A DNA stretch of 64,000 nt from NCBI GenBank assembly GCA_018302605.1, contig JAGVZN010000021.1, positions 14,157 to 78,156 of the forward strand, read 5' to 3'. This document shows positions 1 through 64,000 of this stretch, piece after piece. The notes under the pieces are model-generated. The model had not been told where the DNA came from. It saw nothing but the letters and a program-made list of their open reading frames with translations, and searched no databases. The translations under genes and the position numbers were made by a program. Positions within the stretch are counted from its first letter, which is position 1. Each line of letters opens with the position of its first letter. This stretch comes from Candidatus Woesearchaeota archaeon (lineage in GTDB: Archaea > Nanobdellota > Nanobdellia > Woesearchaeales > GW2011-AR9).

Positions 1-587
1 TCTTATGAATTTCCGCAATCTTAACGGCGGCGAGCATGCCCGTATCATGGATCGGCACGGCCAGGGAAACGAGACGGTTCAGGTCATATTTGGCGTCGTA
101 GCAATTCTGCCACAGATCGGTCAGCAAAATACTCTGCGTGGTCATGTTCTTATCGATATCCGCAGCAATCTGGGTGATGATCGTGGAAAATTTCTGATGC
201 AGTTCATCTTTGGACATCTTCTGCGAGGTAGTATCGTCGACGACGATCAAGAGAGAAATCTTTTTTTCGTCTTCCTCGGCGTTTTTGGCAGGTTCTTTCG
301 CCGGTTCCGGTTTACGATGTTCCTGCTTCTCTCCTTCTTTGGAGAGCTGGTTTTCTCCCCCTTTAGAGGACTGTTTCTCCGGCGGGAGCAGGGCGATGCC
401 CACGATATAATCACCGAACTTCTCGAGGACTTTATCTTTGAATGTGTCTAATTTTTCTTTCAGCGCTTTGAGCTTCTTCTCCATTTCTGGCGGAATCTTG
501 GGAGGAGCCAAGGTGGGGGGGAGGGGAATTTCTTTCTCCGCAGAAACTACTTTGATTTTTTGGGGTGCCGATGCTTTTTTTGCCATG
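1..587 (-). CDS. hypothetical Lys/Glu-rich protein; 3' end lies beyond window start
   Basis: ATG at 587-585 with GGAGG 8 nt upstream; open to the window edge; N-terminus MAKKASAPQKIKVV; the overlapping plus-strand ORF 5-451 is low-complexity (FFRRFRF) antisense. Confidence 0.5.
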
Positions 588-739
588 AAGATGAACCTCC
601 TATTGTGTGACTCGAATATCTAGATGGAAACAGGTATTCTTTTATAAATATAAGTGTTTCTCTCAGAAGTGGGGCATTTTGGTCAATGGTCCGAAATTCA
701 GCGAAAGGTTTAAATATAACTACCACGAAGTGATGTCTC

Positions 740-1429
740 ATGGTCAGAACTGCAACTGAAGGAAGAACTCCAGAAGGACTAGTTGTACCTGCTGGTTTAG
801 AAAGAACTTTAAGAGAATTAAATAGGGATAACCAGGAATTTCTTCAAGTCAAAGACACGCTTCACCTAGAATCTTTAACCGGAGCAGTTACTGAAAAATA
901 TTTAGCGTCTGTAAGAGTTGAACGGGATGGCGTTGCCTATTACGAGCCAAAAGGCAAGGAAACATACCAAGATCTTGCCGATCTGTTAATGTCAGAACTT
1001 GATTATCACCTTCATCGTCGGGTATACCAAAATATGACTGCAGAATTATATGAACAGTTGAAAACAGTTAAGGATCCAGCGACCGGAGAAAGCTATACTC
1101 ATACTGTTACCAAAACTCAGTTCGGAGTGGATACGAACGCGCTAAAACATGCTTTTGATGAAAATGGAGCAACACTTGCTACCGTATCGGGAATAACGGC
1201 CAATCTCGGCAATAAGTGGTTCCAGAGAGAATTAGGTGGAGCGATTCGCCACAAATATGATGACGACCCGGCGAGGTATAAAGCGGGTATTGAAAACTTC
1301 AGAACATCTAAACTCGGTATCGGCGGAGAATACACTCCTGAAAGACTTACTCCTCTGGGCGTCGATGAACTGCTTGGCGCCTATGTCGGCCTCGTTAGTC
1401 AAGCGCTGGAAAAGACCAAAAGTAGATAG
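740..1429 (+). CDS. hypothetical protein, paralog A1 of tandem pair
   Basis: 229 aa; shares HLHRR and KDP(A/E)G motifs with the downstream 1502-2206 product. Confidence 0.55.
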   Translation: MVRTATEGRTPEGLVVPAGLERTLRELNRDNQEFLQVKDTLHLESLTGAVTEKYLASVRVERDGVAYYEPKGKETYQDLADLLMSELDYHLHRRVYQNMTAELYEQLKTVKDPATGESYTHTVTKTQFGVDTNALKHAFDENGATLATVSGITANLGNKWFQRELGGAIRHKYDDDPARYKAGIENFRTSKLGIGGEYTPERLTPLGVDELLGAYVGLVSQALEKTKSR

Positions 1430-1501
1430 GTCATTTCCTCTTTTTTTTCTATTCTTCCCATTTCAGAAAACTATTTATAGTTCTGCTATTACCTCTGCTT
1501 T

Positions 1502-2206
1502 ATGGCAAAAAAGGATGATCCCAAAAAGAAAGAGGGAAAAGAAAGCAAGAAAGGAATAGATTTTGAACAGGTTTCTCGGAAATTGGCTAGTGTCGGAGAA
1601 GATCAGCAGATCGACCAAATCGCTTCTGCCCTTACTGATACCTATTTAACTCACGCAAAATATGACAAGGACGGCGTTACTCATTATAAAGAAGAATTCA
1701 CTCGAGAAGAAGCCGAAGCGATGGGTGATAAATTATATGATGCTCTCGGCTTTCATCTTCATCGACGCTATTTAAAAATTGATGAAAAAGGATACGAATC
1801 TCTCAAGAATATAAAAGATCCGGAGGGTAAACCCTACATTGATATCTTCACCCAATACCATTTTGAACTTGATAGAAAACAGCTAAAAAAGAGTCTCGGT
1901 AGAAAGAAAACCGGGAATCGGATTAGTATCGCTAGTCTCCAGGAACTCCTTCAAGAACCAGTCCAGAAACATGCGGGCAAGGCCATCGAAGGAATTATTT
2001 CTAAAGAACATCTTACAGAACCCGAGAATAGGGAGATGGTTAAAGGGGCGATCGAAGGAATAATCACGGAATACAAAGAGAACCCCGAGGACTATGAATT
2101 AGATCGTATGGATCACCTGAGACTGGTCAACACCTATATCGGTCTTGCTCAAAAACATTATCGAAAAGGCGCCCACCCGGAAAAAAAGAAAGAGAAAAGT
2201 CGTTAG
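1502..2206 (+). CDS. hypothetical protein, paralog A2 of tandem pair
   Basis: 234 aa; Lys-rich N-terminus; alignable to the 740-1429 product (GFHLHRRY vs DYHLHRRV; KDPEGKPY vs KDPATGESY). Confidence 0.55.
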   Translation: MAKKDDPKKKEGKESKKGIDFEQVSRKLASVGEDQQIDQIASALTDTYLTHAKYDKDGVTHYKEEFTREEAEAMGDKLYDALGFHLHRRYLKIDEKGYESLKNIKDPEGKPYIDIFTQYHFELDRKQLKKSLGRKKTGNRISIASLQELLQEPVQKHAGKAIEGIISKEHLTEPENREMVKGAIEGIITEYKENPEDYELDRMDHLRLVNTYIGLAQKHYRKGAHPEKKKEKSR

Positions 2207-2805
2207 ATTTCTTCGGCAGGCTCACGCAACAGCTCTTTCTCCATCTCTCTCCTTACATCTTCTTCCCGCACCACTTTTCCCGCCTGATACTTATACGAGT
2301 GGAGCAGTTTCTTGATCGCCGTATAGACGTGCGCCGTATCGCTGACCACTTCTCTGGGGAGACCGGCTTCCAAAGGGAAAGTATAGAGATATTTGTTGAT
2401 AAAACTCTTCCAGAAATAAACCCAAGGCTTCATTGTCCAGCGATGTTCGTAATCGGTCATCACCCAGGCGTCAAAGATAATGAGGACATCGCCATCCTGG
2501 AACTTCCGCTTGCTGCCGTCAACGGTCTCCAGCGCTTCCGTGACGTTATCTAACGTGATCTTGATCTTGATCATCAAGACCGCAAAATTAGTCTTTTCTT
2601 TATACGGACGCAGTTCGATGTAGGTCCTTCTGCCCTGCTCCGTGACCAGCTCTTCTGTCTTTTTCTCATTTTTTTCATAATTCCTCTCAGCCAAGGCTTT
2701 GTTAATGGTAGAGAATAACTCAGCAGCACGAAAGATGCCTTTGTACTGAAGTTCCCGATTATTGATAATCAGGTTTTTCTCGAAAGCAGTAGTGTGGACG
2801 GTCAT
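2203..2805 (-). CDS. hypothetical protein, paralog B2
   Basis: 200 aa; start overlaps the stop of the upstream gene (ATGA at 2802-2805); alignable to the 2802-3314 product over its whole length. Confidence 0.55.
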   Translation of the reverse strand: MTVHTTAFEKNLIINNRELQYKGIFRAAELFSTINKALAERNYEKNEKKTEELVTEQGRRTYIELRPYKEKTNFAVLMIKIKITLDNVTEALETVDGSKRKFQDGDVLIIFDAWVMTDYEHRWTMKPWVYFWKSFINKYLYTFPLEAGLPREVVSDTAHVYTAIKKLLHSYKYQAGKVVREEDVRREMEKELLREPAEEI

Positions 2806-3314
2806 GCTTCATAGGTGTACTTGAACACATTCAAGTAATTTTTGATTTTTTGATGGATATCTTCAACATCGCTTTCAATCCAGCGCTCCATCTTGGCGAA
2901 ATGGTGGCGAAAGAAATATTTTTCAGCGAGAACACCGAGGAACCAATAAAATGGCCGTGATTTCCATTTTCCTTTCCGATCGCTGATCACATAACCGTCA
3001 ATGGTCATGTGGATAACACCATGATTCAGATGCAGGTTCTCTTTTCCCGCCGCGACATCCACGTCTTTGACATCGGTCATGATCACTTTGATCGCCATCT
3101 TTAGTTTGTTAAAGTCAGAAGCGCTTTTCCAAGGTTCGAGGACCCAAAGGATCTGTTTCCCAGAGGGCATGACCTGCTCCTGATTGAGTTTTTCATACCA
3201 GTCCCAGCTTTTCTCATAGAACCAACCGGCAATCAAATTGTATAACTCGGCGGCATTGAACAGTCCCTCATAATTCAGCCGCAGATGATCTATCACCAGT
3301 GTTCGTTCGACCAT
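2802..3314 (-). CDS. hypothetical protein, paralog B1
   Basis: 170 aa; FNAAELYNLI / FRAAELFSTI and GKWKSRPFYWF / HRWTMKPWVYFW correspondences with the 2203-2805 product. Confidence 0.55.
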   Translation of the reverse strand: MVERTLVIDHLRLNYEGLFNAAELYNLIAGWFYEKSWDWYEKLNQEQVMPSGKQILWVLEPWKSASDFNKLKMAIKVIMTDVKDVDVAAGKENLHLNHGVIHMTIDGYVISDRKGKWKSRPFYWFLGVLAEKYFFRHHFAKMERWIESDVEDIHQKIKNYLNVFKYTYEA

Positions 3315-3350
3315 AAGTCTGATAAGAAGAACGAGGCTTATAAATTATTC

Positions 3351-3402
3351 GGCAGACAGGGCGGACAGTAACCGAGCAACGCGAGATGGTTTCATATTAG
3401 CC
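3351..3402. repeat. solo terminal arm of repeat family 1
   Basis: cagtaaccgagcaacgcgagatggtttcatattagcc matches the reverse complement of 5661-5700 (ggctaatatgaaaccctctcgcgttgcttggttactgcc). Confidence 0.7.
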
Positions 3403-3464
3403 CTCCACCACCAAAAACTTTAATAACCAGCAAGGCCATTCGCGAACAGAGAGGGGAAACATTC

Positions 3465-4097
3465 ATGGTGAAAACATTTTTTCGGAGATTTTTCAGAAGA
3501 GTCAATCCGTTCAGCAAACGCAGCAACATGAAAGTCGGGCTGTACGGACCACCCAACGGGGGCAAGTCCACTTTGGCCAACCGCATCTGCCTGGACTGGC
3601 TGGGAGAAGAGATGTCCAGCGTTTCCCATATCTCTCACGAAACCCGGGAGATCAAGATCAAAGAACAAGTCACGATCAAAAACAAGAAAGGCAAGGAATT
3701 GATGTTCTCGCTGGTTGATACACCGGGGATTGCCACCCGGATCGATTATGAAGAATTTCTGCGCAAGGGAATTAAGAAGACCGAGGCGAAGAAACGGGCA
3801 AAGGAAGCGACAAAAGGAGTCATTGATGCCATTAAATGGCTGGATAACATGGACTTCGTTGTTGTCGTCCTGGACGCGACCAAAGATCCTTACTCCCAGG
3901 TCAATATCACGATCATTGGAAATCTGCAGGCACGGAACATCCCAGTCCTGATTGCGGCCAATAAGATCGATTTGAACAAAGCCAACATGGATGCGATCAA
4001 AGCGGCCTTTCCCCAATACGGGATCGTCGGCATTTCCGCCAAGTACGGCAAGAATATCGAAGATTTCTACGAAAATCTCTTTAAACTGGTGAAATGA
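3465..4097 (+). CDS. small GTP-binding protein (archaeal predicted GTPase)
   Basis: P-loop GPPNGGKST, switch DTPGI, NKID G4 motif; alternative start at 3528 (MKVGLYG). Confidence 0.7.
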   Translation: MVKTFFRRFFRRVNPFSKRSNMKVGLYGPPNGGKSTLANRICLDWLGEEMSSVSHISHETREIKIKEQVTIKNKKGKELMFSLVDTPGIATRIDYEEFLRKGIKKTEAKKRAKEATKGVIDAIKWLDNMDFVVVVLDATKDPYSQVNITIIGNLQARNIPVLIAANKIDLNKANMDAIKAAFPQYGIVGISAKYGKNIEDFYENLFKLVK

Positions 4098-4136
4098 ACG
4101 AGAGATCTTGGAGAAGTCCGGCGTGCTGTGGTGTAG

Positions 4137-4177
4137 TAATTGTTTAGCAGATACAAGCTAGAAGGGCTAAACAATTA
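4137..4177. terminator. hairpin taattgtttagc-N17-gctaaacaatta after the GTPase gene
   Basis: 12-bp perfect inverted repeat immediately 3' of the stop at 4097; stem sequence resembles the family-2 TIR (tttgtttagc). Confidence 0.35.
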
Positions 4178-4236
4178 GGTAGAGCATAAAGATTTAAAAA
4201 TGATAAAAGTTTCCTTCCTTTGATAAAAGAGGTACT

Positions 4237-4644
4237 ATGGTCACATTTCAGTTTGTTCCTTATCAAGACATTGAAACACTCACTTCTGCCAAACGGATCA
4301 ACAAGTTAATGAACATCGTCAAGAGTGATCGGATCGTGATCATGGAAGGGCGCCTGCGCAAAGAGGAAGAAGCCGATCTGATCGAGATCACGATGGAAGA
4401 GATCGGCTCCCGCTTTCGGGGGATCGAGTTGAGCGTGATTTATCCCGATAAGACAAAATTAGATGCGTTGCAAAAATTACGGGGCATGTTCGCCAGCTTT
4501 CTGCTCGGCAATCGGCAGGGATTGACGATCATCGGGCCGGCATCGATCGTCAAGCGGATTGAGAAAGATCCCGATAAGATCGAGCTGTTTACCAAAGATA
4601 CAGTTAATTTACCCCGCAACCGCAGTAAGCGAAAGAATAAATAG
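4237..4644 (+). CDS. conserved archaeal protein (DUF2073-like), GTPase operon partner
   Basis: 135 aa, co-directional in the GTPase / Zn-ribbon triad; family assignment is from memory of the conserved archaeal neighbourhood, not a search. Confidence 0.45.
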   Translation: MVTFQFVPYQDIETLTSAKRINKLMNIVKSDRIVIMEGRLRKEEEADLIEITMEEIGSRFRGIELSVIYPDKTKLDALQKLRGMFASFLLGNRQGLTIIGPASIVKRIEKDPDKIELFTKDTVNLPRNRSKRKNK

Positions 4645-4659
4645 GAGTACTTCTTCTCA

Positions 4660-5049
4660 GTGGACATGCCACACCAATGCGTCCGCTGCAGCACGCTGTT
4701 CCCTGACGGAGCACAGGAGATTCTCAAAGGCTGCCAATGCGGCGCGCGGCTGTTCTTTTACATCAAGAAGAAACAGATTGAAGAAGGCAAGGAACTGATC
4801 AGCAATCTTTCCGTTGAAGAGAAAAAACAGATTGAAACAGACATCGCCGAGATCATGTCTATCAAGGAAGAAGATCCTGATCGGCCGGTTGTGCTGGACA
4901 TCGAAGCAATCCGCGTCTTGCAGCCGGGAAAATATGAATTGGATCTGGTGCACCTATTTAAGAAAGACCCTTTGATTATCAAGTTGGAAGAGGGGAAGTA
5001 CATGATCGATCTGGGGCAGTTGTTTAAAGAGAAGTTTGAAGACAAATAA
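4660..5049 (+). CDS. Zn-ribbon protein (DUF2072-like)
   Basis: N-terminal HQCVRC-x13-CQCG four-Cys ribbon followed by an acidic coiled region. Confidence 0.5.
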   Translation: MDMPHQCVRCSTLFPDGAQEILKGCQCGARLFFYIKKKQIEEGKELISNLSVEEKKQIETDIAEIMSIKEEDPDRPVVLDIEAIRVLQPGKYELDLVHLFKKDPLIIKLEEGKYMIDLGQLFKEKFEDK

Positions 5050-5102
5050 TTGAATTATTCAAACTTCTCTAAACAAATACCAGAAAAAGAAAAATCCATT
5101 AT

Positions 5103-5615
5103 TCACATCTTGCTCTTCTGCGCCTTATCCGAAATAATCGCACTATTACCTGAAGGATCCTCAAGAATTATTTTTATTTTCTCCCGGCCAACCAAAGCCC
5201 GGTTTAATTTCTTAATCAGATTGCGCGCTTTTTCTTTGGCGCCGTCATCGTCTTCGGCATTCAGAGAAGATTGAATTACCGCTTTGACTCGTTCCAAAAC
5301 TCCTTCCACATTGGTGACATAGCCATCGGACGCCGGACCGGATTCCACCGTGATGATGTGGGGAATCTTTAATGTAGCTTCGCCGGATTTGACTACTTTG
5401 ATACTGAGATCTTCCTCAGATTCCACTTCCAGCGTGTACTTGCAGGGATCTTTGCGTTCTGCCGGCTCTACATCAGATTTGCGGGTGCCACAGGCAGCGC
5501 AATCCATGGATAGAACAAAGACCCGCCCAAAGTAAGGGATGTCCAACTCCTCTTCTTGGAGAGTGCATTTTTTTTCACTGCAGAAAGGACATTCCTGATT
5601 TTTTAATTCTGACAT
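5103..5615 (-). CDS. ZPR1-type zinc finger protein
   Basis: CPFCSEKKC-x22-CAACG zinc finger plus ZPR1-like body; start taken at MSELKNQ (5615), 27 nt downstream of the TATA-like gtttaaaaaca; the tracked ORF extends to 5723 over the repeat. Confidence 0.65.
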   Translation of the reverse strand: MSELKNQECPFCSEKKCTLQEEELDIPYFGRVFVLSMDCAACGTRKSDVEPAERKDPCKYTLEVESEEDLSIKVVKSGEATLKIPHIITVESGPASDGYVTNVEGVLERVKAVIQSSLNAEDDDGAKEKARNLIKKLNRALVGREKIKIILEDPSGNSAIISDKAQKSKM

Positions 5616-5637
5616 TGGACGGTTAAGTCGAGGTGTG

Positions 5638-5646
5638 TTTAAAAAC
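5638..5646 (-). promoter_or_regulatory. TATA-like box for the ZPR1 gene
   Basis: tttttaaac on the minus strand about 25 nt upstream of ATG 5615; suggests a leaderless transcript. Confidence 0.4.
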
Positions 5647-5660
5647 ATTTCGTGGGAAAA

Positions 5661-5824
5661 GGCTAATATGAAACCCTCTCGCGTTGCTTGGTTACTGCCA
5701 GCTCCGCACTTGCTGTAGAACACAATCAGCGACGTTCCCCGTAGGGGGCAACCCCCTTGTCGCTTTGATATTTCTATCGAGAATGCTCCGCAAAGGGCAG
5801 TAACTACAGGGTTTCATATTAGCC
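5661..5824. mobile_element. MITE-like element, repeat family 1 (164 bp)
   Basis: 17-bp perfect TIR ggctaatatgaaaccct / agggtttcatattagcc; flanked by gtgggaaaa / gtggaaaat (putative TSD); GC-rich internal hairpins (ccccgtagggggcaaccccc). Confidence 0.6.
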
Positions 5825-5941
5825 GTGGAAAATATACTACCTGCTTCTTAACGTGTCGTGTCTTCTAGATGTTAAGAGAAGTTTGAATAATTCAATTATT
5901 GATCTCCAAACTTCTCTTAAAGAACAGAAATATTCATAAAC

Positions 5942-6520
5942 TTGCGGCCCCATAATCGGCTGATGGCTATTAAGAGAGATGAAGTTTTACTGGAAGGGGA
6001 GCTCTTCCGTGGAATATTTCAGGGCTCTCTCAAAAATCAAAAAAGTTTTGAAAGCAGAGAAAGCATAACTCCTGGGGGAAACACCTACCATTATCCAGTT
6101 TATCATACCTTCGAATGGTGGGATGTTACAGGAATGATTGTAGAAAGAAAAACTGCGGAGCCATACCAAGTAGTGTTCTCTACTTGTAGATATGATAAAC
6201 AATACCTACAAAGTCGTGATCGGGATCTTCCAGATTTTGTTCCGGATTTTGTGGTAGAAAGTTTATACGCTGGAATCGTGGTTGTCAATGATGCTAATGT
6301 CAGGAGTCTGTTTGGTGGTCAGTTTAGCGAGAGGGTAGATGTTGAGTTAATAGATTATTCTGCCACGTATGACCTTCTCTTAGGAAGAACTGTGGAGAAG
6401 TTAAGGGACCGAGAGCGAGGTGTTTACAAATTAGCCCCGCCAGAACTCGTTCTTTCCGAACTCGTAAAATTAGGATATGCTCCCGGACCGGAAGGTCAAA
6501 TGGGGTTTAAATTTAGTTAG
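5942..6520 (+). CDS. hypothetical protein
   Basis: 192-aa ORF with no recognisable motif. Confidence 0.4.
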   Translation: MRPHNRLMAIKRDEVLLEGELFRGIFQGSLKNQKSFESRESITPGGNTYHYPVYHTFEWWDVTGMIVERKTAEPYQVVFSTCRYDKQYLQSRDRDLPDFVPDFVVESLYAGIVVVNDANVRSLFGGQFSERVDVELIDYSATYDLLLGRTVEKLRDRERGVYKLAPPELVLSELVKLGYAPGPEGQMGFKFS

Positions 6521-6603
6521 AGTGAACTCAGGAGCGAGCGGCGTAGGCGGCGTTTCCTCTACTTGCGTGGGTTCAGTGTGTAAGTTCAAACTCTGTCGAA
6601 AGG

Positions 6604-6611
6604 TTAATAAA
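6604..6611 (+). promoter_or_regulatory. TATA box upstream of tRNA-Gly
   Basis: ttaataaa 26 nt upstream of tRNA position 1. Confidence 0.45.
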
Positions 6612-6636
6612 CAACTCTCCAAAACAATTGTCTGAT

Positions 6637-6839
6637 GCACCGGTGGTATAATGGCTAGTATCTCAGCCTTCCATATTGACCCGCAATGGTTGATAAAGGC
6701 GGACCGCCTTTATGATGAAAGCTGATGATCCGGGTTCGAACAGATGTCACGCCATCTGAAAGGCGAAGCGACTTCGTTTGTGCTCAGCCGCGATCACTCA
6801 AAAGATTGCTGTGCATCTCAGAAAGTCCCGGCCGGTGCA
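6637..6839 (+). tRNA. tRNA-Gly(TCC) with two introns (canonical 37/38, 46 nt; T-loop 59/60, 85 nt)
   Basis: Acceptor GCACCGG / CCGGTGC + A73; D-arm GTAT-AATGGCTA-GTAT; anticodon stem TCAGC / GCTGA with loop CTTCCA(A); T-arm CCGGG-TTCGAA[intron]T-CCCGG. Confidence 0.7.
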
Positions 6840-6859
6840 CTCATTTATATTTATAAAAA

Positions 6860-7222
6860 ATGGCTGAAGATCATTCCGTAGAGGAAATAGGATTAGACTA
6901 CTCGCCGCCGAGAGCTGACGTTATCGAGATGCGGGAATTGCAGAGAAAAAGCCAGCAGGGGCACGATAAGGGAGCGCAGTATGGTTGGCAGGAGATACTT
7001 GACCGTCTGGTAAAAGGAGCAAGATCGGAACTGGAAAGATTATTAGAAACACACCCGGAAGTAAATCATGTTGGTGTGCGTTTTCTTGAACAAACTGCCT
7101 ATCTTGCCAAAACAGAACAGGATCTTTATGCGGTGGTAGAAGCGATCAATCCATCTACGGATTATGCTCTGTTGGATTATGTTCTGGACCGAAAGACGAC
7201 AGTAATGTTCTTTGTTCACTAA
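6860..7222 (+). CDS. hypothetical protein
   Basis: 120-aa ORF directly downstream of tRNA-Gly. Confidence 0.4.
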   Translation: MAEDHSVEEIGLDYSPPRADVIEMRELQRKSQQGHDKGAQYGWQEILDRLVKGARSELERLLETHPEVNHVGVRFLEQTAYLAKTEQDLYAVVEAINPSTDYALLDYVLDRKTTVMFFVH

Positions 7223-8150
7223 TCATCTCGTTCGACCCCGAGAAAGAGGCGATTTATCTTCTGAATTTTTTTTCAATATGATTAAATTTATAAATACCAA
7301 ACTTATACTTCCCTCTATGCCAATCACCAATACAGACAGACCAAAAGTGAATGTAAGCGTAAATGAAGTTCGCAGACAAGAAGTTCGTCCAGAAAATTCT
7401 TTTCGTTTTGCCGAACCCGTTCAGCCGGAACAGAAAAGAGAAAACAGGTCTGAGGAACCCGAACGTCGGGCAGAAGCAAGAGAACCGCGCGCACCGCGGG
7501 AGATTCAGGTCAGCATCAGGCCTTGGAAAGTATTGAAATTATTCCTGATCCTGCTGGTGTTTTCCAGTGTTTTCTTTGCCGGGCGCTGGAGCGCTGACGG
7601 AACGGACATATTTAGTTTCTCTTCACCAGGACCGACGGCAGCAGCTGTTTCCGAAAAAGCTGTGGAAAAAGAAACAGTCCCGGCAGCAACAGTGAAATCA
7701 GCCGTAGACGAAGCAGCGCTTCCCGCAGAAGAGGGTAAAGTTGAAGCACCGGCGAGTGATGTTCCCGAGAAAGTGATCACCAAATACAGCAAAGTGGCCT
7801 TGGCCGTGACCGCTGTCAAAAAAGAATGGTATGACGGCTGGGGGAAAATCGTACAACTATCAGTCACGATCAAGAATAATGAAGAAGGAACAATCAAACC
7901 AGCGTATTTGGTGATGAATGTCGAAGGCTATGATGATTTTGATAAGCGTGTGCCTCTCCCCGGGAAAGCACAAGAGATTAAAGCGGGAGTAAAATTAGAG
8001 GAAAATGTCAATATCCCTAACGGCTTTGCCTATAATCCGGCAACAAAAGGGATCGGTGACATGGGCACTGTCCATATCATCACGCGGCTCTATGACGAAC
8101 GTGATGTCCTGATTACCACTTTTGGGACGGATTATGATTTACGGGGATAG
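7212..8150 (+). CDS. hypothetical membrane-anchored protein
   Basis: Arg/Glu-rich N-terminal region, one TM helix (LKLFLILLVFSSVFFAG), then an extracellular domain; start may be at the internal MIKFINT. Confidence 0.45.
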   Translation: MFTNHLVRPRERGDLSSEFFFNMIKFINTKLILPSMPITNTDRPKVNVSVNEVRRQEVRPENSFRFAEPVQPEQKRENRSEEPERRAEAREPRAPREIQVSIRPWKVLKLFLILLVFSSVFFAGRWSADGTDIFSFSSPGPTAAAVSEKAVEKETVPAATVKSAVDEAALPAEEGKVEAPASDVPEKVITKYSKVALAVTAVKKEWYDGWGKIVQLSVTIKNNEEGTIKPAYLVMNVEGYDDFDKRVPLPGKAQEIKAGVKLEENVNIPNGFAYNPATKGIGDMGTVHIITRLYDERDVLITTFGTDYDLRG

Positions 8151-8195
8151 ATTGGTTGTTTGATTTGTTGTTTCATCTTTTGGGGGATTAAGTAT

Positions 8196-8462
8196 TTAAT
8201 GAAGTTTAGTTCTTACTTCTCCACCAAGCTTTGTAAGCTTATAGAACCGTCCTTTCGTTTCTTTTGGATTAATGCAGACGGCCAATCCTTTCTTCACAAA
8301 CTCACGTAAGACATCAGAAACGCTGTTACGAGTAATCTTAGGATTATACTTAAGTGCCTCTTGGTAAATTTGTGCTGGGATTTTACTTCCATCCATGACT
8401 TTGATGATTACACGACGTTGAGAGCCACGAACAACCCAAGAAAGTAGTTCTATCTGTTTCAT
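8196..8462 (-). CDS. small winged-helix DNA-binding protein
   Basis: 88 aa; helix-turn-helix-like SVSDVLREFVKKGL followed by a wing (GRFYKLTKLG). Confidence 0.5.
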   Translation of the reverse strand: MKQIELLSWVVRGSQRRVIIKVMDGSKIPAQIYQEALKYNPKITRNSVSDVLREFVKKGLAVCINPKETKGRFYKLTKLGGEVRTKLH

Positions 8463-8569
8463 ACACCCAGAAATAGTGTGAATATATATCGGTTTTTCAC
8501 TTAATATACACCAAAATATTTAAAAAGAAAGAGATTATAATTATAAATTGGCAAATAAAGGGGATTAAC

Positions 8570-8851
8570 ATGAAAACAACAACATTAACGCTCGGTCTTG
8601 ATGATGAAGAACGTCCAAGAGGATATCGGAAAGAAGTAAAGCGAGAAGCTTCAGAAAAACCAATAGAAAAAGAAGCTGTTACCTTTGGAAGGATTTGTGG
8701 TATTGCGTCCGTGTTATCCGCATCTTATTTCCCCGGAGGAAGTTTCATAGTCGGGCTAACAGGATTAATCTATAGCAAACATGAGACCACCGCAAACATA
8801 CTGAACGTAATCGGTCTGATACTCGCTGTAGTAATGTTCGTATTCGGTTAG
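8570..8851 (+). CDS. small membrane protein
   Basis: 93 aa with two predicted TM segments at the C-terminus. Confidence 0.4.
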   Translation: MKTTTLTLGLDDEERPRGYRKEVKREASEKPIEKEAVTFGRICGIASVLSASYFPGGSFIVGLTGLIYSKHETTANILNVIGLILAVVMFVFG

Positions 8852-8879
8852 AATTACAACAGATTATGGGATTGATAAT

Positions 8880-9272
8880 ATGAAAGAACAATTAAAAAAG
8901 TTTTCACTGGAACATCCTGGAATAACGGTTTTAGTTATTTTCATCGTAGCTATAATCCTGATCGCTCTTTTAATGAATACGACCAGAACTAAATCGGCCA
9001 AAGAACCAACGATCTATGAATGTTGGAATAGGCAACTCGTAAGAGACCTTTCAAAATGTCCCGAGGAGCCGTCTCTACCAGAAAGCAAGAAAAAAGAGAT
9101 TTGTAACGATTTGATTGCCTATTTCCAATATTGTAACGATGCGGGCAATAGTCAGAATTCCTGCTCGACCACTGCACACGAGAAGATTTTACGCATCTAT
9201 AAAATCACAAACGAACAAATTATAGAGGTCGTGGATTACTGTACTAAAAACATGGAAAAGCTAGATATTTAG
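8880..9272 (+). CDS. membrane-anchored Cys-containing protein
   Basis: N-terminal TM helix (ITVLVIFIVAIILIALL) then a Cys-rich ectodomain. Confidence 0.45.
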   Translation: MKEQLKKFSLEHPGITVLVIFIVAIILIALLMNTTRTKSAKEPTIYECWNRQLVRDLSKCPEEPSLPESKKKEICNDLIAYFQYCNDAGNSQNSCSTTAHEKILRIYKITNEQIIEVVDYCTKNMEKLDI

Positions 9273-9315
9273 AACAGGTAATTATTTAAATGAATAAATA
9301 AGCCGGAGAGATAAG

Positions 9316-10599
9316 ATGATAAAAGAGGTGTTTGTATTAGGGATATTATTTCTTTTTCTCGTTGCCTGTGCACCTCAGGAAGCATTGGCGGGAAAAGCAT
9401 ATACAGATCTTTCTTACGAACAGAAACAACAGTATTGGGCGTGTATTAACGAATGCAACAAAATAGGTTACACGAGAGGTTGTGCACTGGATTGTATGGC
9501 TAAAGCTGAAAAATATGCCCCTGATCAGAACTGGTGTCAGGATCCAGATGGGAAAGATTATTTCACAAAAAACAGCGTAGCCTCTAATCTTTACCCTGTT
9601 CCTAAGGAAGATTCTTGTGTAACTATCGGTGGAAAGACATATCTCTTAGAAGGGATATGCTCTTCTAACAAATATGGTTGGATTCAGAAAAATTGTGCTG
9701 AACTCGGCAATTACAAATGCGTGGAGGGGGCATGTGTTGTTGCGAACCATCCTCCTGTCTTAGATCAGATAGAAGATCAAACGATTACTCTCGGGGAAAC
9801 TATTTCATTCACACTTACCGCTTCTGATCCCGATGGTGATAAACTGGTGTTTTCTGGCAAAATCCCGAAAGATTCTTCTCTTAACAAAGAAACGGGAGAG
9901 TTCAGCTGGAAGCCTACGGCTGCGGGTGAATATACGTTAATTTTCCGTGTGAACGATGGGAAATTATATGATAAGAAATACGTTGGAATTGTGGCGGTTA
10001 AACCAGTTAACAAAGAATGTATGTATGATGATTTCTCAGGAATCAGTTTAGACCTGAGTAAGTGGATTGAAGAAAAAAGGGAGGACGATCCTAGTTTTCC
10101 GGATATTCATGAAATCTCTTCAGAAAAAGGAACGTACCATATAGTAACGGTCACGAAAGGAGATAAGAGTGTTCAATTAATTACTATAAAAACTTTTGAT
10201 GTTGGCGAAGTTCTTGAGTTCGATTTAATATATAATGGTGGCGAGGGCAACCATATTGCTGGTTTTTCCGGGATCGTAATCGATGGGAAGAAAATTGAAC
10301 CGATTCAAAGCTATCTAAAGAATAATTGTCCTACTCCGAATCCGGGCTGTGGACGAGTGGGAGAATTCAATGGTATTCCCGATGTAGGAAGTGCTAAAGG
10401 GAAATATCATCTGAAGTTAGAATTCCTCGGGGATGGAATTAAATCAATAATAATTAGACCGGACGGATCAGTAATAGAACATGAATATACTGGACTGAAA
10501 GCACCACACCAGCCCATTTTCTTAGCTATGACGGGGGCTAATGGGCTAATGGATTTTGAATTTGACAATTTTGATATCCCTGGATGTTTAGAGAATTGA
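9316..10599 (+). CDS. secreted Cys-rich protein with cadherin-like / putative Ig repeat
   Basis: Signal peptide MIKEVFVLGILFLFLVACA; many Cys; PPVLDQIEDQTITLGETISFTLTASDPDGDKL resembles dystroglycan-type cadherin-like repeats. Confidence 0.55.
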   Translation: MIKEVFVLGILFLFLVACAPQEALAGKAYTDLSYEQKQQYWACINECNKIGYTRGCALDCMAKAEKYAPDQNWCQDPDGKDYFTKNSVASNLYPVPKEDSCVTIGGKTYLLEGICSSNKYGWIQKNCAELGNYKCVEGACVVANHPPVLDQIEDQTITLGETISFTLTASDPDGDKLVFSGKIPKDSSLNKETGEFSWKPTAAGEYTLIFRVNDGKLYDKKYVGIVAVKPVNKECMYDDFSGISLDLSKWIEEKREDDPSFPDIHEISSEKGTYHIVTVTKGDKSVQLITIKTFDVGEVLEFDLIYNGGEGNHIAGFSGIVIDGKKIEPIQSYLKNNCPTPNPGCGRVGEFNGIPDVGSAKGKYHLKLEFLGDGIKSIIIRPDGSVIEHEYTGLKAPHQPIFLAMTGANGLMDFEFDNFDIPGCLEN

Positions 10600-10842
10600 A
10601 TGGGCTAATGAGTTTCTATCATTTTTAATCTCCTGTATTAATCTGATTATCTCTTGATACATCTTTAACTGTTGTTCTTTCCATTCTTTTGCTTCTATTT
10701 TCTCTAGTGCTTCTATTGAAGAATTTAAACGCTCTTCAATGTTTTCAAATCCCATCCATTCTTTAACCCAAGCTTTTCTATTTTCGGGTGAACCGTCATT
10801 CCATTGTCGTAAATCCATAATTTTCATTTTAGTCACTCTCAA
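10588..10842 (-). CDS. hypothetical protein
   Basis: 84-aa ORF at the distal end of the integrase gene string. Confidence 0.35.
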   Translation of the reverse strand: MRVTKMKIMDLRQWNDGSPENRKAWVKEWMGFENIEERLNSSIEALEKIEAKEWKEQQLKMYQEIIRLIQEIKNDRNSLAHSIL

Positions 10843-10897
10843 TAATTAATTTCTCAGGACTATAATCTTATTTACTTGTGGTTTCTTGTTCATAAGA

Positions 10898-11200
10898 TCA
10901 ATCCCGTTGAAAAAATTTGACATGTGGAAAGAGGATATATACTCCTCCATATAGTAAAGCCACAACTAAAGCAGTATCATCTTTGAGGATAACTGGTGTG
11001 AACCCTATGGCTGCAAAGCCAATAAAGCCAACAGCATAAAGAACTGCATATAAACCTAGGACCAATTCAGAAGCGTCCTTAAAATTATTTAGAACGCGAT
11101 CTCGCTCCATCTTCTTCGTTTTTGTATAATCATTTAAGGAATTAAAAAACCAAACAACGATTGCTAATAAGAGTAAGGCAAAAGAATGATTTAATGTCAT
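10898..11200 (-). CDS. small membrane protein
   Basis: 100 aa with 3 predicted TM helices; start ATG overlaps the stop of the upstream peptide gene (ATGA). Confidence 0.45.
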   Translation of the reverse strand: MTLNHSFALLLLAIVVWFFNSLNDYTKTKKMERDRVLNNFKDASELVLGLYAVLYAVGFIGFAAIGFTPVILKDDTALVVALLYGGVYILFPHVKFFQRD

Positions 11201-11337
11201 TTTTTCTTCACAATAGTTACTGTTACAAAACCAATAACTCCTCCAATTATTGCTCCAATAGTTCCGCTAGTACTTCCGCCAATAAGAGCCCCAAGTGCTA
11301 GCCCAGCTAATTCTTCGTTACCTTTTTCTTTTGCCAT
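11197..11337 (-). CDS. 46-aa glycine-zipper membrane peptide
   Basis: MAKEKGNEELAGLALGALIGGSTSGTIGAIIGGVIGFVTVTIVKKK; not in the ORF track (under 60 aa); translationally coupled to the 10898-11200 gene. Confidence 0.4.
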   Translation of the reverse strand: MAKEKGNEELAGLALGALIGGSTSGTIGAIIGGVIGFVTVTIVKKK

Positions 11338-11387
11338 TTTTTATCAATCTAAATATAGATTCAATCGTTTAAATGTGTTATGAAGAA

Positions 11388-12710
11388 TTATTCACGTCTA
11401 AACTCTTTAAACTTCTCCCCAAATACCTGCAACCCCGATGTCGATAACATCGCTTGACTATTACCAAACTGAACCATTGTCGGCTGTGGCAAGCCCTGTG
11501 CTAACTGTTGTAATGCCTGTTCCATCTGAGTAACCCTTGATAATAACTCCCTTTCTCTCTCTTGTGCTCTTTCGTCTATTCGAATTCCTGCTTCTAATGT
11601 AAGCGGAGACTTACATCTATCACAAAAGATGAGGATACTTTGATTTTGAAAATTACACCGTGGACAAATGCGAGGTTTTAATACATCCTCTTTTTCAGTA
11701 GTTTTCGGTTTAATTCCCTCTACTTCACAGTAAGCATCATCGATGTCCTTATCGCTGAGCTGGAGATAAACGCCCTCTAATGTTCTCGTTGTAATGCCAT
11801 GCCTTTTGGCATTCTTGACCAAATCAAAGCCCCTCCTTTGAAGATCCGTAATCGCAAAGTATCTTCCCATATGCCAGAAGAGATTTTTCTTGATTTCTGC
11901 ACGTTCCGCAATTCTTCGAATAAAAGCAGTATAGCCAATGGGTGACAGTTTCCTTGCAAACCAGCCGCCTTGTTCTTTACCAACAAATAAGGGTGCATCT
12001 CCATTCTTCCTGTCGGGATGATCTTTGTTAATCCACTCGCGTAAATACGGTACAGCTCGAACTAACCGAACAGAGCGTCGCTGAGATTTTGATACTTCAA
12101 TCCACACTTTACAGCCCATTTCGTCAAATTCAACATCGCTAAGCTTAACATTTGCAATCTCGTTAGCTCTACAACCCATTTCCACCCAGACCATAATCAA
12201 TGCTCGATCTCGATTACAGGAACAAATAGTAAGCATTCGCTCGATATCCTCAATAGTTGGCAAATCTGATGGCTTATGAGTTCCTTTAATCCTCTCCGGC
12301 TTTAATCGTTCATCTTCTACAACTGCCGGAAAGCCAGAACGCTCTTTAAATTGGTACAACCACTTGTAAAAAGATCGAATTATCACTTTTTTCACAGAGC
12401 GTGAAGAATCTGTTCTCACGTTACCAACAAATTCAATGATTTTCTGCTTATAAGCCTCAATCTCGGTATCGATGGGTTTAAACGGCATCTTGAGGGATAA
12501 GCCAAGTTCTCGGAGGCACAAGAGGGTATTGCGAATGGTCGAGGTTTTTATCCTACCACCGCGACTACTTGGCTTGTTTTCCAAGTACTCTTTAAAGAGG
12601 TTAAGTGCTTCCAACTGTTCCACAGAGAGTTTACCCCTCCATTTCGAGTTATGATGACCTTCGTCGAAGCCATTGGTCAAAATCTTCCTAATTTCTTCTT
12701 CTGAACCCAT
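11388..12710 (-). CDS. tyrosine recombinase / integrase with C-terminal zinc ribbon
   Basis: Catalytic region HMGRYFAITDLQRRG-x18-Y; arm-binding and core-binding regions; C-terminal CPRC-x13-CDRC ribbon and a coiled coil not present in archaeal XerA. Confidence 0.8.
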   Translation of the reverse strand: MGSEEEIRKILTNGFDEGHHNSKWRGKLSVEQLEALNLFKEYLENKPSSRGGRIKTSTIRNTLLCLRELGLSLKMPFKPIDTEIEAYKQKIIEFVGNVRTDSSRSVKKVIIRSFYKWLYQFKERSGFPAVVEDERLKPERIKGTHKPSDLPTIEDIERMLTICSCNRDRALIMVWVEMGCRANEIANVKLSDVEFDEMGCKVWIEVSKSQRRSVRLVRAVPYLREWINKDHPDRKNGDAPLFVGKEQGGWFARKLSPIGYTAFIRRIAERAEIKKNLFWHMGRYFAITDLQRRGFDLVKNAKRHGITTRTLEGVYLQLSDKDIDDAYCEVEGIKPKTTEKEDVLKPRICPRCNFQNQSILIFCDRCKSPLTLEAGIRIDERAQERERELLSRVTQMEQALQQLAQGLPQPTMVQFGNSQAMLSTSGLQVFGEKFKEFRRE

Positions 12711-12812
12711 ACATTTTGCCTTATTCCGAGCTATTTAAACCCAATTACAATTTAATATTATTTACCATCCAAAACGTTTATAAACTAAAAACGTAACCTT
12801 CTCCTCTGTACA

Positions 12813-15800
12813 ATGACGAGAATCAATCGTATCTCCATCCAAGGATTCAAGAGCTTCGCCCACAAGACAGAAATACCCCTGGGAGAAGAATATAATTGCA
12901 TCCTCGGCCCGAATGGTTCCGGCAAGAGCAATATTGGCGATGCCCTTTGTTTTGTTCTGGGAAGACTTTCGGCAAAATCGATGCGTGCGGAAAAAGCATC
13001 CCATCTGATCTTCAATGGGGGAAAGAACAAAAAGCCGGCCGATGCCGGAACCGTTCAGATTGTGTTCTCCAATACGGAGAAGACATTCCCCCTTGATGAA
13101 AAAGAAGTCGTTGTCGAAAGGACGATCACTAAGAAGAGCAATAGCATCTATAAAGTCAACGGCAAAACAAAGACGAGAACGGAACTTCTGGATCTGCTTT
13201 CCCTGGCCAGGATCAATCCCGACGGCTATAATATCGTCCTGCAAGGAGATATCACCCGTTTTGTCACTATGCCAACGCTGGAGCGGCGTAAGGTTGTTGA
13301 GGAAATCAGCGATGTTTCAATTTATGAAGAGAAGAAACACAAAGCAATCTTAGAATTGAACAAAGTAGAAGAGAAATTGAATAGCGCCGAGATTATCCTC
13401 AAAGAGCGGGGCACGTATCTCAAAGAACTGAAAAAAGACCGCGATCAGGCCCTAAAATTCAAAGAACTCAAGAACAAGATCGATTCTCACCGGGCGACAT
13501 ATCTTCATCATCAGATCACTGAAAAAGAAGCGGAGAAATCCAGACTGGATGGTACGATCGGAGTACATCAGGAAACAGTCACCAAAGCAGAAGAACGGAT
13601 CAAAGGGCTGAAGGCAAGCATCGAAGAACAGCGACAGCGTACGGTGTCGATCAACAAAGAGATTGAACAGAAAGGAGAGACGGAACAGGTTCGTGTGCAT
13701 AAAGAGATTGAAGATCTGAAAGTGACGGTGGCCAAGGACCGGACACGCATCTCGACGCTGAAAGATGAGATCAACAAGATCGCTCAGAGAAAAGATCAGT
13801 TCCAGCAGGAATTGAAAGATCTGCAGCAGAAAAACAGCAGCGTTCAGCAGCAGCAGAAAGAGATGCAGGCGCTGGCCCAAAAAAAGAAAAAAGAATTACA
13901 GGAAGTAGAACAGAAAATTGCCGATTTCAAAAAGAAAAACAAGATCGAAACATCACAGGAGATCGATCAGGATATCGAACAGAAAGATACGCTGATCGAG
14001 CAAAAACAGGAAGACGTCCAGCAGATCCGCCAACGGCAGCAGGAATTACTGCGGGAAAAAGACCGGCTGGAATATCAAGTGCAGACGATCGATGAACAGA
14101 TCCGGAAAGTGAACGAAGTCGAGGATCAGAATAAAGATCAGGTCAAGAAGCTGCAAGGATTAAAAACAGATTTCAAAGCCGCAACATTACGATTAAATCA
14201 ATGTTTGGATCAGGATGCGGGATTTGCTTCACAATTAGCCAATGCGCGCAGGAAACTGAATGAACTGCAGGAACAACAGGCCAAATTGAATGCCAAAACC
14301 CTGGCGGCACAGGCAGGATTAGCGAATAACAAAGCGTTACAGAGCATTGTCGCCAATAAAAATAAATTGGGCGGCATCTACGGTACTGTTGCCGAACTAG
14401 GGCAGGTTTCAAAGAAATATGCAGAAGCGCTGGAAGCCGCGGCAGGCAGCCGAATGCAAAATCTGATTGTCGATACTGACAAAACTGCCGCTGACTGCAT
14501 CAATTTTCTGAAAGCTCATAAATTAGGTTCAGCTTCATTTATCCCGCTCAACAAGATCCGCACCCTAGAAATGAAGACTGAAGACAAACAGCTGCTCAAA
14601 AGCAAAGGCGTCCATGATTTTGCGCTGAACTTGGTGTCATTTAAACCGCAATTCCAGAAAGCTTTTTCCTACGTCTTTGGCAATACGCTAGTCGTCGATG
14701 ACATCGATACGGCGCGCAGCGTCGGTATCGGCCGGGCAAGGATGACGACATTAGACGGCAATATCGCTGAAGCCAGCGGCGTGATGCACGGCGGCTTCAC
14801 AGCCCGTCGCAGCTCTTTGGGATTTAAAGAAAAAGATTCCCTGGCAGAATTAGAGAATGCAGAGAAAGATCTTGCCTCGACCGAAAGTGTCCTGGCAGCT
14901 ATTTTGACCAGACGTGAAGGGAACGAACAAGAGATCACTTCCCTGAGGACAAAGAAAGCAGAGATGGAAGCAGAGATCATCACGCTGGAAAAAACATTGC
15001 ATCTAAAGACGGGAGATCTGGATGCATCGGCTAACCTGAAGAAAGAGATCAAAGAGCGGCTGGAAACAGTCAATAAAGAGCTCGCTTCCATGCAAAAAGA
15101 GATCACGACAGTGAACAAAGACCTGGCGGCGTTGAAGACCGAGAAACAGCAGCTGCGTGACCAGGTCAGTGAATTGCGTAACCCGCGCCTTCTGGCGCAA
15201 TTAAGTGCCTTTGATGAAGCGCGCCAACAATACCGTGAGGAACTGCTCCGCTTGGACAGCGACTTGAAGAATACGGCATTGCACACGGAACAGCTGCTCG
15301 GGCCAGAACAGCTGAAGATTAAAGAGATTATCAAACAACACGATAAAGAAGAAACCACATTTCTGGAAGAGATCAAGACACTTACGGCGAAGGCAGAAAA
15401 ACTAGAGCAGGAATTAAAAGTAAAAGAAAAAGCAAGCAAGGAGTTCTATGCTAAATATCATCAGTTATTTGCCGAACGTGAGAAGATCAGTATGGAGATC
15501 AGTAAGATGGAACAGGGAATGGAGATGGTTCGAGAGAAAAGCCGCGCCAGTGAACGGGAAGTAAATCTGGTTTCGCTAAAAAACGCTGAGATCAAAGCCA
15601 AGCTGGCCGGACTACACGAAGAATTTTCACGCTATCGAGACGCACCCATCCTTACAAACATTCCCGTCCAAGACATCCAGAAAGAGATCAGCAAGTTTGA
15701 GGTGATGCTCGCCCAGATGTCTGCCGTGAACATGAAAGCATTGGAAGTCTATGAACAGATTGAGAAAGAATTCAGCGCGCTGATCCAGAAGAAAGAAGAA

Positions 15801-16304
15801 TTGAGCAAAGAGAAAATAGATGTCATGACGATGATGAATGAGATTGAGACCAAGAAAAAAGATCATTTCATGAAAACATTCCACAAAGTGAATGAGCATT
15901 TCCAAAACGTCTTTGGGAACCTGTTCACCAAAGGAAAAGCCTATCTGCAGCTGGAGAATCCCGACCAGCCGTTTGAGGATGGCATCAGCATCCAGGTCAA
16001 GATCAGCGGCAACCGCTTTATGGACCTCAAGTCCCTCTCCGGCGGAGAAAAGACGCTGACGGCGCTGGCTTTTATCTTTGCCCTGCAGGAATTCCAGCCG
16101 GCGACATTTTATATCCTGGACGAAATCGATGCCGCTTTAGACAAGCAGAATTCCGAGAAACTAGCCAAATTGATAAAATCCTATTCCGACCGCGCGCAGT
16201 ACGTCGTCATTTCGCATAACGATTCCCTCATCGCGGAAGCAGATACGCTCTTCGGTGTGAGCATGGTCGACGGCGTGAGCAAGATCACGAGCATTACGAT
16301 CTAA
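12813..16304 (+). CDS. smc: chromosome segregation protein SMC
   Basis: 1163 aa; Walker A GPNGSGKSN; long coiled coils; hinge; C-terminal LSGGEKTLTALAFIFAL and DEIDAALD. Confidence 0.95.
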   Translation: MTRINRISIQGFKSFAHKTEIPLGEEYNCILGPNGSGKSNIGDALCFVLGRLSAKSMRAEKASHLIFNGGKNKKPADAGTVQIVFSNTEKTFPLDEKEVVVERTITKKSNSIYKVNGKTKTRTELLDLLSLARINPDGYNIVLQGDITRFVTMPTLERRKVVEEISDVSIYEEKKHKAILELNKVEEKLNSAEIILKERGTYLKELKKDRDQALKFKELKNKIDSHRATYLHHQITEKEAEKSRLDGTIGVHQETVTKAEERIKGLKASIEEQRQRTVSINKEIEQKGETEQVRVHKEIEDLKVTVAKDRTRISTLKDEINKIAQRKDQFQQELKDLQQKNSSVQQQQKEMQALAQKKKKELQEVEQKIADFKKKNKIETSQEIDQDIEQKDTLIEQKQEDVQQIRQRQQELLREKDRLEYQVQTIDEQIRKVNEVEDQNKDQVKKLQGLKTDFKAATLRLNQCLDQDAGFASQLANARRKLNELQEQQAKLNAKTLAAQAGLANNKALQSIVANKNKLGGIYGTVAELGQVSKKYAEALEAAAGSRMQNLIVDTDKTAADCINFLKAHKLGSASFIPLNKIRTLEMKTEDKQLLKSKGVHDFALNLVSFKPQFQKAFSYVFGNTLVVDDIDTARSVGIGRARMTTLDGNIAEASGVMHGGFTARRSSLGFKEKDSLAELENAEKDLASTESVLAAILTRREGNEQEITSLRTKKAEMEAEIITLEKTLHLKTGDLDASANLKKEIKERLETVNKELASMQKEITTVNKDLAALKTEKQQLRDQVSELRNPRLLAQLSAFDEARQQYREELLRLDSDLKNTALHTEQLLGPEQLKIKEIIKQHDKEETTFLEEIKTLTAKAEKLEQELKVKEKASKEFYAKYHQLFAEREKISMEISKMEQGMEMVREKSRASEREVNLVSLKNAEIKAKLAGLHEEFSRYRDAPILTNIPVQDIQKEISKFEVMLAQMSAVNMKALEVYEQIEKEFSALIQKKEELSKEKIDVMTMMNEIETKKKDHFMKTFHKVNEHFQNVFGNLFTKGKAYLQLENPDQPFEDGISIQVKISGNRFMDLKSLSGGEKTLTALAFIFALQEFQPATFYILDEIDAALDKQNSEKLAKLIKSYSDRAQYVVISHNDSLIAEADTLFGVSMVDGVSKITSITI

Positions 16305-16331
16305 GCGGTGTGGATTCATCGGGTGTGAATA

Positions 16332-16748
16332 ATGGTTACAAAGAGAGGAAAAAAGCACGTTTCGAGAGAGAAGAAACTGACAAAGAAACCAGCAAAGAAA
16401 GCGGGAGCAAGCGGAAAGAAAAACTACGATCTATCACGTCTTGGCTCGCGCGACCTGCTTTCCGAGCCAGTTCGGCCGATCCAGATCCATGCCCTTCCGG
16501 GACGGATGAAAGTGAACAGTCTGGCGTTAGGCTATGCGTTGGGAGCAGTCCGGGTTGCTGTCCTGCTTGTAGTTTCTGTATTTGGATTTTTTGGATATGC
16601 AGAAGGGGCTGTCTCTCTTGTGGAATCACTCCATTTTACATTCTCGTTATCAGTATTCGGAATCTTGGCTGGGCTTGTCGAAACTATGCTCTGGGGATTC
16701 CTGATGGGCTTGCTGCTGGGCTGGACCTATAATCTTTTCTCCCGCTAA
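16332..16748 (+). CDS. membrane protein with Lys-rich N-terminus
   Basis: 138 aa; basic N-terminal tail then 3 TM helices. Confidence 0.45.
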   Translation: MVTKRGKKHVSREKKLTKKPAKKAGASGKKNYDLSRLGSRDLLSEPVRPIQIHALPGRMKVNSLALGYALGAVRVAVLLVVSVFGFFGYAEGAVSLVESLHFTFSLSVFGILAGLVETMLWGFLMGLLLGWTYNLFSR

Positions 16749-16749
16749 G

Positions 16750-17382
16750 ATGGTTCTGATCTTTGATTATGATGTTAGACAGGCGTTGAAAGATATTCAG
16801 ATTGTTGAACAGAAAGAGTTTGTCATCTCTGAACAACAACGCGAGAGCATGATCGAAGTATATGGCAAAGCCAAGTGGGCAGTCGTCGATATGTTGAATG
16901 AGCGATATTCTGCCCAGCAGGAAACACCTTTCGATCTCCACCACTGGCTTTCCGGAAATGAAGAAGATGAGGTGGCCTATTTTCTCAACGAAGCCGGCTC
17001 GAATGCCTTGAATTATGCAGAAGCGGGTGCGCCAGCAGCATTCCATCTCTGGCTGGGAAAGAAAGGATTTGTCATCGGCATCGAACAGCAAGGTGCGGGC
17101 TTTGATGCCAGACGTGTTCATCAGCTGCGGATTGCTCAGCATCAAGGCGGCGGATTTGATTTCTTCCGGAAATGCCAAGGGATCGTATTTTTTGACAAGA
17201 AAGAGAAAGCGAAAGTAATATATTTCCTGGGGAGAATCCAAAAGCATGATCGATCTTTTCAAGCTGATCGGAGCATTAGGGATTATGCTGATCTCCATTG
17301 GGATCGTCACCAAAAAGAGAAAGATACAGGATGTTTATTATATTCTGGTATTTGTTTAGCTTTTCTGGCTGGCCGTGAGTGA
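16750..17382 (+). CDS. GHKL-type ATPase domain protein (anti-sigma-factor / histidine-kinase-like ATPase)
   Basis: N-box NEAGSNALNYAEAG; G-boxes GFVIGIEQQGAGFD; last about 12 codons overlap a family-2 element. Confidence 0.5.
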   Translation: MVLIFDYDVRQALKDIQIVEQKEFVISEQQRESMIEVYGKAKWAVVDMLNERYSAQQETPFDLHHWLSGNEEDEVAYFLNEAGSNALNYAEAGAPAAFHLWLGKKGFVIGIEQQGAGFDARRVHQLRIAQHQGGGFDFFRKCQGIVFFDKKEKAKVIYFLGRIQKHDRSFQADRSIRDYADLHWDRHQKEKDTGCLLYSGICLAFLAGRE

Positions 17383-17511
17383 GAGCGGAAAATTGGTCGT
17401 GTTCTCCGCTTCAAGACAAGTCGTGGCTTGAACATTTTCCGCACAATAATCTTTAGCATAAAGCTCTTGTCTCACTCACATCTTGGCCCAGCCACCAGCT
17501 AAACAAATACC
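17347..17511. mobile_element. MITE-like element, repeat family 2, copy A (165 bp)
   Basis: TIR ggtatttgtttagc / gctaaacaaatacc; long internal imperfect hairpin (gtgagtgagagc / gctcttgtctcactcac). Confidence 0.6.
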
Positions 17512-17695
17512 ATTTCTGGAGGGGGGTCTGTTTAGAAATTTATAGTATTCGCATCGGTGATCTTATCTTCATCATCCTGCAGGTGATTTTTACGGCGGCG
17601 GCGGTCTACGATTTGGTTAAAGTTAAGATAAAAGCTGGTTCTTGACCAATTTCTTACCGAATATTTTATAACATTCAGCCCATAATTAACCGGCA

Positions 17696-18724
17696 ATGAA
17701 CTACATCATCAAACATCTCCCCGAAGATTTCATCGTCAAAGAGATCAGTCGCATCACTCCGCAGAAACAAGGCAGATACTGCTATGTCCTCCTGCGCAAA
17801 AGACAGCGGAATACGCTGGATGTGGTGCAGGAGATAGCCAGACAATTACACACTAAAGAAAAACAGATCGGCTTTGCTGGAAGCAAAGATCGGCAGGGAA
17901 TAACGGAACAGGTGATTTCCCTGGCTGGAACGGGAAAAGACAAGATCGCTGCGCTGAACCTGCGTAATGCCGAATGTGTCATCCTCGGCTATGGGAATAC
18001 GCCAATTACTTTGGGTGATCTGCAGGGAAATGCTTTTGAGATCGTCGTCCGTGATCTTCAAGAAGACATGGAGAAAGAGAATTTGGGCTTTTCCCCGTTT
18101 CTGGAAAACTATTTTGATGAACAGCGCTTTTCAACGCAGAATGTAGCGGTGGGGAAAGCCTTGATCCAAAAAGATTTTGCCGGAGCGGTACGATTGATCT
18201 CCAACACGGTCGGCCTTGCCCATCTCGACGACCATCCTGCTGATTTTGTCGGGGCATTGAAAAAAGTTCCTAGCCGCTTATTGCGGATGTACGTTCATGC
18301 GTTGCAAAGTGCGTTATGGAATCGGACGGCTGCTGCCTATTTGCAGCGGAAAGGCATACTGGAAAAGAGTATTGATTATTCGCAGGGAAAATTAGTGTTC
18401 GTGAAAGATACGCAAAGACTTTTGGGGATAAACATTCCGTTGGTTGGCTTTGGTGAACTGCCAACGGACGATGATGAAATCAAAGAGATTATCACCAGAT
18501 TATTGACTGAAGAAAAAATAGAGCAAAATAATTTTGTGATCAAACAAATTCCGGAATTGACTGTTGAAGGAGAGCTGCGTCAGTTGATCGTGCCAATAGG
18601 GAATATTGAAATCGGCAGCATCGAAGACGACGAAATATTTTTCGGGAAGAAAAAAATGAAAGTCTGCTTCACTTTGCCTAAGGGCAGTTACGCGACGATG
18701 GTTGTCAAGAAGTGGTTTGGGTAA
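17696..18724 (+). CDS. truD: tRNA pseudouridine synthase TruD/Pus7
   Basis: 342 aa; catalytic GSKDRQGIT (G-x-KD) motif typical of the TruD family. Confidence 0.65.
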   Translation: MNYIIKHLPEDFIVKEISRITPQKQGRYCYVLLRKRQRNTLDVVQEIARQLHTKEKQIGFAGSKDRQGITEQVISLAGTGKDKIAALNLRNAECVILGYGNTPITLGDLQGNAFEIVVRDLQEDMEKENLGFSPFLENYFDEQRFSTQNVAVGKALIQKDFAGAVRLISNTVGLAHLDDHPADFVGALKKVPSRLLRMYVHALQSALWNRTAAAYLQRKGILEKSIDYSQGKLVFVKDTQRLLGINIPLVGFGELPTDDDEIKEIITRLLTEEKIEQNNFVIKQIPELTVEGELRQLIVPIGNIEIGSIEDDEIFFGKKKMKVCFTLPKGSYATMVVKKWFG

Positions 18725-18736
18725 TGAAACCCCGAC

Positions 18737-18900
18737 CGGCTCTGGAGAAAAAGTCCTCCTGGTCATTGACCGCGGTGAAAACCAATTGTATTCAATGTTG
18801 CAGAACCAGCCATTTGATCTGATCGTTTTCGCACCTGTTCCCGGAGATCGCTTCCCCCGGTCAATCTTCAGGCCGGGCGGACGACTTTTTCTACTAGGCC
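18737..18900. mobile_element. MITE-like element, repeat family 3, copy 1 (164 bp)
   Basis: TIR ggctctggagaaaaagtc / gactttttctactaggcc; flanked by aaacccc on both sides; about 80% identical to the 21485-21647 copy. Confidence 0.6.
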
Positions 18901-18947
18901 AAACCCCACAGAATATTTATAAACTCTCTCTTCGTCAACAGAAAGAG

Positions 18948-19262
18948 ATGGAACAAAATAAAATTACCAGCCAAGAACGCTATATCGCCGCTTCTGCCTA
19001 TCTGTTTGATCTGGGCTATACGATAGCATGGTTAACCCAAGCAGAGTCTGATTTTACTCGATTCCATTTTGAACAAGAAAATAAAATCATCAAAAGAGTC
19101 CTCCTTCCGGGGCTCGCTGTTTTGTTTGGCGGAATTTTATGGGAAAGTATGGCTTCCAAGTACTTGATCTATGCCGGCGTGCTGATCGTTATTGTTTCCT
19201 TTTTCTGGATGATGGTTGGAGCATGGCATGCTTTAAAAGGCCGCAAGAAAAAAGTGATCTGA
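18948..19262 (+). CDS. small membrane protein
   Basis: Start taken at MEQNKITSQ (18948); the tracked ORF from 18702 translates the repeat element; 2 TM helices at the C-terminus. Confidence 0.4.
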   Translation: MEQNKITSQERYIAASAYLFDLGYTIAWLTQAESDFTRFHFEQENKIIKRVLLPGLAVLFGGILWESMASKYLIYAGVLIVIVSFFWMMVGAWHALKGRKKKVI

Positions 19263-19294
19263 GCGAGAAATAGGACGGTGTGAAACCCCAAAAA

Positions 19295-19450
19295 GTATTT
19301 GTTTAGCTGGCGGCAAGGCCAAGCGGTGTATCCGCAGAGACTTTGTTCCTAGCTAGATGCGGAAATCTTCTGGTTCATTGCGGGAGGCAGAAAATATCTT
19401 TGCTGATTTCCGCGCGGATACACGGTCAGCCGGAAAAGCTAAACAAATAC
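19295..19450. mobile_element. MITE-like element, repeat family 2, copy B (156 bp) with 9-bp target-site duplication
   Basis: TIR gtatttgtttagc / gctaaacaaatac; flanked by direct repeat ccccaaaaa (19286-19294) and ccccaaaaag (19451-19460); internal hairpin ggtgtatccgc / gcggatacacg. Confidence 0.7.
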
Positions 19451-19495
19451 CCCCAAAAAGTAAGCTTTTTATAGGATAGATCTTCTTTCTCTGCT

Positions 19496-20113
19496 GTGAT
19501 TGATGGGCTGACTGAAGAAGAGTATACTTTATTCCGCGGATTAAACACTCCGCAGAAGATTCAGGATTTTCTGGACACTATCCCCACCAATTTTGAGCCG
19601 GAAGGAGATACCTGCCTTTCGCCGCGGCTGGTACTCAGGCAGAACCGTGCGCATTGCATCGAGGGGGCGATTTTAGCGGCACTTATCCTGCGTTTCCACG
19701 GGCACAAGCCGCTGCTCGTCGATCTCGAGACGACAGAAGATGATTTTGATCACGTCATCGCCGTTTTCCAGCAACATGGGCATTGGGGTGCGATCTCCAA
19801 AACGAACCATGCCGTCCTGCGCTACCGTGAACCGGTCTATAAATCCATCCATGAATTAGTGATGTCTTTTTTCCATGAATATTTCCAGAATGAAAACGGC
19901 GTAAAAACGCTCCGCCGTTTTTCCAAACCGATCAATTTAAAAATATTTGATCAAAGAGGATGGATGACTGCGGAAACAGAAATATGGTATATCGCTGAAC
20001 ATCTGGCCGGCGCACCGCATAGTTCCCTCCTTTCCCGGAAACAAATAAAAACATTGCGGCCGGCGACCGATGTGGAACGGAGATTGGGCAGTATTGTTGA
20101 ATGGGAAAAGTGA
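19496..20113 (+). CDS. transglutaminase-like Cys/His domain protein
   Basis: RAHCIEGAILAALILRFHG ... DHVIAV resembles the transglutaminase-like G-x-C ... H-x-E/V core. Confidence 0.45.
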   Translation: MIDGLTEEEYTLFRGLNTPQKIQDFLDTIPTNFEPEGDTCLSPRLVLRQNRAHCIEGAILAALILRFHGHKPLLVDLETTEDDFDHVIAVFQQHGHWGAISKTNHAVLRYREPVYKSIHELVMSFFHEYFQNENGVKTLRRFSKPINLKIFDQRGWMTAETEIWYIAEHLAGAPHSSLLSRKQIKTLRPATDVERRLGSIVEWEK

Positions 20114-20580
20114 GAGTATGGAAAGGTGAGAGTATGGAAATGCTGGTCGTCAAACAGACGGAGTATGGTGCTGGGAAAGGGGTGTATGCTCGGGGTGTTG
20201 TCCGTGAAAGAGCGGAAGTTTTTATCTTCAGTGAGCAGGTCGTTTCTTGGGCCAAAGCAACGCATCGGACCATTCAGACCGGGAAAAATTGCTGGCTGGA
20301 ACCGGCAAAAGAGAGTTACGGCCATTATCTAAATCATTCCTGTTCCCCGACCTGCGGTTTCCAGCTGCCAAATAAGATCGTTGCGCTGCGGGAGATCAAA
20401 GACGGAGAAGAGATCACCATCGATTATTCGACGATTGTCCATACACCGAAGTGGGAGATGGATTGCTGCTGCCCGAGTTCTCAATGTAGGAAATTAGTTC
20501 GGAGTTTTCCAAAGATGCCGGCAGAATTTCAGAAGAAGTATCAAGAATTTAATTCTTGGGCATACTCCAGAAAGAAATGA
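20101..20580 (+). CDS. SET-domain protein lysine methyltransferase
   Basis: YLNHSCSPTC, GEEITIDYS and C-terminal Cys cluster (post-SET CCCPSSQC). Confidence 0.75.
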   Translation: MGKVRVWKGESMEMLVVKQTEYGAGKGVYARGVVRERAEVFIFSEQVVSWAKATHRTIQTGKNCWLEPAKESYGHYLNHSCSPTCGFQLPNKIVALREIKDGEEITIDYSTIVHTPKWEMDCCCPSSQCRKLVRSFPKMPAEFQKKYQEFNSWAYSRKK

Positions 20581-20581
20581 A

Positions 20582-20691
20582 TGAGCCTGCCCGGATTCGA
20601 ACCGGGGTCCTATGGTCACTTCTGCCGAAGCAGCCGAAGCCATATGTCCTATTTGCCTTATTTGCTCCTATCCAGGCTAGACTACAGGCCC
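20582..20691 (-). tRNA. tRNA-Arg(TCG) with two introns (D-arm about 19 nt; canonical 17 nt UUCG hairpin)
   Basis: Minus strand GGGCCTG-TA-GTCT-AGCCTGGATA[intron]GGAC-A-TATGG-CTTCGG[CTGCTTCGGCAGAAGTG]A-CCATA-GGAC-CCCGG-TTCGAAT-CCGGG-CAGGCTC-A; A20 and G37 fit Arg / CGN decoding. Confidence 0.6.
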
Positions 20692-20717
20692 GATTATTAT
20701 CCTCAAAATCCACATAG

Positions 20718-20726
20718 TTTTTAAAG
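20718..20726 (-). promoter_or_regulatory. TATA box upstream of tRNA-Arg
   Basis: ctttaaaaa on the minus strand about 26 nt upstream of tRNA position 1. Confidence 0.4.
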
Positions 20727-20818
20727 TTAATGTATTTTCTATAATGAAAGAACAAAGTGATTAATAGTAATTAGTTTGTTCCTCCGAATATAATAGCGGT
20801 CTAAATTGATTACTTACA

Positions 20819-20833
20819 TCCGCTATTATAGAT
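20819..20833 (+). promoter_or_regulatory. BRE/TATA-like promoter ccgctattatagatg for the NYN gene
   Basis: About 25 nt upstream of ATG 20854; the same ccgctattata word recurs at 28709 and inverted at 20786. Confidence 0.35.
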
Positions 20834-20844
20834 GATACCAAAAG

Positions 20845-21372
20845 GTGATGTTAATGAATGAAAAAATTCTGATAAACCAATCAGTCGCCATTCTCTGTGA
20901 TGGCAACAATATTGAAAGAAGCATCCATGAACAAAGCGGCACGTCCACGGCGATGGTCAATTTTAACACGATCATCCCCAAACTGCTCAATGGAAGAGGA
21001 TTGAATCGGTTGATTTACTTTCGGGAAGGACAGAATATCTCCTCCAAGCTGGCAGAGAGGCTGCATGAGCAGTATTATGGTTCGGTTGTTCCCTGCCATA
21101 AATCGGCGGATATCCCCCTCTCAATCAAAGCCACCCAGCTTGCTTCTAAAGTGGACACGATCATCATCATGTCCGGCGATTCTGACTATGTCGAGCTGGT
21201 GACGCACCTGAAGTCGGAAGGTGTGCGGGTAGAGATTGCTGCGATTAGAGAGACGACGGCGAAAATCCTGATCGAGGAAGCAGATTTTTTCCATCCGATT
21301 ACGAAAGAGGATTGGTTTGTCTATACGCCGCCGAGACATACGGGTGGGAGAAGAAGAGAAGTGAAAGAATGA
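20845..21372 (+). CDS. NYN (LabA-like) domain protein
   Basis: AILCDGNNI and IIIMSGDSDYVELV motifs of the NYN/LabA nuclease-like fold. Confidence 0.7.
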   Translation: MMLMNEKILINQSVAILCDGNNIERSIHEQSGTSTAMVNFNTIIPKLLNGRGLNRLIYFREGQNISSKLAERLHEQYYGSVVPCHKSADIPLSIKATQLASKVDTIIIMSGDSDYVELVTHLKSEGVRVEIAAIRETTAKILIEEADFFHPITKEDWFVYTPPRHTGGRRREVKE

Positions 21373-21484
21373 AGTGGCCGGCTGTGCCATCCCGTTTTTC
21401 GGTGTAAGATGTGATTCTCTCGAATCGTTGTTTTCGAGCCGCATCTTGACTATGCCAGCCCTGAACTAAATATGTGTGTCAAAC

Positions 21485-21647
21485 GGCTCTGGAGAAAAAG
21501 TCTCCCTGGCCATTGACCATGGCGAAAATCGGCCGTGTTCATGGCTACAAAATCGGCGATTAAAGTGGCTGGTTTTCGTACCTGTTCCCGTATATCGCTT
21601 CTCACGGTCAATCTTGAGGCCTGGCGGACGACTTTTTCTACTAAGCC
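21485..21647. mobile_element. MITE-like element, repeat family 3, copy 2
   Basis: ggctctggagaaaaagtc ... gactttttctactaagcc; flanked by tcaaac on both sides; the tracked ORF 21476-21667 is its translation. Confidence 0.6.
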
Positions 21648-21719
21648 TTTCAAACAGAAACATTTAAAAATAACAACCATTTCTCATTACCCACAAGAAG
21701 AGGAGTAAATCTTTCTCGG

Positions 21720-22361
21720 GTGTGTTTCATGGAAGAACAATTAAAGACAGGGACAACAACGGTGGGCATTGCCTGCAAAGATGGTGTGGTGTTAGCCGCG
21801 GATACTCGTGCAACAGCGGGAACGATGATTGTGGATAAGCAGGCAGAAAAGGTGCATATCCTTTCTGATGATTTCGCCTGTACGATTGCGGGCAGCGTCT
21901 CCGAAGCTCAATTACTGATCAAGTTGGTCAAAGCGGAACTAAAACTGAAAGAAGTCCGCACCAACAAAAGCGCTTCCGTCAAAGAAGCGGCAAATCTCCT
22001 CGGGGGGCTACTTTATAGCAGCCTGCGGCGGATGAGTATGTTTCCCTGCATTGCGCATTTCCTCCTTGGTGGAAAAGACGCATCGGGGGTTTATCTTTAT
22101 GATCTCTTTCCGGACGGCAGCGTCACGAAAATAAAAGATTTTGTTTCCTCCGGTTCCGGTTCAGTCTTCGCCTATGGCGTCTTGGAGACGCAGTATAAAG
22201 AAGGCTTATCTGTCGAGGAAGGGATAAAGCTTGCCGTGAGATGTGTGAACACGGCGTTGCAGCGTGACAGCGCTTCCGGTAACGGTGTCACTGTCGTCGT
22301 GGTGACGGAACTGGGAATTAAAAAAGTACTCCAGAAAGAAGCATCGATTACTTTGTATTAA
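21720..22361 (+). CDS. psmB: proteasome subunit beta
   Basis: Propeptide then TTTVGIACKDGVVLAADTRATAG; Ntn-hydrolase fold. Confidence 0.9.
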   Translation: MCFMEEQLKTGTTTVGIACKDGVVLAADTRATAGTMIVDKQAEKVHILSDDFACTIAGSVSEAQLLIKLVKAELKLKEVRTNKSASVKEAANLLGGLLYSSLRRMSMFPCIAHFLLGGKDASGVYLYDLFPDGSVTKIKDFVSSGSGSVFAYGVLETQYKEGLSVEEGIKLAVRCVNTALQRDSASGNGVTVVVVTELGIKKVLQKEASITLY

Positions 22362-22546
22362 TCGTCCTCGCTCTGGAGGGGTCAGTTTTTGTGGTTTTGG
22401 GTTTAGTGCTTTGTATAAATCTTCCCAAAAAGTTATCAAAATAGGTCCTAAAAGATTAAAATAATCAGTAAAGAAAATCCTATTTTGATAACATCAAAAT
22501 TAAAGATTTAAAAATAAAAATTTAAAATAAAATTAAAGGTTAGATC

Positions 22547-24436
22547 ATGACAGATATCTTAAAAGAAGTTGTAAAAATGTTGCCAGAAGGGAAAATTTCT
22601 GATGCCGGATTTGAAGGGGCGAACATCGTTTTGTATACGAAAGACAAAGATTATTTTTTTGATAACGGCGGGACAATTATCAATGCCGTAAAAGTCGTCA
22701 AAAAAAGGATCGAGCTCCGTCCGGATCCTTCTCTTTGTCTTGATCAGGAAGAAGCGGAAAAAGCCATCCGCAAGATCCTCCCGGATGATGCGGGGGTTCA
22801 AGAATGCATCTTTGATGCGCACCGTTCCCAGGTCATTATCCACGCCGACAAGCCAGGGATGGTCATCGGAAAGCAAGGCGAGGTTCTGCGAGAGATCGCC
22901 CATCAGACTTTTTGGGTTCCTTTCATCAAACGCATGCCGCCGATTCGTTCAAAGCTGATCGAAAGCATCCGCGCCGTCCTCTATGAGAATTCTGATTACC
23001 GGAAAAAGTTCTTAAACAAGACTGGCCACCGTATCTATGATGGCTGGTTGCGCGAAAAGAAACACGAATGGGTCCGTCTGTCTTGTCTCGGTGCGTCTCG
23101 TCAGGTTGGTCGCACCTGTTTCCTCTTGCAGACGCCAGAATCGCGGATCATCATTGATTGCGGCATAGATCCGGGAGAAGACGGTTCAGAAGCCTATCCT
23201 TTTCTGGATGCCCCCGAATTTAATATCAGCGAGATCGACGCTGTTGTTGTCACCCATTCTCACCTTGATCACTCCGCCCTGATCCCTTATCTCTTCAAGT
23301 TTGGCTATCGCGGACCGGTCTATTGTACTCTCCCTACGCGTGATGTCATGGCTCTTCTGCAATTAGATATGGTCAAGATCCAGCGTGCGGAGGGAAAAGA
23401 ACCTCTGTTTGGCACGGAGGAAATCCGCCAGATGGTTCTTCACACGATCGGTTTGGATTATGGAGAAGTGACGGATATCACCCCTGATGTGCGTCTGACA
23501 CTATACAATGCCGGCCACATCTTAGGAAGTTCCATCGTCCATTTTAATGTTGGCAATGGCCTGCATAATTTTGCATATACTGGCGATCTAAAATATGGCC
23601 GTACAAATGTCTTGGAGCCAGGGAATACACAGTTTCCTCGTATCGAGACGCTGATGATCGAATCAACGTACGGGGGGAAAGATAATGTCATGGCTGAGGA
23701 GGAAGCGGATAACTATATGGTCAAAGTCGTGGAAGAGACATTCAAAGCGGGCGGAAAAATCCTGATGCCAGTTCTGGGTTCCGGCCGTGCTCAGGAAGTG
23801 ATGGTCATCGTCGAACGGCTGATGCGGGAGAAGAGAATTCCCGATGCGCCCATCTACATTGACGGTATGCTTTGGGATATTACGGCCATCCATACTGCCT
23901 ACCCCGAATTTCTCAACCGAAATCTGCGCCAGCAAATGGTTCAGAATGAGAATAATCCTTTCCTCTCTCCCCTATTCAAGAAGATCGGTTCCAGAAAAGA
24001 ACGAGAGCAGGTCATCCTGGAAGAAGGGCCGTGTCTCATCCTTGCCACTTCGGGAATGTTAACTGGCGGCCCCTCTGTTGAATACCTCAAAGGGCTTTGC
24101 GAAGGAAGCAAGCACGCAATTATCTTCAGCTGTTATCAACCGCCGGGCAGTCTGGGTCATCGCATCCGGTCTGGTGAGAAAGAGATCATGCTGAAAGATG
24201 GCGGGAAATCCACGTTATATAAGATCAACATGAATGTACATAAGGTGGAGATCACGAACCATTCTGACCGCCGCCAGCTGATGAATTACATCCGGCGCTG
24301 CAACCCACAGCCGAAGAAAGTAATTGTTGTGCATGGCGAGAGCTCCCGCTGCCTTGATCTGGCTTCATCCATCCATAAAACATATAAGATCGAGACCGTA
24401 GCGCCGAAGAATCTGGAAGTGATCAGGATACGTTAA
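22547..24436 (+). CDS. aCPSF1 / FttA-type beta-CASP ribonuclease with N-terminal KH domains
   Basis: 629 aa; metallo-beta-lactamase HSHLDHS motif, beta-CASP and RMMBL regions, two KH modules at the N-terminus. Confidence 0.9.
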   Translation: MTDILKEVVKMLPEGKISDAGFEGANIVLYTKDKDYFFDNGGTIINAVKVVKKRIELRPDPSLCLDQEEAEKAIRKILPDDAGVQECIFDAHRSQVIIHADKPGMVIGKQGEVLREIAHQTFWVPFIKRMPPIRSKLIESIRAVLYENSDYRKKFLNKTGHRIYDGWLREKKHEWVRLSCLGASRQVGRTCFLLQTPESRIIIDCGIDPGEDGSEAYPFLDAPEFNISEIDAVVVTHSHLDHSALIPYLFKFGYRGPVYCTLPTRDVMALLQLDMVKIQRAEGKEPLFGTEEIRQMVLHTIGLDYGEVTDITPDVRLTLYNAGHILGSSIVHFNVGNGLHNFAYTGDLKYGRTNVLEPGNTQFPRIETLMIESTYGGKDNVMAEEEADNYMVKVVEETFKAGGKILMPVLGSGRAQEVMVIVERLMREKRIPDAPIYIDGMLWDITAIHTAYPEFLNRNLRQQMVQNENNPFLSPLFKKIGSRKEREQVILEEGPCLILATSGMLTGGPSVEYLKGLCEGSKHAIIFSCYQPPGSLGHRIRSGEKEIMLKDGGKSTLYKINMNVHKVEITNHSDRRQLMNYIRRCNPQPKKVIVVHGESSRCLDLASSIHKTYKIETVAPKNLEVIRIR

Positions 24437-24858
24437 TGTTCTGGGAAAAGATCTAATTGAGCGAAATAATTTCCCGCATAGCTTTTAATCGTGTCAACCA
24501 CTTGGTAATAATTGCCCGGCCAATCTGGCGCTGGAAATTCAATAGTTGGTGCTTTCTCAAATGTCAGTTCTCTATATAGGGAATCTGCATAAGCTTGGGT
24601 TTTAAATGTGACACGAGGATCTAATGCGAAAATGCCGTGAATGATGACCAAGCTTGTTTTCGGGTAAAGAGTCTCTATCGGAACTTCCCGGTCACCTGTT
24701 CCGACGTGTTTTTGGATAATGAGATCATAATTAATTCTGCACGGAAATTGTCGGGCAAGAAATGTAAACATTCTCTCTATTCTTCTTTGACTGAGTGGTT
24801 CCAGAAACTGCAGCGTTAGTCTTTTTTCTAAATTCTCTAAAGAATCGTCCATTTTCAT
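24433..24858 (-). CDS. hypothetical protein
   Basis: 141-aa ORF convergent with the aCPSF1 gene. Confidence 0.4.
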   Translation of the reverse strand: MKMDDSLENLEKRLTLQFLEPLSQRRIERMFTFLARQFPCRINYDLIIQKHVGTGDREVPIETLYPKTSLVIIHGIFALDPRVTFKTQAYADSLYRELTFEKAPTIEFPAPDWPGNYYQVVDTIKSYAGNYFAQLDLFPEH

Positions 24859-24980
24859 CTCTCAAACACCACAGGATATAAACCTTTATAAAATCGATAT
24901 TCTCTCATCTCTTCATGCTAGCAAAACAGATTGACCTGGAAGACGCCAAACACGATAAATTATTCTATCTTAGGTGAGCG

Positions 24981-25325
24981 ATGGGATCCGGAAAGACCTG
25001 GGGTTATCTCGTTGGGGTGTTTTCTGCCGCAATAGTTGGTTATTATGCCGGCCAATGGGTTCATACTCCCCAATGGGCATGGACTGCAGATGAGAATGGT
25101 GATGGACTCGAGGATATCGTCTTCGAATCCAGAGATGGAAAAACGTCGGTTCTGTATAAAGTTTCTCCCCCCGATGCAGGATACCAAAAATTTCTCTCCG
25201 GAGAAAAAGCAAGCGCGTATTTTAACGAGCGATTATCGGAGGAGAACAGAAAAGATGCACCCTCTCTTAGAGATTTATCTAGCGGGAGATGGAATCTCGA
25301 AACAAAGTGGAGGGAAAGCAATTAA
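24981..25325 (+). CDS. hypothetical membrane-anchored protein
   Basis: N-terminal TM helix (WGYLVGVFSAAIVGYYAG); competes with the overlapping ORF 25036-25497. Confidence 0.35.
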   Translation: MGSGKTWGYLVGVFSAAIVGYYAGQWVHTPQWAWTADENGDGLEDIVFESRDGKTSVLYKVSPPDAGYQKFLSGEKASAYFNERLSEENRKDAPSLRDLSSGRWNLETKWRESN

Positions 25326-25603
25326 TCTCTTCCTTCTGAACTCCAATCTCGCAATCTTTTGGCGTATCTTTCGTAGTCTATTGCCAGAGAAGGGCTATCT
25401 CTTATCTCTTCTTTGGACATACTCCCTCCGTATACAAAGAATCTTTTTTCATCTCTCTCTAACCCGTTTTCTTGACGTCTCCAGCGGACTGTTCTAAAGA
25501 AAATAGTCCCCGCATCATTCTCATAATACTCCCTATCTTTATGCATCTGTGACTTTTGATCAAAACCAAGATACGTCTGGGAAATCTTACGTAATTCTTC
25601 CAT
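25322..25603 (-). CDS. hypothetical protein
   Basis: 93-aa charged ORF. Confidence 0.35.
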   Translation of the reverse strand: MEELRKISQTYLGFDQKSQMHKDREYYENDAGTIFFRTVRWRRQENGLERDEKRFFVYGGSMSKEEIRDSPSLAIDYERYAKRLRDWSSEGRD

Positions 25604-25946
25604 TGGAGTTAGATTTTAGCAATCTTTTAAAAGTGTTTTGGAAAGAAAAACCACGCGTATGTATTTTGTTGTTGGCCAAGTGAGAGATAGCATTCGTCAG
25701 ACGAGGCTGGTGGGTTTTCCTGCGGAAGAATATTATAACGTTTTTTAGGCCCCCTCATTTTCTCATTAAGTAATTCCGAAATTTCATTTAACGTATGGAA
25801 TTCCTGTTAAATCCTGCCGACTACGAAGTGGGAGGTACGAGGAGCGTAGCGACGAAGAGTTTTTTGTTGTCGTACATAGAAACACTGATACAGTTTTAGC
25901 ATGTAGTTAAAGAATAGACGGAGGTGGGTCTTGAGTAGGTTATTTG

Positions 25947-26633
25947 TTAAAAGGTCGCCGTTTTCCATAGAATGTCAAAGAAACTCCTATAAGAATCTGC
26001 TACTTGTTTGCTTCTCATTAGAAAAGCTATGGGATCAGATGACCAGTTGATAATAGCAACTTTATCATGAGATAATTTTAATTCTTCTTCTCTTTTTTGC
26101 TTTCTAACAGTCTCATTAAAGATTATTTTTAGTGGGATTTTTGATTCTATTCTTCTGTCATGAAAATGGATAAAGTAAGCGTGAAATAACTCTTTAAATT
26201 TTCCAGTTGCTCCAAAAACAAACCAAGGCTTTCCCTCTTTTAAAATATCTTCAAAGATAGATTTGAGCCCTTTCTTACTTTTGTAGAGAGTTCCCTCCTG
26301 TTCTTCTTTTGAGAGCTTTCTTTTTAATTGAAGTTCTGGAAGAAATTGTTTTAGTTTTTCTTCTTTATCTATTAGATCTTGTTTCTTAGATTCAAGATAT
26401 TCTAGCAATCTGTCCGGATCTTGAGCCTCAAAATACTTTCTGTTAGCTTTAATAACGTAAGAAACAAGACCTTTGCCTATTAGCAAATCAATAATATCAT
26501 AAACTGCTGCCCGATGCATTCCTACTTTTTTGATTAAAGGGCCAGCAGCAGTGCTTCCTAATTCCAACAGGGCTAAGTAAACTTTTATTTCGTTTTTGGT
26601 AAGTCCTAATTCTTCCAATAAGGCAGTGTCCAT
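25947..26633 (-). CDS. TrmB-family transcriptional regulator
   Basis: N-terminal LGLTKNEIKVYLALLELGSTAAGPLIKKVGMHRAAVYDIIDLLIGKGLV winged HTH typical of TrmB. Confidence 0.7.
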   Translation of the reverse strand: MDTALLEELGLTKNEIKVYLALLELGSTAAGPLIKKVGMHRAAVYDIIDLLIGKGLVSYVIKANRKYFEAQDPDRLLEYLESKKQDLIDKEEKLKQFLPELQLKRKLSKEEQEGTLYKSKKGLKSIFEDILKEGKPWFVFGATGKFKELFHAYFIHFHDRRIESKIPLKIIFNETVRKQKREEELKLSHDKVAIINWSSDPIAFLMRSKQVADSYRSFFDILWKTATF

Positions 26634-26733
26634 TCCCTATTAAAAACACCCGTTCTTTTTATAGTTTTCGTTTTTGTCATAAGTTTTACTTATTACATTA
26701 ATTTAAATACAACCAATCGGTTTCTATCCTCCA

Positions 26734-27210
26734 GTGATTAAAATGGAAAATCAAAAAAGACCAACCGGTTCAGTGTTAACTGCTTATATCTCTGATTGTG
26801 TAAGAAGTACTTATAATCAAATTAATAGGGGTTATGAAGCTGGAAGAACCATCGCGTTCAATACAAGAAGACTAAAAGAACGAGAAGGCTCAAATTCTTG
26901 TCTAAAATACTCTCATGCATTATTGAGAGAAGTGGAGAGAATTACATACGATACGAAAGCAGTAAATCTTGGTTTCCAGTTATACAGATTTCTAAATCAC
27001 TTTGATTGTAAGATAATTGATAGAAATGTAAACTCAGCAGAAGAATACATTAAAAATAATCCTGATCCTGAAATTAAAGTTGGAAGCAAAGGTGGAATAG
27101 AATGTATAATCACATTAGCACAAGATGCAGCAGATGAAGTTAATAGAAACTCTGAAATTGGTGGAAGACCTAAAGTTCAAATGAAATCTTTTCCAGATTG
27201 GAGGTACTGA
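26734..27210 (+). CDS. hypothetical protein (AT-rich islet gene 1)
   Basis: 158 aa; no recognisable motif. Confidence 0.45.
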   Translation: MIKMENQKRPTGSVLTAYISDCVRSTYNQINRGYEAGRTIAFNTRRLKEREGSNSCLKYSHALLREVERITYDTKAVNLGFQLYRFLNHFDCKIIDRNVNSAEEYIKNNPDPEIKVGSKGGIECIITLAQDAADEVNRNSEIGGRPKVQMKSFPDWRY

Positions 27211-27755
27211 TTAAGATGAAAATTATTAGCCCCGGAATGAGAGAAGGACTTGTGTACCAAAGAACAACAGTTTGGACGGCATCTCATACACTTGCTATGA
27301 GAAAGGAAGCTTACCGCTTACTAAAAGATATTGAGCATTGCCCAATAAACGAGTGGGTAGAATCGCATGATTGGAGTTGGGTTACTGATCCAGAACAAAA
27401 AGCTAGGGCTATTCAATCTGAAATAAACTGGAGGGAACATATGCCAGAAGAACTTGAAAGTTATCGTTGTCATTATAGTTGGATAGTCGCCTACCAAGAT
27501 CCTGATGAGGAACCGCATGAGTGGCGATATGGGAAAATTTATCCATATATCAAAGAAGAAAATTTAGAAGTCGCAATAGATAAAGCTGCTGCTGTTTTCT
27601 CCCAAGATGCAGTAATAAGATCTATAGAAAAAACGAGATTTGGGCAGGAAGCCAGTGATAGGCTTAGGGAGTACCCTGTTCCAGATGGTGTCTTGCAATA
27701 TATTAGAAATGAGTTTCCAAAAAGAAGGCAAAAATTGATTTTGGAGATTGATTAA
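27198..27755 (+). CDS. hypothetical protein (AT-rich islet gene 2)
   Basis: 185 aa; overlaps gene 1 by 13 nt; Trp/His-rich. Confidence 0.45.
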   Translation: MEVLIKMKIISPGMREGLVYQRTTVWTASHTLAMRKEAYRLLKDIEHCPINEWVESHDWSWVTDPEQKARAIQSEINWREHMPEELESYRCHYSWIVAYQDPDEEPHEWRYGKIYPYIKEENLEVAIDKAAAVFSQDAVIRSIEKTRFGQEASDRLREYPVPDGVLQYIRNEFPKRRQKLILEID

Positions 27756-27841
27756 TATGGGAAGACATGATACTAATACTGACGGATTTGGAATGGGAAG
27801 CCAAAAATTGGAAGAACTTACGGATAATTTAATGGAAATTC

Positions 27842-28528
27842 TTGGTAGAGCGAGATATTCGCAAAAATATCGCCCCTTTCAAGAATCAAGAAGATAGGCT
27901 GAGCACTACTTATGGTAGAGAGCTTCTCTCTTGGTTAAGGGGATTGTTTCAATGGACGCCCTTTGGCATAAGTTATATTCACGAGAATGAGACGGGCGTG
28001 AGTGTTCCTGTTGAATTCAAAGATGGTAAAATAAACAAGACAACATTATATGCTACAGCGGGAGTTTATGCTTTGGAACATGATCCACAACTTTCAATTA
28101 CTACAACAGAGATAGCTATTGTCGCCTCTTTTGAAGATTGTATAAAAGTATATTCTAGAGTGGCCACATCAGGAGGAAAAGGAGAAATAGATATTGAGTG
28201 GTATGAAGAGGTTGCAACCGGACCTGAAGGGGTCGCAAAAGGAGATTATACCTCTTTTGAGAAAAAACGCGGAAGAATAGACAGAAATTGGGATGATATT
28301 GGACTAAGGATTCAGCAAAGATGTGGGAACTTTCTAGGCAAAGCATATAGCGGCCGACCTATTTTCTATGAATATATAGTTGGTGATGATTTCGGTACAG
28401 GTAGAATCGTGAAAGAGCTGAGTGGTACTGGATTTCCAAGCTATATCGGGGGGGATCAAATCCAGGAATTTTATGCCCAATTAGACCTGAGGACTGAGTT
28501 GATTGACGTTAAAGGCGACCACCATTAG
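27842..28528 (+). CDS. hypothetical protein (AT-rich islet gene 3), non-ATG start
   Basis: 228 aa; opens on TTG at 27842 with no in-frame ATG near the 5' end; a 47-aa ATG ORF (27757-27900) overlaps in another frame. Confidence 0.4.
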   Translation: MVERDIRKNIAPFKNQEDRLSTTYGRELLSWLRGLFQWTPFGISYIHENETGVSVPVEFKDGKINKTTLYATAGVYALEHDPQLSITTTEIAIVASFEDCIKVYSRVATSGGKGEIDIEWYEEVATGPEGVAKGDYTSFEKKRGRIDRNWDDIGLRIQQRCGNFLGKAYSGRPIFYEYIVGDDFGTGRIVKELSGTGFPSYIGGDQIQEFYAQLDLRTELIDVKGDHH

Positions 28529-28761
28529 TTTTTAGTGATAGAAAAAAAGCCCCACCCCGTCGATAATTAATTCTTTACATTTTAGTTTTACTTGTTATTG
28601 TAGAAGAGTAGGTGTCAGTGTTTAAAATTGTTAGTATTTCCGTTAAGGAATGATACATAATAGATGACAAAAATTTCACTGAACTGATATTACTTACTAC
28701 CGCTATTATAAATAGGTACGAAACCCATCTATTTCCAGTATGGTTTAAAAAAGCTAAACTT

Positions 28762-28772
28762 TTATAAAAAGG
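28762..28772 (+). promoter_or_regulatory. TATA box ttttataaaaa upstream of the tRNA-Ser region
   Basis: Sits about 25 nt upstream of the duplicated 5' tRNA fragment at 28797, not of the intact tRNA. Confidence 0.35.
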
Positions 28773-28855
28773 ATAACAAATAACTCGTCTAATGCCCAGC
28801 GTCGCATACGCAGAAAGTAGATTTTCTGGTTGCGCCGCAGGCTCTGCTTCGCTAC

Positions 28856-28968
28856 GCCAGCGTCGCATAATCCGGTATTGCGCAGGTCTTGAATCCGCAT
28901 TCTGATTTCAGAACGCAGCACATCAACCTGTCCCTCTGGGATTCCCGGTTCGAATCCGGGCGCTGGCG
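28856..28968 (+). tRNA. tRNA-Ser(TGA), class II, with 31-nt canonical intron
   Basis: GCCAGCG ... CGCTGGC + G73; 3-bp D-stem; anticodon stem CAGGT / ACCTG with loop CTTGAA[intron]A; 13-nt variable arm TCCCTCTGGGATT; T-arm CCCGG-TTCGAAT-CCGGG. Confidence 0.7.
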
Positions 28969-29004
28969 CTTTCTATTTTGCTTTTTAGCGCAAAAATGAA
29001 TGCA

Positions 29005-29385
29005 CTACTTTTTTCTCATCCGCTCACGAACCTGCTGATGTAATCCACGCGTCTTGGAAAGCGCCCTCCCCGCCTGTGTTTTAAATGCCTGATGATAAAA
29101 TTTATAGGAGAAATATTTTTTCACCGCTTCGGAATACTCATGCCCCACCCACCACACGCCGACGATGAGGGGAATCCAGCTGAGGAGATAGATAATCACC
29201 GATGTCCAGCGGAGATGAGAATCGTGATAATAGAAAATAAATGTGGCTTTTGTGATCGTACCCAGAATCAGGCTGATGACAATAAAAAAGATGCCCACAT
29301 AAAACTTGAATGAAAAATGAAATCCGGACATATGCCTATTAATTCTTCCAGTATAATAAATCTTTCTGCGGCAAGGCACAAGCAA
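29005..29385 (-). CDS. membrane protein
   Basis: 126 aa, 3 TM helices; start possibly at the internal MSGFHF. Confidence 0.4.
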   Translation of the reverse strand: MLVPCRRKIYYTGRINRHMSGFHFSFKFYVGIFFIVISLILGTITKATFIFYYHDSHLRWTSVIIYLLSWIPLIVGVWWVGHEYSEAVKKYFSYKFYHQAFKTQAGRALSKTRGLHQQVRERMRKK

Positions 29386-29417
29386 TCTTTAAATACCTTG
29401 CAAATATCTCTTCCGTC

Positions 29418-31583
29418 ATGGTGGAATTTGGCACTGGCTATTATATGCCGATGGACCGCAGCTATGAAGAGCACGGACATAGTCATCATCATGGCCCGGT
29501 TGCCGCTGCTCAGAAAGCAACGGGCGATGTCGGCTTGAGCATGGGTGATTTCGGCTTCAGTTTTGGCCTGGGACCGGTTCCCAATGTCCAGGCGATTGCG
29601 GCTAAAGTCCGGCCTGGTTCAAAGACAGTTGAACTGGTGTTTACCGGCGCAGGAAAAGGATCCGGGCAATCACAGACGCCAGAATATTACGGCAAGAAAC
29701 AGCGGCAGGCGCTGCGTGAGATCACCAAAGCAAATCGGGTAGATTTCACAACACACAGTACAGTAGGCATCGCCGGCCTTGCGGGGATGGATCAGGGAGG
29801 GAACTTCTCCAAAGCATCCAAGAATTTTTCTTTGCAGGAAGTGAAGCGCGCAATTGAGTTCGCTGCAGACGTAGGAAGAGGTGGTCCGATCGTTGTTCAC
29901 ACTGGTGAATTTACCCGTCCCATCGTCGACGCAGAGTGGAATCAGCAGGAAGGCGATCCCTATCAACAGCAGTTCCAAATGTTTGAAGGTGAGGGAGAAC
30001 GTTCGGCGTTCCGTGTCGTTGACAAACGGACTGGTAGTCTGCTGGTTGAGGCCCGGAAAAATTTAAACGTTGCCCGTCCAGTCTGGCTGCAGTACGATGA
30101 GCGTTCAGAGGTGTGGCGGCAGCGGAAAGGCGAAGAGTACCGTGACAAGAAAGGAAACCCGGTCAAAAAAGGGGCATATATCGATTACGAAGGAAACTCC
30201 GTTGACATGGCCAATCGCGTACCGCTCTTTGATGTCGAGAAAGGAGAATTTGTTACGGAGTTATACGACTGGGACAAGATGAAAGAGGAAGCAAAACTAA
30301 TGACTCAAAGGGCCAAAGAGGAATTTGGACGTTGGAGCTCTTTATCAGAATCCGAAAAACAGAAATCACTTTGGCGGGAGAAGATTAAAGTAGCGTTAGC
30401 CGGTACAATAGGTGGAGGAAGTATCGAGGTCAAGCCGGAAGAGGCGTACGTCATCGCTACACTGGAGACGAACGCGGCGCATGCACGAGGATGGGCCTTG
30501 CAGTATGCAGAAGGCTTTCAGGAAGAAGTAAAAACATTAAATAAATTGTCTGAGGCATTAAAATTCTATAAAGAGATTGAGGAACAGGCCGCACGGGTCT
30601 CACCGGAAGAGAAACAGAAGTTGCTCCGCAACGTCGCTACGCGCTATGGTTTGGGAGAATTAATCCCTCCCGAAGAGATGTATCCTTCAGAGATGGTGGA
30701 GAAGCAGATGAAAGCGCTGAAACTTCAGATCGAGAAATCCCAGCAGGCATCTTCGTCGCAGCTTGCTCAGGCAGAAGAAGCCATCGAACGGATCAGGCAT
30801 GTACAGAGTGCAGAAACGTATGCCCTGCTTGAAGCTTGCGATGCCTATGCCGATCTGGGGATTGCCGCGATGCGCCAATCGGACCGCCTGAAGAAAGAAG
30901 GCAGACTGAATAAACCACTGGCCGTAGCGATGGAAAATCTCTTTCCAGAACAGTACGGCTCACATCCTGATGAATTAAAACTACTCGTCTTGCAGAGTCG
31001 GGAAGCGATGGTCAAGAAGCTTGTGGACAATTATAAGATTTCCAACGAAGAAGCGCAGAAGCAGGCGGAACAGCACATCACTGCCACTCTGGACACCGGC
31101 CATCTGAACATCTGGCGAAAATATTGGAAAGGAGATTCAAACAAGTCAATCAAAGAAAATGATGATAATTTTGATGCGTGGATATTATCAAAAGTGCAGG
31201 ATTTGGCTAAAGCTAAAGTCATCGGCCACGTGCATATTGATGATAATTATGGCTACCACGATGACCATCTCGCCCCAGGAGAGGGAAATACTCCCATCAG
31301 AGAGATGGTCAAAGTCCTCAGAGAGAGCGGCTACCGAGGAGAATTAATTGTTGAACCCGGTGCCGATTTTGCCAATGATGTTTCTGGATTCCATTCGGTA
31401 ATGAAAACCTGGCGGCATTTTGACCTGCCCGTCTATGGGGGGGGCAGCGGCGTCTCTGGGAGAAGGACGTGGAATGATGTCGGCTATGGATCTTTTGGAC
31501 AGAACCAGCCGCCGTATTTTGTCTTTGGCGCGTACTCACCATCTGAAGACTGGACGTTGTGGAGCGGCGTGCCGTTGGAATAG
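29418..31583 (+). CDS. xylose-isomerase-like TIM-barrel protein with large internal helical insertion
   Basis: 721 aa; His-rich N-terminus (HGHSHHHG); TLDTGHLNIW and GHVHIDDN ... HLAPGEG ... ELIVEP motifs of the sugar-phosphate isomerase / endonuclease IV TIM-barrel family, split by an E/K-rich region of about 400 aa. Confidence 0.5.
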   Translation: MVEFGTGYYMPMDRSYEEHGHSHHHGPVAAAQKATGDVGLSMGDFGFSFGLGPVPNVQAIAAKVRPGSKTVELVFTGAGKGSGQSQTPEYYGKKQRQALREITKANRVDFTTHSTVGIAGLAGMDQGGNFSKASKNFSLQEVKRAIEFAADVGRGGPIVVHTGEFTRPIVDAEWNQQEGDPYQQQFQMFEGEGERSAFRVVDKRTGSLLVEARKNLNVARPVWLQYDERSEVWRQRKGEEYRDKKGNPVKKGAYIDYEGNSVDMANRVPLFDVEKGEFVTELYDWDKMKEEAKLMTQRAKEEFGRWSSLSESEKQKSLWREKIKVALAGTIGGGSIEVKPEEAYVIATLETNAAHARGWALQYAEGFQEEVKTLNKLSEALKFYKEIEEQAARVSPEEKQKLLRNVATRYGLGELIPPEEMYPSEMVEKQMKALKLQIEKSQQASSSQLAQAEEAIERIRHVQSAETYALLEACDAYADLGIAAMRQSDRLKKEGRLNKPLAVAMENLFPEQYGSHPDELKLLVLQSREAMVKKLVDNYKISNEEAQKQAEQHITATLDTGHLNIWRKYWKGDSNKSIKENDDNFDAWILSKVQDLAKAKVIGHVHIDDNYGYHDDHLAPGEGNTPIREMVKVLRESGYRGELIVEPGADFANDVSGFHSVMKTWRHFDLPVYGGGSGVSGRRTWNDVGYGSFGQNQPPYFVFGAYSPSEDWTLWSGVPLE

Positions 31584-31976
31584 ATTTATAAATAACCGCC
31601 TCACTGGTCGATGATGGATCTCGATTCTTTAGTTTCGGCGTTCAAGATGGGACGAAGACATTTCACTCATGGCGCTATTATTGATGATTATGATTCTTGT
31701 ATAGAAGAAGTACTACAGTTGCCTGATACATTTCCCGTGAGCATCGCTTATTTTGCCGGCGCCGCTACGCACCAACCGCTAGATATCGCCTTTGGTTTGT
31801 ATGCTTTGGGAAAAGATGCTCTCCAAAAATACTCTCGTTGAATGGTATTGGAAGAGAAAGCGTTAATAGGGTTATAGTTAATTCTCACTGCACACAAATT
31901 TTATATAATTTCTTTCTTTTATTAATTATCATCCCCAGAGGTTTTACGGACGATCAAACGCAAGACCAAACACGAT

Positions 31977-32252
31977 GTGTATGTTGACACGTTGTGTAAC
32001 CAATTGTACCAGCAGTACGATTTTCTTCTGCGTCACGTACCGCTGTACTCTTCCCGGAGAAGGCTTATTGGTGAGATTGATATTCTGGCTATTGCCGGCG
32101 GACATTGTGATATCTACGAAGTGAAATGTAGCTACCGCCTGTCCAAAGCGCGGAGGCAATTAAAAAAGATCAAGAAAATTCTCTCCCGTGATTCTTTGGT
32201 GAGAGACAGTTTCTTTTATTGCGGCGGGGCACGAAAATTAGTCAAAATTTAA
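31977..32252 (+). CDS. small PD-(D/E)xK nuclease-like protein
   Basis: GEIDILAI ... DIYEVK fits the D ... E-x-K motif; opens on GTG; only 91 aa. Confidence 0.35.
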   Translation: MYVDTLCNQLYQQYDFLLRHVPLYSSRRRLIGEIDILAIAGGHCDIYEVKCSYRLSKARRQLKKIKKILSRDSLVRDSFFYCGGARKLVKI

Positions 32253-32267
32253 AGAAAATCCTGAAGA

Positions 32268-32295
32268 GCGACTATCCCCAACCCTAAAGGGTGGG
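32268..32295. terminator. palindromic hairpin atccccaaccctaaagggtggggat
   Basis: Perfect GC-clamped inverted repeat 16 nt after the stop of 31977-32252. Confidence 0.35.
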
Positions 32296-32436
32296 GATTT
32301 ACGCAAGAAAACTGAAAGCTATCAGTTTTCTGCGCAGAAATGAGATATTCTTCGCATTTCTTGCGCCGCTCTTCCGAGACGGATTTTCTAAACAAGAAAA
32401 GAAACAGCGATTTCTTTTCAATCGCAGCATTCATCC

Positions 32437-32462
32437 CCTACTATAAATAGTGGGGATTTCTG
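32437..32462. terminator. palindromic hairpin atcccctactataaatagtggggat
   Basis: Near-perfect 26-bp palindrome 3' of the minus-strand frameshifted gene; same atcccc / ggggat clamp as the 32268 hairpin. Confidence 0.35.
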
Positions 32463-32474
32463 CTCATTTCATTT

Positions 32475-32826
32475 AATGGGATTTGAAGAACGACAGGGGA
32501 ATCCAGAATCCAAATTCTACGTATTCTTGGTTTAAAAGGGTCATTAGCTTTCCCCATCGGTCAAAAGCAGGCAGGTATTTAATATGTTCAGCACCGACTG
32601 CTTGAACAACACGTTCGTGGAGGTTAGAATCAAGTGAGCCTACTGCTTCGTAAACTATATGCTGTGGATCTTTCCCAGAACTCGCTTAAATCGACAGTTA
32701 TCGACTAATCCGTAGGTGTTCCTAAAATAATCAATGACTGGATGTTCTCCGTGGAAGGGAGAAAATTGACCACCTTTGTCCAAGCGTTCAGTTAAATCTA
32801 TTCCATTAACTTCCCTTGAAACCATC
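32475..32826 (-). pseudogene. frameshifted small gene (HEPN-like R-x5-H motif?)
   Basis: ORF MVSREVNG ... RFKRVLGKIHSI stops at TAG about 32659; the downstream reading frame continues VYEAVGSLDSN ... GFWIPLSFFKSH to 32475; a single-nucleotide frameshift near 32660-32690 would fuse them into about 115 aa. Confidence 0.3.
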
Positions 32827-33204
32827 TTATACTAAGACTCCATTAACCGCTGCTTCCTGGCCGGGGCGTGATGTCACGCGTGCTCTTCCTTTATCGGTTT
32901 CAACAATTGAGCCTTTCGTGATGATATTACGCCGGACAAGATGATGGTTGGCTGGATTCTCCACCACATTAAGAATTTTTGCGGCGATTGCTTTTCCTTT
33001 TTTGTCGGTCAGATTGATTTGTGCTGTTTCCAGCAAGGATAGTTTTCGGCTGCCGCCAATCGTCCTCTTAGAACGCACTTTACGTACCTCGGCTAGTTTC
33101 GTGTTTGCAGGATAACCTGCTAACTCGTACTTGCGTTTCGTACGTTGATAGTGGTAGCGGCCGCCGCTGGATTTGCGTTGTGATCGTTGTTGTGATCGTG
33201 CCAT
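32827..33204 (-). CDS. rps8e: 30S ribosomal protein S8e
   Basis: MARSQQRSQRKSSGGRYHYQRTKRKYELAG basic N-terminus and overall eS8 pattern. Confidence 0.8.
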   Translation of the reverse strand: MARSQQRSQRKSSGGRYHYQRTKRKYELAGYPANTKLAEVRKVRSKRTIGGSRKLSLLETAQINLTDKKGKAIAAKILNVVENPANHHLVRRNIITKGSIVETDKGRARVTSRPGQEAAVNGVLV

Positions 33205-33212
33205 TGTGGAAC

Positions 33213-35174
33213 TTAAATTGAGGACCTCTTTTTAAACGTTTTGGTTTTAAAGATGGTATCGCGAACATCCTCGTGCCCGGACCAATCCAAAGCGTACATG
33301 AGCACTTCTTCCAGCTTGGTGACGGGGATGATCTTAATCTGGCGCAGCCTCTCCTCACTGAGGACAATATCTTGAAGATTTGATTTTGGAACGATGACGA
33401 TCTTGATGCCCGTATCGATGGCTGCTTCGACTTTAGACGACACGCCGCCGACGGGGAGCACTTCTCCGCGTACGGAAAGCGATCCGGTCATGGCAATGTC
33501 TTGCCGGACAGGGATTTCCTTAAACGCTGAAATGATGGCCGTGGCAACGGCGATGGAAGCAGAATCTCCTTCTACGCCCTCATATGTCTGGAGAAATTGG
33601 ACAAAGACATCATATTTCTCTTTGAGGTCTTCTCCAAAATATTTGAGGACAATCGCTGATACGTTTTTAATCGCCTCTTTGGCAATTTCTCCCAATTTTC
33701 CGGTGGCGATAAACTCTGATTTCTTGCCGCCGATGGTGACTTCTGCTTCGATCGGCAGGAGGATGCCCGAATAGGAAGAGCCGCCGCCGATAACCGCCAG
33801 GCCATTTACTCTTCCTACTTGTTTGCCGGAGGTCATGATCACTTCGTATTCTTTCTTTCGTTCAATGTATTTGTCGGCAATTTGCTGTTCCAGTGGGCGG
33901 GCGAGTTTTAAAGCTTCTTTAACGTGATCCCCCGTGACAAATGGTGCCTGCTTTTCTTTCGCCAGATCTCCTGCCGCGCGGACAAGACCGCCCAATCCGC
34001 GAAGATGGAGGGTGAGACGATTTTTTCGGTCAGCCCGTCTTCGCGCTTCTTCAATAATCGTTCCGATGCCGGAAAGATCAAAATGAGGAATTTTTCCTTC
34101 CTCGCGCTTTACTTCTTGAGCTATAAAGCGGGCGATTTTCAGGCGGTTTTCTTTCGTGTCCGGCATCGTTTCATTCATATATACTTCATAGCCGTACCCC
34201 CTTATCCGCGAGCGCAGAGCGGGATGCATGTTCTTGATCGTTTCCAGATTGCCCGCGGCGACGAGGACAAAATCGCAGGGCACAGGCTCAGTACGCACCA
34301 TTGCTCCTGCTGAACGTTCTGATTGGCCGGTAATCGGAAACTTTCGTTCCTGAAGAGCTGAAAGAAGTTCCTGCTGCGTGCGTGGGTGGAGCGTGGCAAT
34401 CTCATCGACGAAAAGCACACCGAGATGTGCTTTATGGATCAGTCCGGCGACGACGCGCTGATTTGCCGGTGTCCCCAGTCCGCCGGATTGAAATGGATCG
34501 TGAAGTACATCACCCAGCAGTGCGCCGGCATGCCCGCCAGTAGCATCAAAGAAAGGCGCTTGTTTTTTTCCAAAATTATCGACGATGACTTTTGGGGCAA
34601 TCACTTGCTGGAGCTTGAATGTTCTTGGCCCCATGTTGATCGTGATCGCGAATGCTGCCAGAAAGAGCATGCCCCCCAGAAAGAGAGCAGTGAACATGAG
34701 ATCCGACTGGTAATAATGGCGTGCCCACCAAGGAGCGATGAGCGTAAAGATGGCAACAAGGAAGAGCAGGAATTGGCCATTACGGGTCACCTGCTTGTTG
34801 TCCAGCAGACTACTTTGTGCTTCTTCTCTTCCTTTTCCCGCCGGAACAACTTTGATCAACGGATTATTCTCATCGTTGGGATTAGGCAGGGCGAGGGTAT
34901 CTTTGAGATCTGATTTGGGCAAAAGCCCAGCCAACGCCAGGCCCAGCATGGATTTTCCAGTTCCCGGATCTCCAATCAGGAGGACATGCCGGCGCTGGAG
35001 GGCCGCTTTCTTGATGATGTGCACAGCTTCCTCTTGACCGATGACTTGGTCGACAATCTGTTTTGGAACAGCGATGTTCTGGGTGGTTTTCATGGGCTGT
35101 TGAGGCATATTTTTAAGAATCTTTGTTACGGGTGAAAAGACCGGGCTTACTTTAAAAATGTTTGGATGAGACAT
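33213..35174 (-). CDS. lonB: archaeal membrane-bound Lon protease (LonB)
   Basis: Walker A GDPGTGKS; two TM helices inserted in the AAA+ module; C-terminal Lon protease domain with [17 protein letters not shown]; start taken at MSHPN (35174); the tracked ORF runs to 35246. Confidence 0.9.
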
Positions 35175-35184
35175 TTGCATTCTA

Positions 35185-35481
35185 TTATTCTTGATAGAGC
35201 TTAGTGGAGCGATATACTGGCTTGCTCTCAGAATGCTCCAGCTCATAATTAGACACTATCCACAATCGGGAAACTTCTCCCTGAGCAACGTACTGATTTA
35301 GCCATTCCTCAACTCGTTCTTTCATCCGGTGATCATGGAGGTTAATGGTGCAGCCATGTCTTTGATTTGCTTGTTCTACAATCTTTAGGATTGTAAAATG
35401 GGGGTTCCGTAAGACTCTGGTCTCAGATGTCAAATCGTCCAAAGTCTTCTTCATTATTCGGCTAAGATTTGGATTTCCCAT
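35185..35481 (-). CDS. hypothetical protein
   Basis: 98-aa ORF immediately upstream of the Lon gene. Confidence 0.35.
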
Positions 35482-35528
35482 AAAACTCTTTTTTGGGTTA
35501 TAATTTATAAATATTTTGCGTGTTTTTC

Positions 35529-36260
35529 TTACTTTTTCTCTTTCTTACCCGGCAGCCCGATAAAAATCTCAGCAAATGGCTTTTCCTGTTCCATCTCAAT
35601 CTTCTGCTGGTTTTCCAGATGAAGAAGCGGGAGGAACGTATAGACCTTTTCGTGCCGTCCGGCGCGTGGCGGAAGAAGTTTAGAAAAAGTGATTTTTTCT
35701 TTTTCGTTTTTTTGAGAATAATAAACTACTTTATGATAAATGTCGTGGATAATTTCTAAGATATCTACTTTATTTTCGGGAAGATTGAATTGAACGGGAC
35801 GGATCCGTTCAAGCATTTTCTTCTTTGTTGCCATCGCCTGCTGCAAGGCATTGACCAAATCTTGGATGGACACTTTACGATTCCGCGGTTGGGGATTGCG
35901 GGGGATAAGGGCAAACTGTTGTTTTTCTTTCTTTCCACGTCCGCTGTCTTCGCTAAAATCCGGTTCTTCTTCTGGGAGCGGCTCATCTGGATTAAGCAGA
36001 GCATCCAGCCGGGAGATGTCTTTGTCGAGGAGATGGCTGGTTTTTATCTTCAGCAGAATTGCCGCCGCAAGCAGAACCTTCCCGGAAATTTTAAGGTCAT
36101 GCTCTTGCATCGCCTTGATCGCCGCCAGATATTTTTTGGTCAGCAGGGAAATATCCACATCCCAAGGATCCATCTGCTCGGTTTTGACTAATTCAAAAAT
36201 GATCGTCTTCCAGCTGACTTCTTCCTCTTTCAGGAGAAGGTCGAGGATTTCCTGTTGCAT
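35529..36260 (-). CDS. scpA: segregation and condensation protein A (kleisin ScpA)
   Basis: 243 aa; N-terminal ELVKTEQMDPWDVDISLLTKKYL and C-terminal winged helix typical of ScpA. Confidence 0.8.
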   Translation of the reverse strand: MQQEILDLLLKEEEVSWKTIIFELVKTEQMDPWDVDISLLTKKYLAAIKAMQEHDLKISGKVLLAAAILLKIKTSHLLDKDISRLDALLNPDEPLPEEEPDFSEDSGRGKKEKQQFALIPRNPQPRNRKVSIQDLVNALQQAMATKKKMLERIRPVQFNLPENKVDILEIIHDIYHKVVYYSQKNEKEKITFSKLLPPRAGRHEKVYTFLPLLHLENQQKIEMEQEKPFAEIFIGLPGKKEKK

Positions 36261-36318
36261 TGCAGAGGAATATTCTTTCTCACTTTAAAAAAGTAGTGGT
36301 TTGGTTGGTTTCTGGGAT

Positions 36319-36651
36319 TCAGAGTATAATCTCTCTGTTGAGAAATGCCTGTACTAACGAATCAACTGAATCTAATGGGTGGACAGGGATATTTCTTTCA
36401 TCTGCAAATTTCTTTCGAGGGTCATATTCAATTGATTCATACGCTTCTCCCTCTGGAACGCGGGAGGTTCCGTCACTCACGATCAACTGGGGATAGACAT
36501 TTAATTTGCACCAGAATCTGATATCATCTTCTTTGGTGTATAATTTTACTTCCGCGTGAGGGGCTGCTTCCCGCAACTGTCGTTGAGCCGGCACGCCATC
36601 TAAGTAGGAAGCGGTAATAATCCAGATCAAAGGTTTTGGCTGATAGGTCAT
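36319..36651 (-). CDS. hypothetical protein
   Basis: Start taken at MTYQPKPL; the tracked ORF to 36768 runs into the duplicated tRNA segment. Confidence 0.4.
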   Translation of the reverse strand: MTYQPKPLIWIITASYLDGVPAQRQLREAAPHAEVKLYTKEDDIRFWCKLNVYPQLIVSDGTSRVPEGEAYESIEYDPRKKFADERNIPVHPLDSVDSLVQAFLNREIIL

Positions 36652-36770
36652 AGTTGGTCTGTCATTCGGGACCCGTTTCTCGTTCTCAGCAACTTGGAAT
36701 TTCTGAAATTGAATGGGCCCACCCGGATCTTGAATCACTTGCTCGAACCGGATATCCTCATTTCGCACTG
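36650..36770. repeat. tandem duplicate of the tRNA-Val 3' region plus about 75 nt of 3' flank
   Basis: Minus-strand ccggttcgag[caagtgattcaaga]tccgggtgggccca-ttcaatttcagaaattcc ... cgggtcccgaatga repeats 36771-36850 directly downstream of the intact tRNA; this copy has a 14-nt insertion in the T-loop. Confidence 0.7.
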
Positions 36771-36823
36771 CTCATTCGGGACCCGTTTCTCGTCCCTAGC
36801 TACTCGGAATTTCTGACAATGAA

Positions 36824-36978
36824 TGGGCCCACCCGGACTCGAACCGGGGATCAACTCGGTTTTTAATACGATTCTGTTGATGTTCAACAAAGCCGTGCAT
36901 GTAAACGAGTTGTCATATGCAGCGCAAGCTGCGACCAAAAAAGATCGCTTTTTTGCGTAGCCGCTAGACCATGGGCCC
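36824..36978 (-). tRNA. tRNA-Val(TAC) with two introns (D-arm about 42 nt; canonical about 40 nt)
   Basis: GGGCCCA-TG-GTCT-AGCGGCTA[intron]TGAC-A-ACTCG-TTTACA[intron]C-CGAGT-TGATC-CCCGG-TTCGAGT-CCGGG-TGGGCCC-A; TATA tttataaaag about 26 nt upstream. Confidence 0.65.
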
Positions 36979-37000
36979 GATAACCCTGAAATGAGAGCAT

Positions 37001-37010
37001 CTTTTATAAA
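37001..37010 (-). promoter_or_regulatory. TATA box upstream of tRNA-Val
   Basis: tttataaaag on the minus strand. Confidence 0.4.
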
Positions 37011-37015
37011 TCTTA

Positions 37016-37384
37016 TTATGTCTCTTTCCCGATCAACGCTTCCAATTCGGAACGGGCCAGAACCGGCCGAAAAGCACCTCTAAATTCTAAGAGCAATGGT
37101 CGAGTTTCGGGGATGTTAGGATTAAACAATTCGATATTTAATTTGGGATGATACACACTTTTTTGAGTTAGAAGAGCATAAAAGTTCTCCCCCGTTTTAT
37201 CTTGTTCAAGCCTTTCTTTTGTTTCTCTGTCTACGGCAAACCAGATTCCTTCGCCATTGCCGGAATGATATTTTTGCCAGGTGCGGGGAAGATTGCCTTT
37301 GATGAGAAAATATGTTGGTCCGTTATCAATGGCTTCTTCATAGATTTGAGTCCATTCATCAATAGAGTATGAGCGATTTTCCAT
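37016..37384 (-). CDS. hypothetical protein
   Basis: 122-aa ORF. Confidence 0.45.
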   Translation of the reverse strand: MENRSYSIDEWTQIYEEAIDNGPTYFLIKGNLPRTWQKYHSGNGEGIWFAVDRETKERLEQDKTGENFYALLTQKSVYHPKLNIELFNPNIPETRPLLLEFRGAFRPVLARSELEALIGKET

Positions 37385-37420
37385 TATACCTGAAGTTTTC
37401 GTCTCTACTTTAAAAATGTT

Positions 37421-37596
37421 ATTGGTGCTTCTGGCTCTGTAGAAAATCTCAAAAAAGTCAGCCTGGCCGTTGCCTTCGTGCTTCTCTAGATGCTTAGACT
37501 GTAGTTAAGAAGCACCAATAACTTCAGTTTATTGTAGTTCTCAGGCAACCTCTTGGCCAGGCGGCTGACTTTTTCTACAGAGCTGGTGCTTCTCCA
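37421..37596. mobile_element. MITE-like element, repeat family 3, copy 3
   Basis: ctggctctgtagaaaa ... agtcagcctggcc paired with ggccaggcggctgactttttctacagagc; outer arms ttggtgcttc / gaagcaccaa. Confidence 0.55.
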
Positions 37597-37659
37597 GAGT
37601 TGCGCCAACGCAAGCTATATAAAATAATCCCCCTTACTTCTCTCAAAAGAGGTTGTCTG

Positions 37660-39138
37660 ATGAAGTTCCGCGTCAAAGATATGGATATTGCTTCCGGGGG
37701 TATCCTGATTGCTATTCTCAATCAAAAAGACGCGGCGAAACTTGATCTCCATTCTGGTGATCGTATTCTCCTGCGCAACGATGGCAGCGAAGCGACGTGT
37801 ATTCTCGATATCTCTGAAAGCGATAAAGCAGTTCCTGAGGGAAAGATCGGCTTATTTGAAGAAGTATTAGATCGCCTGCGGCTGAAAAATAATAGCATAG
37901 TTACTCTGCGTTTTACCGGGAAACCAGAATCTGTTGTGCACATCCGCGATAAATTGTATGGGAAGCGGCTCACCTATCAGGAATTATACCATATTATGGA
38001 TGACATCACCCACGATCGCCTGACCGATATTGAAAAAACCTATTTTGTTTCCGCTGGTCTCGTCAACGGCTGGAATACGGAGGAAGTCGTCGATATGACG
38101 CGGGCAATGGTGGAGACGGGTAAACGCGTAAAATTTAAAGGCCCAACTTTAGACAAACACAGTATTGGTGGTGTTCCGGGGAACAGGACGACGATGGTTA
38201 TCATTCCGATCGTCGCCGCCGCCGGCTTCACCATCGCGAAAACGAGTTCACGGGCAATCACTTCCCCCGCAGGAACAGCCGACACGATGGAATGTCTGGC
38301 TAATGTAGAATTACCGGAAAAAAAGATCAAGCAGGTAGTCCATAAAACAAAAGCCTGCATGGTCCACGGCGGTTCAATGAATTTGGCGCCAGCAGATGAC
38401 AAGATTATCGAAGTCGAACATCCGCTGTCCATCGATCCCGAAGGGCAGCTTCTCGCTTCAGTGATGGCCAAGAAATATTCGGTGACAGCACGGCACGTAC
38501 TTATCGATGTGCCGATGGGCAAAAGTACAAAAGCGAATACATGGAAGAAAGCAAAACGGCTGCGCAAGATGTTCCGGCTTGTGGGCAAGAAGTTGGGGAT
38601 GGATGTTCGGGTGATCATTACTGATGGATCTCATCCCATCGGCAATGGCATCGGTCCGTTGTTGGAAGCAGAAGATGTGATGGCCGTCCTGCGCAATGAT
38701 CCGCTTGCTCCGGATGATCTGCGGCGGAAAGCCCTGATGATGGCTGGGATACTGTTAGAAATGACGGGGAAATATAAAAAAGGGAAAGGGCTGGTAAAAG
38801 CGCGGGAGATATTGGAAAGTGGAAAAGCGCTCCAGAAGATGGAAGAGATCATCCGGATTCAAGGTCGAAAAAGAAGACCAAAGTTAGGCGTATTCTGCCA
38901 CCATGTCTGCAGTGGAAAGATGGGACGGGTGGGGCAGATCGATAATGATGTGATCGCGAAGATTGCGCGGATTGCCGGTGCGCCGGCGGACAAAGGAGCA
39001 GGCCTGTTCCTGCGCAAAAAGATTCATGAAGTTGTTAAAAAAGGGGAGTCCATCTACACGGTCTATGCCGAGAATAAATTTAAGCTGGATCTGGCGATGG
39101 AGTTAATTCGTAAGAACACGGGGTATGTCGTGAAATGA
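37660..39138 (+). CDS. AMP phosphorylase (thymidine-phosphorylase family)
   Basis: Start at 37660 gives about 492 aa with an N-terminal extension; DKHSIGGVPGNRTTMV signature; tracked ORF begins at 37600. Confidence 0.8.
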   Translation: MKFRVKDMDIASGGILIAILNQKDAAKLDLHSGDRILLRNDGSEATCILDISESDKAVPEGKIGLFEEVLDRLRLKNNSIVTLRFTGKPESVVHIRDKLYGKRLTYQELYHIMDDITHDRLTDIEKTYFVSAGLVNGWNTEEVVDMTRAMVETGKRVKFKGPTLDKHSIGGVPGNRTTMVIIPIVAAAGFTIAKTSSRAITSPAGTADTMECLANVELPEKKIKQVVHKTKACMVHGGSMNLAPADDKIIEVEHPLSIDPEGQLLASVMAKKYSVTARHVLIDVPMGKSTKANTWKKAKRLRKMFRLVGKKLGMDVRVIITDGSHPIGNGIGPLLEAEDVMAVLRNDPLAPDDLRRKALMMAGILLEMTGKYKKGKGLVKAREILESGKALQKMEEIIRIQGRKRRPKLGVFCHHVCSGKMGRVGQIDNDVIAKIARIAGAPADKGAGLFLRKKIHEVVKKGESIYTVYAENKFKLDLAMELIRKNTGYVVK

Positions 39139-39680
39139 TGGTCAAGCGCATTTTCAAAGGACTGGGAACGGAAAAAGCAAAAATAGAAATTGATCTACGT
39201 TCCGCCTTGCGACGGAGGGAACGTCTTGGCTCTCCAGACATTTTAACTATCCTCAAGAGCGAGATCCAACGCGCAGAAAAGAATCTGCAAAGAGTTGATG
39301 AGTTCTATCGAAAGAACCTCCGCTTCAGGGATCGTCTCTCTGATCGGATTGCCGAAGTGGGGGGAAGCTGGGTATTTATCCTCTCATTTTTAGTGTTTCT
39401 CTTTGCCTGGATGATCTTGAATAGCCTGATCCTGGTGGAAAAAGCCTATGATCATTACCCTTATATCTTATTGAATCTGATCTTGTCAACACTGGCGGCG
39501 ATCCAGGCGCCGATTATCTTGATGAGCCAGAATCGGGCATCGAAGCGTGACCAGGCGCGGATGGAGATCGATCTCGAAAAAGATTTAAGGGATCTCCACG
39601 TCGATGAGGCATCGCATCGGATCTTATTAGAATTGCGGCGGGATCTGGAGTTGGTCAAGAAGAAGATTGGCGTGAAATGA
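39135..39680 (+). CDS. DUF1003-type membrane protein
   Basis: GGSWVFILSFLVFLFAWMILN plus second TM and conserved NRASKRD region. Confidence 0.55.
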   Translation: MMVKRIFKGLGTEKAKIEIDLRSALRRRERLGSPDILTILKSEIQRAEKNLQRVDEFYRKNLRFRDRLSDRIAEVGGSWVFILSFLVFLFAWMILNSLILVEKAYDHYPYILLNLILSTLAAIQAPIILMSQNRASKRDQARMEIDLEKDLRDLHVDEASHRILLELRRDLELVKKKIGVK

Positions 39681-39847
39681 TTTTTTTTGGACGACTATAA
39701 TAGTGCTATCACTCACTCACAAAATGTGGCAGTAACCAATTTGTGCACAGTGAAGTATGGTCTCTTCACTGAGTGTTTCGGATTGTGCTTGGCAACAGCA
39801 AAGTATATAAATCTCAACGGATTCTTTTATTCATAAAAGGGATGTAG

Positions 39848-42800
39848 ATGACACCAAAGACAAAACAAAATATTTCTAAGAATAGATTGTTCATTCTTGC
39901 CGCTAGTGTCTTGATTCTGGTGGTTCTTATCGGTATTCTTTATCCGCTGGTGAAAGAGAAAGGGGTGGTGGGTAAGGCGGTGGCGGTGCCAAAGACCGTT
40001 TCAATATCCGGTTGTAATGGACCTGGGGACGCAGGAAAAGTTATTTTTAACAAAAATGAGGGGACATCATTGTGCTTGGGATCTTATGATCAAGGTGTTT
40101 TTTGTCGGGCAGAAAATCTCGGTTTCATCCAAAATATCAATGGCCAGTTTGATGTGCGCTGTTCAATGCCTGGTGGTACGCTAGCTTGGCTGGAATGTAA
40201 CACGGATGGGGTTAAAAGCGGCAGCGGTGCAATCGTAGATGTTCAGGATGGAGCAGTCTATGGAACAGCCTCCCAAAGTAAAACGCTCTGCGCGCAAAAT
40301 GGCGGATATGAAAGCTGGTTTGTCTGTCCGCTGGGTTCAAAAGTGGGGAAAAGCGGCGGCGTTGATGATCAAGCAATGGTGCAGACGCCGAAAGGGGATT
40401 ATTGGTGTGATGATTTTAAACAAAAATGGAAGTTATGCGATGCCTCATTAAAAAATCAGGGTTTTAATGAGAAAGACGGAAAGACCGTGTTGTACTATTG
40501 CCAGGAGAAAGACGGGGAATTGAGATGGGATAAGTGCTCTTATACCACTCTTGGAAAAATTACCAATAACAAAATCAGATACTGTAACGGCGTCGAGTGG
40601 AAGAAATGTGATGCTTCCAGCGTTGGCGTAAATCCCACCTCAACGCTTTATTGTGCTGGTTCAGGTAATTGGCAAGAATGTCAAAAAGAAAATTCTTTCA
40701 GTTCCGACTATAAAGCATTATGTAAAAATAAAAACTGGGAAGTGCTTCCCGTTGTCGAAGTGCCGCCGGAAGGATACAGCTGGGAAAAAGCACCCACTCC
40801 GCAGTCGGCGGTGGGAGCCGGTAAGACCATCAGTAATCAATATTTTAATAATGTCAATGGAAAGATTGTTGTTGAAGAACCCACAAAATATTATTGTCCA
40901 ACAATTTCATTCTGTCCGGGAAAACCCTACAAGCTTGGCACCGACAGCACATTTCTTTGTTATAACGATGCCACTATTCTTTCAAAAACCGATTTATGCA
41001 CTCTTCAACAGAATGGGCAGGGGCTATGGCTGTCCTGCGCTCAAAATCTGCCTCAGCAGTATAAATTATACCACGAAAAATATCTCTGTGTGACCAAGAC
41101 CCTCCAAAACCAACCAACTTCGTTCTGGGAGAAATGCGATCAAGACAAAGTCTCCGGTGATAATAATGGATACTATTGCGACGGTACAAAATGGACAGAA
41201 TGCACCTCCGCTCTGGAAGGGATGGCCAGCGCGAATGATAATTATCTCTGCATCAATAAAAAATGGACCGGCGTTTTTGTTCTTAACAGCATGAGTATTT
41301 TTGAAACCAAAGTGATAAAAGGCGGGAAAGCGAAAAATATCAAAAAAGATCCTGCGGGTTCAGATCCTTTAGCCGATGTAACAACCCTCTGCGACACTGG
41401 CACGGAAAATGTCCAAGTCAAAGCGACGCTGTGTTTAGGCGCACCACAGACGCAGACATTAACTGTCTCTTCCATTGCTTTCTTGCAGGGGTCTAATCAG
41501 CCGCTGACCGTCAAAAATGATTTGCTCTACACCTATGACGAAGCCGAGCCGAAAACGGTGAGTGTGCATGCGATCATTCATCCCAAAGGCGCTTCCGTAA
41601 CACTTGCCGAGTCAGTTCTGGCCAATAATTTTGCCCATGGCCGCCGTCTGGCCGTGGAAGTAGATGGACAATATTACTTGCTTGTCCAATCTCTTGCCGG
41701 AAAGCTGGACTTAACTGCGCTGCAGTTGATCTCCCTGCCTTCGGAAGAGGCTGTTCCGGTAACCGCGCTGGCTTCAGATAAATACCAATTTGAAATCCAG
41801 GCGAAGAAAGTATTGACCTTAACCTATGACGGAACGAACGTGGTTATTGCCGTCGGAAAACCGACCGAAGCGTTGGCCGGACAGGTTACCCAGCATACTC
41901 TGGCCGGCGAGTACGAAGTGTCGTTCTCCAAAGCAGAGCCGATATTACTGCAGGATTTTGGCGGTGTGAAATTAGTGCCCTGCCTCTCCGATAAGCCGGC
42001 CGATCCATTGACATTACAAGTATGCCTGACCGACGAATCACAACAGCCTTTCGTGACCTTACAGCGAGATGTGCTGACCGAAGCAGAATTGTTAGGTATT
42101 CCGGTAGCACTGCTTTACCAGTGGAATCTGGAAACAAACAGCAAGCAGGCTTCCATCTTTTATTTGAAACAATTAGATGGCTCGACTGCCGTCCAGCCGA
42201 CAGAATTGCTGTCTGAAGATTTTGTAGACAATCTGGTCAGTGATGGAAAGAGGATTGCCCTTTCCTTTGCCGGGAGCCTTTACTTGATGAGTCATGACGG
42301 AAATCTCTTATCCTTGCCGTGGATCAACTTGACTGCGTATACCGAAGGAAGCATCACCCTGTATAGTTCCGGTTCGCAAAGCGAAAAGACAGTAGACTTT
42401 TTAGTCGATGGTGGAATGATCTCGTTGGCGCGGGAATTTACTGCTCCGCCGCCGCCATTTACGCTTTCTGTGCAGACAAAACAAGAATTGCTGGCAAATC
42501 CATTGGATTTGACGAAAGAACTATCCGCCTCGTTCTCTTCGCAAGTGCCGGTGATGATCGTCAATCCCGTGAATTATGGCGTGCTTGGTCAGGATACAAT
42601 CAGCGCGAATCCGGATGTTCTGGGTTTCAAGCCGTTGTTTAAAGTGAAAGGCGACGTGTCCGGTCAGGCGCAATTGCCCTTGCCGTTCCAGAAGCCATTG
42701 ATCAACGGCAGGACGCTTCTGTATTATTATGGTGCTGAGCTCAAAGATGGGGGATTAGTCAAATCTGCCCGTGTGTTTCTGTTCCATAATCTGACGGACA

Positions 42801-43981
42801 AGGCTGTCGACAGCCAAGCATTTGATGATCAATTCCTGGATATCTTCCTGGGAAAAGGAAACGAGATCGCTTTGGGATTAGGCAATGGGTATTATCTGTT
42901 GAGTTACGCTGGCGCGACGCCGCAGCAAAAACCATCATTCTTTGAGTTTGAGCAGTTGAAGTTGACTTCATTAGACGGGACCCAGAAATTCACACCGCTG
43001 ATCGACGGATTACAAGCTTCTTTTACCGTTGCGCAAGGAACAATCAGCGTCGCCGTCGATCAAGCCGTCACGAAGATGACGTTTACCAAGAAAGGCGCAG
43101 CAGAGATTGCCCTGGAAGCGGTGACCGAATTATTTGATCCGGCTGTGGATTATAAGTATACCCTGGTCCCTGGAAAGATCGTGAATATCGCAGGGGATAC
43201 CTATGAGATCTGTGATAAAGGGACATTCATCAAAGTATTTGATCGCGTACAACTATGTAAGAATGGAAAATTCTACAAGACTGTAAAAAAGACAGATTTT
43301 CTGACAGAAGATGGTGTTTTGATTTATTTCAAATATGATTCTGAACTTAAGCAGAAATTGGTTATTCTGGAGAAATATGTTGATCTTTCACTTTCAAAAG
43401 CAGGCGCTGTTGTCACAAATGATAACTTCCTTGCGCTCTCTCCCGAAAAAATTGGCCTTGGCCTGAAATGGAATAACCAGTGGTACGAACTTGGTTCTAC
43501 TGAGTTTATTTCTCTCTCTAGTGAGGGGTATTGCACCGATGTTGTCAGCGCCTTTACAGTAGATATTGAATCTTTGAGTAGTACCGGTTATATTATCTGC
43601 ACTCAAAATGAAATTAAAAAAGACAAGACCGTTACTTCAACAACAAATCTATTGAAGGTAGAAAAAGAAATAATCGAGATGACGGGCGATGTTACCTACA
43701 CGCTCACGCCAACAACCTACAAATTAGCTTCATCTATCCCCGTGGAAGTGAAAACTACGGAGACGTTCCTTGAACCGGCAGGCGATACATCATTTGCTTA
43801 TGAAGTAAAAGTATCATCGGGGACTGTCTTGGCAGATGTTGTGCTTTCGGTAGACAAAAATGTCTTTTTCAAAGCGTCTCTGCCGGAAGGTGTTAGCAGA
43901 ACAGTTTTACTCCCCAACGGGAAAACGATTAAAGTTACAGTCGTCAATCTTCAGGAAAATATCGTCACGGTGTCAACATGA
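39848..43981 (+). CDS. giant Cys-rich surface protein (1377 aa)
   Basis: N-terminal TM anchor; first about 450 aa hold more than 40 Cys in repeated C-x-W/Y-x-C patterns; long beta-rich remainder. Confidence 0.6.
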   Translation: MTPKTKQNISKNRLFILAASVLILVVLIGILYPLVKEKGVVGKAVAVPKTVSISGCNGPGDAGKVIFNKNEGTSLCLGSYDQGVFCRAENLGFIQNINGQFDVRCSMPGGTLAWLECNTDGVKSGSGAIVDVQDGAVYGTASQSKTLCAQNGGYESWFVCPLGSKVGKSGGVDDQAMVQTPKGDYWCDDFKQKWKLCDASLKNQGFNEKDGKTVLYYCQEKDGELRWDKCSYTTLGKITNNKIRYCNGVEWKKCDASSVGVNPTSTLYCAGSGNWQECQKENSFSSDYKALCKNKNWEVLPVVEVPPEGYSWEKAPTPQSAVGAGKTISNQYFNNVNGKIVVEEPTKYYCPTISFCPGKPYKLGTDSTFLCYNDATILSKTDLCTLQQNGQGLWLSCAQNLPQQYKLYHEKYLCVTKTLQNQPTSFWEKCDQDKVSGDNNGYYCDGTKWTECTSALEGMASANDNYLCINKKWTGVFVLNSMSIFETKVIKGGKAKNIKKDPAGSDPLADVTTLCDTGTENVQVKATLCLGAPQTQTLTVSSIAFLQGSNQPLTVKNDLLYTYDEAEPKTVSVHAIIHPKGASVTLAESVLANNFAHGRRLAVEVDGQYYLLVQSLAGKLDLTALQLISLPSEEAVPVTALASDKYQFEIQAKKVLTLTYDGTNVVIAVGKPTEALAGQVTQHTLAGEYEVSFSKAEPILLQDFGGVKLVPCLSDKPADPLTLQVCLTDESQQPFVTLQRDVLTEAELLGIPVALLYQWNLETNSKQASIFYLKQLDGSTAVQPTELLSEDFVDNLVSDGKRIALSFAGSLYLMSHDGNLLSLPWINLTAYTEGSITLYSSGSQSEKTVDFLVDGGMISLAREFTAPPPPFTLSVQTKQELLANPLDLTKELSASFSSQVPVMIVNPVNYGVLGQDTISANPDVLGFKPLFKVKGDVSGQAQLPLPFQKPLINGRTLLYYYGAELKDGGLVKSARVFLFHNLTDKAVDSQAFDDQFLDIFLGKGNEIALGLGNGYYLLSYAGATPQQKPSFFEFEQLKLTSLDGTQKFTPLIDGLQASFTVAQGTISVAVDQAVTKMTFTKKGAAEIALEAVTELFDPAVDYKYTLVPGKIVNIAGDTYEICDKGTFIKVFDRVQLCKNGKFYKTVKKTDFLTEDGVLIYFKYDSELKQKLVILEKYVDLSLSKAGAVVTNDNFLALSPEKIGLGLKWNNQWYELGSTEFISLSSEGYCTDVVSAFTVDIESLSSTGYIICTQNEIKKDKTVTSTTNLLKVEKEIIEMTGDVTYTLTPTTYKLASSIPVEVKTTETFLEPAGDTSFAYEVKVSSGTVLADVVLSVDKNVFFKASLPEGVSRTVLLPNGKTIKVTVVNLQENIVTVST

Positions 43982-45378
43982 AACAGATAAACCGGCCAGC
44001 AGCAACAACGAGAAAACAGAATCATTCATCCGCTAAGAATTCTTCTTTTAAGAAGAGAAACTCTCCGCCGTCGAAAGGTCTTTCCGTCAGGCTAGCAACG
44101 GTGATTGGTATTTTGATCCTGATCGTTTTGGGCGGACTGTGGTATCAGTTTGCGTCCGTGGGGAAAGCGGTGGAAGCGCCCGTGCCGACTGCCATCAATC
44201 TTGATCTTCAGGCTTCAGAAGAGATCAATATTGAAAATGTTCCGACAATCAAAGTCAAGGCAACTCGTTCTGATGCTGAAGCGAGCGCAGAATATTCTTT
44301 GGATTTTACAGCCAATGAAGATGGGGGCATCAGTTATGTCCTAAAAGATTCAACCGGCGCCATTTTGGCGCAAGAGCTGTTGAATGACCTGTCTGGCGGG
44401 AATGAGATTTATCTCCCGGGTGATGAGCACGCTGATCTGTTGATCAGTTACGCCGCGCCTTATCTGAAAATAGCGAATCTTAATTTCGTCTCTCCGGAAG
44501 CAGTTGAGATCACCGTCTTGGATGCTGCGCAAAAAGTAGTCTCTTCGCCGTTCTTAGCCCTGACCGAGGGAAAAGCGCATTTTATCTTTAATGCAACGAG
44601 CAGCGCCGCACCGACATTGACGGCACTGTGGGCTGACGGCACGCCATTGGGAGAGAGTGTATTTGTGGTTACGCCACCAGAGGAAGGTGCTACATCAACC
44701 GAAGCAACACTAGATTGGAGTCAAGAACAGGATGGAGCTTATCCTTTTGTTGTTACGGGAGGAGTCGGCGATCAGCAGACAATCAAGAGATATGTTCTCA
44801 GCGTTGGCGGCATCTTATATACTCTCAGTGTGAATGATCTTCCTGCCGTCTCGGTCAAACAAGTCGATACGAATACGATTGATGTCACCTATGTTTTTGC
44901 CGAAACGACAGATCTCCAGCCATTTTCCCTGCCCTGCGGCAAACTAGAGCTTGTCGATGGAACGATTTCAGATGATCTCAAAGCGAAGATTGAGGTCATT
45001 TCCTCTTATTTCGGAGGAGTTAAGCAGTGGAAGAAGGATGTTCCCTCTAATTTCAAAGAACTGCAATCAAATAAAGGTTACTTTCTCCAACGCAAGACTG
45101 CGCAGGGAGAATTAAGTTTCACGGTGCAATGTACCTCGAGTAAGGGCATACTTCCTCCCGATTCCACCCCGTTATTTTCTCTTCCTTTGCTGAATAAAGG
45201 CTGGAATCTCATTGGGATCAGCGGTTATGAACCAGTCGCTGTCAAAAAATTAGAAGCCTCCATTCCGCCCTACACAAGTATCTCTGCTCTCTATTCTTTG
45301 ACCCTACAAGGGGCCGATACGATCACTCCCGTTAGCGAATTGGAACCAGGCAGAGCCTATTGGGTGATGGTACAATGA
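43978..45378 (+). CDS. surface/secreted protein
   Basis: N-terminal TM (VIGILILIVLGGLWY); overlaps the stop of the upstream gene (ATGA). Confidence 0.5.
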   Translation: MKQINRPAATTRKQNHSSAKNSSFKKRNSPPSKGLSVRLATVIGILILIVLGGLWYQFASVGKAVEAPVPTAINLDLQASEEINIENVPTIKVKATRSDAEASAEYSLDFTANEDGGISYVLKDSTGAILAQELLNDLSGGNEIYLPGDEHADLLISYAAPYLKIANLNFVSPEAVEITVLDAAQKVVSSPFLALTEGKAHFIFNATSSAAPTLTALWADGTPLGESVFVVTPPEEGATSTEATLDWSQEQDGAYPFVVTGGVGDQQTIKRYVLSVGGILYTLSVNDLPAVSVKQVDTNTIDVTYVFAETTDLQPFSLPCGKLELVDGTISDDLKAKIEVISSYFGGVKQWKKDVPSNFKELQSNKGYFLQRKTAQGELSFTVQCTSSKGILPPDSTPLFSLPLLNKGWNLIGISGYEPVAVKKLEASIPPYTSISALYSLTLQGADTITPVSELEPGRAYWVMVQ

Positions 45379-46307
45379 AGAGATTGGCATTATCTTTAAT
45401 TGTTATTTGTATACTCATCATCTCTGCTTTTTCTCTTCTTGCCCAAGAAGCGCCACCTTCGTTGGAAAATCACCAGTTTTATGGGGAAGTACATTGGGAT
45501 AAAACGGCAAAAGATCCGGTAACAGTGATTGCCAAAGTTGGAAGCAATTCTTTTTCATCTTTGATCAAAAAAGAAGCGTGCGGCGAAAAGACGTGCACGG
45601 GCTCTTATGGGAAAGATTCAGATAATATCCTGCGTGTTCAGGCGAGCAGCGGGGCAGCAATCCAATTTTATCTGGATACGATAAAACTGCCCGTGACTGC
45701 GGCTTACACAGCGGGAAAAGTGACTATTTTAGACTTGAATGTCGCCACGTTCCCAGTTGAGAAATCGGGTTGTATCCCCGATTGGAATTGCGCTTCCTGG
45801 TCAAGCTGTACTGCCGGCAAAGAGACAAGGAGCTGTACTGACCAAAATATCTGTAATCTGGACAAGCTGACCAAGAAAGAAACACGAAGTTGCGGCGCGG
45901 CAGTTGCCGGGGCAGAAGACAGTTTAGAATGTTCCTATCATTGGGATTGCGCTCAATGGGGTGTCTGTATCGGCAGCCAACAGCTGCGGACATGCACACG
46001 GATTGATGATTGTGATGCTCAATTTGCTGCCGGAACCGTCTCATCTGTTGTTGAATATGCTCAACCGACTGAATCTCAATCCTGTATTGCTGGATTAGCG
46101 GGAAGTCTGCCGTTGAAGACGGCGGGAGCACCAGCTGGTCTGCCGAAATCAACCATGCCGCCGGCAAAAGAAGATATTTCGGAACAAGCTGGCTCGGAAC
46201 AAGCCGGCCTTTCGCTGTGGGTTTATGTGGGGATTGTGGTGATACTTTTGGGAATTATTGGCTTGTGGCTGGTGTTGAGAAGAAGAACAGCACCGCCGGC
46301 ATATTAA
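45360..46307 (+). CDS. Cys-rich surface protein with C-terminal TM anchor
   Basis: Signal peptide; repeated CxxWxxCxxGxxxRxC modules; C-terminal VGIVVILLGIIGLWLVLRRR. Confidence 0.5.
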   Translation: MGDGTMKRLALSLIVICILIISAFSLLAQEAPPSLENHQFYGEVHWDKTAKDPVTVIAKVGSNSFSSLIKKEACGEKTCTGSYGKDSDNILRVQASSGAAIQFYLDTIKLPVTAAYTAGKVTILDLNVATFPVEKSGCIPDWNCASWSSCTAGKETRSCTDQNICNLDKLTKKETRSCGAAVAGAEDSLECSYHWDCAQWGVCIGSQQLRTCTRIDDCDAQFAAGTVSSVVEYAQPTESQSCIAGLAGSLPLKTAGAPAGLPKSTMPPAKEDISEQAGSEQAGLSLWVYVGIVVILLGIIGLWLVLRRRTAPPAY

Positions 46308-46468
46308 TCGGTTTTGAATTTCTTTCTTTTGGTGAGTAATAGCAAATCTCTTTAATGATGGGACTTTGGGAGATTTGCTATCACTCAGAAAAGGGATTGT
46401 GCCAAAAGAACAGAAATGTTTATATAATTCTTACTTATCTTACTTGTAAGAACAAACTGGTGACCAAA

Positions 46469-46717
46469 ATGCCGCTATTAGAAATAAGAACTGCAACTGT
46501 AACTGAGAAAGGTCAAATTGCTATCCCGAAAAATATCAGAAAACTTGAAGGATTCAAAGAGGGGATGAAAATTGCAATCCTTGCGTTTGACAATAAAGTA
46601 GAACTACGACCATTAAAACAATTTGATGAAAAGATGTTTCCAGCTCTAGCCAGTGAAAAATCTTTAGCAAAAGATTGGCTGACCAGAGAAGAGGATGAAG
46701 CATGGAAACATTTGTAA
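46469..46717 (+). CDS. AbrB/MazE-type antitoxin
   Basis: TEKGQIAIPKNIRKLEGFKEGMKIAI swapped-hairpin motif; start taken at MPLLEIR; stop overlaps the toxin start. Confidence 0.6.
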   Translation: MPLLEIRTATVTEKGQIAIPKNIRKLEGFKEGMKIAILAFDNKVELRPLKQFDEKMFPALASEKSLAKDWLTREEDEAWKHL

Positions 46718-47037
46718 AAGGGGATGTGGTAGTTCTTCTTTTCCCTTTCTCTGACTTAAGTTCATCTCGGAAACGACCAGCTGTTGTAATTGCCAATCTC
46801 AGTGGTGATGATCTCATCCTTGCACAAATAACAAGTGCTGTCTCTCGTAGAGACGAATATGCCGTATCTCTCGAAACAAAGGATTTCCAAATAGGGAAGT
46901 TAGATGTGTCCAGTCTTATACGACCAAATAAACTTTTTACTGCTGATATTTCAATAATCTCCTCAAAAAGAGGGTCATTAAAAGAAAGCAAAATCAAAGA
47001 AGTTCAGGACTATTTGATCAATATTTTCAAAAAATAA
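46702..47037 (+). CDS. MazF/PemK-type toxin endoribonuclease
   Basis: GDVVVLLFPFSD ... KRPAVVIAN matches the PemK/MazF core. Confidence 0.65.
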   Translation: METFVKGDVVVLLFPFSDLSSSRKRPAVVIANLSGDDLILAQITSAVSRRDEYAVSLETKDFQIGKLDVSSLIRPNKLFTADISIISSKRGSLKESKIKEVQDYLINIFKK

Positions 47038-47056
47038 TCAATAAACATAAGTCCAT

Positions 47057-47488
47057 TCAAATCAACCCCGTGCTGCCAAACCCGCCCCGGCTCTCGCTAT
47101 TCATGGTCTCTACTTCTTCAAAATTAACGGTATGATGATTCATGATCAGCATCTGGGCAATTCTTGTGCCTCGTTCAATGGTTACCTCTTTATCAGTATA
47201 ATTTAATGCCGCGAAATGGTACTCGTCGTTATCTCCACAAAAATCACTATCTCCAATTCCGATGCCATTAACAGAGGTAATCCCTAATTTGTGAGTCGAA
47301 CTTCTATTTGCCAACAAGATGCAAGTCCCCGGCGGAATGCCGAGACAGATGTTTAAGGGGATATACGCGACTTCTCTCGGCTTGATTGTCATTGTTTCAC
47401 GTGCATACACATCAAACGCAGCGGCGCCTGTTGTCTTGTATTCCGGTAACGGAAGTGATTTGTCGATGCGTTTGATCCGGATGTGCAT
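47057..47488 (-). CDS. dut: dUTP diphosphatase
   Basis: C-terminal RGGFGSTG motif V and beta-barrel body; start taken at MHIRIKR. Confidence 0.7.
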   Translation of the reverse strand: MHIRIKRIDKSLPLPEYKTTGAAAFDVYARETMTIKPREVAYIPLNICLGIPPGTCILLANRSSTHKLGITSVNGIGIGDSDFCGDNDEYHFAALNYTDKEVTIERGTRIAQMLIMNHHTVNFEEVETMNSESRGGFGSTGLI

Positions 47489-47516
47489 GAGATTGTGAAG
47501 AAAATATTTCTGATAT

Positions 47517-48185
47517 TTAAGTACTGCGGTTGTCTGGCACAATCCCCTCTCCTCTTTTGACCAAAAAAGTGACCAGGCTACTCCTTCGCTGAAATTCTTC
47601 TCTAGCCGTTGCTTCCCTACTTTTAAAATAAAAGAAACTGCCTTTTGCAGCTGCTCTCATTAACAGATGACAAGGTAAAACATTAAGCGCTTTTTGCGAT
47701 GGTCCTCTCAATGAATCTTCCCCGAATGGCAACTCCTCCATCTGGGCCGCTAAATCAGTAATCCTATATTCAAGATCCCCAATACAGCGCTGGATCAATG
47801 ATTTCCTGCTTTCTCCTAATTGCATCCTTGCCAGCGGCACCAGGTATCGGCCTTCCCCGCGCACGGATACCGTTGCGCTAATCGCATCGTAGCGAGAATC
47901 TAAAAAATTAGAGATATCCATGGGAGGGGTTCCGAGATAATTATCGCGAAATTGTTTTCCGTCTCCATAAAAAAATGCTTGTTCAGGGTCAAAAGTAAAA
48001 AGGCTTTGATCTTGATTTAAGCAGCCTGGGATGGTAATTCCATTAATATTGCTGGTCACCCTTCCACGCTGTTTTTCCCGAGCATAGAATCTGACGATCG
48101 TGTCTTGTAGATCATCCGTATCCCTAGGGATGGACACTAAAGTATAGACGATGCTGATGGTACTTCTAAATTGATGGCTAAACAT
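47517..48185 (-). CDS. hypothetical protein downstream of the ClpX-like ATPase
   Basis: 222 aa with no recognisable motif; 30 nt downstream of 48215-49771 on the same strand. Confidence 0.45.
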   Translation of the reverse strand: MFSHQFRSTISIVYTLVSIPRDTDDLQDTIVRFYAREKQRGRVTSNINGITIPGCLNQDQSLFTFDPEQAFFYGDGKQFRDNYLGTPPMDISNFLDSRYDAISATVSVRGEGRYLVPLARMQLGESRKSLIQRCIGDLEYRITDLAAQMEELPFGEDSLRGPSQKALNVLPCHLLMRAAAKGSFFYFKSREATAREEFQRRSSLVTFLVKRGEGIVPDNRST

Positions 48186-48214
48186 GGGGAATTGTGTGTG
48201 GATTATTTTTAATT

Positions 48215-49771
48215 CTACAAATTCTTTGCAAATTTTTGTGCATCGGTAACGGCTTGGTAATTAATTAATATCTCTCTTCCTTGCATTTCAGAAAATCTTG
48301 GTCGAAGGTAATGAATAATATCATTTTCAATGATTTCCGGGAGGGTGTAGGTCGGCCGTGCTAATCCCCGATCAACAAGAACTTTCTCTGCTTCGGGATC
48401 GAATGATATCGTAATGCCGTATTGAGAAGAGAATTCTCCGGCATAGGCCGCAAGATCACTCTTCATATCTGTGATAACAGCAGGAATAGCTGAAGGTGGA
48501 ATATTTTTTCTCATTCCGTAGGCTACTGCGGAAGAATGATATCTTGGTTCAACCTCAAGTTGATCTAATTCTGCTTTATAACTCTCGAGAGTCATTCTCG
48601 GTCTTGTGGGCGGAGATGTCTGCGTCTTTTCTTTGGGCGAAACCTGATTGGAGAACATCCTGCGCGGAGTTGATGAAGAAAGAAGTGTGCGGAGAGCGTT
48701 TTCAGGATCTTTTACAGTTTCTGTTGTAATTCTAACTTGACCAATATTGGTAGATGGAAGATGAAAGCGATAGTCTAATAACAGACCATCAACGATGGTG
48801 TGCAATCCCCTCCCACCAAGACCTAGGTGTGAGGATTTTTCTGCAATAGCGTGTAAAGCAGCATCATCAAAAGTTAATTCAATGCCATAGCCCGCAAATT
48901 CAAGCCTTTTTGTTTCCAGAACCGGAGATCTTGGTAATCTTAAGATCTCGTAGAGGGCTTTTTCATCTAAAGGGGCAAGTTCAGCGATGTTGGGTATGCG
49001 GCCGATAAATTGGCGATCAAACCCATATTGTAATAAATCAGAATCAATGGGTGAAGTGATTTGTTCATCACGTTTTTCATCTAGAGAGAATCCAATACCT
49101 GCTTTCCCGATTCTTTTATTGACGATAACATCTAAGCCATCAAAGGCGCCGCCCATTCCAAAGAGCATGTTTTCTGTGCGAATAGTTTGGTAGGGGGCTG
49201 CTTCTGAACCATACACTTTTATTTCTACTGAACCTTGGCGTGGGACGTGTGAATGAACGATGATCTCAGCCCCCTCAATAATTTTGAGAAGTGAAAATTG
49301 AACCGCTGAACCTGAAAAATCTTTCCCGATAATTCCTCTGCTGCGGGCAATTTTATCAATTTCATCAATGAAGATTATTCCACTCTCAGCTAACTCTCTA
49401 TCCCCGCCGGCTCTTTCAAAAAGCCTTCGCGGCAAATCATCAGCATCATCGCCCACTATCCCCTTTGCGGTCAATGCTGTAGCGTCTGCTGTTACAAAGG
49501 GGGCACCGATGTAATTTGCTGCCGTCTCTATCAACAAGGTCTTTCCTGTGCCTGTCGGGCCGATGAGAAGAAAGTTCGGTTTAAAGAGACGAGATGGCAG
49601 AGAAGCACTGCCTGGCGTTGTTTTCGTGATATACCTCAGCGTTGTGTAATGGCCGCAGAGTGCAGTAGCAACTACTTTTTTTGCATGTTCCTGTCCCACT
49701 ACTCTCCGATCAAGTACCTCTTTCAATTCAGCGGGACGGAGGGAAAACTGTTGTAAGTTGAAATGATCCAT
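48215..49771 (-). CDS. ClpX-like AAA+ ATPase lacking N-terminal zinc-binding domain
   Basis: VVGQEHAKKVV; Walker A GPTGTGKT; Walker B IIFIDEIDKI; ClpX-type GFG-like pore region and sensor; unique C-terminal extension of about 150 aa; no C4 zinc domain. Confidence 0.7.
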   Translation of the reverse strand: MDHFNLQQFSLRPAELKEVLDRRVVGQEHAKKVVATALCGHYTTLRYITKTTPGSASLPSRLFKPNFLLIGPTGTGKTLLIETAANYIGAPFVTADATALTAKGIVGDDADDLPRRLFERAGGDRELAESGIIFIDEIDKIARSRGIIGKDFSGSAVQFSLLKIIEGAEIIVHSHVPRQGSVEIKVYGSEAAPYQTIRTENMLFGMGGAFDGLDVIVNKRIGKAGIGFSLDEKRDEQITSPIDSDLLQYGFDRQFIGRIPNIAELAPLDEKALYEILRLPRSPVLETKRLEFAGYGIELTFDDAALHAIAEKSSHLGLGGRGLHTIVDGLLLDYRFHLPSTNIGQVRITTETVKDPENALRTLLSSSTPRRMFSNQVSPKEKTQTSPPTRPRMTLESYKAELDQLEVEPRYHSSAVAYGMRKNIPPSAIPAVITDMKSDLAAYAGEFSSQYGITISFDPEAEKVLVDRGLARPTYTLPEIIENDIIHYLRPRFSEMQGREILINYQAVTDAQKFAKNL

Positions 49772-49817
49772 AAATCTCTCTTTAGAGGCGTTATTTAAAA
49801 ACTTTCACTTCCAAAAA

Positions 49818-50603
49818 TCACAACTTCCTCGCAAACGTCAAAAAACCCGTATGTCCGAGCATCTCAAACTCCGGACGCATGATCCTATCTTCGATTTTCC
49901 ATTTCCGCTCCAATAATTCCATTGTTTCTAGAACATGAATCTTTGTTTTCTTGGTCGCTTCAATGAATTCTTTGACTTGGAGAAGACTGGGAAGATAGAC
50001 AACGAGCCAGCCGCCGGTCTTTAATGCTTTTTCAGCGTGTTCTAAAGCCAACCATGGTTCCGGCAGGTCAAATGTGACCAGATCAATATCTGTTTCTGTG
50101 ATTCCTTTGTAGACGTTCTCCTGCTTAAGAGTGATATTCGTGAATCCCACCATTTTGATATTTTTTTGCACGACATCATAATGCTCTGGATTTATCTCAT
50201 AGACAAAGATCTCTTTACAGACATTGGCGAGGGAGAGGCAAAGCGAGCCGCTGCCACCTCCGGCATCGACGATACGTGACTCTTTATTCACCCCGGTCTT
50301 TGCCAGGATCAGGCCGATATCTTTCTGGATCATGATCTGCGGACCGCGCTGGAAATGTGGATACAGATCGGAGAATGAAGGCTGTAAAGCTGTGAAAAGT
50401 TCTCCTTTATCACTTTTGATGGTCTCTTTGCTGCCTCGGAGGTCTGTTTTAGAAACAGTGCCGAAAGGAGTATGAAAATTATCGTCGAGGTCTTTGACGA
50501 GAAAGATTTTTTTGCTTTTACGATGCAGCAAGACTTTTTCGATATTTCTCATTAAGACCCCAAATAGCAGGAATATTTTTAAAATGTTCTCTCCAAATAG
50601 CAA
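49818..50603 (-). CDS. trmI: tRNA (m1A) methyltransferase TrmI/Gcd14
   Basis: SAM-binding VDAGGGSGSL and C-terminal GHTGFLTFARK motif. Confidence 0.65.
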   Translation of the reverse strand: MLFGENILKIFLLFGVLMRNIEKVLLHRKSKKIFLVKDLDDNFHTPFGTVSKTDLRGSKETIKSDKGELFTALQPSFSDLYPHFQRGPQIMIQKDIGLILAKTGVNKESRIVDAGGGSGSLCLSLANVCKEIFVYEINPEHYDVVQKNIKMVGFTNITLKQENVYKGITETDIDLVTFDLPEPWLALEHAEKALKTGGWLVVYLPSLLQVKEFIEATKKTKIHVLETMELLERKWKIEDRIMRPEFEMLGHTGFLTFARKL

Positions 50604-50606
50604 ATC

Positions 50607-51161
50607 ATGACCTTTGAGAACGAAAAGAAGACCTATTTGGGGAAGATGGACAAGAGTAAAAAAGGTGAGATTGATCCCAAAATAAAATCGCTTCTCGCTG
50701 CGTTTAATGTTCTCCCAGAGTATTATACAACCTCTTCTTGTTCCGGCCGGGTCTATCTTTGGCGCGGTTCGGGGAAGAAAAATGAGCTAGAATGGCTCAA
50801 GATGAGCCATGATCTGATCGATCTTGATTTTCTGAAGATAAACACCTACAACGGTTTAGTCTGGCTGCGTCTGGAAGGGATGATCCTGCATATTGCCTGC
50901 CGTAATCTCGATGCCGCAAATCTGCTGTTGGAAAAAGTACGGCAGCTGTATAAGAAGAGCGGCATCTTGAGCGCGAGCAATAAGATCATCGTTGAAATCC
51001 GCGGCAGTGAGTTTATGGAAATGCCATTATATAATGGAGAGAAATTGCTGTTTGTGGGAGAGGGGGATTGGTTGGTGGGATTGATCAATCAGAAGCTGGA
51101 AAAGATGTGGAATGGTATTGAAAAGCTGACCAGAGAAATTGCTGAAGCAAACAGGAACTAA
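50607..51161 (+). CDS. taw3: tRNA wybutosine-synthesizing protein 3 (Taw3/TYW3)
   Basis: TSSCSGRV motif characteristic of the TYW3 family. Confidence 0.65.
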   Translation: MTFENEKKTYLGKMDKSKKGEIDPKIKSLLAAFNVLPEYYTTSSCSGRVYLWRGSGKKNELEWLKMSHDLIDLDFLKINTYNGLVWLRLEGMILHIACRNLDAANLLLEKVRQLYKKSGILSASNKIIVEIRGSEFMEMPLYNGEKLLFVGEGDWLVGLINQKLEKMWNGIEKLTREIAEANRN

Positions 51162-51302
51162 CCTGTGTATTGTTGTGAATCTATTACTGATCCACTGTTA
51201 ATCTCTTTCTCCTCTTGGTTCATATAGCGAAGGACACAAATAATTATACAAAATAGTTGTGTCCTTCGAATATAGTAAGTGACACAGGTATAAATATTTA
51301 GG

Positions 51303-51602
51303 TCACTTACTATAGATGACATCGTCTATTGACGCGATAGTTCCAAAAAGATAATCCCCGGCTTTGAACGGGTCTTGGCATTCTTTGATCTTCTGATCAT
51401 TTCTGAGAAAGTCAGCAGTTATCGTCAATCGTTCCGCGGTGATAATCGCCAGGCCATATCTTTGTTCAAAAGCATCAGCGATCTCTCCTCTAATGATGAG
51501 GGTTGATCTTAGCGGGCCGATAAAAGGATAAGCCTCGTAGTGCGTATGCTTCTCGACAATATTTTTTCCCGAAATATTAACAGTGTATTGTGTGGTAGTC
51601 AT
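51303..51602 (-). CDS. hypothetical protein
   Basis: 99-aa ORF. Confidence 0.4.
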   Translation of the reverse strand: MTTTQYTVNISGKNIVEKHTHYEAYPFIGPLRSTLIIRGEIADAFEQRYGLAIITAERLTITADFLRNDQKIKECQDPFKAGDYLFGTIASIDDVIYSK

Positions 51603-51612
51603 CTTTCACTTC

Positions 51613-51993
51613 TTAATCGGCAATTTCTTCAAAGCCAATGATCCGATATCCTGTAGGAAGTTCAAATTGGCTGTTCACCACTTCTTCTCTTCGATAGTCT
51701 CGTGGTCCAGAGACAGTTGTCTCTCGGCCTTCCCGTATTCTGCGGTGGACGGCCAACATTGGCTCTATTCCATCTTCAAATCGTATCCTTGCCGAATGAT
51801 ATGGAACTTCTACGATTGATCTTCGATCCCCTGGTGGTCTCTCTTCTGGTCTGTTTCCAACATTTCCAACCAACCGACTCACAACCAGAAACCGGTCTGG
51901 TGGTGTGGGTAAACCAGTTTTGGAGAAAAATCTGATTTCGTCCACTCTATACCTGTCGTCCCATTCCTGAGTGATCCGCGAGGTCAATTCCAT
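51613..51993 (-). CDS. hypothetical protein
   Basis: 126-aa ORF in tandem with 51303-51602. Confidence 0.4.
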   Translation of the reverse strand: MELTSRITQEWDDRYRVDEIRFFSKTGLPTPPDRFLVVSRLVGNVGNRPEERPPGDRRSIVEVPYHSARIRFEDGIEPMLAVHRRIREGRETTVSGPRDYRREEVVNSQFELPTGYRIIGFEEIAD

Positions 51994-52053
51994 TTTCTGT
52001 GCAGGTAAAAAAAGTTGTTAAAAAAAGAAAAAAAAAGAAGAAAACAACCGCTT

Positions 52054-54744
52054 TTATCTCTTCCTCCAGATCAAAGCCATGGCCAAGACCAGAGCGACAA
52101 AGATCAGTACGACCATCCCGCCGAGAAGCAGGGTGTAATTGCTGCTGTCACGCAGGGAACTATTGACCTGCGGCTGGTTTGCCGTCAGCTTGGCGTTCAA
52201 CTGCTCTTGAAGCTGTTTAGCCAGCGCATCTTGTCCTGTCTCTCCACTGCCGCCGAGAACGGCTGCTCCCGTTACGCCGCAGTTCTGGATGTTCAAGGTC
52301 ACGGTCGATGTCGTCTGTAGTGTGCCGTCACGGAGAACTTCAATGGTCAAAGGATAGCTTCCCGGTGCAGTTTTCTGAAGATCGATCGTAAACGTCGTCT
52401 TGTATTCGCTGTCGGAATCGCTGAACTTATCCAGCTTGATGTTTTTCTTGGATAGATCTAACTTCAGCGCGCTGTTCTTGACACGGATTTCGACATTGTC
52501 TTCATCGTTGCTGCCGAGGTTCTTGATGGTCACATCAAGCGTCTCATACGGCTGGCTGCAGAAAGCATTTCCGCTGAGGAGGGCAGCCTGCTTGACGATG
52601 ATGTCGTGGCTTTTCACGTCTACATCAACGACCAGCGTGGTAGTTGTCTCATGGACGGTATTGTCATCGGCTTTTCCGTGGACGGTGACCAAAAGGGTGT
52701 ATTGTTTCTTGTCCACGTTTTCATCGCGGAGATCAAAGGTCACTTCGACTTTGTCATCATCTCCGCCGCTGCTTAACTTGAACGTATCTGATTCTTCTTC
52801 CAGGTCATCACCGTCAACATTGAGGATCTGGACATTGACATAAACATCGTCCATAGTTTCGCTGTAATCGTTTTTGACGGTCACTTCCACTGTGTTTTCA
52901 TCGACCAAAGAGAGTTTTCCGCTCGTTTTATCATTGATCTTGATTGTATCAATGGTCAGGAAACTCTTAGAATTGATGTACACGGGAATTGATTTTGCGC
53001 CTTTATCGCTGGAAACTTTGATCGTTCCAACCAGCTTCTTGCCGGAGTTGCTATTCTTGCTGGAATCCAGCTGCAGGGTGACTGTCTTACTCTCTTCTGG
53101 CGCAAGCTCTGCCGGAGCGTTCAACAACTTGGCATTTGTCGTGCTGGCAAAACCGCTGAGTTCAAAGACGATGCTCTTCACGCTTTCTGTCGTTCCCAGG
53201 TTCTGAACCTGAAATGTCGTGCTCAGCGTGGTTGCTGTCTTGTTGTCATCAAGGACGATCTCACTCGGGACGGCTAATTCTGCCGTTTTCTGCTGCATGG
53301 CAACATAGGTGGAGAAGCCGGCGACAGAAAAAGTGAATCCGCTTGCCGGTTGTGGATTTGCTGTCGTACAGGTCGTTTCCGGGCAAAGTACAGCCTGATT
53401 AACGATGGCTGCGTCGGCAAAGCCGTCATATTTGTACAATTTCACGGGCGCTTTTCCATCGACGTCTTTAAGAAAGACAGTTGCCGGCTTGTTGAGGCCT
53501 GGTGCGTTGACGCTATCTACAGCGACAAAATTGCTGCCTATTTTGACAACATCATTAAGGTAAAGGACATTGCTCAGATCAACTGTCTGGCTGAATGTTA
53601 ACGTTCCTCCAGCAGTGCTTAACACAAGATCTTTGACACTAGCGGGGTTGCTAAGCTGATCGATCTGGCTCTGTGTCCAGCCAAATGCCGCAAGATCCAG
53701 CGGCTTATCAGCAACAGTCACTTTCCAGGTTTTTGCTTCCTGGCCGAGAGCTGCTTTGACCGTAAATTCTCCCGCGGTGGTGAACTTGTAGTTGAAGTTC
53801 TTTCCCGTACCTTTTTGCGTTCCACCAACTGTCCAGACTACGGAGCTGGCATAATTTCCCTCATTGGCGGCGACGCCGAAAGAGACAGTCTTCCCGTCGA
53901 GGACTTTCAGATCTGTTTCGCTCGGCGTGGCTGTGCTGCTGAGGCACGATTGTTTTGTAACCATTACTGTTTCAGTATTGGCCGTACTGCCGGGAATATT
54001 ATTGATGTAGTTAAATCCCGTTTCTACACTCAGCGTGTGTTGTCCTTCTGTGGCGATAGCAACTTGGAGGAGGAGTTTTTTGCTTTCTCCTGGTTCAAGG
54101 GCAAGATCCACGCCAGCTTTCGCAGAATTATATAACTCTGAAGATCCATCGATGACTTTCATCACAACATCATCTTCAGCTACTTTCCCGGTATTGGTCA
54201 CGGTTGCCGTTAATGTTACGGATGAAGAACAGGTTAAAGTCGTCTTTTCCGCGGGCAGAGACTCCAGTTTTACCACGATTTCTGCTTTTTCTTTCTTGAC
54301 GAGGAAGCTGAACTCAGTTCCCGTACGCTGAGGCAGGTCATCAAGAGTCTGTCCTTCTGTCGCCAGAAGCAACGTATAGTTCCCTTCCGGAAGATCAGCA
54401 GGCAGGGTAGTCGTGATTTTCTGGACCGGGCTTTCTTGTCCGGCATCAAGGTGGAACTCAGTTTTTCCATCTATCGAAAATTCATAGCCGTCGCCATCAC
54501 TGTTCTCGTCGATGATGGAATTCTTAATCTGAATCACTTTTTCATCTAGCGTATTCTTTACTTTGAATGAGACTTCCAATGTATCTAATGGTTTCAGGGT
54601 GACGTTCTCTGTCGTAGAGATATCTTTCCCGTTAAGCGAAACGCTGGTCTGGGTGAGTCCGTCGCCGTCAGCAAGAGCAATCGCTGCCGTTGCCAGGATA
54701 AGCAGGACCACGAGCACAGCGCTCAGTATGGTTTGTTTTTTCAT
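52054..54744 (-). CDS. large surface (S-layer-like) protein with C-terminal TM anchor
   Basis: Signal peptide; Thr/Val-rich beta repeats; C-terminal LLLGGMVVLIFVALVLAMALIWRKR. Confidence 0.6.
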   Translation of the reverse strand: MKKQTILSAVLVVLLILATAAIALADGDGLTQTSVSLNGKDISTTENVTLKPLDTLEVSFKVKNTLDEKVIQIKNSIIDENSDGDGYEFSIDGKTEFHLDAGQESPVQKITTTLPADLPEGNYTLLLATEGQTLDDLPQRTGTEFSFLVKKEKAEIVVKLESLPAEKTTLTCSSSVTLTATVTNTGKVAEDDVVMKVIDGSSELYNSAKAGVDLALEPGESKKLLLQVAIATEGQHTLSVETGFNYINNIPGSTANTETVMVTKQSCLSSTATPSETDLKVLDGKTVSFGVAANEGNYASSVVWTVGGTQKGTGKNFNYKFTTAGEFTVKAALGQEAKTWKVTVADKPLDLAAFGWTQSQIDQLSNPASVKDLVLSTAGGTLTFSQTVDLSNVLYLNDVVKIGSNFVAVDSVNAPGLNKPATVFLKDVDGKAPVKLYKYDGFADAAIVNQAVLCPETTCTTANPQPASGFTFSVAGFSTYVAMQQKTAELAVPSEIVLDDNKTATTLSTTFQVQNLGTTESVKSIVFELSGFASTTNAKLLNAPAELAPEESKTVTLQLDSSKNSNSGKKLVGTIKVSSDKGAKSIPVYINSKSFLTIDTIKINDKTSGKLSLVDENTVEVTVKNDYSETMDDVYVNVQILNVDGDDLEEESDTFKLSSGGDDDKVEVTFDLRDENVDKKQYTLLVTVHGKADDNTVHETTTTLVVDVDVKSHDIIVKQAALLSGNAFCSQPYETLDVTIKNLGSNDEDNVEIRVKNSALKLDLSKKNIKLDKFSDSDSEYKTTFTIDLQKTAPGSYPLTIEVLRDGTLQTTSTVTLNIQNCGVTGAAVLGGSGETGQDALAKQLQEQLNAKLTANQPQVNSSLRDSSNYTLLLGGMVVLIFVALVLAMALIWRKR

Positions 54745-56378
54745 GGTTCTTCCCTCGTCTGTTTGTTTTTATTGATTGATTTTTTTTCTGATGATACTAC
54801 TTTTTCTGAATTTACTCTTTCTTGATTTTTTTGTCTCTTCTCGTTATGGGGTCCTTCACTTTCTTTCTCTTTTTCTTTTGTGCGTTGTTCTCCCTGTTGA
54901 AAAAGAAGGACAAGCATCCAGGTGATAAAAGCAAGAATGATGACTACGCCGGTGATCAGCAAGGCGGCAGCGATGTCATCGTTGGTATAAGGATCTTCGA
55001 TGGTCTTGATAACAGGCGATGTTTTTACAGACGGAGCTTTATCTCCTGCCGCCGGCTCTTTACCAGCCAGCAAACCCTGCCCTTTTTCGGCATTTTCAGT
55101 CGCAGAACCGGTAGTCTTGTCAAGCGTTTTTGCCAGCTCATTCTCCTCTGCTTTATTTTCTGTGGAGGCCGGTTCGGTGATCGTGCATTTCTCTAACTTG
55201 AACGGGATAATCTGCCGGTCACTGTCTTGATTTTTTCGGATCAGTAACGTGACATCTAGAGGATATGCACCAGCCGGCAGATCTTTGGGGATGAGGAATG
55301 ACGTTGTAAAATCATAGCTATTATCACTTTTGCTGCTGCGGGGAAGAGAAATGTCCGGGATGTTTTCTTTCACCCCTAATTTTTGATTAAAGATGATCAA
55401 GCCAACATTTTCCTGATCATTGGTCCCAAAGTTCTTGATGGTGAGATGTATACTTGCGCTCTGTTCACAGGCTGCCGTTGCCGGTGTTATCTCTGCCGTC
55501 GTTATCCGGACATCATCTCTAATTCTTTCTACGGAAAGAGTAAGCTCTTTCTTCACTTCATGGACAAAATTTTTTCCGTCTTCGGCGCTCAGCGTGATCT
55601 CAAAGACAAATTCATCAGGGTCAACGTCATCGTCAATCATGAAAGTGATGACTTTGCTGTCTTTCTTCTGAGCGCCAAGGTCATCAAAAGTATAGACTTC
55701 ATCAAACTCCTGGTCAACAAAGAGATCCAGATCATCGGGTTCGATCTCCAATTCGAGATCGGATAATTCTGCATCATCCTGATCGTAATCACGATCAAAG
55801 AGATTTTCCAGTTCAAAAGTCATCTTTACTTCCGTACCCGGCTTTACATTATTATCCAGCGTTAATTCTGCGTTTTTTTCGGTATCAAATAATTGGCTTC
55901 GGCTTTTCCCCGTTTTATCCGTATATTCTACTTTGATCTCAGAAAGAAGAAGCATTGATTTGGTATTTTGAGTGAGCGTTTTACTGGCTAACACTTGTTT
56001 TGTCAGCGCATCTTTGATGGTCAGCGTGCCGATGGACGACTGGCCGGAACCTTTCTTATGCGGCACTTTAATCGTAAATGGGACCGTTTTTGTTTCTCCA
56101 GCGGCGAGGGTGGCCGTCACTTCTCCTGCTTGATAATCGGTGGGCAGATTGCTGAATTCAAGGCTGATCTGCGCGTTTTCAGTTCCATCATTGGCGAGAT
56201 TTACCTTGCCATTGACGTCAATCTGCTTCTGTGATTCTTCCGTAAACTGGTTATAATCTGCTTCGATGATGATCTTTTCATCAGTGATCTGGACGGCGGC
56301 GGCGGCGCTGATCGCTGTGATCAGTATTAACAATAAAACGATGGTTAGATGCTTGAATCTGGGTTTGAATGAAGCCAT
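54741..56378 (-). CDS. surface protein with C-terminal TM anchor and Lys-rich tail
   Basis: Signal peptide; acidic repeats; TM (LLITGVVIILAFITWMLVLLF) then basic tail; stop overlaps the downstream start. Confidence 0.55.
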   Translation of the reverse strand: MASFKPRFKHLTIVLLLILITAISAAAAVQITDEKIIIEADYNQFTEESQKQIDVNGKVNLANDGTENAQISLEFSNLPTDYQAGEVTATLAAGETKTVPFTIKVPHKKGSGQSSIGTLTIKDALTKQVLASKTLTQNTKSMLLLSEIKVEYTDKTGKSRSQLFDTEKNAELTLDNNVKPGTEVKMTFELENLFDRDYDQDDAELSDLELEIEPDDLDLFVDQEFDEVYTFDDLGAQKKDSKVITFMIDDDVDPDEFVFEITLSAEDGKNFVHEVKKELTLSVERIRDDVRITTAEITPATAACEQSASIHLTIKNFGTNDQENVGLIIFNQKLGVKENIPDISLPRSSKSDNSYDFTTSFLIPKDLPAGAYPLDVTLLIRKNQDSDRQIIPFKLEKCTITEPASTENKAEENELAKTLDKTTGSATENAEKGQGLLAGKEPAAGDKAPSVKTSPVIKTIEDPYTNDDIAAALLITGVVIILAFITWMLVLLFQQGEQRTKEKEKESEGPHNEKRQKNQERVNSEKVVSSEKKSINKNKQTREEP

Positions 56379-56421
56379 GGCGTTGTACCTATTCTAAAGT
56401 AGTATTCTGGGAGGGTATATT

Positions 56422-57564
56422 TTGGAGTTTCTATTTAAATGTTGTGGTGTTTTGGGGAGGGGACTGCGGACCGACCAAATACTTCTGAATAGTGATAACA
56501 ACCACAAAATTTATAAACAAAGTGACTCTTCAAAAAAATACAACAATATATTACGAGGTATAGCAATGGATCTTACGCAGACAAATTTAGAACTCGAACA
56601 GAAAATCAGAGAATTAGCGGATTTACCTAAAACCTGGTCTGCTGAAGACTTGTCTGATCTTGAGCAGGCTCGCAAAATTGCAGGTGAGCTTGATACCGTT
56701 TTGCATAATGCAATAAGTCACTTGGTCCCGGATGTTAATGCCGTGCAGATTGAATTAGTTCCTAAAGACAAAGACGACCTCCTCAATATGGTCAGGCGAG
56801 AGATTTACTTCGGTATGGATAGACATGTTTGGGTTGATTATGTAACATCACGATTCCCTTTAGCCCCTCCCGACCCTTTTGTTTTTAATGCACATCTCCC
56901 CTTCTCTTTTACGACGGGTACACATGGTAGTGGAGAACGTGATGCGGTTGGTGCATCGTGCACAAGTGTTTCATTTTCAGTTTTGACGCTTCTGCCTCAT
57001 TTCCACCCTGTATTAAAATTAAACTTAGAATCTTCCAACTACGGAGCCATTCGTACGCCATCTTTGCTGATCGGCGAAGAAGTGAAATCAGTGAGATTAG
57101 TTTCCGTTGATGATCTGGCCTTTAGTCCGATTTATGACGGGTGGAGTGATGATCTACGTAGGACATCTGCGTTGTCCCATTATTTGAATTTTAAAGGTTT
57201 TTCCCGGACATCGATTAATCCCGAGTTGATTCCTGATTGCTCGTGGAAAGAATCCGTAGTAGATATGATGCGTAAAATATCTTACCTCTCAACAGCCTCT
57301 TTTGATGATTTTTACCATAACCGAGTATGGTCCGGGTTTGTTGCCCTGGATGAGCCGCAAGGCATAACTTTGTATGAAGTTGATCATCTTGCCATGCCTG
57401 CAGAATTGGAAGGGACTGATCAAGGAATACAAAAATCTTTAGTATGTGCCGCGTATGCTGTTTTTTTACAGAGACAAGAAAATTCAGGCGAAAAAATAAC
57501 TGCTTATCGAGGAAAAGAATCCATTAGGGCTCTTAGCTCGGTTACGAAGGAAAGGAGATTTTGA
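56422..57564 (+). CDS. hypothetical protein (cassette gene 1)
   Basis: 380-aa ORF; start likely at the internal MDLTQT. Confidence 0.4.
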   Translation: MEFLFKCCGVLGRGLRTDQILLNSDNNHKIYKQSDSSKKYNNILRGIAMDLTQTNLELEQKIRELADLPKTWSAEDLSDLEQARKIAGELDTVLHNAISHLVPDVNAVQIELVPKDKDDLLNMVRREIYFGMDRHVWVDYVTSRFPLAPPDPFVFNAHLPFSFTTGTHGSGERDAVGASCTSVSFSVLTLLPHFHPVLKLNLESSNYGAIRTPSLLIGEEVKSVRLVSVDDLAFSPIYDGWSDDLRRTSALSHYLNFKGFSRTSINPELIPDCSWKESVVDMMRKISYLSTASFDDFYHNRVWSGFVALDEPQGITLYEVDHLAMPAELEGTDQGIQKSLVCAAYAVFLQRQENSGEKITAYRGKESIRALSSVTKERRF

Positions 57565-57571
57565 AAAATGA

Positions 57572-58618
57572 ATGGGGGGCTTTAAACTCATGCTAAAACA
57601 TTATGCTCAGGATATGGTTTCAAATACAGATCCCGTTCAATCATCAACAAGTGATGTTCGATTATCCGGAAAAGATGTTCAATTACCATCAAATGGTTTG
57701 TCCCTTCCAGAAGTGATTGAGATATTAGATAGTCCTTTTTGGAAATGCTATTCAATTTTTGACAAAATTGCTGAAGGCACAGATGATCCCAGAATTCCTC
57801 CCCTAATTTCAGATGAAATTTTAGCCAAACTATCATTAAATCGAAAAGACCTCAGAACATTAGCTCTCGCGGAAAACGCCAACTGGCAAAGAAATAGGGG
57901 TCCTCGAACAAGTGACAGTCCTAAAGAGATTTTGAGAATATTCCACCTCTTAAAACAATATCCGGGAGCCGATTTTAGACCGGGTGATTTTGAATCAATA
58001 GGGAGCATTGATAATATCGAATCGAGGCTTAAATTTTATTCTTCTCTCTCTCAAGGAAGAATAGAGGAATTGTATTCTATTGAAGGAATACCGCTTACTT
58101 CTGACACCATTGATCTTCGCTTATCTCAAAGTCATGGAGGAATAGCCCTTGATTTACGAGATAATTCCGAGCGAAGATTCGTCGGATTCACTCCTTACTT
58201 GTCCATTGTGAGAGGACTACTGGATGAAAATACTACTATTATTGATGAGATTCAAGGGGCAAGAGGAAAAAAAGAGGAACAAGATGCATTCAAAGAAAGA
58301 TATGGCATTGGGCCTGAAAAATTAAATTTTTTGCTATATCTCCAACTCGGTTGCGTTTTAGGCAATCAAAGAATAAGTATTGCAACACAGCAACGAGGTT
58401 TTCAGGGAAATTACCATAGCCCTTTGTATAATCTACCAACATTTACTTTAAGAATAAGACCTGATGAAGATGGTAGATGCTATACTAGTACTCAAGATGT
58501 TGTTCAACCAAAAATCGACGCCTTTAGAAAGAGGATTCCGATTGTTGATCGACTATTTGAAGTGGTAGGGGGGTATGTTAAAGACTGCGGAGTGAACACC
58601 CTCAAAATGGGCGTATAA
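57572..58618 (+). CDS. hypothetical protein (cassette gene 2)
   Basis: 348-aa ORF 8 nt after gene 1. Confidence 0.4.
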   Translation: MGGFKLMLKHYAQDMVSNTDPVQSSTSDVRLSGKDVQLPSNGLSLPEVIEILDSPFWKCYSIFDKIAEGTDDPRIPPLISDEILAKLSLNRKDLRTLALAENANWQRNRGPRTSDSPKEILRIFHLLKQYPGADFRPGDFESIGSIDNIESRLKFYSSLSQGRIEELYSIEGIPLTSDTIDLRLSQSHGGIALDLRDNSERRFVGFTPYLSIVRGLLDENTTIIDEIQGARGKKEEQDAFKERYGIGPEKLNFLLYLQLGCVLGNQRISIATQQRGFQGNYHSPLYNLPTFTLRIRPDEDGRCYTSTQDVVQPKIDAFRKRIPIVDRLFEVVGGYVKDCGVNTLKMGV

Positions 58619-58672
58619 TTCCGTTTTTATTTCCCCGCAAAATTTAGCGGAATATTCTCTCTTTTTCTATTC

Positions 58673-59185
58673 TCACTTACTTCCCATATAGAAGAACTTC
58701 TCGATAGAGACATCCTGTTCATTATAATTCCCCGAACGGGGATGCTGCATGGTCACATTTGCCTTGCCGGGCTCGGCCATAGGACGGCCGGCTTGCGGCG
58801 CCTCAACGAGGATCTCTTTAGCCGTAGGGATACTCTGATAGCGCAGTTTTGTTTTCAGCGCCTCTAATTCTTTTTCCATGCCGCCCATCTTTTCCTGGAA
58901 ATCTTTGATCGTGGATACCAGAAACTTGGTATTTTTTTCTAAAATATCTTTAATCTGGTCTTGAGAAAGATCCACTGTTGATTCTTGTTCTTTTTTGGGA
59001 GCGGCTTCAGCTCTGACTTCTTTCAGCGTTTCTCGAAGTGAAGTATAACTTTCCGTATCGGTATTACGATAAATCTGTTCGGCTTGGACGACGGCATTTT
59101 CCCTGTCCGTGGCCAGCCCTTTTTTCATCAATTCTACTGCAAGACTATTTATTTTCTGAATTCGCTCAACATCCATACTATCCAC
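58673..59185 (-). CDS. hypothetical coiled-coil protein
   Basis: 170-aa charged helical ORF. Confidence 0.4.
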   Translation of the reverse strand: MDSMDVERIQKINSLAVELMKKGLATDRENAVVQAEQIYRNTDTESYTSLRETLKEVRAEAAPKKEQESTVDLSQDQIKDILEKNTKFLVSTIKDFQEKMGGMEKELEALKTKLRYQSIPTAKEILVEAPQAGRPMAEPGKANVTMQHPRSGNYNEQDVSIEKFFYMGSK

Positions 59186-59288
59186 CTCTTGAATCTGGGC
59201 TTCCGGTAAATGATCGCTCTTATAACCTTTTCGCTAGTGGTGGATATAGATGGGAGAAAGGGGTACGAAAGGGGAATTTCACAGATTT

Positions 59289-59837
59289 TTATTTGTGATC
59301 TCTTATCAGAACAATACCCGTTAATAGGGCATTAGTATCATCCCTATTATACACTTCTCTGGCATCAGCCAATACTTGTTTGCGTAGTTCTGTATTAATA
59401 TGGTGCAAACATTCTGGAGAGATGCGTTGTCTACCCCATTCCAGTCTAAAAGGTCCATCCCTCGCGAGATAATGGGTTTTGGCAGATAAAAATCCGTATA
59501 ACACACCAGCGGCAGTTTGTGTTTTTATTTCTACATCTCTTACAATCCTATAGACCAAAGGAAGCATTTCTGGATCTCTGGTAGTTGTAAGATACGTAAA
59601 TCCATGATCTCCTGGAAGATAATCTTTTGCAAAAGTAATTGCTGCTTGATAAAAATAATCCCATTTTAATCCCCCCTTCTTTTGTGGTCTCAATTTATCT
59701 AATAATTGTCTTCTTACTTCTTCTGCGCGTTGTTCTTTGGGAAAATCTCTTAGCGAAGTAGGCAATCTGCCTCCTTCTTCAAGAAAACGTTCAAATTCTT
59801 CTGCGACAGTTTTTGTTAATAAATTAGCTGAATCCAT
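59289..59837 (-). CDS. hypothetical protein
   Basis: 182-aa ORF. Confidence 0.4.
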
Positions 59838-59906
59838 AACTGGTCAAAAGAAGATGGTCTATTTAAATCTTTCTTGATTTAATCACTTTTAAGTACTCAA
59901 TTATTA

Positions 59907-60044
59907 TCAACACACCAACGGAATCTTAAACGGAAGTACACCAGAAGAGCCCAACCCTACGACAACGACGATCACAATCAGGCCGATAAACAAGCCGACG
60001 ATGAAATACTTGAATTCAATGATGCCCAGCTGTCCACGTTTCAT
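59907..60044 (-). CDS. 45-aa single-TM peptide (paralog 2)
   Basis: MKRGQLGIIEFKYFIVGLFIGLIVIVVVVGLGSSGVLPFKIPLVC; ATG overlaps the TGA of paralog 1 (ccATGAaa). Confidence 0.4.
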   Translation of the reverse strand: MKRGQLGIIEFKYFIVGLFIGLIVIVVVVGLGSSGVLPFKIPLVC

Positions 60045-60202
60045 GGGGCCACCACCGCCGGACAGGCATAAGGAATCGTGAAAGGGATCACTCCCGTTCG
60101 GCCAAGGTAGATCAAGAGAAGACCGATGACGATCCCGATGATTAACCCTACTAAGAAGTACTTGAATTCAATAAATCCCAACTGACCTCTTTTTGCTAAC
60201 AT
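60041..60202 (-). CDS. 53-aa single-TM peptide (paralog 1)
   Basis: MLAKRGQLGFIEFKYFLVGLIIGIVIGLLLIYLGRTGVIPFTIPYACP; tracked ORF extended upstream to 60280. Confidence 0.4.
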   Translation of the reverse strand: MLAKRGQLGFIEFKYFLVGLIIGIVIGLLLIYLGRTGVIPFTIPYACPAVVAP

Positions 60203-60347
60203 CTGGGAAATGTTAAATATTGTAGCTATATAAAGGTTTCTGAGGCGGTGAGGGAATAGCGGAAGGCCGTTTTGGGGCAAAAAACTTATTTTCCAAAAGA
60301 TTTATAAATGATTGCGGAAATTACTATTTAAACTTAACTCTTTGGTG

Positions 60348-61292
60348 ATGGATTCTTTGGCACAGACAATGATGAGAAAAACATTGAAAGAATGTCCGGA
60401 ATGCACAAGTAAGAATATTTTTCGTGACGTGGAAAAAGGAGAAACTATCTGCCGCGACTGCGGCTTAGTCATCGAAGACCGTATGGTCGATTTCTCCCAA
60501 GAATGGCGTGATTTTGAAGAGGATGGCGGCGCCAGCAAACGCCGAACAGGTGCGCCGACATCCCAGACCCAGTTTGATCAAGGTTTAGGAACGGAAGTAG
60601 GAACAACCTCTGATTTTTATAAATTAAGTTCAGATAAAGAGCGCGACCGCTTTTTTCGCTTGCGCAAATGGAATATCCGCATCAGCACGGCAATTGAACG
60701 CAATCTTAAAGTTGCGCTTGCCGAATTGAAACGGGTCAGTTCTTTTTTGCGCCTGCCGCGTTCTGTCGAAGAAGAAGCGGCAACGATCTATCGGCAGGCT
60801 GTGCAAAAAGGATTAGTCAGAGGCAGATCGATGGAATCAGTTATCGCTGGCGCTTTGTACGCAGCGTGCCGCCGGCACGAAATCCCCCGGACATTGGATG
60901 AAATGGGTGAAGCATCGGGCATTGAGAAGAAAGAAATTGGCCGAACCTATCGCTTTGTAACCCGAGAGTTGGGGATCAACATCAAGCCAAGCAATCCCGC
61001 CGATTATATTCCGCGTTTCGCCTCGGCATTGAAATTAAGCCCGGAATCACAATCCAAAGCCGTTGAGATTTTGGAAATGGCGCGTGATATTGAATTGACT
61101 TCTGGTCGTGGCCCAACGGGCATCGCAGCCGCCGCGCTCTATGTCTCTTCGTTAATTCACGGTGAGAAACGCACACAGCGGGAAGTGGCTGATGTTGCCG
61201 GCGTGACGGAAGTGACGATCCGCAACCGTTATAAAGAATTGATCAAGAAACTGAAGTTAGGCAAGAATGTTGAGAAGAGCAAGAGAAGATAA
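60348..61292 (+). CDS. tfb: transcription initiation factor IIB (TFB)
   Basis: N-terminal zinc ribbon CPEC-x15-CRDC; B-reader; two cyclin folds; start taken at MDSLAQT downstream of the TATA-like tttataaat/actatttaaa; tracked ORF starts at 60312. Confidence 0.85.
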   Translation: MDSLAQTMMRKTLKECPECTSKNIFRDVEKGETICRDCGLVIEDRMVDFSQEWRDFEEDGGASKRRTGAPTSQTQFDQGLGTEVGTTSDFYKLSSDKERDRFFRLRKWNIRISTAIERNLKVALAELKRVSSFLRLPRSVEEEAATIYRQAVQKGLVRGRSMESVIAGALYAACRRHEIPRTLDEMGEASGIEKKEIGRTYRFVTRELGINIKPSNPADYIPRFASALKLSPESQSKAVEILEMARDIELTSGRGPTGIAAAALYVSSLIHGEKRTQREVADVAGVTEVTIRNRYKELIKKLKLGKNVEKSKRR

Positions 61293-61330
61293 AGGTTGAT
61301 CCTGTTTTTTATGTCTCTCTTAAATCGGTC

Positions 61331-62344
61331 TCAGAAAAATAACCATTTTGCGAGAAGCGCATACGGAGTCAAGAATCCTGATCCGATGGCAATTGAACCC
61401 AACAATCTCTCTTTCGTTTTGTATCTTCGATAAAAATGATGGAATTCTAATGGATCGCTGTTTAACAATTCCGCATCACCCCAGGCAAGGTCAACGATCT
61501 GCTGATCCTTTGTCCCTTTCTCCAGAAAATGGATGATTTCCAGGACGTGTCCTGCACCAACGGTGATTGTCTTTCGGGGAGCACGATTGTCCCATGCTTT
61601 CAAAAATTCAGCCATGTAGGCTGAGCGTCGCTGGTATGGTGAGTAAGATGTAGGCCGTACTCTTTCGGCAAGTTCCAGATGCAGGTGAATTGGAAGTTCT
61701 GCGAATGGTATTATGGCGAATGGTTCAGATAGTGTTATTGCTTCCAAAGCGGTCAACATTGTTTCCTTCTTTTCTTTTTTTTCTTTTTCTACTCTCCGTT
61801 TTTCTCTTATTTGCGGAATGAATAATGGCAGTAAAGGCAAGACTATTCCATCCGTAAATCCATCCCAAAAAGAACTGTTTACCAAACGCAAATCTCTCTG
61901 TTTTTTCACATAATGATCGGGGATCTCTATTCCCTGCAGATGAGCAAAATGTTTCATGACGTTCTGTTCCCATAACCCAGCCAAAGCCGGAGCAGTATTT
62001 TTTACAATGTGCAGATAAGGTTGAGATGGTTCCTGCTCATGCACTATTCCAAAAACGGTATAGGTTATTCCATCTTTCTCCGTTTCCAGATGGGGAAGCT
62101 GATTTGGGAGAGGCAAATGACTATAATCTTTCCTTAAAAAAATGTAAAGCCTATATTTGAGCCACTCCTCTTTTAAATGTTCCAGCAAAATATCCTCATC
62201 TTTCACGAGATGGCCTGCCTGACCGGCGAGAGTGACAAAATCATCTATTGATACTGCCTGTAATGCCAATTTTGGTAGAGGTTTCATCAGAACATCATTA
62301 CTAGGGGTGATAAGATGGTACCGGCACCCGCAAACGCGGCACAA
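61331..62344 (-). CDS. TraB/GumN-family protein (paralog 2)
   Basis: YTVFGIVHEQEP and RRSAYMAEFL ... ITVGAGHVLEI motifs; paralog of 62287-63195. Confidence 0.45.
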   Translation of the reverse strand: MCRVCGCRYHLITPSNDVLMKPLPKLALQAVSIDDFVTLAGQAGHLVKDEDILLEHLKEEWLKYRLYIFLRKDYSHLPLPNQLPHLETEKDGITYTVFGIVHEQEPSQPYLHIVKNTAPALAGLWEQNVMKHFAHLQGIEIPDHYVKKQRDLRLVNSSFWDGFTDGIVLPLLPLFIPQIREKRRVEKEKKEKKETMLTALEAITLSEPFAIIPFAELPIHLHLELAERVRPTSYSPYQRRSAYMAEFLKAWDNRAPRKTITVGAGHVLEIIHFLEKGTKDQQIVDLAWGDAELLNSDPLEFHHFYRRYKTKERLLGSIAIGSGFLTPYALLAKWLFF

Positions 62345-63195
62345 AAATCACTCAAATATTCTTGATAAGAAATCTGATCACGAGCAAAATGGAATGCGTG
62401 TGGGTCTCTTTTGAAAAATTCATGATGCTCCTGCGCCAGCTCGACGATCCGCTGGTCTTTACAGCCATTCTTTAGGAAATATTCTATTTCGGGAACATGC
62501 CCCTGGCCAACGATAATGTTGGGGGTACTAGACGACCGCCGTAGAAACTCGGCCATATACGCGGAACGCTGTTCTCTCGAATTATACTTGGGAGATGCCT
62601 GGCGATCTTTCAATTGCAGGGCAATTTGGGGTGGGAATGTAAAGTGGAATTCGGGAGGACAAAAAAGAGTCACAAATTCCTGCATTTTTAATCTCTTTTG
62701 TTTTGAATAACATCGAGAAGCTTTATTTATCAATTCGGTTGGCGTAAAGATGATTGTCTGAATGCCATGCCAATATCCTTCGGCTAAAGTCTCTGTCAGC
62801 CAATATTTTGGCGCGGCGTGATCAATGATTTCCGTCGCCGAAGAAATATCAAAATACCTTGCCACATTTTGCTCGGCGAGAAATAATCCTCCTTGTTGGG
62901 CAATGGTACGATGAACAAGGGATACATAATCCGGTGTAGGGGGGTTATAATGGGCTATCCCGTATACTTGATAGATCATTCCCCCAAGATCTATTTCCCG
63001 GCAGGGTAATGTTTCAGGAAGCATCCTCCCTGAATAATCTTTTGAAATCTGTCTTTTCCTTTCGGCTAACCATTCTTTTTTGACTTGACGGAGGAACGCT
63101 TCTTCAGTAGTAATCTCGATTCCTGCAGTTTCTGCTTCACAGAGTAATTCTTCTAATGTTCCGGTCCGTAACGCCAATTCAACAATCTTTTCCAT
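62287..63195 (-). CDS. TraB/GumN-family protein (paralog 1)
   Basis: YQVYGIAHYNPP and REQRSAYMAEFL ... IIVGQGHVPEI motifs. Confidence 0.45.
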   Translation of the reverse strand: MEKIVELALRTGTLEELLCEAETAGIEITTEEAFLRQVKKEWLAERKRQISKDYSGRMLPETLPCREIDLGGMIYQVYGIAHYNPPTPDYVSLVHRTIAQQGGLFLAEQNVARYFDISSATEIIDHAAPKYWLTETLAEGYWHGIQTIIFTPTELINKASRCYSKQKRLKMQEFVTLFCPPEFHFTFPPQIALQLKDRQASPKYNSREQRSAYMAEFLRRSSSTPNIIVGQGHVPEIEYFLKNGCKDQRIVELAQEHHEFFKRDPHAFHFARDQISYQEYLSDFCAAFAGAGTILSPLVMMF

Positions 63196-63259
63196 TGATC
63201 ATGTTTTTCACCAATTCTATAAAAACATTCTTATATCAAAAGCGAATTCTCTTTGGTAA

Positions 63260-64000
63260 TGCAGCTTACTCCAGAACTCAAAGCCCAAATGGCCGAGCAA
63301 AAGAAACAGTGCGTTTATTGCAAGATCGTCGCTCGGGAAATCCCCGGAAAAATCGTCTTTGAAGACCGCGTTACCATCGGAATCCTGGACATCTATCCGG
63401 CAAAGAAAGGGCATCTTGTCTTCACCCTTAAAGAACATTATCCAATCGTGCCGTTGATCCCGGCTGAAGAATTTGCTCATTTCTTCGGCCTCGCCCCTCA
63501 GTTGAGCAAAGCGCTTCAGTCAGCGATGGTCGCGACCGGCGTAAATCTCTTCATCGCTAACGGCGGCGCGGCAGGGCAGTCCTATCCGCACTTTCTGGGA
63601 CATTTCTTTCCCCGTGATCAAAGAGATGGATTCTTCAACTTCCTGTTCAAGCCGGGGAAAAGCCTGGAAGCAGAGAAAGTAAACGCGGTGCAGCGGCAGT
63701 TATTAGGATTGATGCAGAATTATTTTGCCAAAAATCCGCGATCATGGCACACTGGTTTGGAAGAAATCCCTTCTTTTCTCCAGCAGATTGAAAAAGAAGC
63801 ACCCGTCCTCTATCAGGACGAGAAAGTTCTCTGTGTCCTCCCGCAGAAAAGTGCTGTTCCCGGGCATATCGCCGTGTACAGCAAAAAAGAGGAAAGAGAG
63901 ATCACCAAATTGTCGTCAGAAGACAGCGCGCATCTGTTCTTTGTCGCTTCCTTTGCCGCTTCGGCTTTATTCGACGGTCTGGGCGCACAAGGAACAAATA
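63260..64000 (+). CDS. HIT-family protein with duplicated HIT-like domain; runs off window end
   Basis: MQLTPELKAQ ... CVYCKIVAREIPGKIVFEDRVTIGILDIYPAKKGHLVF ... SYPHFLGHFFPR, then a second VLCVLPQKSAVPGHIAVY module; no stop before 64000. Confidence 0.55.

Follow-up and report, generated by a model that had tools for sequence, protein, structure and literature searches.

The window analysed here, a 64-kb stretch of DNA, contains four detectable tRNA genes, and every one of them is interrupted, by seven introns altogether. We consider it very likely, from the sequences and their conservation, that all four tRNA genes are functional and belong to a Woesearchaeota-like DPANN archaeon, and that their transcripts carry seven protein-spliced introns of the bulge-helix-bulge (BHB) type. 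Four introns lie at the canonical site 37/38 and three at non-canonical sites, one each in the genes for tRNA-Gly, tRNA-Arg and tRNA-Val. These three genes carry two introns each, one of them outside 37/38: Gly at 37/38 and 59/60, Arg at 19/20 and 37/38, and Val at 20a/21 and 37/38. The features are listed below, with H denoting the helix between the two bulges of the splice motif.

6637-6839, forward strand: tRNA-Gly(UCC) gene; exons 6637-6673, 6720-6740 and 6826-6839; 72-nt product, called Gly(tcc) by ARAGORN
6674-6719, forward strand: Gly intron 1, 46 nt, at 37/38; H = CUUC/GAUG, with one U.U mismatch
6741-6825, forward strand: Gly intron 2, 85 nt, in the T-loop between 59 and 60; the T-stem is the outer helix h
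20582-20691, reverse strand: tRNA-Arg(UCG) gene; exons 20691-20672, 20652-20634 and 20616-20582; 74-nt product
20653-20671, reverse strand: Arg intron 1, 19 nt, in the D-loop at 19/20, after G18G19; H = GCCU/AGGC, perfect
20617-20633, reverse strand: Arg intron 2, 17 nt, at 37/38; textbook hBHBh' motif, H = CUUC/GAAG, perfect
28856-28968, forward strand: tRNA-Ser(UGA) gene; exons 28856-28893 and 28925-28968; 82-nt product; Rfam RF00005, 43.6 bits
28894-28924, forward strand: Ser intron, 31 nt, at the canonical 37/38 site; degenerate motif
36824-36978, reverse strand: tRNA-Val(UAC) gene; exons 36978-36959, 36916-36900 and 36859-36824; 73-nt product
36917-36958, reverse strand: Val intron 1, 42 nt, in the D-loop at 20a/21 (before A21); H = GCGG/CUGC, perfect
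36860-36899, reverse strand: Val intron 2, 40 nt, at the canonical 37/38 site; H = UUUA/UAAA, perfect
36714-36752, reverse strand: truncated second copy of the 3' part of tRNA-Val (T arm and 3' strand of the acceptor)

As the original prediction had anticipated, such genes escape standard tRNA finders. ARAGORN in default mode reported no tRNA in the 64-kb window (0/4), and the Rfam tRNA model at its gathering threshold reported the Ser gene alone (1/4; 43.6 bits), with no tRNA match at the Gly, Arg or Val loci at E<=10. A canonical intron alone therefore cannot explain these three loci, and the covariance-model check left the proposed second introns in place. When one intron was permitted, ARAGORN flagged the Arg, Ser and Val loci and missed Gly; it mislabelled Val as 'Stop(tta)' and assigned to Arg a 23-nt intron at position 30. 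We also ran a SPLITS-like scan, in which a BHB-like segment is excised before ARAGORN is applied, on both strands of the window. It returned the four loci and nothing else, and the same scan of eight dinucleotide shuffles of the window gave one spurious locus, versus the four real ones. A two-intron solver applied to all 28 intergenic gaps found no further tRNA gene. On the basis of the scan, the shuffle control and the gap search, the statement that there are four tRNA genes, all interrupted, is true for everything detectable in the window. Low-threshold ARAGORN candidates at 3861-4051, 47519-47791, 53926-54114 and 63509-63666 fell under the default thresholds, were recovered by neither scan and were rejected. 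A weak tmRNA-like Rfam match at the Arg locus and a weak 5.8S-like match at 60337-60397 were regarded as partial or chance matches. Group I and group II introns have a ribozyme core that is visible to covariance models and are usually longer than 200 nt; the inserts here measure 17-85 nt and had no Rfam match at E<=10. Nor are the genes split or permuted, as each is one collinear unit of 110-203 nt.

Removal of the introns yielded products of 72 (Gly), 74 (Arg), 82 (Ser) and 73 nt (Val), in which ARAGORN, run without introns, recognised ordinary cloverleaves that it called as Gly(tcc), Arg(tcg), Ser(tga) and Val(tac). These calls persisted at 115-125% of the default ARAGORN score thresholds, and CCA is encoded by none of the four genes. 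A solver that considered all pairs of BHB-like segments gave two-intron solutions for Gly, Arg and Val that were unique or best at the highest stringency: the Gly solution was the unique best and the Arg solution unique at 120% of the ARAGORN threshold, and the Val solution held at 125%. The original prediction, made by folding the genes by hand, had located the four interrupted genes at the positions listed above, and the scans and the ARAGORN calls on the spliced products agree with it. Its identities, anticodons and intron count were borne out by the spliced products and the solver, as was the second, non-canonical intron in Gly, Arg and Val. The predicted spliced junctions read as follows.

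Gly: GGGUUCGAA then UCCCGG
Arg: AGCCUGG then AUAGGAC
Val: AGCGGCU then AUGACAA
Ser: CUUGAA then AACCUG

The geometry used in the BHB search was a 4-bp helix H between two 3-nt bulges, an outer helix h and an inner helix h'; each bulge was taken to be cut behind its second nucleotide (marked by a hyphen in the bulges given below). A perfect H with 3-nt bulges was found at four introns (both in Arg and both in Val), one H mismatch in both Gly introns, and a degenerate one-bulge motif in Ser. As background, the BHB filter admits only 0.41% of arbitrary (site, length) pairs in the window, and 0.10% have a perfect H. Where short repeats leave a junction ambiguous, only one register yields the BHB motif. 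As the original prediction requires, such motifs could be drawn at the exon-intron junctions of six of the seven introns, each in a unique register; Ser lacks a proper BHB. With the BHB enforced, local folds lay about 0-6 kcal/mol from the unconstrained minimum free energy. Reading of the upstream sequence showed A/T boxes at about -25 to -35 of the Gly, Arg and Val genes. We compared the seven introns by BLAST with the window and with 1.1 Mb of related contigs (see below) and found no transposed, paralogous copies; the sole match was the orthologous Gly 37/38 intron in L027.

The two introns of tRNA-Gly lie at 37/38 and 59/60, the latter 85 nt long, just as had been proposed. The bulges of intron 1 are CA-U and AA-A, with the anticodon stem as outer helix h. 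In intron 2, H can be drawn as UUCG/AGAA with a G.A mismatch, or with a G:C pair and one bulged A, and the 3' bulge, AG-U, is clean. The 85-nt intron had no Rfam match to a C/D-box or other RNA, and inspection by eye revealed no convincing C and D boxes. An ARAGORN label of 'Ser(tga)' for the Gly-type gene, with an intron at position 35, was rejected because the gene has no long variable arm and that register forms no BHB. In tRNA-Arg, intron 1 has bulges GG-A and AA-A, an h of 4 bp and an h' of 2 bp. Because AUAGGA is present at both junctions, seven equivalent registers give the same product, and only one of them forms the BHB. The canonical Arg intron had been described as 17 nt with a UUCG hairpin, and this is what we found: h has 5 bp, and h' has 3 bp closed by the UUCG loop. 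In tRNA-Val, the bulges of intron 1 are CU-A and AU-A with an h' of 5 bp, and those of intron 2 are CA-U and AA-C with an h of 7 bp. The introns that had been assigned to the D-arm of Arg and Val are indeed present, but they are located in the D-loop and not in the D-stem.

Archaeal genes in the window encode TFB, FttA/aCPSF1, LonB, proteasome, SMC/ScpA and S8e. An ORF of 896 aa is 91% identical to an ORF in a groundwater MAG named 'Candidatus Woesearchaeota archaeon', over 22 kb a contig of this MAG runs collinear with the window (~73-89% nucleotide identity), and the neighbouring proteins have hundreds of homologs in Woesearchaeota and Nanoarchaeota. Judging by these matches, the host of the window is a Woesearchaeota-like DPANN archaeon, and we take the source lineage to be one of ultrasmall groundwater archaea. 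This fits the claim that multiple and non-canonical tRNA introns are confined to particular archaeal lineages. Using conserved neighbour genes, we fetched ~1.1 Mb of related contigs (designated by L-numbers) as a comparison set. The Rfam tRNA model gave 51-68 bits for relatives of the window genes when non-canonical introns were absent, and it missed every relative bearing one.

For Gly, the ortholog in L027 has exons identical to those of the window (72/72). At 37/38 it has a 44-nt intron, in part homologous to that of the window; the intron at this site is 15 nt in L069 and 19 nt in L074, and the site is empty in L034 and L016. At T-loop 59/60, L027 has an intron of 36 nt whose H is perfect (UUCG/CGAA), and the introns of L042 and L058 measure 33 and 13 nt; the T-loop UUCGAAU is unbroken in L069, L074 and L034, where Rfam scores are 51-68 bits. 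Val exons are likewise identical (73/73) in L005-L007, L008-L009 and L088, and these orthologs have a D-loop intron at the same site, of 35-37 nt (42 nt in the window). Its h' shows two fully compensatory changes, CGCAA/UUGCG versus CACGAG/CUCGUG. At 37/38, the Val genes of L005 and L008 have a 27-nt intron; that of L088 has none, and its anticodon loop, UUUACAC, matches the prediction. L008 and L009 carry a third intron of 38 nt in the T-loop at 59/60. A more distant Val(UAC) gene, that of L077 (58.8 bits in Rfam), lacks the D-loop intron, and its D arm, GUCU-AGCGGUUA-UGAC, has the architecture predicted by the window junction. The Arg ortholog in L027 shares 63 of 74 exon positions with the window and has another intron set. 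It has no D-loop intron and reads AGCCUGGAUAGGAC, which is the exact predicted junction, it carries a different 19-nt intron at 37/38 with an H identical to that of the window, and it has an additional 22-nt intron at 53/54 (H = CUCC/GGAG) that is absent from the window.

Intron-free relatives thus match all three non-canonical junctions: the Arg D-loop (L027), the Val D-loop (L077) and the Gly T-loop (L069, L074, L034). For all three genes, the orthologs compared have conserved exons and variable introns; relative to the window, introns are shorter, unrelated in sequence, absent or elsewhere, while exons are identical for Gly and Val. These differences amount to turnover on a short timescale, in which Arg exchanges a D-loop intron for one at 53/54, Val has one, two or three introns, and the Gly T-loop either has no intron or has one of 13, 33, 36 or 85 nt. 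Site 59/60 is recurrent, being occupied in Gly, Val and Ala(CGC) genes. Of the distinct, high-confidence tRNA genes on the related contigs, six have no intron, seven have one, twelve have two and one has three. This amounts to ~1.3 introns per gene (26 rows), versus 1.75 in the window, in a biased sample: many rows are orthologs of the window genes, lower-scoring single-intron Thr genes were left out, and the two-intron Phe(GAA) gene of L023 and L024 was probably counted twice.

Identical exons combined with fast-changing, length-variable inserts that are gained and lost while their pairing is kept argue for real spliced introns and strongly against pseudogenes or chance folding. One could still suppose that the extra introns of Gly, Arg and Val are a product of hand folding with mis-set exon boundaries and that only canonical 37/38 introns exist, since ARAGORN with one intron does report something at Arg and Val. 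The probability of this is close to nil: these single-intron calls are poor (Val becomes 'Stop(tta)'), the Rfam model has no match at Gly, Arg or Val at E<=10 yet gives 51-68 bits for relatives lacking non-canonical introns, and intron-free orthologs define the same junctions. It is also highly improbable that the non-canonical inserts are mere disruptions, with Gly, Arg and Val being decaying pseudogenes whose functional copies lie elsewhere in the genome. The visible part of the genome is 64 kb, leaving space for other copies, and the Gly T-loop motif is imperfect. However, pseudogenes would be expected to accumulate changes in their exons, and those of Gly and Val are 100% conserved with relatives while the inserts change freely; moreover, the inserts keep their BHB pairing, with compensatory changes, identical sites are occupied across several lineages, and the products score 120-125% of the ARAGORN thresholds.

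Within a ~110-nt tandem repeat of the trailer lies the truncated second copy of the Val 3' part, whose T-loop bears a 14-nt insertion at 59/60. An analogous remnant exists in L005-L007, and we read 36714-36752 as a remnant outside the active Val gene. That it serves instead as an alternative 3' exon, with the first 3' end and the trailer forming a giant intron or a trans-splicing partner, seems very doubtful to us. Such an arrangement would account for a second T-arm and acceptor 3' strand ~110 nt downstream with the same trailer, and for its recurrence in L005-L007, but a perfect tRNA is already complete with the first 3' end, the second copy is absent in L008 and L009 and from the ~40 nt downstream of Val in L088, and the tandem repeat of the trailer resembles a duplication or an att-like remnant. 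The weak point of the set is tRNA-Ser(UGA). It has the one intron, of 31 nt at the canonical position, that the original prediction had given it, and its exons form a class II tRNA with a long variable arm and G73, called by ARAGORN at up to 115% of the threshold. The 5' cut falls in a clean 3-nt bulge, AA-U, with U:A and G:C pairs on one side and the intron hairpin on the other. Since two of the four H pairs are mismatched, the 3' cut falls in an internal loop rather than a 3-nt bulge, and the minimum-free-energy fold buries it in a helix. The position of the junction is not in doubt, because hand enumeration of alternative 31-nt removals found none that leaves a 7-nt loop having U33, the anticodon UGA and, at 37, a purine, and because the product is a clear class II tRNA with G73. 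We think it unlikely, though less so than the alternatives above, that this intron is removed through a different recognition mode (mature-domain-dependent cutting at 37/38) or that the copy was recently acquired and is poorly spliced or non-functional. The degenerate motif with its two H mismatches and the masked 3' site would be in line with this, and so would the genomic setting: the gene lies in a ~890-nt segment that is absent from the syntenic relatives L088, L090 and L093, a synteny search near the AP-endonuclease-like gene of these three found no tRNA-Ser ortholog, and upstream of Ser the A/T box is weak and no clear TATA box was found. An alpha'2 EndA, which can cleave BHL introns at 37/38 within full-length pre-tRNA, provides a precedent for such a mode (PMC6379350). 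On the other side, the exons make a good tRNA-Ser (Rfam 43.6 bits; ARAGORN at 115%), the spacing of the cut sites still matches the BHB ruler, the 5' site is in a clean bulge, and relaxed motifs with one bulge are known to serve as substrates in other archaea (PMC4090602).

Returning to the reading of four functional genes, we propose a splicing path in which the enzymes, the order of steps and splicing itself are modelled on established archaeal tRNA splicing (PMC4090602, PMC6379350). Each gene would be transcribed from its own upstream A/T-rich box, a weak one for Ser. Within the precursor, the intron's 3' end would pair with the four exon nucleotides directly upstream of the 5' splice site, and this exon-intron pairing would create the 4-bp helix between two 3-nt bulges, with the outer helix supplied by the tRNA itself (anticodon stem, T-stem or D-stem-like pairing). 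EndA would then cut after the second nucleotide of each bulge, and an RtcB-type ligase would join the exons. Addition of CCA would follow ligation, as none of the four genes encodes it. The original prediction had linked these introns to a splicing endonuclease of relaxed specificity. Four of the seven introns, those of Arg and Val, have strict BHB motifs that should be cuttable by any EndA type, and it is plausible that relaxed specificity is needed only for both Gly introns and especially for Ser. Since the motifs of these three are not strict, the enzyme probably accepts relaxed substrates or, at 37/38 sites, makes use of the mature tRNA domain. Pfam scans of ~59 ORFs found no EndA or RtcB in the window, neither was found in any fetched locus, and tblastn with M. 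jannaschii EndA, a query verified against PDB 1A79, gave no match.

Thermoproteales and ARMAN are well-known examples of lineages with multiple and non-canonical tRNA introns. The EndA of ARMAN-2 is of the epsilon2 type, and other DPANN archaea are said to have an alpha4 enzyme with an L3 loop. Intron sites 20/21, 53/54 and 59/60 and relaxed, one-bulge HBh' motifs are already known in archaeal tRNAs (PMC4090602). The closest likeness is to Thermoproteales (Pyrobaculum, Thermofilum, Caldivirga; Crenarchaeota), where a gene can have up to three BHB introns at canonical, D-loop and T-arm sites (PMC4090602), where strict and relaxed motifs are mixed and introns are gained and lost between relatives, and where genes are missed by standard finders (PMC8450103). 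They differ in belonging to TACK, whereas the organism studied here is a mesophilic groundwater member of DPANN. Their EndA is (alpha-beta)2 with a crenarchaeal loop, and they have transposed paralogous introns, of which we found none among the seven in the window. Introns per tRNA gene average 0.21 across archaea and 0.84 in Thermoproteales (tRNAscan-SE 2.0 paper, PMC8450103), the latter versus 1.75 in the window and ~1.3 in the biased sample of related contigs. Split and permuted tRNA genes (Nanoarchaeum equitans, Caldivirga, Staphylothermus) share the BHB-based logic of processing, and the Val downstream T-arm remnant superficially resembles a 3' half; all four window genes, in contrast, are contiguous and collinear, and no separate halves or permuted order are needed.

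Within the same superphylum, in which ARMAN-2/Micrarchaeota were studied earlier, Kaneta et al. (2018; PMC5829648) describe tRNA gene predictions for four DPANN genomes, including Woesearchaeota RBG_13_36_6 and a Pacearchaeota genome, and report increased tRNA disruption in DPANN lineages and tRNA sets that are not fully predictable in some of these genomes. Their main text presents the DPANN set as a summary figure, with no gene-level description, whereas here exact junctions, motifs and intron-free alleles are given for one lineage. The gene structure is therefore a known one that is little documented in Woesearchaeota, and the picture of archaeal tRNA splicing is unchanged. What is new is the gene-level detail for a Woesearchaeota lineage, with a high local density of seven introns in four genes and clear turnover between close relatives.

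For studies of how broad the activity of DPANN EndA (reported as alpha4 with an L3 loop) is, the seven introns make a compact substrate set: four strict, two with one mismatch and one degenerate, with three at non-canonical sites. Because default finders see none or one of the four genes and Rfam misses relatives with non-canonical introns, tRNA inventories of Woesearchaeota and other DPANN archaea are likely incomplete, and so are completeness or quality labels based on tRNA counts; the same point was made by Kaneta et al. (2018; PMC5829648). We put forward tentatively, as a possibility somewhat short of even chances, that Woesearchaeales carry more than one intron per tRNA gene, denser than Thermoproteales, with fast gain and loss at hot spots, and that all these introns are processed by an alpha4 EndA with the L3 loop only. 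The hot spots would be the T-loop site 59/60, the D-loop and 53/54; turnover would extend even to organisms whose neighbouring proteins are ~80% identical, and the homotetrameric alpha4 enzyme would handle relaxed introns too. If the part concerning alpha4 and L3 is true, relaxed or non-canonical introns would not be handled by (alpha-beta)2 and epsilon2 enzymes alone, as the rule has it. If the wider reading of Woesearchaeales is true, tRNA complements, and quality calls for MAGs that are based on tRNA counts, would be systematically too low for the clade.

The intron content of orthologous tRNA genes differs among contigs of related organisms. Orthologous tRNA-Val carries three introns in L008 (8443-8616, minus strand), and the L009 gene is identical:

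D-loop intron, 36 nt, minus strand
37/38 intron, 27 nt, minus strand
T-loop 59/60 intron, 38 nt, minus strand

The orthologous tRNA-Arg of L027 (about 21650-21789, minus strand) lacks the D-loop intron and carries a 22-nt intron at 53/54, with CUCC/GGAG as the 4-bp central helix of its bulge-helix-bulge splice motif. Between the window gene and that of L027 there is an intron 'swap', D-loop versus 53/54; the SMC proteins of the two organisms are 79% identical. Two further related contigs encode a tRNA-Ser(GCU) on the minus strand (L064, 13961-14186; L067, 13961-14125) with a 37/38 intron and a second, T-arm-region intron at spliced index 71, whose length differs between the two contigs (121 nt versus 62 nt).

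A tandem direct repeat of about 110 nt lies immediately 3′ of tRNA-Val in the window (36670-36837). Its second copy holds a truncated tRNA:

36714-36752 (core), minus strand, tRNA-Val 3′ part (T arm and acceptor strand)

This remnant has a 14-nt insertion at T-loop position 59/60 and is followed by the same trailer as the intact gene, including the GGGAC-GAGAAAC-GGGUCCC hairpin. It may be a displaced ancestral 3′ end, left by att-like replacement or by partial duplication, and as such may document that a T-loop intron was lost. In L005 (9653-9700), L006 and L007, a comparable truncated 3′ end of tRNA-Val lies 98 nt downstream of the intact gene, with a 59/60 insertion of 8 nt; neither L008 nor L009 has one, and in L088 the sequence directly 3′ of Val showed none.

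The segment at 28529-29417 holds tRNA-Ser and an uncharacterised ORF:

29005-29385, minus strand, 126-aa ORF, no Pfam match

This segment is missing in three otherwise syntenic relatives (L088, L090 and L093), and a 13-nt copy of the 5′ part of tRNA-Ser lies 60 nt upstream (28796-28808). The segment may be a local insertion.

Other window genes concern replication, recombination and possibly the cell surface:

4237-5049, OapB and OapC (origin-associated protein) genes, side by side
11388-12710, minus strand, tyrosine recombinase (Phage_integrase domain, C-terminal zinc ribbon)
39848-43981, 43978-45378, 54741-56378 and 56422-58618, large ORFs (1377, 466, 545, 380 and 348 aa), no Pfam match
52054-54744, 896-aa ORF, CARDB domain only

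The adjacency of OapB and OapC suggests that there may be a replication origin close by, for example in the gap at 5724-5941 or 3315-3464. The recombinase lies 4.5 kb from tRNA-Gly, for which no convincing att-like repeat was found. The large ORFs and the CARDB ORF may encode cell-surface proteins typical of DPANN.

The window also contains RNA-related genes, three of them for tRNA modification within 64 kb:

17696-18724, TruD/Pus7-type pseudouridine synthase
49818-50603, GCD14/TrmI-type m1A58 methyltransferase
50607-51161, TYW3
20845-21372, NYN-domain (RNase-like) ORF, directly adjoining tRNA-Arg
22547-24436, FttA/aCPSF1, after the NYN-domain ORF

The expected targets of the TruD/Pus7-type and GCD14/TrmI-type enzymes are position 13 and the T-loop, respectively. 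Because these adjoin the D-loop and T-loop intron sites, the order of splicing and the order of modification may be coupled.

Follow-up and report, generated by a model that had tools for sequence, protein, structure and literature searches.

Genes lying directly upstream of a core gene may belong to the chromosome proper or may have arrived there as cargo, and the sequence preceding smc in this Woesearchaeota (DPANN) archaeon raises that question. Within the window, the 64-kb stretch of DNA analysed here, a reading made from the sequence alone had singled out an AT-rich islet with a tyrosine recombinase at its edge, and had proposed that it is the remnant of an integrated plasmid or provirus. 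We conclude that positions 8191 to ~12776 (4.6 kb) very probably represent what truncation has left of a small integrative element, either plasmid-like or virus-like; its insertion point is the promoter of smc.

An insertion between two host genes

The segment 8151-12812 has a G+C content of 38.3%, compared with 44.7% elsewhere in the window, and is the minimum among sliding windows of equal length, in keeping with the AT-richness first noted by eye; in tetranucleotide usage, its distance from the average of the window falls in the top 0.8%. Composition had been set beforehand as grounds on which the proposal could be refuted, and by both measures the islet proved significantly unlike the rest of the window. 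To its left, G+C content is host-like as far as 8.1 kb. A patch at ~24.7-29.4 kb is as extreme in composition as the islet. The features of the islet and its surroundings are as follows.

6637-6839, plus strand: tRNA-Gly(UCC) with two introns (46 and 85 nt); exons 6637-6673, 6720-6740 and 6826-6839
7317-8150, plus strand: host flanking gene forming the left boundary, 277 aa in the gene calls of sister contigs (listed ORF 7212-8150, 312 aa)
8151-8190, unstranded: remaining host spacer, ending in GGGGGATTAA
8196-8462, minus strand: winged-helix regulator, 88 aa (weak wHTH matches), alongside a divergent control region at 8463-8569
8570-8851, plus strand: p93, predicted membrane protein of 93 aa (cargo), with a homologue in the element of a relative, L001 (52% aa identity)
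8880-9272, plus strand: 130-aa protein (cargo; ORF) whose N-terminus carries a TM segment and whose tail is Cys-rich
9316-10599, plus strand: 427-aa predicted secreted protein or lipoprotein, with a hydrophobic N-terminus and an LVAC lipobox-like leader
10588-10842, minus strand: small protein (cargo; ORF) of 79-84 aa, 76-79 aa as called on sister contigs
10898-11200, minus strand: predicted membrane protein, 100 aa (ORF), without family match
11197-11337, minus strand: glycine-zipper membrane peptide, 46 aa (ORF), also called on sister contigs
11388-12710, minus strand: tyrosine integrase, 440 aa (Pfam Phage_integrase, 4.7e-13)
12732-12765, unstranded: 34-nt non-coding block, TATTTAAACCCAATTACAATTTAATATTATTTAC, matched at 100% identity in the L001 element
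12777-12785, unstranded: attR core, TTTATAAAC, coinciding with the TATA box of the smc promoter (from comparison of empty sites, L001 attL and attR, and window attR)
12813-16304, plus strand: smc, host core gene forming the right boundary (ORF; 56 orthologous loci)

As had been reported, smc follows the integrase immediately, with its start at 12813. Comparison with related genomes establishes that the islet is an insertion for which empty sites exist: the left flanking gene lies directly beside smc, across spacers of 85-286 bp, in L010, L011, L033 and L048. Among these L010 is the closest relative (SMC 93% and flanking gene 89% aa identity), with L011 more distant (SMC 81%). An integrase conserved beside smc would be expected of a chromosomal gene; the position is empty in these four genomes, and no integrase homologue occurs at any of the 45 related smc loci having at least 1.5 kb of upstream sequence. 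The left junction can be placed precisely, since the host spacer of the window is collinear with that of L010 up to GGGGGATTAA and then diverges, setting a deletion breakpoint at 8190/8191; ~65 bp of the L010 spacer, AAACACAACG included, is gone from the window.

The attachment site and a fuller copy in a relative

A homologous and fuller island of 8.1 kb occupies the same site in L001 (SMC 79% aa identity), with additional genes encoding a DUF5677 protein and an AAA_25/DnaB-like helicase. Its far end reads AAAACACAACT followed by TTTATAAACAA and the element, while its integrase end reads element, TTTATAAACAA and AAAATATAACCTTCT; when joined, the two ends match the empty sites AAACACAACG-TTTATAAAC-TAAAAACGTAACCTTCT of L010 and L011. 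Thus attL and attR of L001 share the 11-nt TTTATAAACAA and together rebuild attB, while the window carries attR, with the junction between element and host lying within ~12772-12785. The corresponding attP, if put together from the L001 ends, would comprise the 34-nt block, ATCCAATAAA, TTTATAAACAA and TATTTTTAATGG... in that order. The 11-nt repeat taken by itself is weakly significant, being reached by 15 of 300 shuffles; the empty-site 19-mer occurs once in L001, with one mismatch and exactly at the far end, against a chance expectation of 0.01. These comparisons demonstrate the attL, attR and attB of L001 and the missing left part of the window copy, and they identify the attachment site as the TATA box of the smc promoter. 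A pattern search found no attL anywhere in the 64 kb, and scans for direct and inverted repeats around the window island yielded no flanking repeat; because of this the att assignment is drawn from one relative, L001. Exact matches to the 34-nt block are confined to the populations of the window and of L001; the block may serve as both the promoter of the integrase gene and an arm bound by the integrase.

Gene content of the islet

The inventory described earlier from open reading frames, namely a winged-helix regulator, small membrane proteins, a 427-aa protein and the integrase, was borne out at the coordinates listed above. The regulator shares 84% aa identity with the product of L001 14337-14600, and nucleotide identity of 84% continues across the intergenic region. 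The 427-aa protein, which had been described as secreted and Cys-rich, indeed has a hydrophobic leader and a Cys-rich region: its layout comprises a Cys-rich N-domain, a He_PIG/Big_9 Ig-like domain (Pfam He_PIG, 1.3e-08; Big_9, 3.6e-07) and a beta-rich C-domain. Its single full-length homologue resides in the L001 element (60% aa identity), other matches being to the Ig domain only, and its AF2 model (pLDDT 54) is confident for residues 145-228 only. Searches of Pfam, NCBIfam and PHROGs returned nothing for the cargo except this Ig-like domain and the weak wHTH match, the 130-aa protein (8880-9272) having no family match in any of the three.

With the same profiles, no replication or morphogenesis module was detected in the window copy, and the helicase module of L001 has no counterpart anywhere in the 64 kb. 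Neither the window nor the L001 element contains a PHROGs or Pfam structural match indicative of capsid or packaging functions, profiles that divergent archaeal virion proteins could escape, and neither contains a hallmark that distinguishes a virus from a plasmid as the parent. A pleolipovirus-like provirus, for which an NTPase, membrane proteins and a secreted protein resembling a spike might be advanced, was considered and no evidence supporting it was found.

History and mobility of the element

From these observations a history can be proposed. The element's own integrase would have catalysed integration, recombining the core TTTATAAAC(AA) on a circular element with the identical sequence in the host's smc promoter, where it forms the TATA box; the element would thereby have come to lie between smc and the host gene upstream of it, with a TATA box regenerated for smc and the integrase gene at the element's edge as in tRNA-targeting relatives. 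A later deletion would then have taken attL, ~65 bp of host spacer and the replication module, a DnaB/RepA-like helicase with neighbouring genes that L001 still keeps. The window copy retains the integrase, the putative promoter/arm block and the regulator of winged-helix type, together with the divergent control region and a gene cassette whose products are predicted to be secreted or membrane-bound.

Whether the window and L001 acquired the element independently, or inherited an island ancestral to the four related genomes that was later lost from L010 and L011, bears on this history. We regard common ancestry as possible though unlikely. It would account for the same site being occupied in both carriers, and SMC distances, an unresolved three-way split, are compatible with it; moreover, the genes encoding the He_PIG protein and p93 have diverged at synonymous (four-fold) sites as much as host genes, which implies that the element is a mosaic or partly old. 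It sits poorly with the integrase (86% aa identity between the window and L001) and regulator (84%), which exceed every host protein (50-79%) and whose four-fold-site identities of 0.45 and 0.57, respectively, compare with 0.24-0.38 for host genes, so that both have changed less than any gene of the host; the perfect identity of the 34-nt arm block likewise speaks against it. In L010 and L011 attB is intact and scarless, which tells against ancestral loss except that precise excision fits as well. The elements of the window and L001 have also kept their own composition (36-38% G+C, in hosts of 39% and 45%). The alternative concerns history only, and the island is an integrated mobile element under either reading.

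That the island is instead an intact provirus or integrative plasmid, still able to excise, we consider improbable. In its favour, the integrase is whole, with every catalytic residue present, there is conservation of both the regulator and its control region, and an identical integrase protein occurs on nine contigs from several samples. Yet attL and any copy of the host-left arm are missing, along with the replication helicase module of L001 and the ~65 bp of host spacer, and all nine contigs with the identical integrase (9/9) show the same integrated context, none being a circle or other free, excised form. Since one att site remains and both the far junction and the helicase module are deleted, the window copy is probably immobile.

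An integrase distinct from XerA

The recombinase is assigned to the tyrosine recombinase superfamily by its match to Pfam PF00589 (49.7 bits; cutoff 27.1). It comprises an N-terminal core-binding domain, a catalytic domain, a disordered linker (residues 318-344), a zinc ribbon and a helix (372-405). The residues R181, K208, H280, R283, H304 and Y315, whose putative catalytic roles are assigned by alignment position, are all intact; in an alignment of 12 homologues R181, K208, H280, R283 and Y315 are invariant and H304 nearly so. The CPRC...CDRC zinc ribbon recognised in the sequence-only reading is real, spanning residues 349-366 (C349/C352/C363/C366) with a weak Pfam DZR match and all four Cys invariant among the same 12 homologues, and the coiled coil placed after it corresponds to the long helix predicted there. 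The tail had also been held to be lacking in XerA, and the 120-aa zinc-ribbon extension is indeed not found in XerA chains.

A rival identity for this protein, a chromosomal Xer (an XerA-type dimer resolvase) residing beside smc among AT-rich genes that are ordinary variable host genes, is on the present data highly improbable. XerA (PDB 4a8e, 5hxy; NF040815) is the best match in both sequence and structure and shares the catalytic fold and the R-K-H-R-H-Y residues; the AF2 model (pLDDT 78) has XerA, XerH and Cre as its nearest folds (Foldseek probability 1.00), and the integrase adjoins smc in two genomes. However, it fails the NCBIfam equivalog model NF040815, scoring 66 bits against a cutoff of 220, and differs from XerA in its longer N-domain as well as its C-terminal extension. 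Nor is its position conserved: the sister genome and all 45 testable loci lack the gene next to smc. The family to which it belongs is carried by mobile elements.

The last point is seen in its homologues, which occur on a circular episome, in helicase islands and in tRNA-flanked islands. One (P0008) resides on a 10,600-bp circular episome encoding MCM, and two (P0007 and P0005) have D5/DUF5906 helicases as neighbours; wider relatives adjoin tRNA genes, and at two loci 20-22 nt of the tRNA 3' end recur as direct repeats separated by 7-8 kb. The 46-aa gene following the window integrase has no homology to the 46-aa gene that follows the P0003 integrase. The architecture of recombinase, linker, zinc ribbon and helix recurs in no fewer than 144 clusters (50% identity), no description of a zinc-ribbon-tailed archaeal integrase was found in the searchable literature, and a scan of IMG/VR with the family alignment revealed no close relatives, the matches being very distant (23-26% identity). 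The window integrase is a member of a large, undescribed zinc-ribbon-tailed family. Together, composition, empty sites, the failed XerA model and a family associated with mobile elements support the original proposal of an integrated plasmid or provirus remnant.

The tRNA-Gly gene as host context

The tRNA-Gly gene noted upstream of the islet is real and 1.36 kb away: the unspliced region gave no call with ARAGORN or Rfam, and was recognised when hand-splicing of the two introns produced a 72-nt sequence that ARAGORN called as tRNA-Gly(tcc). A repeat of its 3' portion had been anticipated near 12.7 kb, and no tRNA fragment is repeated at that end of the island, on which basis the gene is rejected as an att site. 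The idea that the element integrated in the tRNA-Gly gene and spans ~6840-12770, prompted by the gene's proximity and by the many integrases of the wider family that target tRNA genes, can be dismissed as implausible in the extreme, given the missing repeat, the host-like G+C up to 8.1 kb, the two intervening genes, which are host genes found in the same order in island-free L010, and the conservation of tRNA-Gly upstream of smc in island-free relatives. It is host context, outside the element, and not the attachment site.

Relation to known archaeal integrative elements

In SSV-type integrases attP lies within the int gene, which is split upon integration. The element described here is unlike these, the integrase ORF remaining whole (440 aa) when integrated and the att site lying beyond it.

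A closer likeness is to pNOB8-type (non-splitting) integrase elements, including the iMGEs of Thaumarchaeota (PMC6563490), which likewise have an intact integrase at the edge by the att site, a short direct-repeat core, and a small size (~8 kb) accommodating a replicative helicase and orphan genes; intergenic integration occurs in 15 of 68 thaumarchaeal iMGEs (PMC6563490). The window element differs in its DPANN Woesearchaeota host, in targeting the TATA box of the smc promoter rather than a tRNA gene, and in the C-terminal zinc ribbon and helix of its integrase, and the window copy differs further in having one att site and having lost its replication module. The SNJ2-type integrases of haloarchaeal pleolipovirus proviruses, compared here through the shared Phage_integrase domain alone, are also archaeal-specific tyrosine integrases of small temperate elements, and a few of their att sites are intergenic (PMC5861418). 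A zinc ribbon is not mentioned for SNJ2, which requires the accessory Orf2/3 (PMC5861418); no counterparts of these were identified in the window element.

Implications

The islet is not part of the core genome, and its 427-aa Ig-domain protein is better viewed as cargo of a mobile element than as a proven factor in host interaction. Knowledge of integrated elements in DPANN archaea is sparse, and this locus provides a base-level attachment site for a Woesearchaeota element, at a site known in occupied, empty and decayed states across related genomes. As a conjecture that we ourselves hold doubtful, the zinc-ribbon-tailed family may comprise largely DPANN-associated integrases of archaeal mobile genetic elements in which the ribbon and helix replace the N-terminal arm-binding domain, and of which one sublineage was retargeted from tRNA genes to a TATA box. 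If this were so, the ribbon and helix would represent an accessory DNA-binding or multimerisation module, and retargeting to the TATA box would mean that integration rewires the upstream sequence of the essential gene smc.

An AT-rich insertion beside smc

A GC scan of the window, DNA of a Candidatus Woesearchaeota (DPANN) archaeon, drops from about 0.45 to 0.355-0.40 over 8.0-12.0 kb, in agreement with the AT-rich islet that the sequence-only reading had placed at 8.2-12.7 kb. The segment between the flanking host genes (8151-12812) has 38.3% GC, versus 44.7% elsewhere in the window, the minimum among sliding windows of equal length across the 64 kb, and its tetranucleotide distance to the window average lies in the top 0.8%. 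Low GC is not decisive by itself, because a patch at ~24.7-29.4 kb is equally extreme in composition. This second AT-rich patch (~25300-28970, GC 0.33-0.40, as extreme as the islet) terminates at an intron-bearing tRNA-Ser(UGA) gene (28856-28969), carries a TrmB-family regulator gene (25947-26633, minus) and several orphan ORFs with no integrase among its genes, and may be another island; a third, milder low-GC stretch (0.38-0.40) occupies 57000-60000. ORF and domain calls reproduced the gene positions previously assigned to the islet:

8196-8462, minus: 88-aa winged-helix protein (the regulator)
within the islet: membrane proteins of 93 (p93) and 130 aa
within the islet: 427-aa protein with a lipobox-like leader, Cys-rich N-domain and He_PIG/Big_9 Ig-like domain
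within the islet, minus: three small ORFs
11388-12710, minus: 440-aa Phage_integrase protein (Pfam 4.7e-13)

The smc gene starts 102 bp past the integrase gene, on the opposite strand. We searched 56 loci encoding SMC relatives, each with the window's proteins. At locus L010, where SMC is 93% (aa) and 89% (nt) identical to that of the window, p120, p312 and smc follow one another in that order, 159 bp separate p312 from smc, and the island is absent; a homologue of p312, the host gene left of the island, likewise directly adjoins smc in L011 (SMC 81%), L033 and L048. Conservation of the integrase beside smc across the lineage would have marked it as chromosomal; no integrase homologue was found upstream of smc at any of the 45 loci that retain at least 1.5 kb there. 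The island is an insertion.

A fuller copy and its attachment site

A related locus, L001 (GCA_053533895.1; SMC 79% aa versus the window), carries an integrase gene divergent from smc (86% aa identical to the window's), and also encodes the He_PIG protein (60%), a p93 homologue (52%) and the regulator (84%). Its element, of ~8.1 kb, extends a further ~3.5 kb past the regulator, into sequence missing from the window:

L001 14601-18076: DUF5677 protein; 334-aa AAA_25/DnaB-like helicase (Pfam 2.4e-28; matches PHROGs replicative helicase/primase families); small ORFs

The attachment site was read by aligning the empty sites of L010 and L011 with both L001 ends:

L010, empty site (attB): CAAACACAACG-TTTATAAAC-TAAAAACGTAACCTTCT
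L011, empty site (attB): GAAACACAACG-TTTATAAAG-AAAAAATGTAACCTTCT
L001, far end: AAAACACAACT-TTTATAAAC-AATATTTTTAATGG, then element
L001, integrase end: element, then CAATCCAATAAA-TTTATAAAC-AAAAAATATAACCTTCT

From this alignment, both ends share the 11-nt direct repeat TTTATAAACAA and, when joined, restore the empty site. Searching the 21 kb of the L001 locus for a 19-mer taken from the empty sites gives a single hit, which carries one mismatch and falls precisely on the far end (0.01 matches expected by chance). The smc promoter's TATA box serves as the attachment core; since this motif is kept upstream of smc in many relatives, the core is present in many potential hosts. In the smc upstream regions of L010-L065, the TATA box kept by many Woesearchaeota relatives reads TTTATAAA(C), lies 30-50 nt before the smc start and precedes an A-rich stretch.

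Insertion would have proceeded by classical tyrosine-recombinase site-specific integration; the integrase gene lies at the element's edge. The intergenic target resembles those of some Thaumarchaeota integrative elements, where 15 of 68 on record are intergenic (PMC6563490).

Truncation of the window copy

The integrase-side junction of the window, ...TTTACCATCCAAAACG-TTTATAAAC-TAAAAACGTAACC, has the same structure as in L001, and from the core onward the window is identical to L010. Just inside this junction a 34-nt block (12732-12765) is 100% identical to L001, against 80% (nt) for the adjacent integrase genes, and probably comprises the integrase promoter with predicted integrase-binding sites. 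On the left, collinearity with L010 ends after GGGGGATTAA (8190); there the sequence passes directly into the regulator gene at its 3' end (stop codon 8196-8198), and about 65 bp of L010 spacer, the AAACACAACG arm included, are missing. The second core copy and the entire helicase module are absent from this side and were not found elsewhere in the 64 kb. Most simply, a single deletion would have run from the host spacer across attL into the element. Having kept one att site and lost the replication module, the window copy is most likely stuck in place; an identical integrase occurs on nine contigs, all nine in the same integrated arrangement.

A zinc-ribbon-tailed integrase family

Among 12 homologues (37-86% identity), R181, K208, H280, R283 and Y315 are invariant and H304 nearly so, and the ribbon cysteines C349, C352, C363 and C366 are invariant in all 12. 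In the AF2 model (pLDDT 78) the recombinase fold, closest to those of XerA, XerH and Cre, gives way to a disordered linker (318-344), after which come the ribbon and a long helix (372-405). Alignments to XerA chains are confined to residues about 140-333, and with the archaeal XerA model the integrase reaches 66 bits, where the cutoff is 220. This score, the mobile-element context of its relatives and its absence at related smc loci make chromosomal XerA very improbable; the distinction drawn from sequence alone is supported, and the 440-aa recombinase is a mobile-element integrase.

Its relatives occupy varied settings. P0008 shares a 10,600-bp circle with an MCM helicase; at least six sequencing runs yielded this circle as rotations of one sequence (100% identity) whose ends overlap by 30 nt. 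P0007 and P0005 adjoin D5/DUF5906 primase-helicase modules. More distant members directly adjoin tRNA genes, and in L103 and L093 copies of the tRNA 3' end (20-22 nt) are repeated 7-8 kb away:

L066-L071 (Logan contigs, 10,630 bp each): 10,600-bp circular episome; MCM helicase (1029 aa), GIY-YIG nuclease, AAA_22-like protein, zinc-ribbon-tailed integrase P0008
L103 9636-17662: 7-8 kb island; direct repeats of the tRNA-Arg 3' end
L093 6565-13710: 7-8 kb island; direct repeats of the tRNA-Gln 3' end

The L103 island carries Schlafen/AlbA_2, ORF6N and PQQ beta-propeller genes. The element of P0003 (a 53% identical integrase) at L116 encodes an OLD-family (AAA_15/AAA_21 + TOPRIM) nuclease (3709-5424), a defence-type cargo. 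At L007 an imperfect 18-nt direct repeat (6151-6168, 13385-13402) surrounds a 7.2-kb integrase and DUF5906-helicase block; the two copies could be att sites or, being AT-rich, chance matches.

An exhaustive profile search retrieved 1,950 cluster representatives at E <= 1e-30. The C-terminal CxxC...C(xx)C motif occurs in 144 of the 158 best members examined, so the recombinase plus zinc-ribbon architecture is common; a literature search found no description of it.

The upstream tRNA-Gly gene

The tRNA-Gly noted upstream of the islet is real, with no detectable link to it. ARAGORN at default settings called no tRNA in the window and Rfam a single match (28856-28968), both missing a gene at 6637-6839 (+) whose tRNA halves are recognisable by eye. 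One intron of 46 nt interrupts it at position 37/38 and another, of 85 nt, lies within the T-loop; the spliced 72 nt are called tRNA-Gly(UCC) by ARAGORN. No repeat of any segment of it was found near the island's right end. With introns allowed, ARAGORN also called a tRNA-Arg(UCG) and a doubtful 'tRNA-Stop(UUA)' at 20582-20691 (-) and 36824-36978 (-), neither reported by Rfam at gathering threshold.

History and nature of the element

The element has 36-38% GC, its hosts 39% and 45%. Between the window and L001, integrase (86% aa) and regulator (84%) exceed all neighbouring host proteins (50-79%); identity at four-fold degenerate sites is 0.45 (n=136) and 0.57 (n=30), versus 0.33 for smc and 0.24-0.38 for other host genes. 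This lower divergence favours exchange of the integrase-regulator module, or separate acquisitions of the element, in either case later than the split of the hosts. He_PIG (0.32) and p93 (0.30) diverged like host genes, so the element is mosaic or partly old; they would suit a single ancient insertion that was later lost precisely twice, a plausible history but a less likely one given the closeness of integrase and regulator.

The regulator, whose divergent intergenic region is 84% identical (nt) to that of L001, looks like a putative maintenance switch. Since the 427-aa protein has its sole full-length homologue in the L001 element and a model confident in the Ig-like domain only, the label 'host-interaction' for the cargo is a guess. 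No virion hallmarks were detected, and the parent may have been either virus or plasmid. The empty sites, the L001 att ends and the integrase's mobile-element family support the proposal of an integrated plasmid or provirus remnant: the islet is a decayed archaeal integrative element of a kind already known, with two mildly novel aspects, an attachment site in a promoter TATA box next to smc and a widespread, undescribed family of zinc-ribbon-tailed integrases.

Follow-up and report, generated by a model that had tools for sequence, protein, structure and literature searches.

Three copies of a short repeat with inverted ends lie scattered through a 64-kb stretch of Candidatus Woesearchaeota DNA, from a groundwater DPANN archaeon, which we refer to as the window. 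They raise the question of whether such repeats are mobile DNA or a structured RNA family, and of what governs the places where they sit. An earlier, sequence-only reading had taken them for a mobile element with terminal inverted repeats and target-site duplications, and had named compensatory base changes at syntenic positions as the sign of an RNA family instead.

Three copies of one element in the window

The window encodes, among other proteins, TruD, a NYN-domain protein, proteasome beta, FttA/aCPSF1 and a nucleoside/AMP phosphorylase-like protein. A TruD identical to that of the window carries the name Candidatus Woesearchaeota at NCBI, and Rifle-type groundwater metagenomes contain the same population. 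We found three element copies of 152-163 nt with terminal inverted repeats, all on the plus strand and all within short intergenic spacers (Table 1), which agrees with the three copies originally reported. The window has three occurrences of the right-end 24-nt signature GGCCNGGCGGNNGACTTTTTCTAC, where 0.00 are expected (100 shuffles, 0 matches), and the 18-nt end occurs six times, forming three inverted pairs.

Copies 1 and 2 share 79% identity over the whole unit of 163-164 nt, close to the 80% first estimated, while copy 3 belongs to a second subfamily that has only the terminal ~45 nt on each side in common with them. The left end described for every copy, GGCTCTG(G/T)AGAAAAAGTC with its complement at the right, was recovered in all three, but the left inverted repeat of copy 3 is interrupted by a 9-nt insertion (GGCTCTGTAGAAAA-TCTCAAAAA-AGTC), so that the start of this copy differs literally from the 18-mer. 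Alignment of the copies, which had been proposed as a check, fixed the exact limits and a duplication length of 9 bp. The limits first given for copy 2 were exact; copy 1 begins at 18738 rather than at 18737, and the range 37421-37596 assigned to copy 3 was too wide, having taken in both 9-bp target duplications and a few extra bases.

The element family also explains a spurious annotation. As had been suspected, the ORF at 21476-21667 and the N-terminal extension of the ORF at 18702-19262 are read across the element. The sister counterpart of the latter gene is only 104 aa long, its start corresponding to the ATG at window position 18948, and a search of 5.8 billion proteins for homologues of the 76-aa ORF across copy 2 returned only the ORF itself.

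Table 1. Window coordinates of the three element copies, their target duplications and the adjoining predicted promoter motifs
Feature	Position	Strand	Description
MITE copy 1	18738-18900	+	Subfamily A, 163 nt; between TruD stop codon (18722-18724) and promoter of 104-aa ORF; site empty in sister MAG
Copy 1, left target duplication	18729-18737	.	Decayed, ACCCCGACC; empty site of the sister is AACCTGACC
Copy 1, right target duplication	18901-18909	.	AAACCCCAC
BRE-like AGAATA and TATA box of 104-aa ORF	18910-18923	+	TATA box TTTATAAA, starting 15 nt from element end; ATG at 18948
MITE copy 2	21485-21647	+	Subfamily A, 163 nt; between NYN-domain gene and proteasome beta subunit gene
Copy 2, left target duplication	21476-21484		Decayed, GTGTCAAAC
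Copy 2, right target duplication, then GAAACA and TATA box	21648-21670	+	Duplication TTTCAAACA; TATA box TTTAAAAA, 15 nt from element end, upstream of proteasome gene (ATG 21729)
MITE copy 3	37433-37584	+	Subfamily B, 152 nt; spacer between divergent genes
Copy 3, left target duplication	37424-37432	.	GGTGCTTCT, perfect 9 bp
Copy 3, right target duplication	37585-37593	.	GGTGCTTCT, perfect 9 bp
AATAACA and TATA box of 122-aa ORF	37408-37423	-	TATA box TTTTTAAAG, starting 16 nt from left end of element; start codon 37384
Copy 3 neighbour, 122-aa ORF	37016-37384	-	
Copy 3 neighbour, nucleoside/AMP phosphorylase-like gene		+	

A dispersed family with three subfamilies

Copies were collected from the window, the sister MAG and groundwater metagenomes, using exact-match signature scans. 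In a scan of one genome per GTDB species the signature was present in one organism only, the Woesearchaeota MAG JACQNE01, where it occurred on 11 contigs; the three additional matches were bacterial and due to chance. The metagenome scan yielded genuine copies at 16 loci, some of which were duplicates, together with two chance matches, and a scan of viral contigs for the terminal inverted repeat gave 0 matches. Pattern matches at loci L005, L007, L012, L015 and L021 were discarded as bacterial or other non-element sequence, being chance matches in unrelated DNA. Including further copies detected by BLAST within the fetched loci, and after removal of duplicates, the family comprises 28 non-redundant insertions in three subfamilies, drawn from the window (3), MAG JACQNE01 (at least 9) and groundwater metagenomes (17).

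Subfamily A (~163 nt) includes copies 1 and 2, subfamily B (~152 nt) includes copy 3, and subfamily C is distinguished by the ends GGCTTTGTGTAAAAAGT. Elements measure 151-164 nt, or 171-244 nt where the left end is longer or inserts are nested, some B copies with a nested insert reaching 244 nt. The imperfect inverted repeats of ~18 bp extend into ~45 nt of subterminal complementarity, and the elements have no coding capacity. Copies sit at unrelated loci: they have no flanks in common with the window, save for one unrelated 641-nt stretch in L010 that is far from any element, and the 11 scan-found copies of the sister MAG occupy other loci than those of the window.

Several copies carry further insertions. 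The long B variants (L018:9444-9687, L019:5210-5453 and L031:5916-6159) contain a nested insert of ~92 nt, apparently flanked by TA, and an A copy (L013:3769-4011) contains one of ~81 nt, which suggests that a still smaller mobile element enters these elements. At L022:3039-3190 a non-orthologous B copy occupies a target, GGTGCTTGG, that is near-identical to that of copy 3. The 15 nt to the left of copy 3 (GTTATTGGTGCTTCT, 37418-37432), comprising its target duplication and 6 nt beyond, are the exact reverse complement of 37507-37521 inside copy 3; no shuffle reached the score of this match, and the motif otherwise occurs only inside B copies. We considered whether copy 3 had landed in an old inverted B remnant, but only these 15 nt match.

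Target duplications, an empty site and the RNA alternative

Target duplications of 9 bp are perfect in 11 of the 28 insertions and match at 8 of 9 positions in seven more, so that 18 of 28 match at 8 or 9 positions, and the duplication is exactly 9 bp wherever it is measurable. Perfect examples outside the window include TTTTCACGC, CAATACACC and TTTCCGTTC. The flanking repeats AAACCCC and TCAAAC, which had been noted beside copies 1 and 2, are present, but they are decayed 9-bp target duplications rather than just short repeats. The first reading had missed the 9-bp length, the perfect duplication at copy 3 and the fixed relation of the copies to promoters described below.

The proposed check for insertion polymorphism revealed an empty site. 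In contig JACQNE010000006 of the sister MAG (L040), which encodes a TruD of 86% identity, 48 nt separate the TruD stop codon from the same 104-aa gene. The junction reads TGA-AACCTGACC-GAAGA-TTTATAAAC, as the window sequence would if the element and one copy of the target were taken out. As the TATA sequence of the window site, TTTATAAAC, is already present at the empty site, the promoter is older than the insertion. Near-identical strains showed no presence/absence polymorphism at copies 1 and 3, all such contigs carrying the elements. For copy 2, gene order past the NYN gene is not conserved in L040 and L043; for copy 3, orthologues of the neighbouring genes were absent from the fetched loci.

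Features of the fold might instead be read as those of a structured ncRNA or a cis-regulatory hairpin family, such as a terminator, an insulator or a 3' UTR element. All three window copies are on the plus strand, between plus-strand genes or beside one, and they fold more stably than shuffled sequences (z = -3.3, -4.3 and -5.6). In addition, the T5 tract at each end could serve archaeal RNA polymerase as a terminator. However, a hairpin fold is expected of any element with long inverted ends, and Rfam returned no match on any copy, either at the gathering threshold or at E <= 10. In our 22-sequence alignment, double compensatory changes occur at seven of the 29 consensus pairs of the terminal stem, so that the changes named beforehand as the mark of an RNA family do exist. 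Nearly all of them trace to a single event, the divergence of subfamily A from B, and two inverted ends bound by a transposase would be expected to show them just as well; the syntenic positions named alongside them are absent. The 9-bp target duplications and the empty orthologous site likewise speak against an RNA family, as does the presence of both orientations relative to the adjacent promoter: 14 insertions turn the right end towards the TATA box and 8 the left end (p = 0.29). Copy 3, moreover, lies between two divergent promoters, where mRNA should not cover it.

The empty site and the non-shared flanks together rule out a syntenic RNA gene, and we regard an RNA family of any of these kinds as extremely improbable. 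The mobile element originally proposed is supported by the dispersed copies, the 9-bp duplications and the empty site of copy 1, and the three repeats are MITEs, not RNA genes. The finding as first written is correct and ordinary in kind; the MITE family itself is new, and also ordinary in kind.

Insertions abut predicted BRE/TATA promoters

In 27 of the 28 insertions, the start of a TATA-like 8-mer lies 13-17 nt away from one end of the element, and the distance is exactly 15 nt in 13 of these 27. Random intergenic positions in the same loci meet this rule in 18% of cases (P = 2e-19 for 27/28), where the TATA definition and the distance window are the analyst's choice and 'intergenic' in the null model is ORF-based and crude. 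The rule was drawn up from the first 14 copies, nearly all of which had a TATA-like box at 15-17 nt from an end, and was on record before any metagenome locus had been retrieved. Among the 17 new non-redundant metagenome insertions, the box lay at 15-17 nt in 13 (P = 2e-9) and at 14-17 nt in 15 (P = 6e-11), both measured against random intergenic positions. A copy in L031 has neither a duplication nor a nearby TATA, and in L029 the distance is 12-13 nt.

Toward the box, the flanks follow a common pattern in which a 9-bp duplication ending in C is succeeded by RAAA-nn-TTTWWAAA. In the target logo, C occupies duplication position 9 in 19 of 27 insertions and is followed by R, A, A and A (A at +4 in 25 of 27), two unspecified positions and TTTWWAAA, while the other side of the duplication carries no sequence signal. 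Judged by its sequence, this pattern is the predicted BRE/TATA layout of an archaeal promoter. A weaker version of it, with C at -7 and an A-rich stretch from -6 to -3, precedes the TATA-like boxes of 113 other genes in these loci.

Downstream of the box, 23 of 28 insertions have the start of an ORF of 50 aa or more at a distance of 25-64 nt from the TATA (mode 29-33 nt), a spacing consistent with that expected for leaderless mRNAs. The element lies ~46 nt upstream of the start codon and leaves the promoter intact. This promoter-anchored position is unusual and statistically solid, and a search of a limited full-text collection retrieved no report of an archaeal MITE, IS or transposon positioned relative to the core promoter (BRE/TATA).

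A second MITE-like family in the same loci

Another MITE-like family, which has the ends GTATTTGTTTAGC, a length of 158-165 nt and flanking repeats of ~6-8 bp, is present in the window at 17347-17511 and 19294-19451, the latter copy being syntenic with one in the sister MAG. Single ends of this family occur at ~4135 and 5069-5081. It is also represented at L040:8419-8668, and the loci contain eight copies beyond those of the window. A TATA-like box at 13-15 nt from an end was seen in only three of eight copies.

Target choice and survivorship

A position so close to promoters could arise by choice of target or by loss of insertions elsewhere. A DDE transposase supplied in trans would bind both ends of the MITE, excise or copy it, and insert it into target DNA across a 9-bp staggered cut. 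The insertions are not scattered through intergenic DNA: the 9-bp target abuts the upstream edge of the BRE/TATA, with its last base as the C at -7 from the TATA box. In our preferred reading, the transposase or its complex would recognise the promoter, whether by reading C-RAAA-nn-TTTAWAAA directly or by sensing DNA bent and occupied by TBP/TFB.

The opposing explanation holds that this is an ordinary MITE with near-random insertion, and that survivors are found only just upstream of the BRE, the sole neutral DNA in a compact DPANN genome. It draws support from copy 1, where the TruD stop codon and the BRE are separated by no more than the target itself. At five sites, including those of copies 1 and 3, 0-10 nt of ORF-free DNA lie upstream of the target. 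Prokaryotic MITEs are as a rule ~90% intergenic (PMC11602168), and the second MITE family is also in some excess near TATA (3 of 8 copies). At many other sites, however, 50-500 nt of ORF-free DNA was available upstream and the insertion still abuts the BRE, and the 18% of intergenic positions that fit the rule contrast with the 27 of 28 insertions observed. The spread of 13-17 nt, with nearly half of the distances at a single value, is sharper than any harmless spot would produce, and the rule holds for every copy with a perfect duplication, copies that are presumably young. In L017, a B copy inserted at the same position beside an older A copy, its duplication including the last 3 nt of A, and five of the eight copies of the second family persist at other intergenic positions.

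A simpler combination, in which a preference for the RAAA half-site acts together with intergenic survival only, predicts 10% of sites and was rejected (P = 4e-23). The failure of this model, the free upstream DNA, the re-use of the L017 position and the behaviour of the second MITE family favour target choice, and purifying selection alone does not seem sufficient for the pattern; we consider near-random insertion with survivorship improbable. Since only fixed insertions were sampled, the genomes are compact and some sites had no other room, targeting is inseparable here from very strong selection.

That these elements form a non-autonomous DNA transposon (MITE) family of Woesearchaeota, with IS903-like ends and a transposase that, itself or through its complex, recognises the promoter, is in our view likely. 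A narrower version, in which the transposase would be guided by the archaeal pre-initiation machinery, docking on promoter DNA bent and bound by TBP/TFB and cutting at the upstream edge of the BRE, is a tentative proposal with a reasonable chance of being right but a greater one of being wrong. The hairpin of the elements and their T5 tracts in both orientations might also shield promoters from read-through transcription.

Transposase affiliation

Both the sequence of the ends and the 9-bp stagger suggest a source in the IS903 group of the IS5 family. The MITE inverted repeat GGCTCTGTAGAAAAAGTC matches the IS903 inverted repeat GGCTTTGTTGAATAAATC at 14 of 18 positions, both being ~18 bp long with a GGC start, and the first eight bases of subfamily C are those of IS903. 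We verified the reference in plasmid Rts1, where IS903B has GGCTTTGTTGAATAAATC and its complement as its ends and is flanked by the 9-bp duplication GACACAACG; the IS903 end sequence sits at IS903B ends in more than 5000 plasmids. Within the IS5 family a 9-bp duplication is specific to the IS903 group, and the MITE shares it. In a Paracoccus survey, the IS903-group elements listed all make 9-bp repeats, and the IS427- and IS5-group ones make repeats of 2-6 bp (Table 2, PMC3281130).

The target of IS903 is a preferred palindrome, WTTYA-N9-TRAAW (PMC2577343). The MITE target does not conform to it, only one flank being informative, but RAA at +2 to +4 after the duplication is common to the MITE target and the IS903 half-site TRAAW. 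The MITE further differs from the IS903 group in its DPANN host, its one-sided BRE/TATA target, its ~45 nt of subterminal complementarity and the lack of a transposase found with it: tblastn with the IS903B transposase against all fetched archaeal loci (~0.6 Mb of DPANN sequence) gave nothing below E = 1, and neither the window nor the fetched loci contained a longer element with the same ends or with any long inverted repeats. As the fetched loci hold no IS903-type transposase, the group is assigned from the ends and the duplication length, from which the family is probably of IS903-group (IS5 family) origin.

The same two observations, an IS903-type transposase missing from the fetched loci and an asymmetric target unlike that of IS903, would suit a transposase from outside the group, be it one of the families whose ends start with GG and whose duplications are 8-9 bp, such as ISL3, IS1595 (ISPna2 group, ends GGCnnTG), IS256 or IS4, or an undescribed archaeal family. 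GGCTCT-type ends occur also in the ISL3 and IS1595 families, but duplications in these two families are 8 bp, at odds with the invariable 9 bp of the MITE. The agreement with the verified IS903 repeat, the identity of subfamily C in its first eight bases and the shared RAA half-site also run against such a source, which we judge unlikely while still allowing it some weight.

One transposase gene was considered as a partner. L027 carries a gene with DUF772 and DDE_Tnp_1 domains, the only DDE_Tnp_1 gene found, and we traced its homologues and their contigs. It was rejected, as its element is a distinct IS5-group IS, bounded by GAGAAGTTTGCA and inserted inside a B copy. This IS (L027:10195-11460, transposase about 305-308 aa) recurs in L049-L054, and its relatives, named Nanoarchaeota IS5-family transposases, are very common as groundwater-metagenome contigs of 1.1-1.8 kb.

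Other features of the window

Genes for the origin-associated proteins OapB (4237-4644) and OapC (4660-5049) lie among long inverted repeats in 3361-5921, where 3361-3415 pairs with 5648-5702 and 5024-5084 pairs with 5861-5921. On this arrangement, 3361-5921 is a candidate for the chromosomal replication origin region. Intron-bearing tRNA genes were recognised at 28856-28968 (plus strand), ~20589-20690 (minus strand) and ~36840-36975 (minus strand). ARAGORN reported 0 genes and Rfam one tRNA of 113 nt; in the two additional tRNA-like genes, long introns that appear to be non-canonical or multiple interrupt the acceptor and T arms. A direct repeat of 66 nt, with 89% identity between its copies at 36662-36727 and 36772-36837, duplicates the 3' end of the adjacent tRNA gene and the sequence downstream of it, and looks like an att-site scar left by an integrated element. 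A gene for a tyrosine integrase is located at 11388-12710 (minus strand).

Discussion

Small size, lack of coding capacity, terminal inverted repeats with target duplications, intergenic location, multiple copies and a narrow taxonomic range are traits that this family has in common with prokaryotic and archaeal MITEs. It differs from them in its fixed core-promoter position, which our limited literature search did not find reported for any archaeal MITE or IS. The closest analogy in function is Ty3, which integrates at RNA polymerase III start sites via TFIIIB (TBP together with the TFIIB-related Brf1). Like the MITE, Ty3 lies at a fixed distance from the site of a TBP/TFIIB-type factor, in either orientation, and leaves the promoter functional. 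Ty3 is a eukaryotic LTR retroelement that uses an integrase and inserts at the start site, whereas the element described here would be a DDE cut-and-paste MITE upstream of the BRE, for which tethering is hypothetical. Among prokaryotes, IS elements that target repeated palindromes (REP) have been described (PMC1525189). They resemble the MITE as transposable elements with a strong preference for one short class of intergenic sequence, but the MITE target is a promoter motif and not a REP hairpin.

A census of MITEs lists a Woesearchaea genome among the archaea with the most MITEs per Mb (PMC11602168). The present family is itself a cause of contig fragmentation in these DPANN genomes: public assemblies break near its copies, several contigs ending just after TruD. 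Short public contigs break within or beside copies in L037-L039, L059 and L060.

Even if selection alone placed the survivors, the insertions mark ~27 BRE/TATA promoters and a leaderless-type spacing, with ~30 nt from TATA to ATG, in uncultured Woesearchaeota. If the position reflects targeting, the family would be a rare prokaryotic case and, to our knowledge, the first archaeal one of a transposon that reads core-promoter architecture. Such targeting would amount to a safe-harbour strategy for a parasite of a ~1-Mb genome, and could offer a possible handle for directed insertion beside archaeal promoters. Should the transposase prove to be tethered to the promoter, the family would represent the first such DNA transposon in archaea, an analogue of Ty3 and TFIIIB, and a natural promoter marker in uncultured DPANN.

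Follow-up and report, generated by a model that had tools for sequence, protein, structure and literature searches.

The window, by which we mean the whole stretch of 64,000 nucleotides of DNA that was analysed, is archaeal and carries genes for SMC, TruD, TFIIB and a proteasome beta subunit as well as a tRNA that presumably bears an intron; its TruD protein is recorded under Candidatus Woesearchaeota. Near-identical contigs are found in aquifer and groundwater metagenomes. A short inverted-repeat element of 156 nt (copy 2, sub-lineage B) lies on the minus strand at positions 19295–19450, in the spacer upstream of a gene for a 205-aa protein that has a GTG start at 19496. At its left end copy 2 has the terminal inverted repeat GTATTTGTTTAGC (19295–19307, + strand), a 13-mer that is invariant in an alignment of 19 copies, and the repeat at its right end (19438–19450, − strand) reads GCTAAACAAATAC on the + strand. 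Both a direct reading of the sequence and a repeat finder give arms of 14 nt that are 100% complementary (19295–19308 and 19437–19450). The first-pass annotation had accordingly delimited the 156-bp unit and its inverted ends correctly. A perfect 9-bp direct repeat, CCCCAAAAA, flanks the element at 19286–19294 and 19451–19459, and the full context of the insertion is AAACCCCAAAAA-element-CCCCAAAAAGTA. Copy 2 lies 6 nt upstream of a TATA-box-like motif, TTTTTATA (19466–19473, + strand), which was read from the sequence about 23 nt ahead of the GTG codon and is a putative promoter element of the 205-aa gene.

A second element of 163 nt (copy 1, sub-lineage A) is located 1.9 kb away at 17348–17510 on the + strand, inside a gene for a small membrane protein. 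Its terminal inverted repeats occupy 17348–17360 (+ strand) and 17498–17510 (− strand), and the repeat finder extends the perfect arms to 16 nt (17346–17361 and 17497–17512). By the same repeat finder, the two copies are complementary at their ends, over about 45 nt between the left of copy 1 and the right of copy 2 and over about 39 nt between the right of copy 1 and the left of copy 2. When copy 1 is compared with the reverse complement of copy 2, the two share 59% identity overall and 51% in the interior. They are members of one subfamily in opposite orientation, of which they represent sub-lineages A and B. The earlier description of a second copy at 17347–17511 with the same termini and a different interior therefore needs amending in one part: the copy and its termini are as described (at 17348–17510), but the interiors are related and fall in the same subfamily cluster. 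No ORF of 50 aa or more is present inside either copy.

The terminus GGTATTTGTTTAGC, with up to two mismatches, occurs six times in the window against an expectation of 0.43, a count reached by none of 100 shuffled sequences. A 43-nt mini-hairpin on the + strand (4136–4178) has the variant termini GTAATTGTTTAGC and GCTAAACAATTAG, with the same T-to-A change in both, and no flanking duplication; it is probably a family remnant that has been internally deleted. A solitary terminus-like sequence, GGTATTTGTTTAGA, with one mismatch, is found on the − strand at 5068–5081, 19 nt past the stop codon of a gene. Both are probably decayed members of the family, and they flank a conserved OapB/OapC gene pair. 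A third full copy, of sub-lineage B, lies on the same contig approximately 300 nt past the right end of the window (locus L121, 8724–8879, corresponding to about 64317–64472) and is flanked by the perfect 8-bp repeat AAAAGTTA. The contig itself thus holds three full copies within 47 kb.

Interruption of a small membrane-protein gene

Comparison with homologues shows that copy 1 separates the 5′ part of the membrane-protein gene (17246–17347, + strand; MIDLFKLIGALGIMLISIGIVTKKRKIQDVYYIL) from its 3′ part (17511–17645, + strand; HFWRGVCLEIYSIRIGDLIFIILQVIFTAAAVYDLVKVKIKAGS, followed by a stop). Joining the two parts yields a protein of 78 aa. Proteins of this kind are typically about 74 aa long, and the gene is confirmed as real by 80 homologues, mostly of 69–86 aa, of which 79 are 56–77% identical. 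Two of the homologues carry the source name lipid-A-disaccharide-synthase-like. Where the homologues read YYILGGICLE, the window reads YYIL-element-HFWRGVCLE. In the frame of the host gene, copy 1 contributes three codons and then a stop (TAG at 17357–17359), and it truncates a conserved small membrane-protein gene.

The flanks of copy 1 are TATTATATTCTG on the left and CATTTCTGGAGG on the right, and their sole common repeat is TTCTG(G). This repeat is degenerate: the left TTCTGG (17343–17348) overlaps the first G of the terminus, and the right one is at 17514–17519. To restore the host frame, 163 or 172 nt must be taken out, whereas an 8-bp duplication would predict 171 nt, and the original duplication at copy 1 is therefore not reconstructable. 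The insertion abuts a G run. In a related genome, JACQNE, the same gene contains a run of nine Gs that breaks the frame in three assemblies (locus L116, 4814–4842; also L117 and L118), and no gene is called there; the tract is either the mark of a pseudogene or prone to slippage. Given the G run at the insertion and the frame break in the relative, the gene may be decaying in this lineage.

Splicing of copy 1, or its persistence as an in-frame element, was considered and rejected in view of the stops in the host frame, the empty site in the relative and the transposon hallmarks of the family. In an ORF of 210 aa (16750–17382) that overlaps the membrane-protein gene, the stop codon that ends the 167-aa orthologue in L116 has changed from TGA to CGA near 17250; for the membrane-protein gene the change is synonymous. 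The ORF is 43 codons longer as a result and terminates at a TGA within copy 1.

Corresponding sites in the closest relative

The closest relative found is represented by contig JACQNE010000006.1 (L116), in which TruD is 86% identical and the gene order is the same. The site of copy 1 holds no element in this contig, and the small gene passes through it. At the site of copy 2, the relative has an element of 247 nt that is oppositely oriented and has GATAAAAA on both sides, and the TTTTTATA motif is again found 3′ of the insertion. Within each species the two flanking repeats agree, and they differ between the species in the same way (GATAAAAA versus CCCCAAAAA), so that these are two independent insertions at one spot. 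The position 6 nt upstream of the promoter-like box was thus hit independently in sister species. An empty site in a related genome, which had been proposed as a check on mobility, is therefore available for copy 1, but the site of copy 2 is filled by an independent insertion. Both sub-lineages are present in JACQNE, where the best matches to the two window copies are an element in L018 (90.9% identical to copy 1) and one in L045 (88.5% identical to copy 2).

All the same-strain assemblies contain both copies without polymorphism, and one metagenome scan for an empty site of each copy found none. These data thus give no direct sign of mobility within the species.

Distribution, target sites and subfamilies

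The wider family was sought with the exact pattern ATTTGTTTAGC-N115–145-GCTAAACAAAT in one genome per species, which returned at least 108 loci holding at least 118 copies. Among the matches listed, the carriers are at least about 20 metagenome-assembled genomes (MAGs), nearly all of them labelled Woesearchaeota or unclassified archaeon; the suggestion that the termini should be found elsewhere is amply borne out by these copies in related archaeal genomes. Counts for single genomes, which are lower bounds, reach at least 25 copies in JACQXV and at least 18 in JACQNE. A few MAGs labelled Methanosarcinales, Thermoplasmatales or Thermoplasmatota have several copies each, the taxonomy here being as labelled. 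One copy (L029, 546–705) with GT...AC ends and a perfect 8-bp duplication, GAAATGGG, is found in an acidobacterium bin labelled Candidatus Angelobacter, on an 85-kb contig (QHVI01000047.1) that is either a mis-binned archaeal contig or a case of transfer. Matches in Streptococcaceae (L098) and Caldilineales (L106) look like unrelated palindromes. The single match among viral contigs (L120) was rejected as a chance hit with neither GT...AC ends nor a hairpin.

An 8-bp target-site duplication is perfect in 55 of 120 copies and has one mismatch in another 25, compared with 1 and 0 when the flanks are paired after shuffling. The 9-bp duplication first reported for copy 2 is perfect, but it departs from this norm of 8 bp; perfect 9-bp duplications flank 2 of the 120 copies, copy 2 among them. 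Approximately 100 of the 120 copies start with GT and end with AC. Most are 136–171 nt in length, and the rare longer elements of 247–372 nt have a composite look, with extra internal hairpin modules. Some copies abut the end of another copy, forming tandem or nested arrays (for example in L002, L004, L030, L035 and L103).

When 81 target sites are reconstructed, their logo is weakly palindromic, A-T-T-A / N-A-W-W-W-W-T-N / T-A-A-T, and insertion favours A/T-rich 8-mers in this context (ATTA-N8-TAAT). Most surviving copies lie between genes: of 74 reconstructed empty sites, 10 fall in an open frame that spans at least 100 codons, compared with 278 of 370 random positions. No convincing bias towards convergent or divergent spacers was detected, with 20 copies in convergent and 12 in divergent spacers, where the background holds 107 and 110 such spacers, respectively.

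The family comprises at least nine subfamilies with unrelated and mostly genome-specific interiors, and the 13-bp terminus is common to all of them. Copies that are 100% identical are found at separate loci in JACQXV and in CAZHIY, which points to recent movement. Several same-strain contigs end within the elements, as assembly repeats do.

Folding and covariation

Copies 1 and 2 fold, as + strands, with −68.5 kcal/mol (z −7.7) and −66.7 kcal/mol (z −5.9), respectively, and the z scores for the two copies on either strand lie between −4.9 and −7.7 relative to shuffled controls. The long hairpins that had been predicted for both copies are confirmed by these energies, which are far below those of the controls. 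In the 19-copy alignment of the subfamily found in the window (A3), standard pairs fill 97.6% of pair cells, and both sides have changed in 9 of 40 pairs. The covariation score of A3 is 0.165, compared with 0.064 for shuffles (none of 500 reaching the observed value) and at most 0.057 for slid partners, and one pair alternates between C-G and T-A within both sub-lineages. A second subfamily (A4), sampled from six genomes, shows compensatory change in 17 of 43 pairs, and its opposite strands fold with −32.8 and −30.8 kcal/mol.

By a tally of pair types, A3 contains five G-U pairs against seven A-C or C-A mispairs. This balance and the near-equal folding of the two strands indicate that the constraint is not strand-specific, which argues against a dedicated RNA. 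A strand asymmetry of G-U versus A-C pairs is not seen in A3; A4 seems to show one, but its opposite strand folds nearly as well, and the apparent bias is due largely to how the pairs were selected. The subfamily of cluster 7 has almost no fold beyond its termini (z −1.3), so the hairpin is common in the family and not obligatory. A plain MITE model does not require compensatory stem changes, and the covariation may reflect either selection on a folded intermediate or arm-to-arm correction. An Rfam search of 17200–19600 gave no match at E ≤ 1, and the only match at gathering score in the whole window was a tRNA.

Search for a cognate transposase

No transposase was found among the 30 ORFs of the window with Pfam and NCBIfam models (11 of the 30 are without any family match) or in the 10 kb on either side of it. 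The initial statement that the window contains no transposase holds for the ORFs scanned, and the copies themselves, read at the outset as non-autonomous, have no coding capacity. Pairs of termini 0.3–6 kb apart, with up to two mismatches, numbered ten in the fetched loci, and none is IS-like; the six longest, when translated, contain ordinary genes (e.g., aRF1 and ribosomal protein L19) or nested MITEs, and no transposase-like ORF. The 22 unpaired termini belong to truncated copies or lie at contig ends, and the ORFs beside four of them are not transposases. An all-against-all BLASTP comparison of 1048 ORFs from approximately 860 kb of fetched related loci recovered housekeeping orthologues only, and no repeated transposase. 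With the transposase of IS26 (Tnp26) as query, phmmer returned no match below E = 2.9 among the ORFs of the fetched DNA, a search of low sensitivity given that archaeal IS6-like enzymes share at most 25% identity with their bacterial counterparts (PMC6807381). The cognate IS that had been envisaged elsewhere in the genome was thus found in neither the window, its 10-kb extensions nor the roughly 860 kb of related loci.

Nature and mobilisation of the elements

Copies 1 and 2 are best explained as members of a non-autonomous, non-coding DNA transposon (MITE) family of Woesearchaeota with 13-bp termini (GTATTTGTTTAGC), a reading to which we assign a probability of about 0.9. The many copies, the significant duplications, the empty site for copy 1 and the absence of an Rfam match all agree with the non-autonomous MITE reading put forward at the outset. 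A transposase supplied in trans would bind both termini and insert the element at cuts that are staggered by 8 bp or, occasionally, by 9, and gap repair would then leave the flanking direct repeats. Movement could be either cut-and-paste or copy-in.

The compensatory pairing in A3 and A4, together with the strong folds, would also suit structured non-coding RNA genes or processing stems, or a regulatory hairpin such as a terminator, maintained for the fold and not mobile. We consider this highly improbable in the face of the signs of transposition, namely the 8-bp flanking duplications, the empty site and the independent, oppositely oriented insertion at the site of copy 2. The subfamily interiors are unrelated and the termini alone are conserved, structure is about equal on both strands, the cluster 7 subfamily is almost foldless beyond its termini, and copy 1 destroys a gene; the first-pass annotation had named such stems as the reading that would overturn its own, and with no Rfam family and no strand-specific structure the elements do not resemble them. 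Compensatory evolution of the arms and an element that is hairpin in its entirety are likewise what would be expected of REP/REPIN-like palindromes spread by an HUH enzyme (RAYT or IS200/IS605-type) acting on single-stranded hairpin DNA. That no DDE transposase was found favours such a route, as does the standing of IS200/IS605 as the most widespread IS family in archaea (PMC13343696). It is nevertheless very unlikely, with 80 of 120 copies having an 8-bp duplication at no more than one mismatch, a target logo that is palindromic about the 8-bp stagger, and ends that are set by fixed 13-bp terminal inverted repeats. It is well established that HUH-mediated insertion produces no target-site duplication. 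REPINs, for which compensatory arm evolution has been reported, resemble the present family as multi-copy intergenic hairpins of about 100–160 nt with co-varying arms, but they have neither target-site duplications nor DDE-style terminal inverted repeats and rely on a single-copy HUH gene, whereas the family described here has 8-bp duplications.

The inverted pair brackets 17511–19294, and a composite transposon that brought TruD and the neighbouring ORF to this place could be imagined from that arrangement; it is scarcely credible. Copy 2 has its own perfect repeat on both sides and was therefore inserted alone, the sequences just outside the pair (TATATTCTG and CCCCAAAAA) are mismatched, and the TruD synteny (SMC...TruD...SET...NYN) is kept in JACQNE, where the site of copy 1 is empty, and partly in JACOZP. 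The copies do bracket the TruD locus, as was first noted, but as separate insertions and not as a composite unit. A further variant, in which the hairpin is functionally required, would have a folded single-stranded form move or select the family, or would have the hairpin exapted as an RNA or DNA regulatory element, with the enzyme for the 13-bp terminus being an undescribed and possibly host-resident Woesearchaeota transposase. We think it rather improbable; if true, it would explain the compensatory stems in two subfamilies, the occurrence of one terminus with many interiors, and the lack of an IS with these ends.

On the MITE reading, the mobilising enzyme would be a transposase of the DDE type. 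Judged from terminal sequences and duplication length, an archaeal IS6-like enzyme may be named as the leading candidate, as a tentative lead only and with the odds against it. Like IS6/IS26 and the archaeal IS6-like elements, the family has 8-bp duplications, which are those of the IS6 family (PMC7986276), and short termini of 13–20 bp with G1 and TGTT at positions 6–9; the latter agree with the IS6 consensus GGTTCTGTTGCAAA at G1 and T6-G7-T8-T9. MITEs exist in the IS6 family (PMC7986276), and two are catalogued among IS6/IS26 and the archaeal IS6-like elements. The match to GGTTCTGTTGCAAA amounts to 7 of 13 positions, with no GG tip, no G10 and no caaa motif, although archaeal members are reported to deviate likewise, their termini often being without the GG tip and G10 (PMC6807381). 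IS26-type elements form cointegrates, which is not an obvious route for MITEs of 150 bp.

We judge it an even bet that the enzyme is not IS6-like, a refinement of the MITE reading under which it could come from another family with duplications of 8 or 9 bp (IS1595, ISL3, IS256, ISH6, the ISH1 group of IS5, or IS1) or be an undescribed and possibly host-resident single-copy transposase. The occasional 9-bp duplications (2 of 120) are atypical of IS6, the family termini are without the IS6 GG tip, and G is not enriched at the base ahead of GT, which is part of the duplication. Duplications of 8–9 bp are produced by IS256 and IS1. No IS6-like ORF was seen, and a gene of the DDE_Tnp_IS240 type was not found in the DNA searched here.

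Comparison with known elements and implications

Among prokaryotic MITEs, the Correia/NEMIS elements of Neisseria and the SM elements of Sulfolobus are alike in being short, non-coding, multi-copy and mostly intergenic hairpins with inverted termini and a duplication of fixed length. The present family differs from other prokaryotic MITEs in using one 13-bp terminus across at least nine subfamilies whose interiors are lineage-specific. Rickettsia palindromic elements (RPEs) are also palindromic mobile repeats that are sometimes found in protein genes. RPEs insert in frame and are translated within the host protein; copy 1, in contrast, brings stops in the host frame and causes truncation, and most copies of the family avoid genes.

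MITEs are well known in archaea. In a MITE-Tracker census, 88.9% of archaeal MITEs were intergenic, and a Woesearchaea genome was among the densest, with 105 MITEs per Mb (PMC11602168). The element is of an ordinary kind, and the family itself is not previously described in searchable text: no description of it, or of the terminus GTATTTGTTTAGC with an 8-bp duplication, was found there, and the terminus matched only unrelated papers.

The genomes of DPANN archaea are small and gene-dense, yet this MITE family attains tens of copies in a genome and breaks assemblies, and it is worth masking or flagging in MAG assembly, binning and annotation. The window offers a concrete gene knockout, that of a conserved small membrane protein, and a recurrent insertion hotspot beside a promoter-like box. 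The 13-bp terminus is usable as a marker of the lineage and for tracing the transposase, and the compensatory stems provide a small test case for why MITEs remain palindromic.

Other features of the window

A second, unrelated MITE-like family is also present, with elements of about 163 nt that have the termini GGCTCTGGAGAAAAAGTC and GACGACTTTTTCTACTA(G/A)GCC. Its copies lie at 18738–18900 and approximately 21485–21647, with partial matches at 365–380 and 37563–37578 and another match in L121 (104–254). The copy at 18738–18900 is missing from the orthologous spacer of L116, and the copy near 21.5 kb has an 8-bp flanking repeat, T(G/T)TCAAAC. Counting both families, four MITE insertions are thus found within 17.3–21.7 kb. 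The GGCTCTG tip of the second family looks even closer to the IS6 terminus.

A gene for a 440-aa tyrosine recombinase (Pfam Phage_integrase, E = 4.7e-13) is found on the − strand at 11388–12710, beside a gene for an Ig-domain protein. It edges a stretch of low GC content at 8–12 kb (0.37–0.39, compared with about 0.45 elsewhere), and this region with its recombinase may be an integrated element. The tRNA at 28856–28968 (+ strand, 113 nt), which scores 43.6 bits with Rfam and was missed by ARAGORN, presumably bears an intron and adjoins another low-GC stretch at 26–28 kb (GC 0.35).
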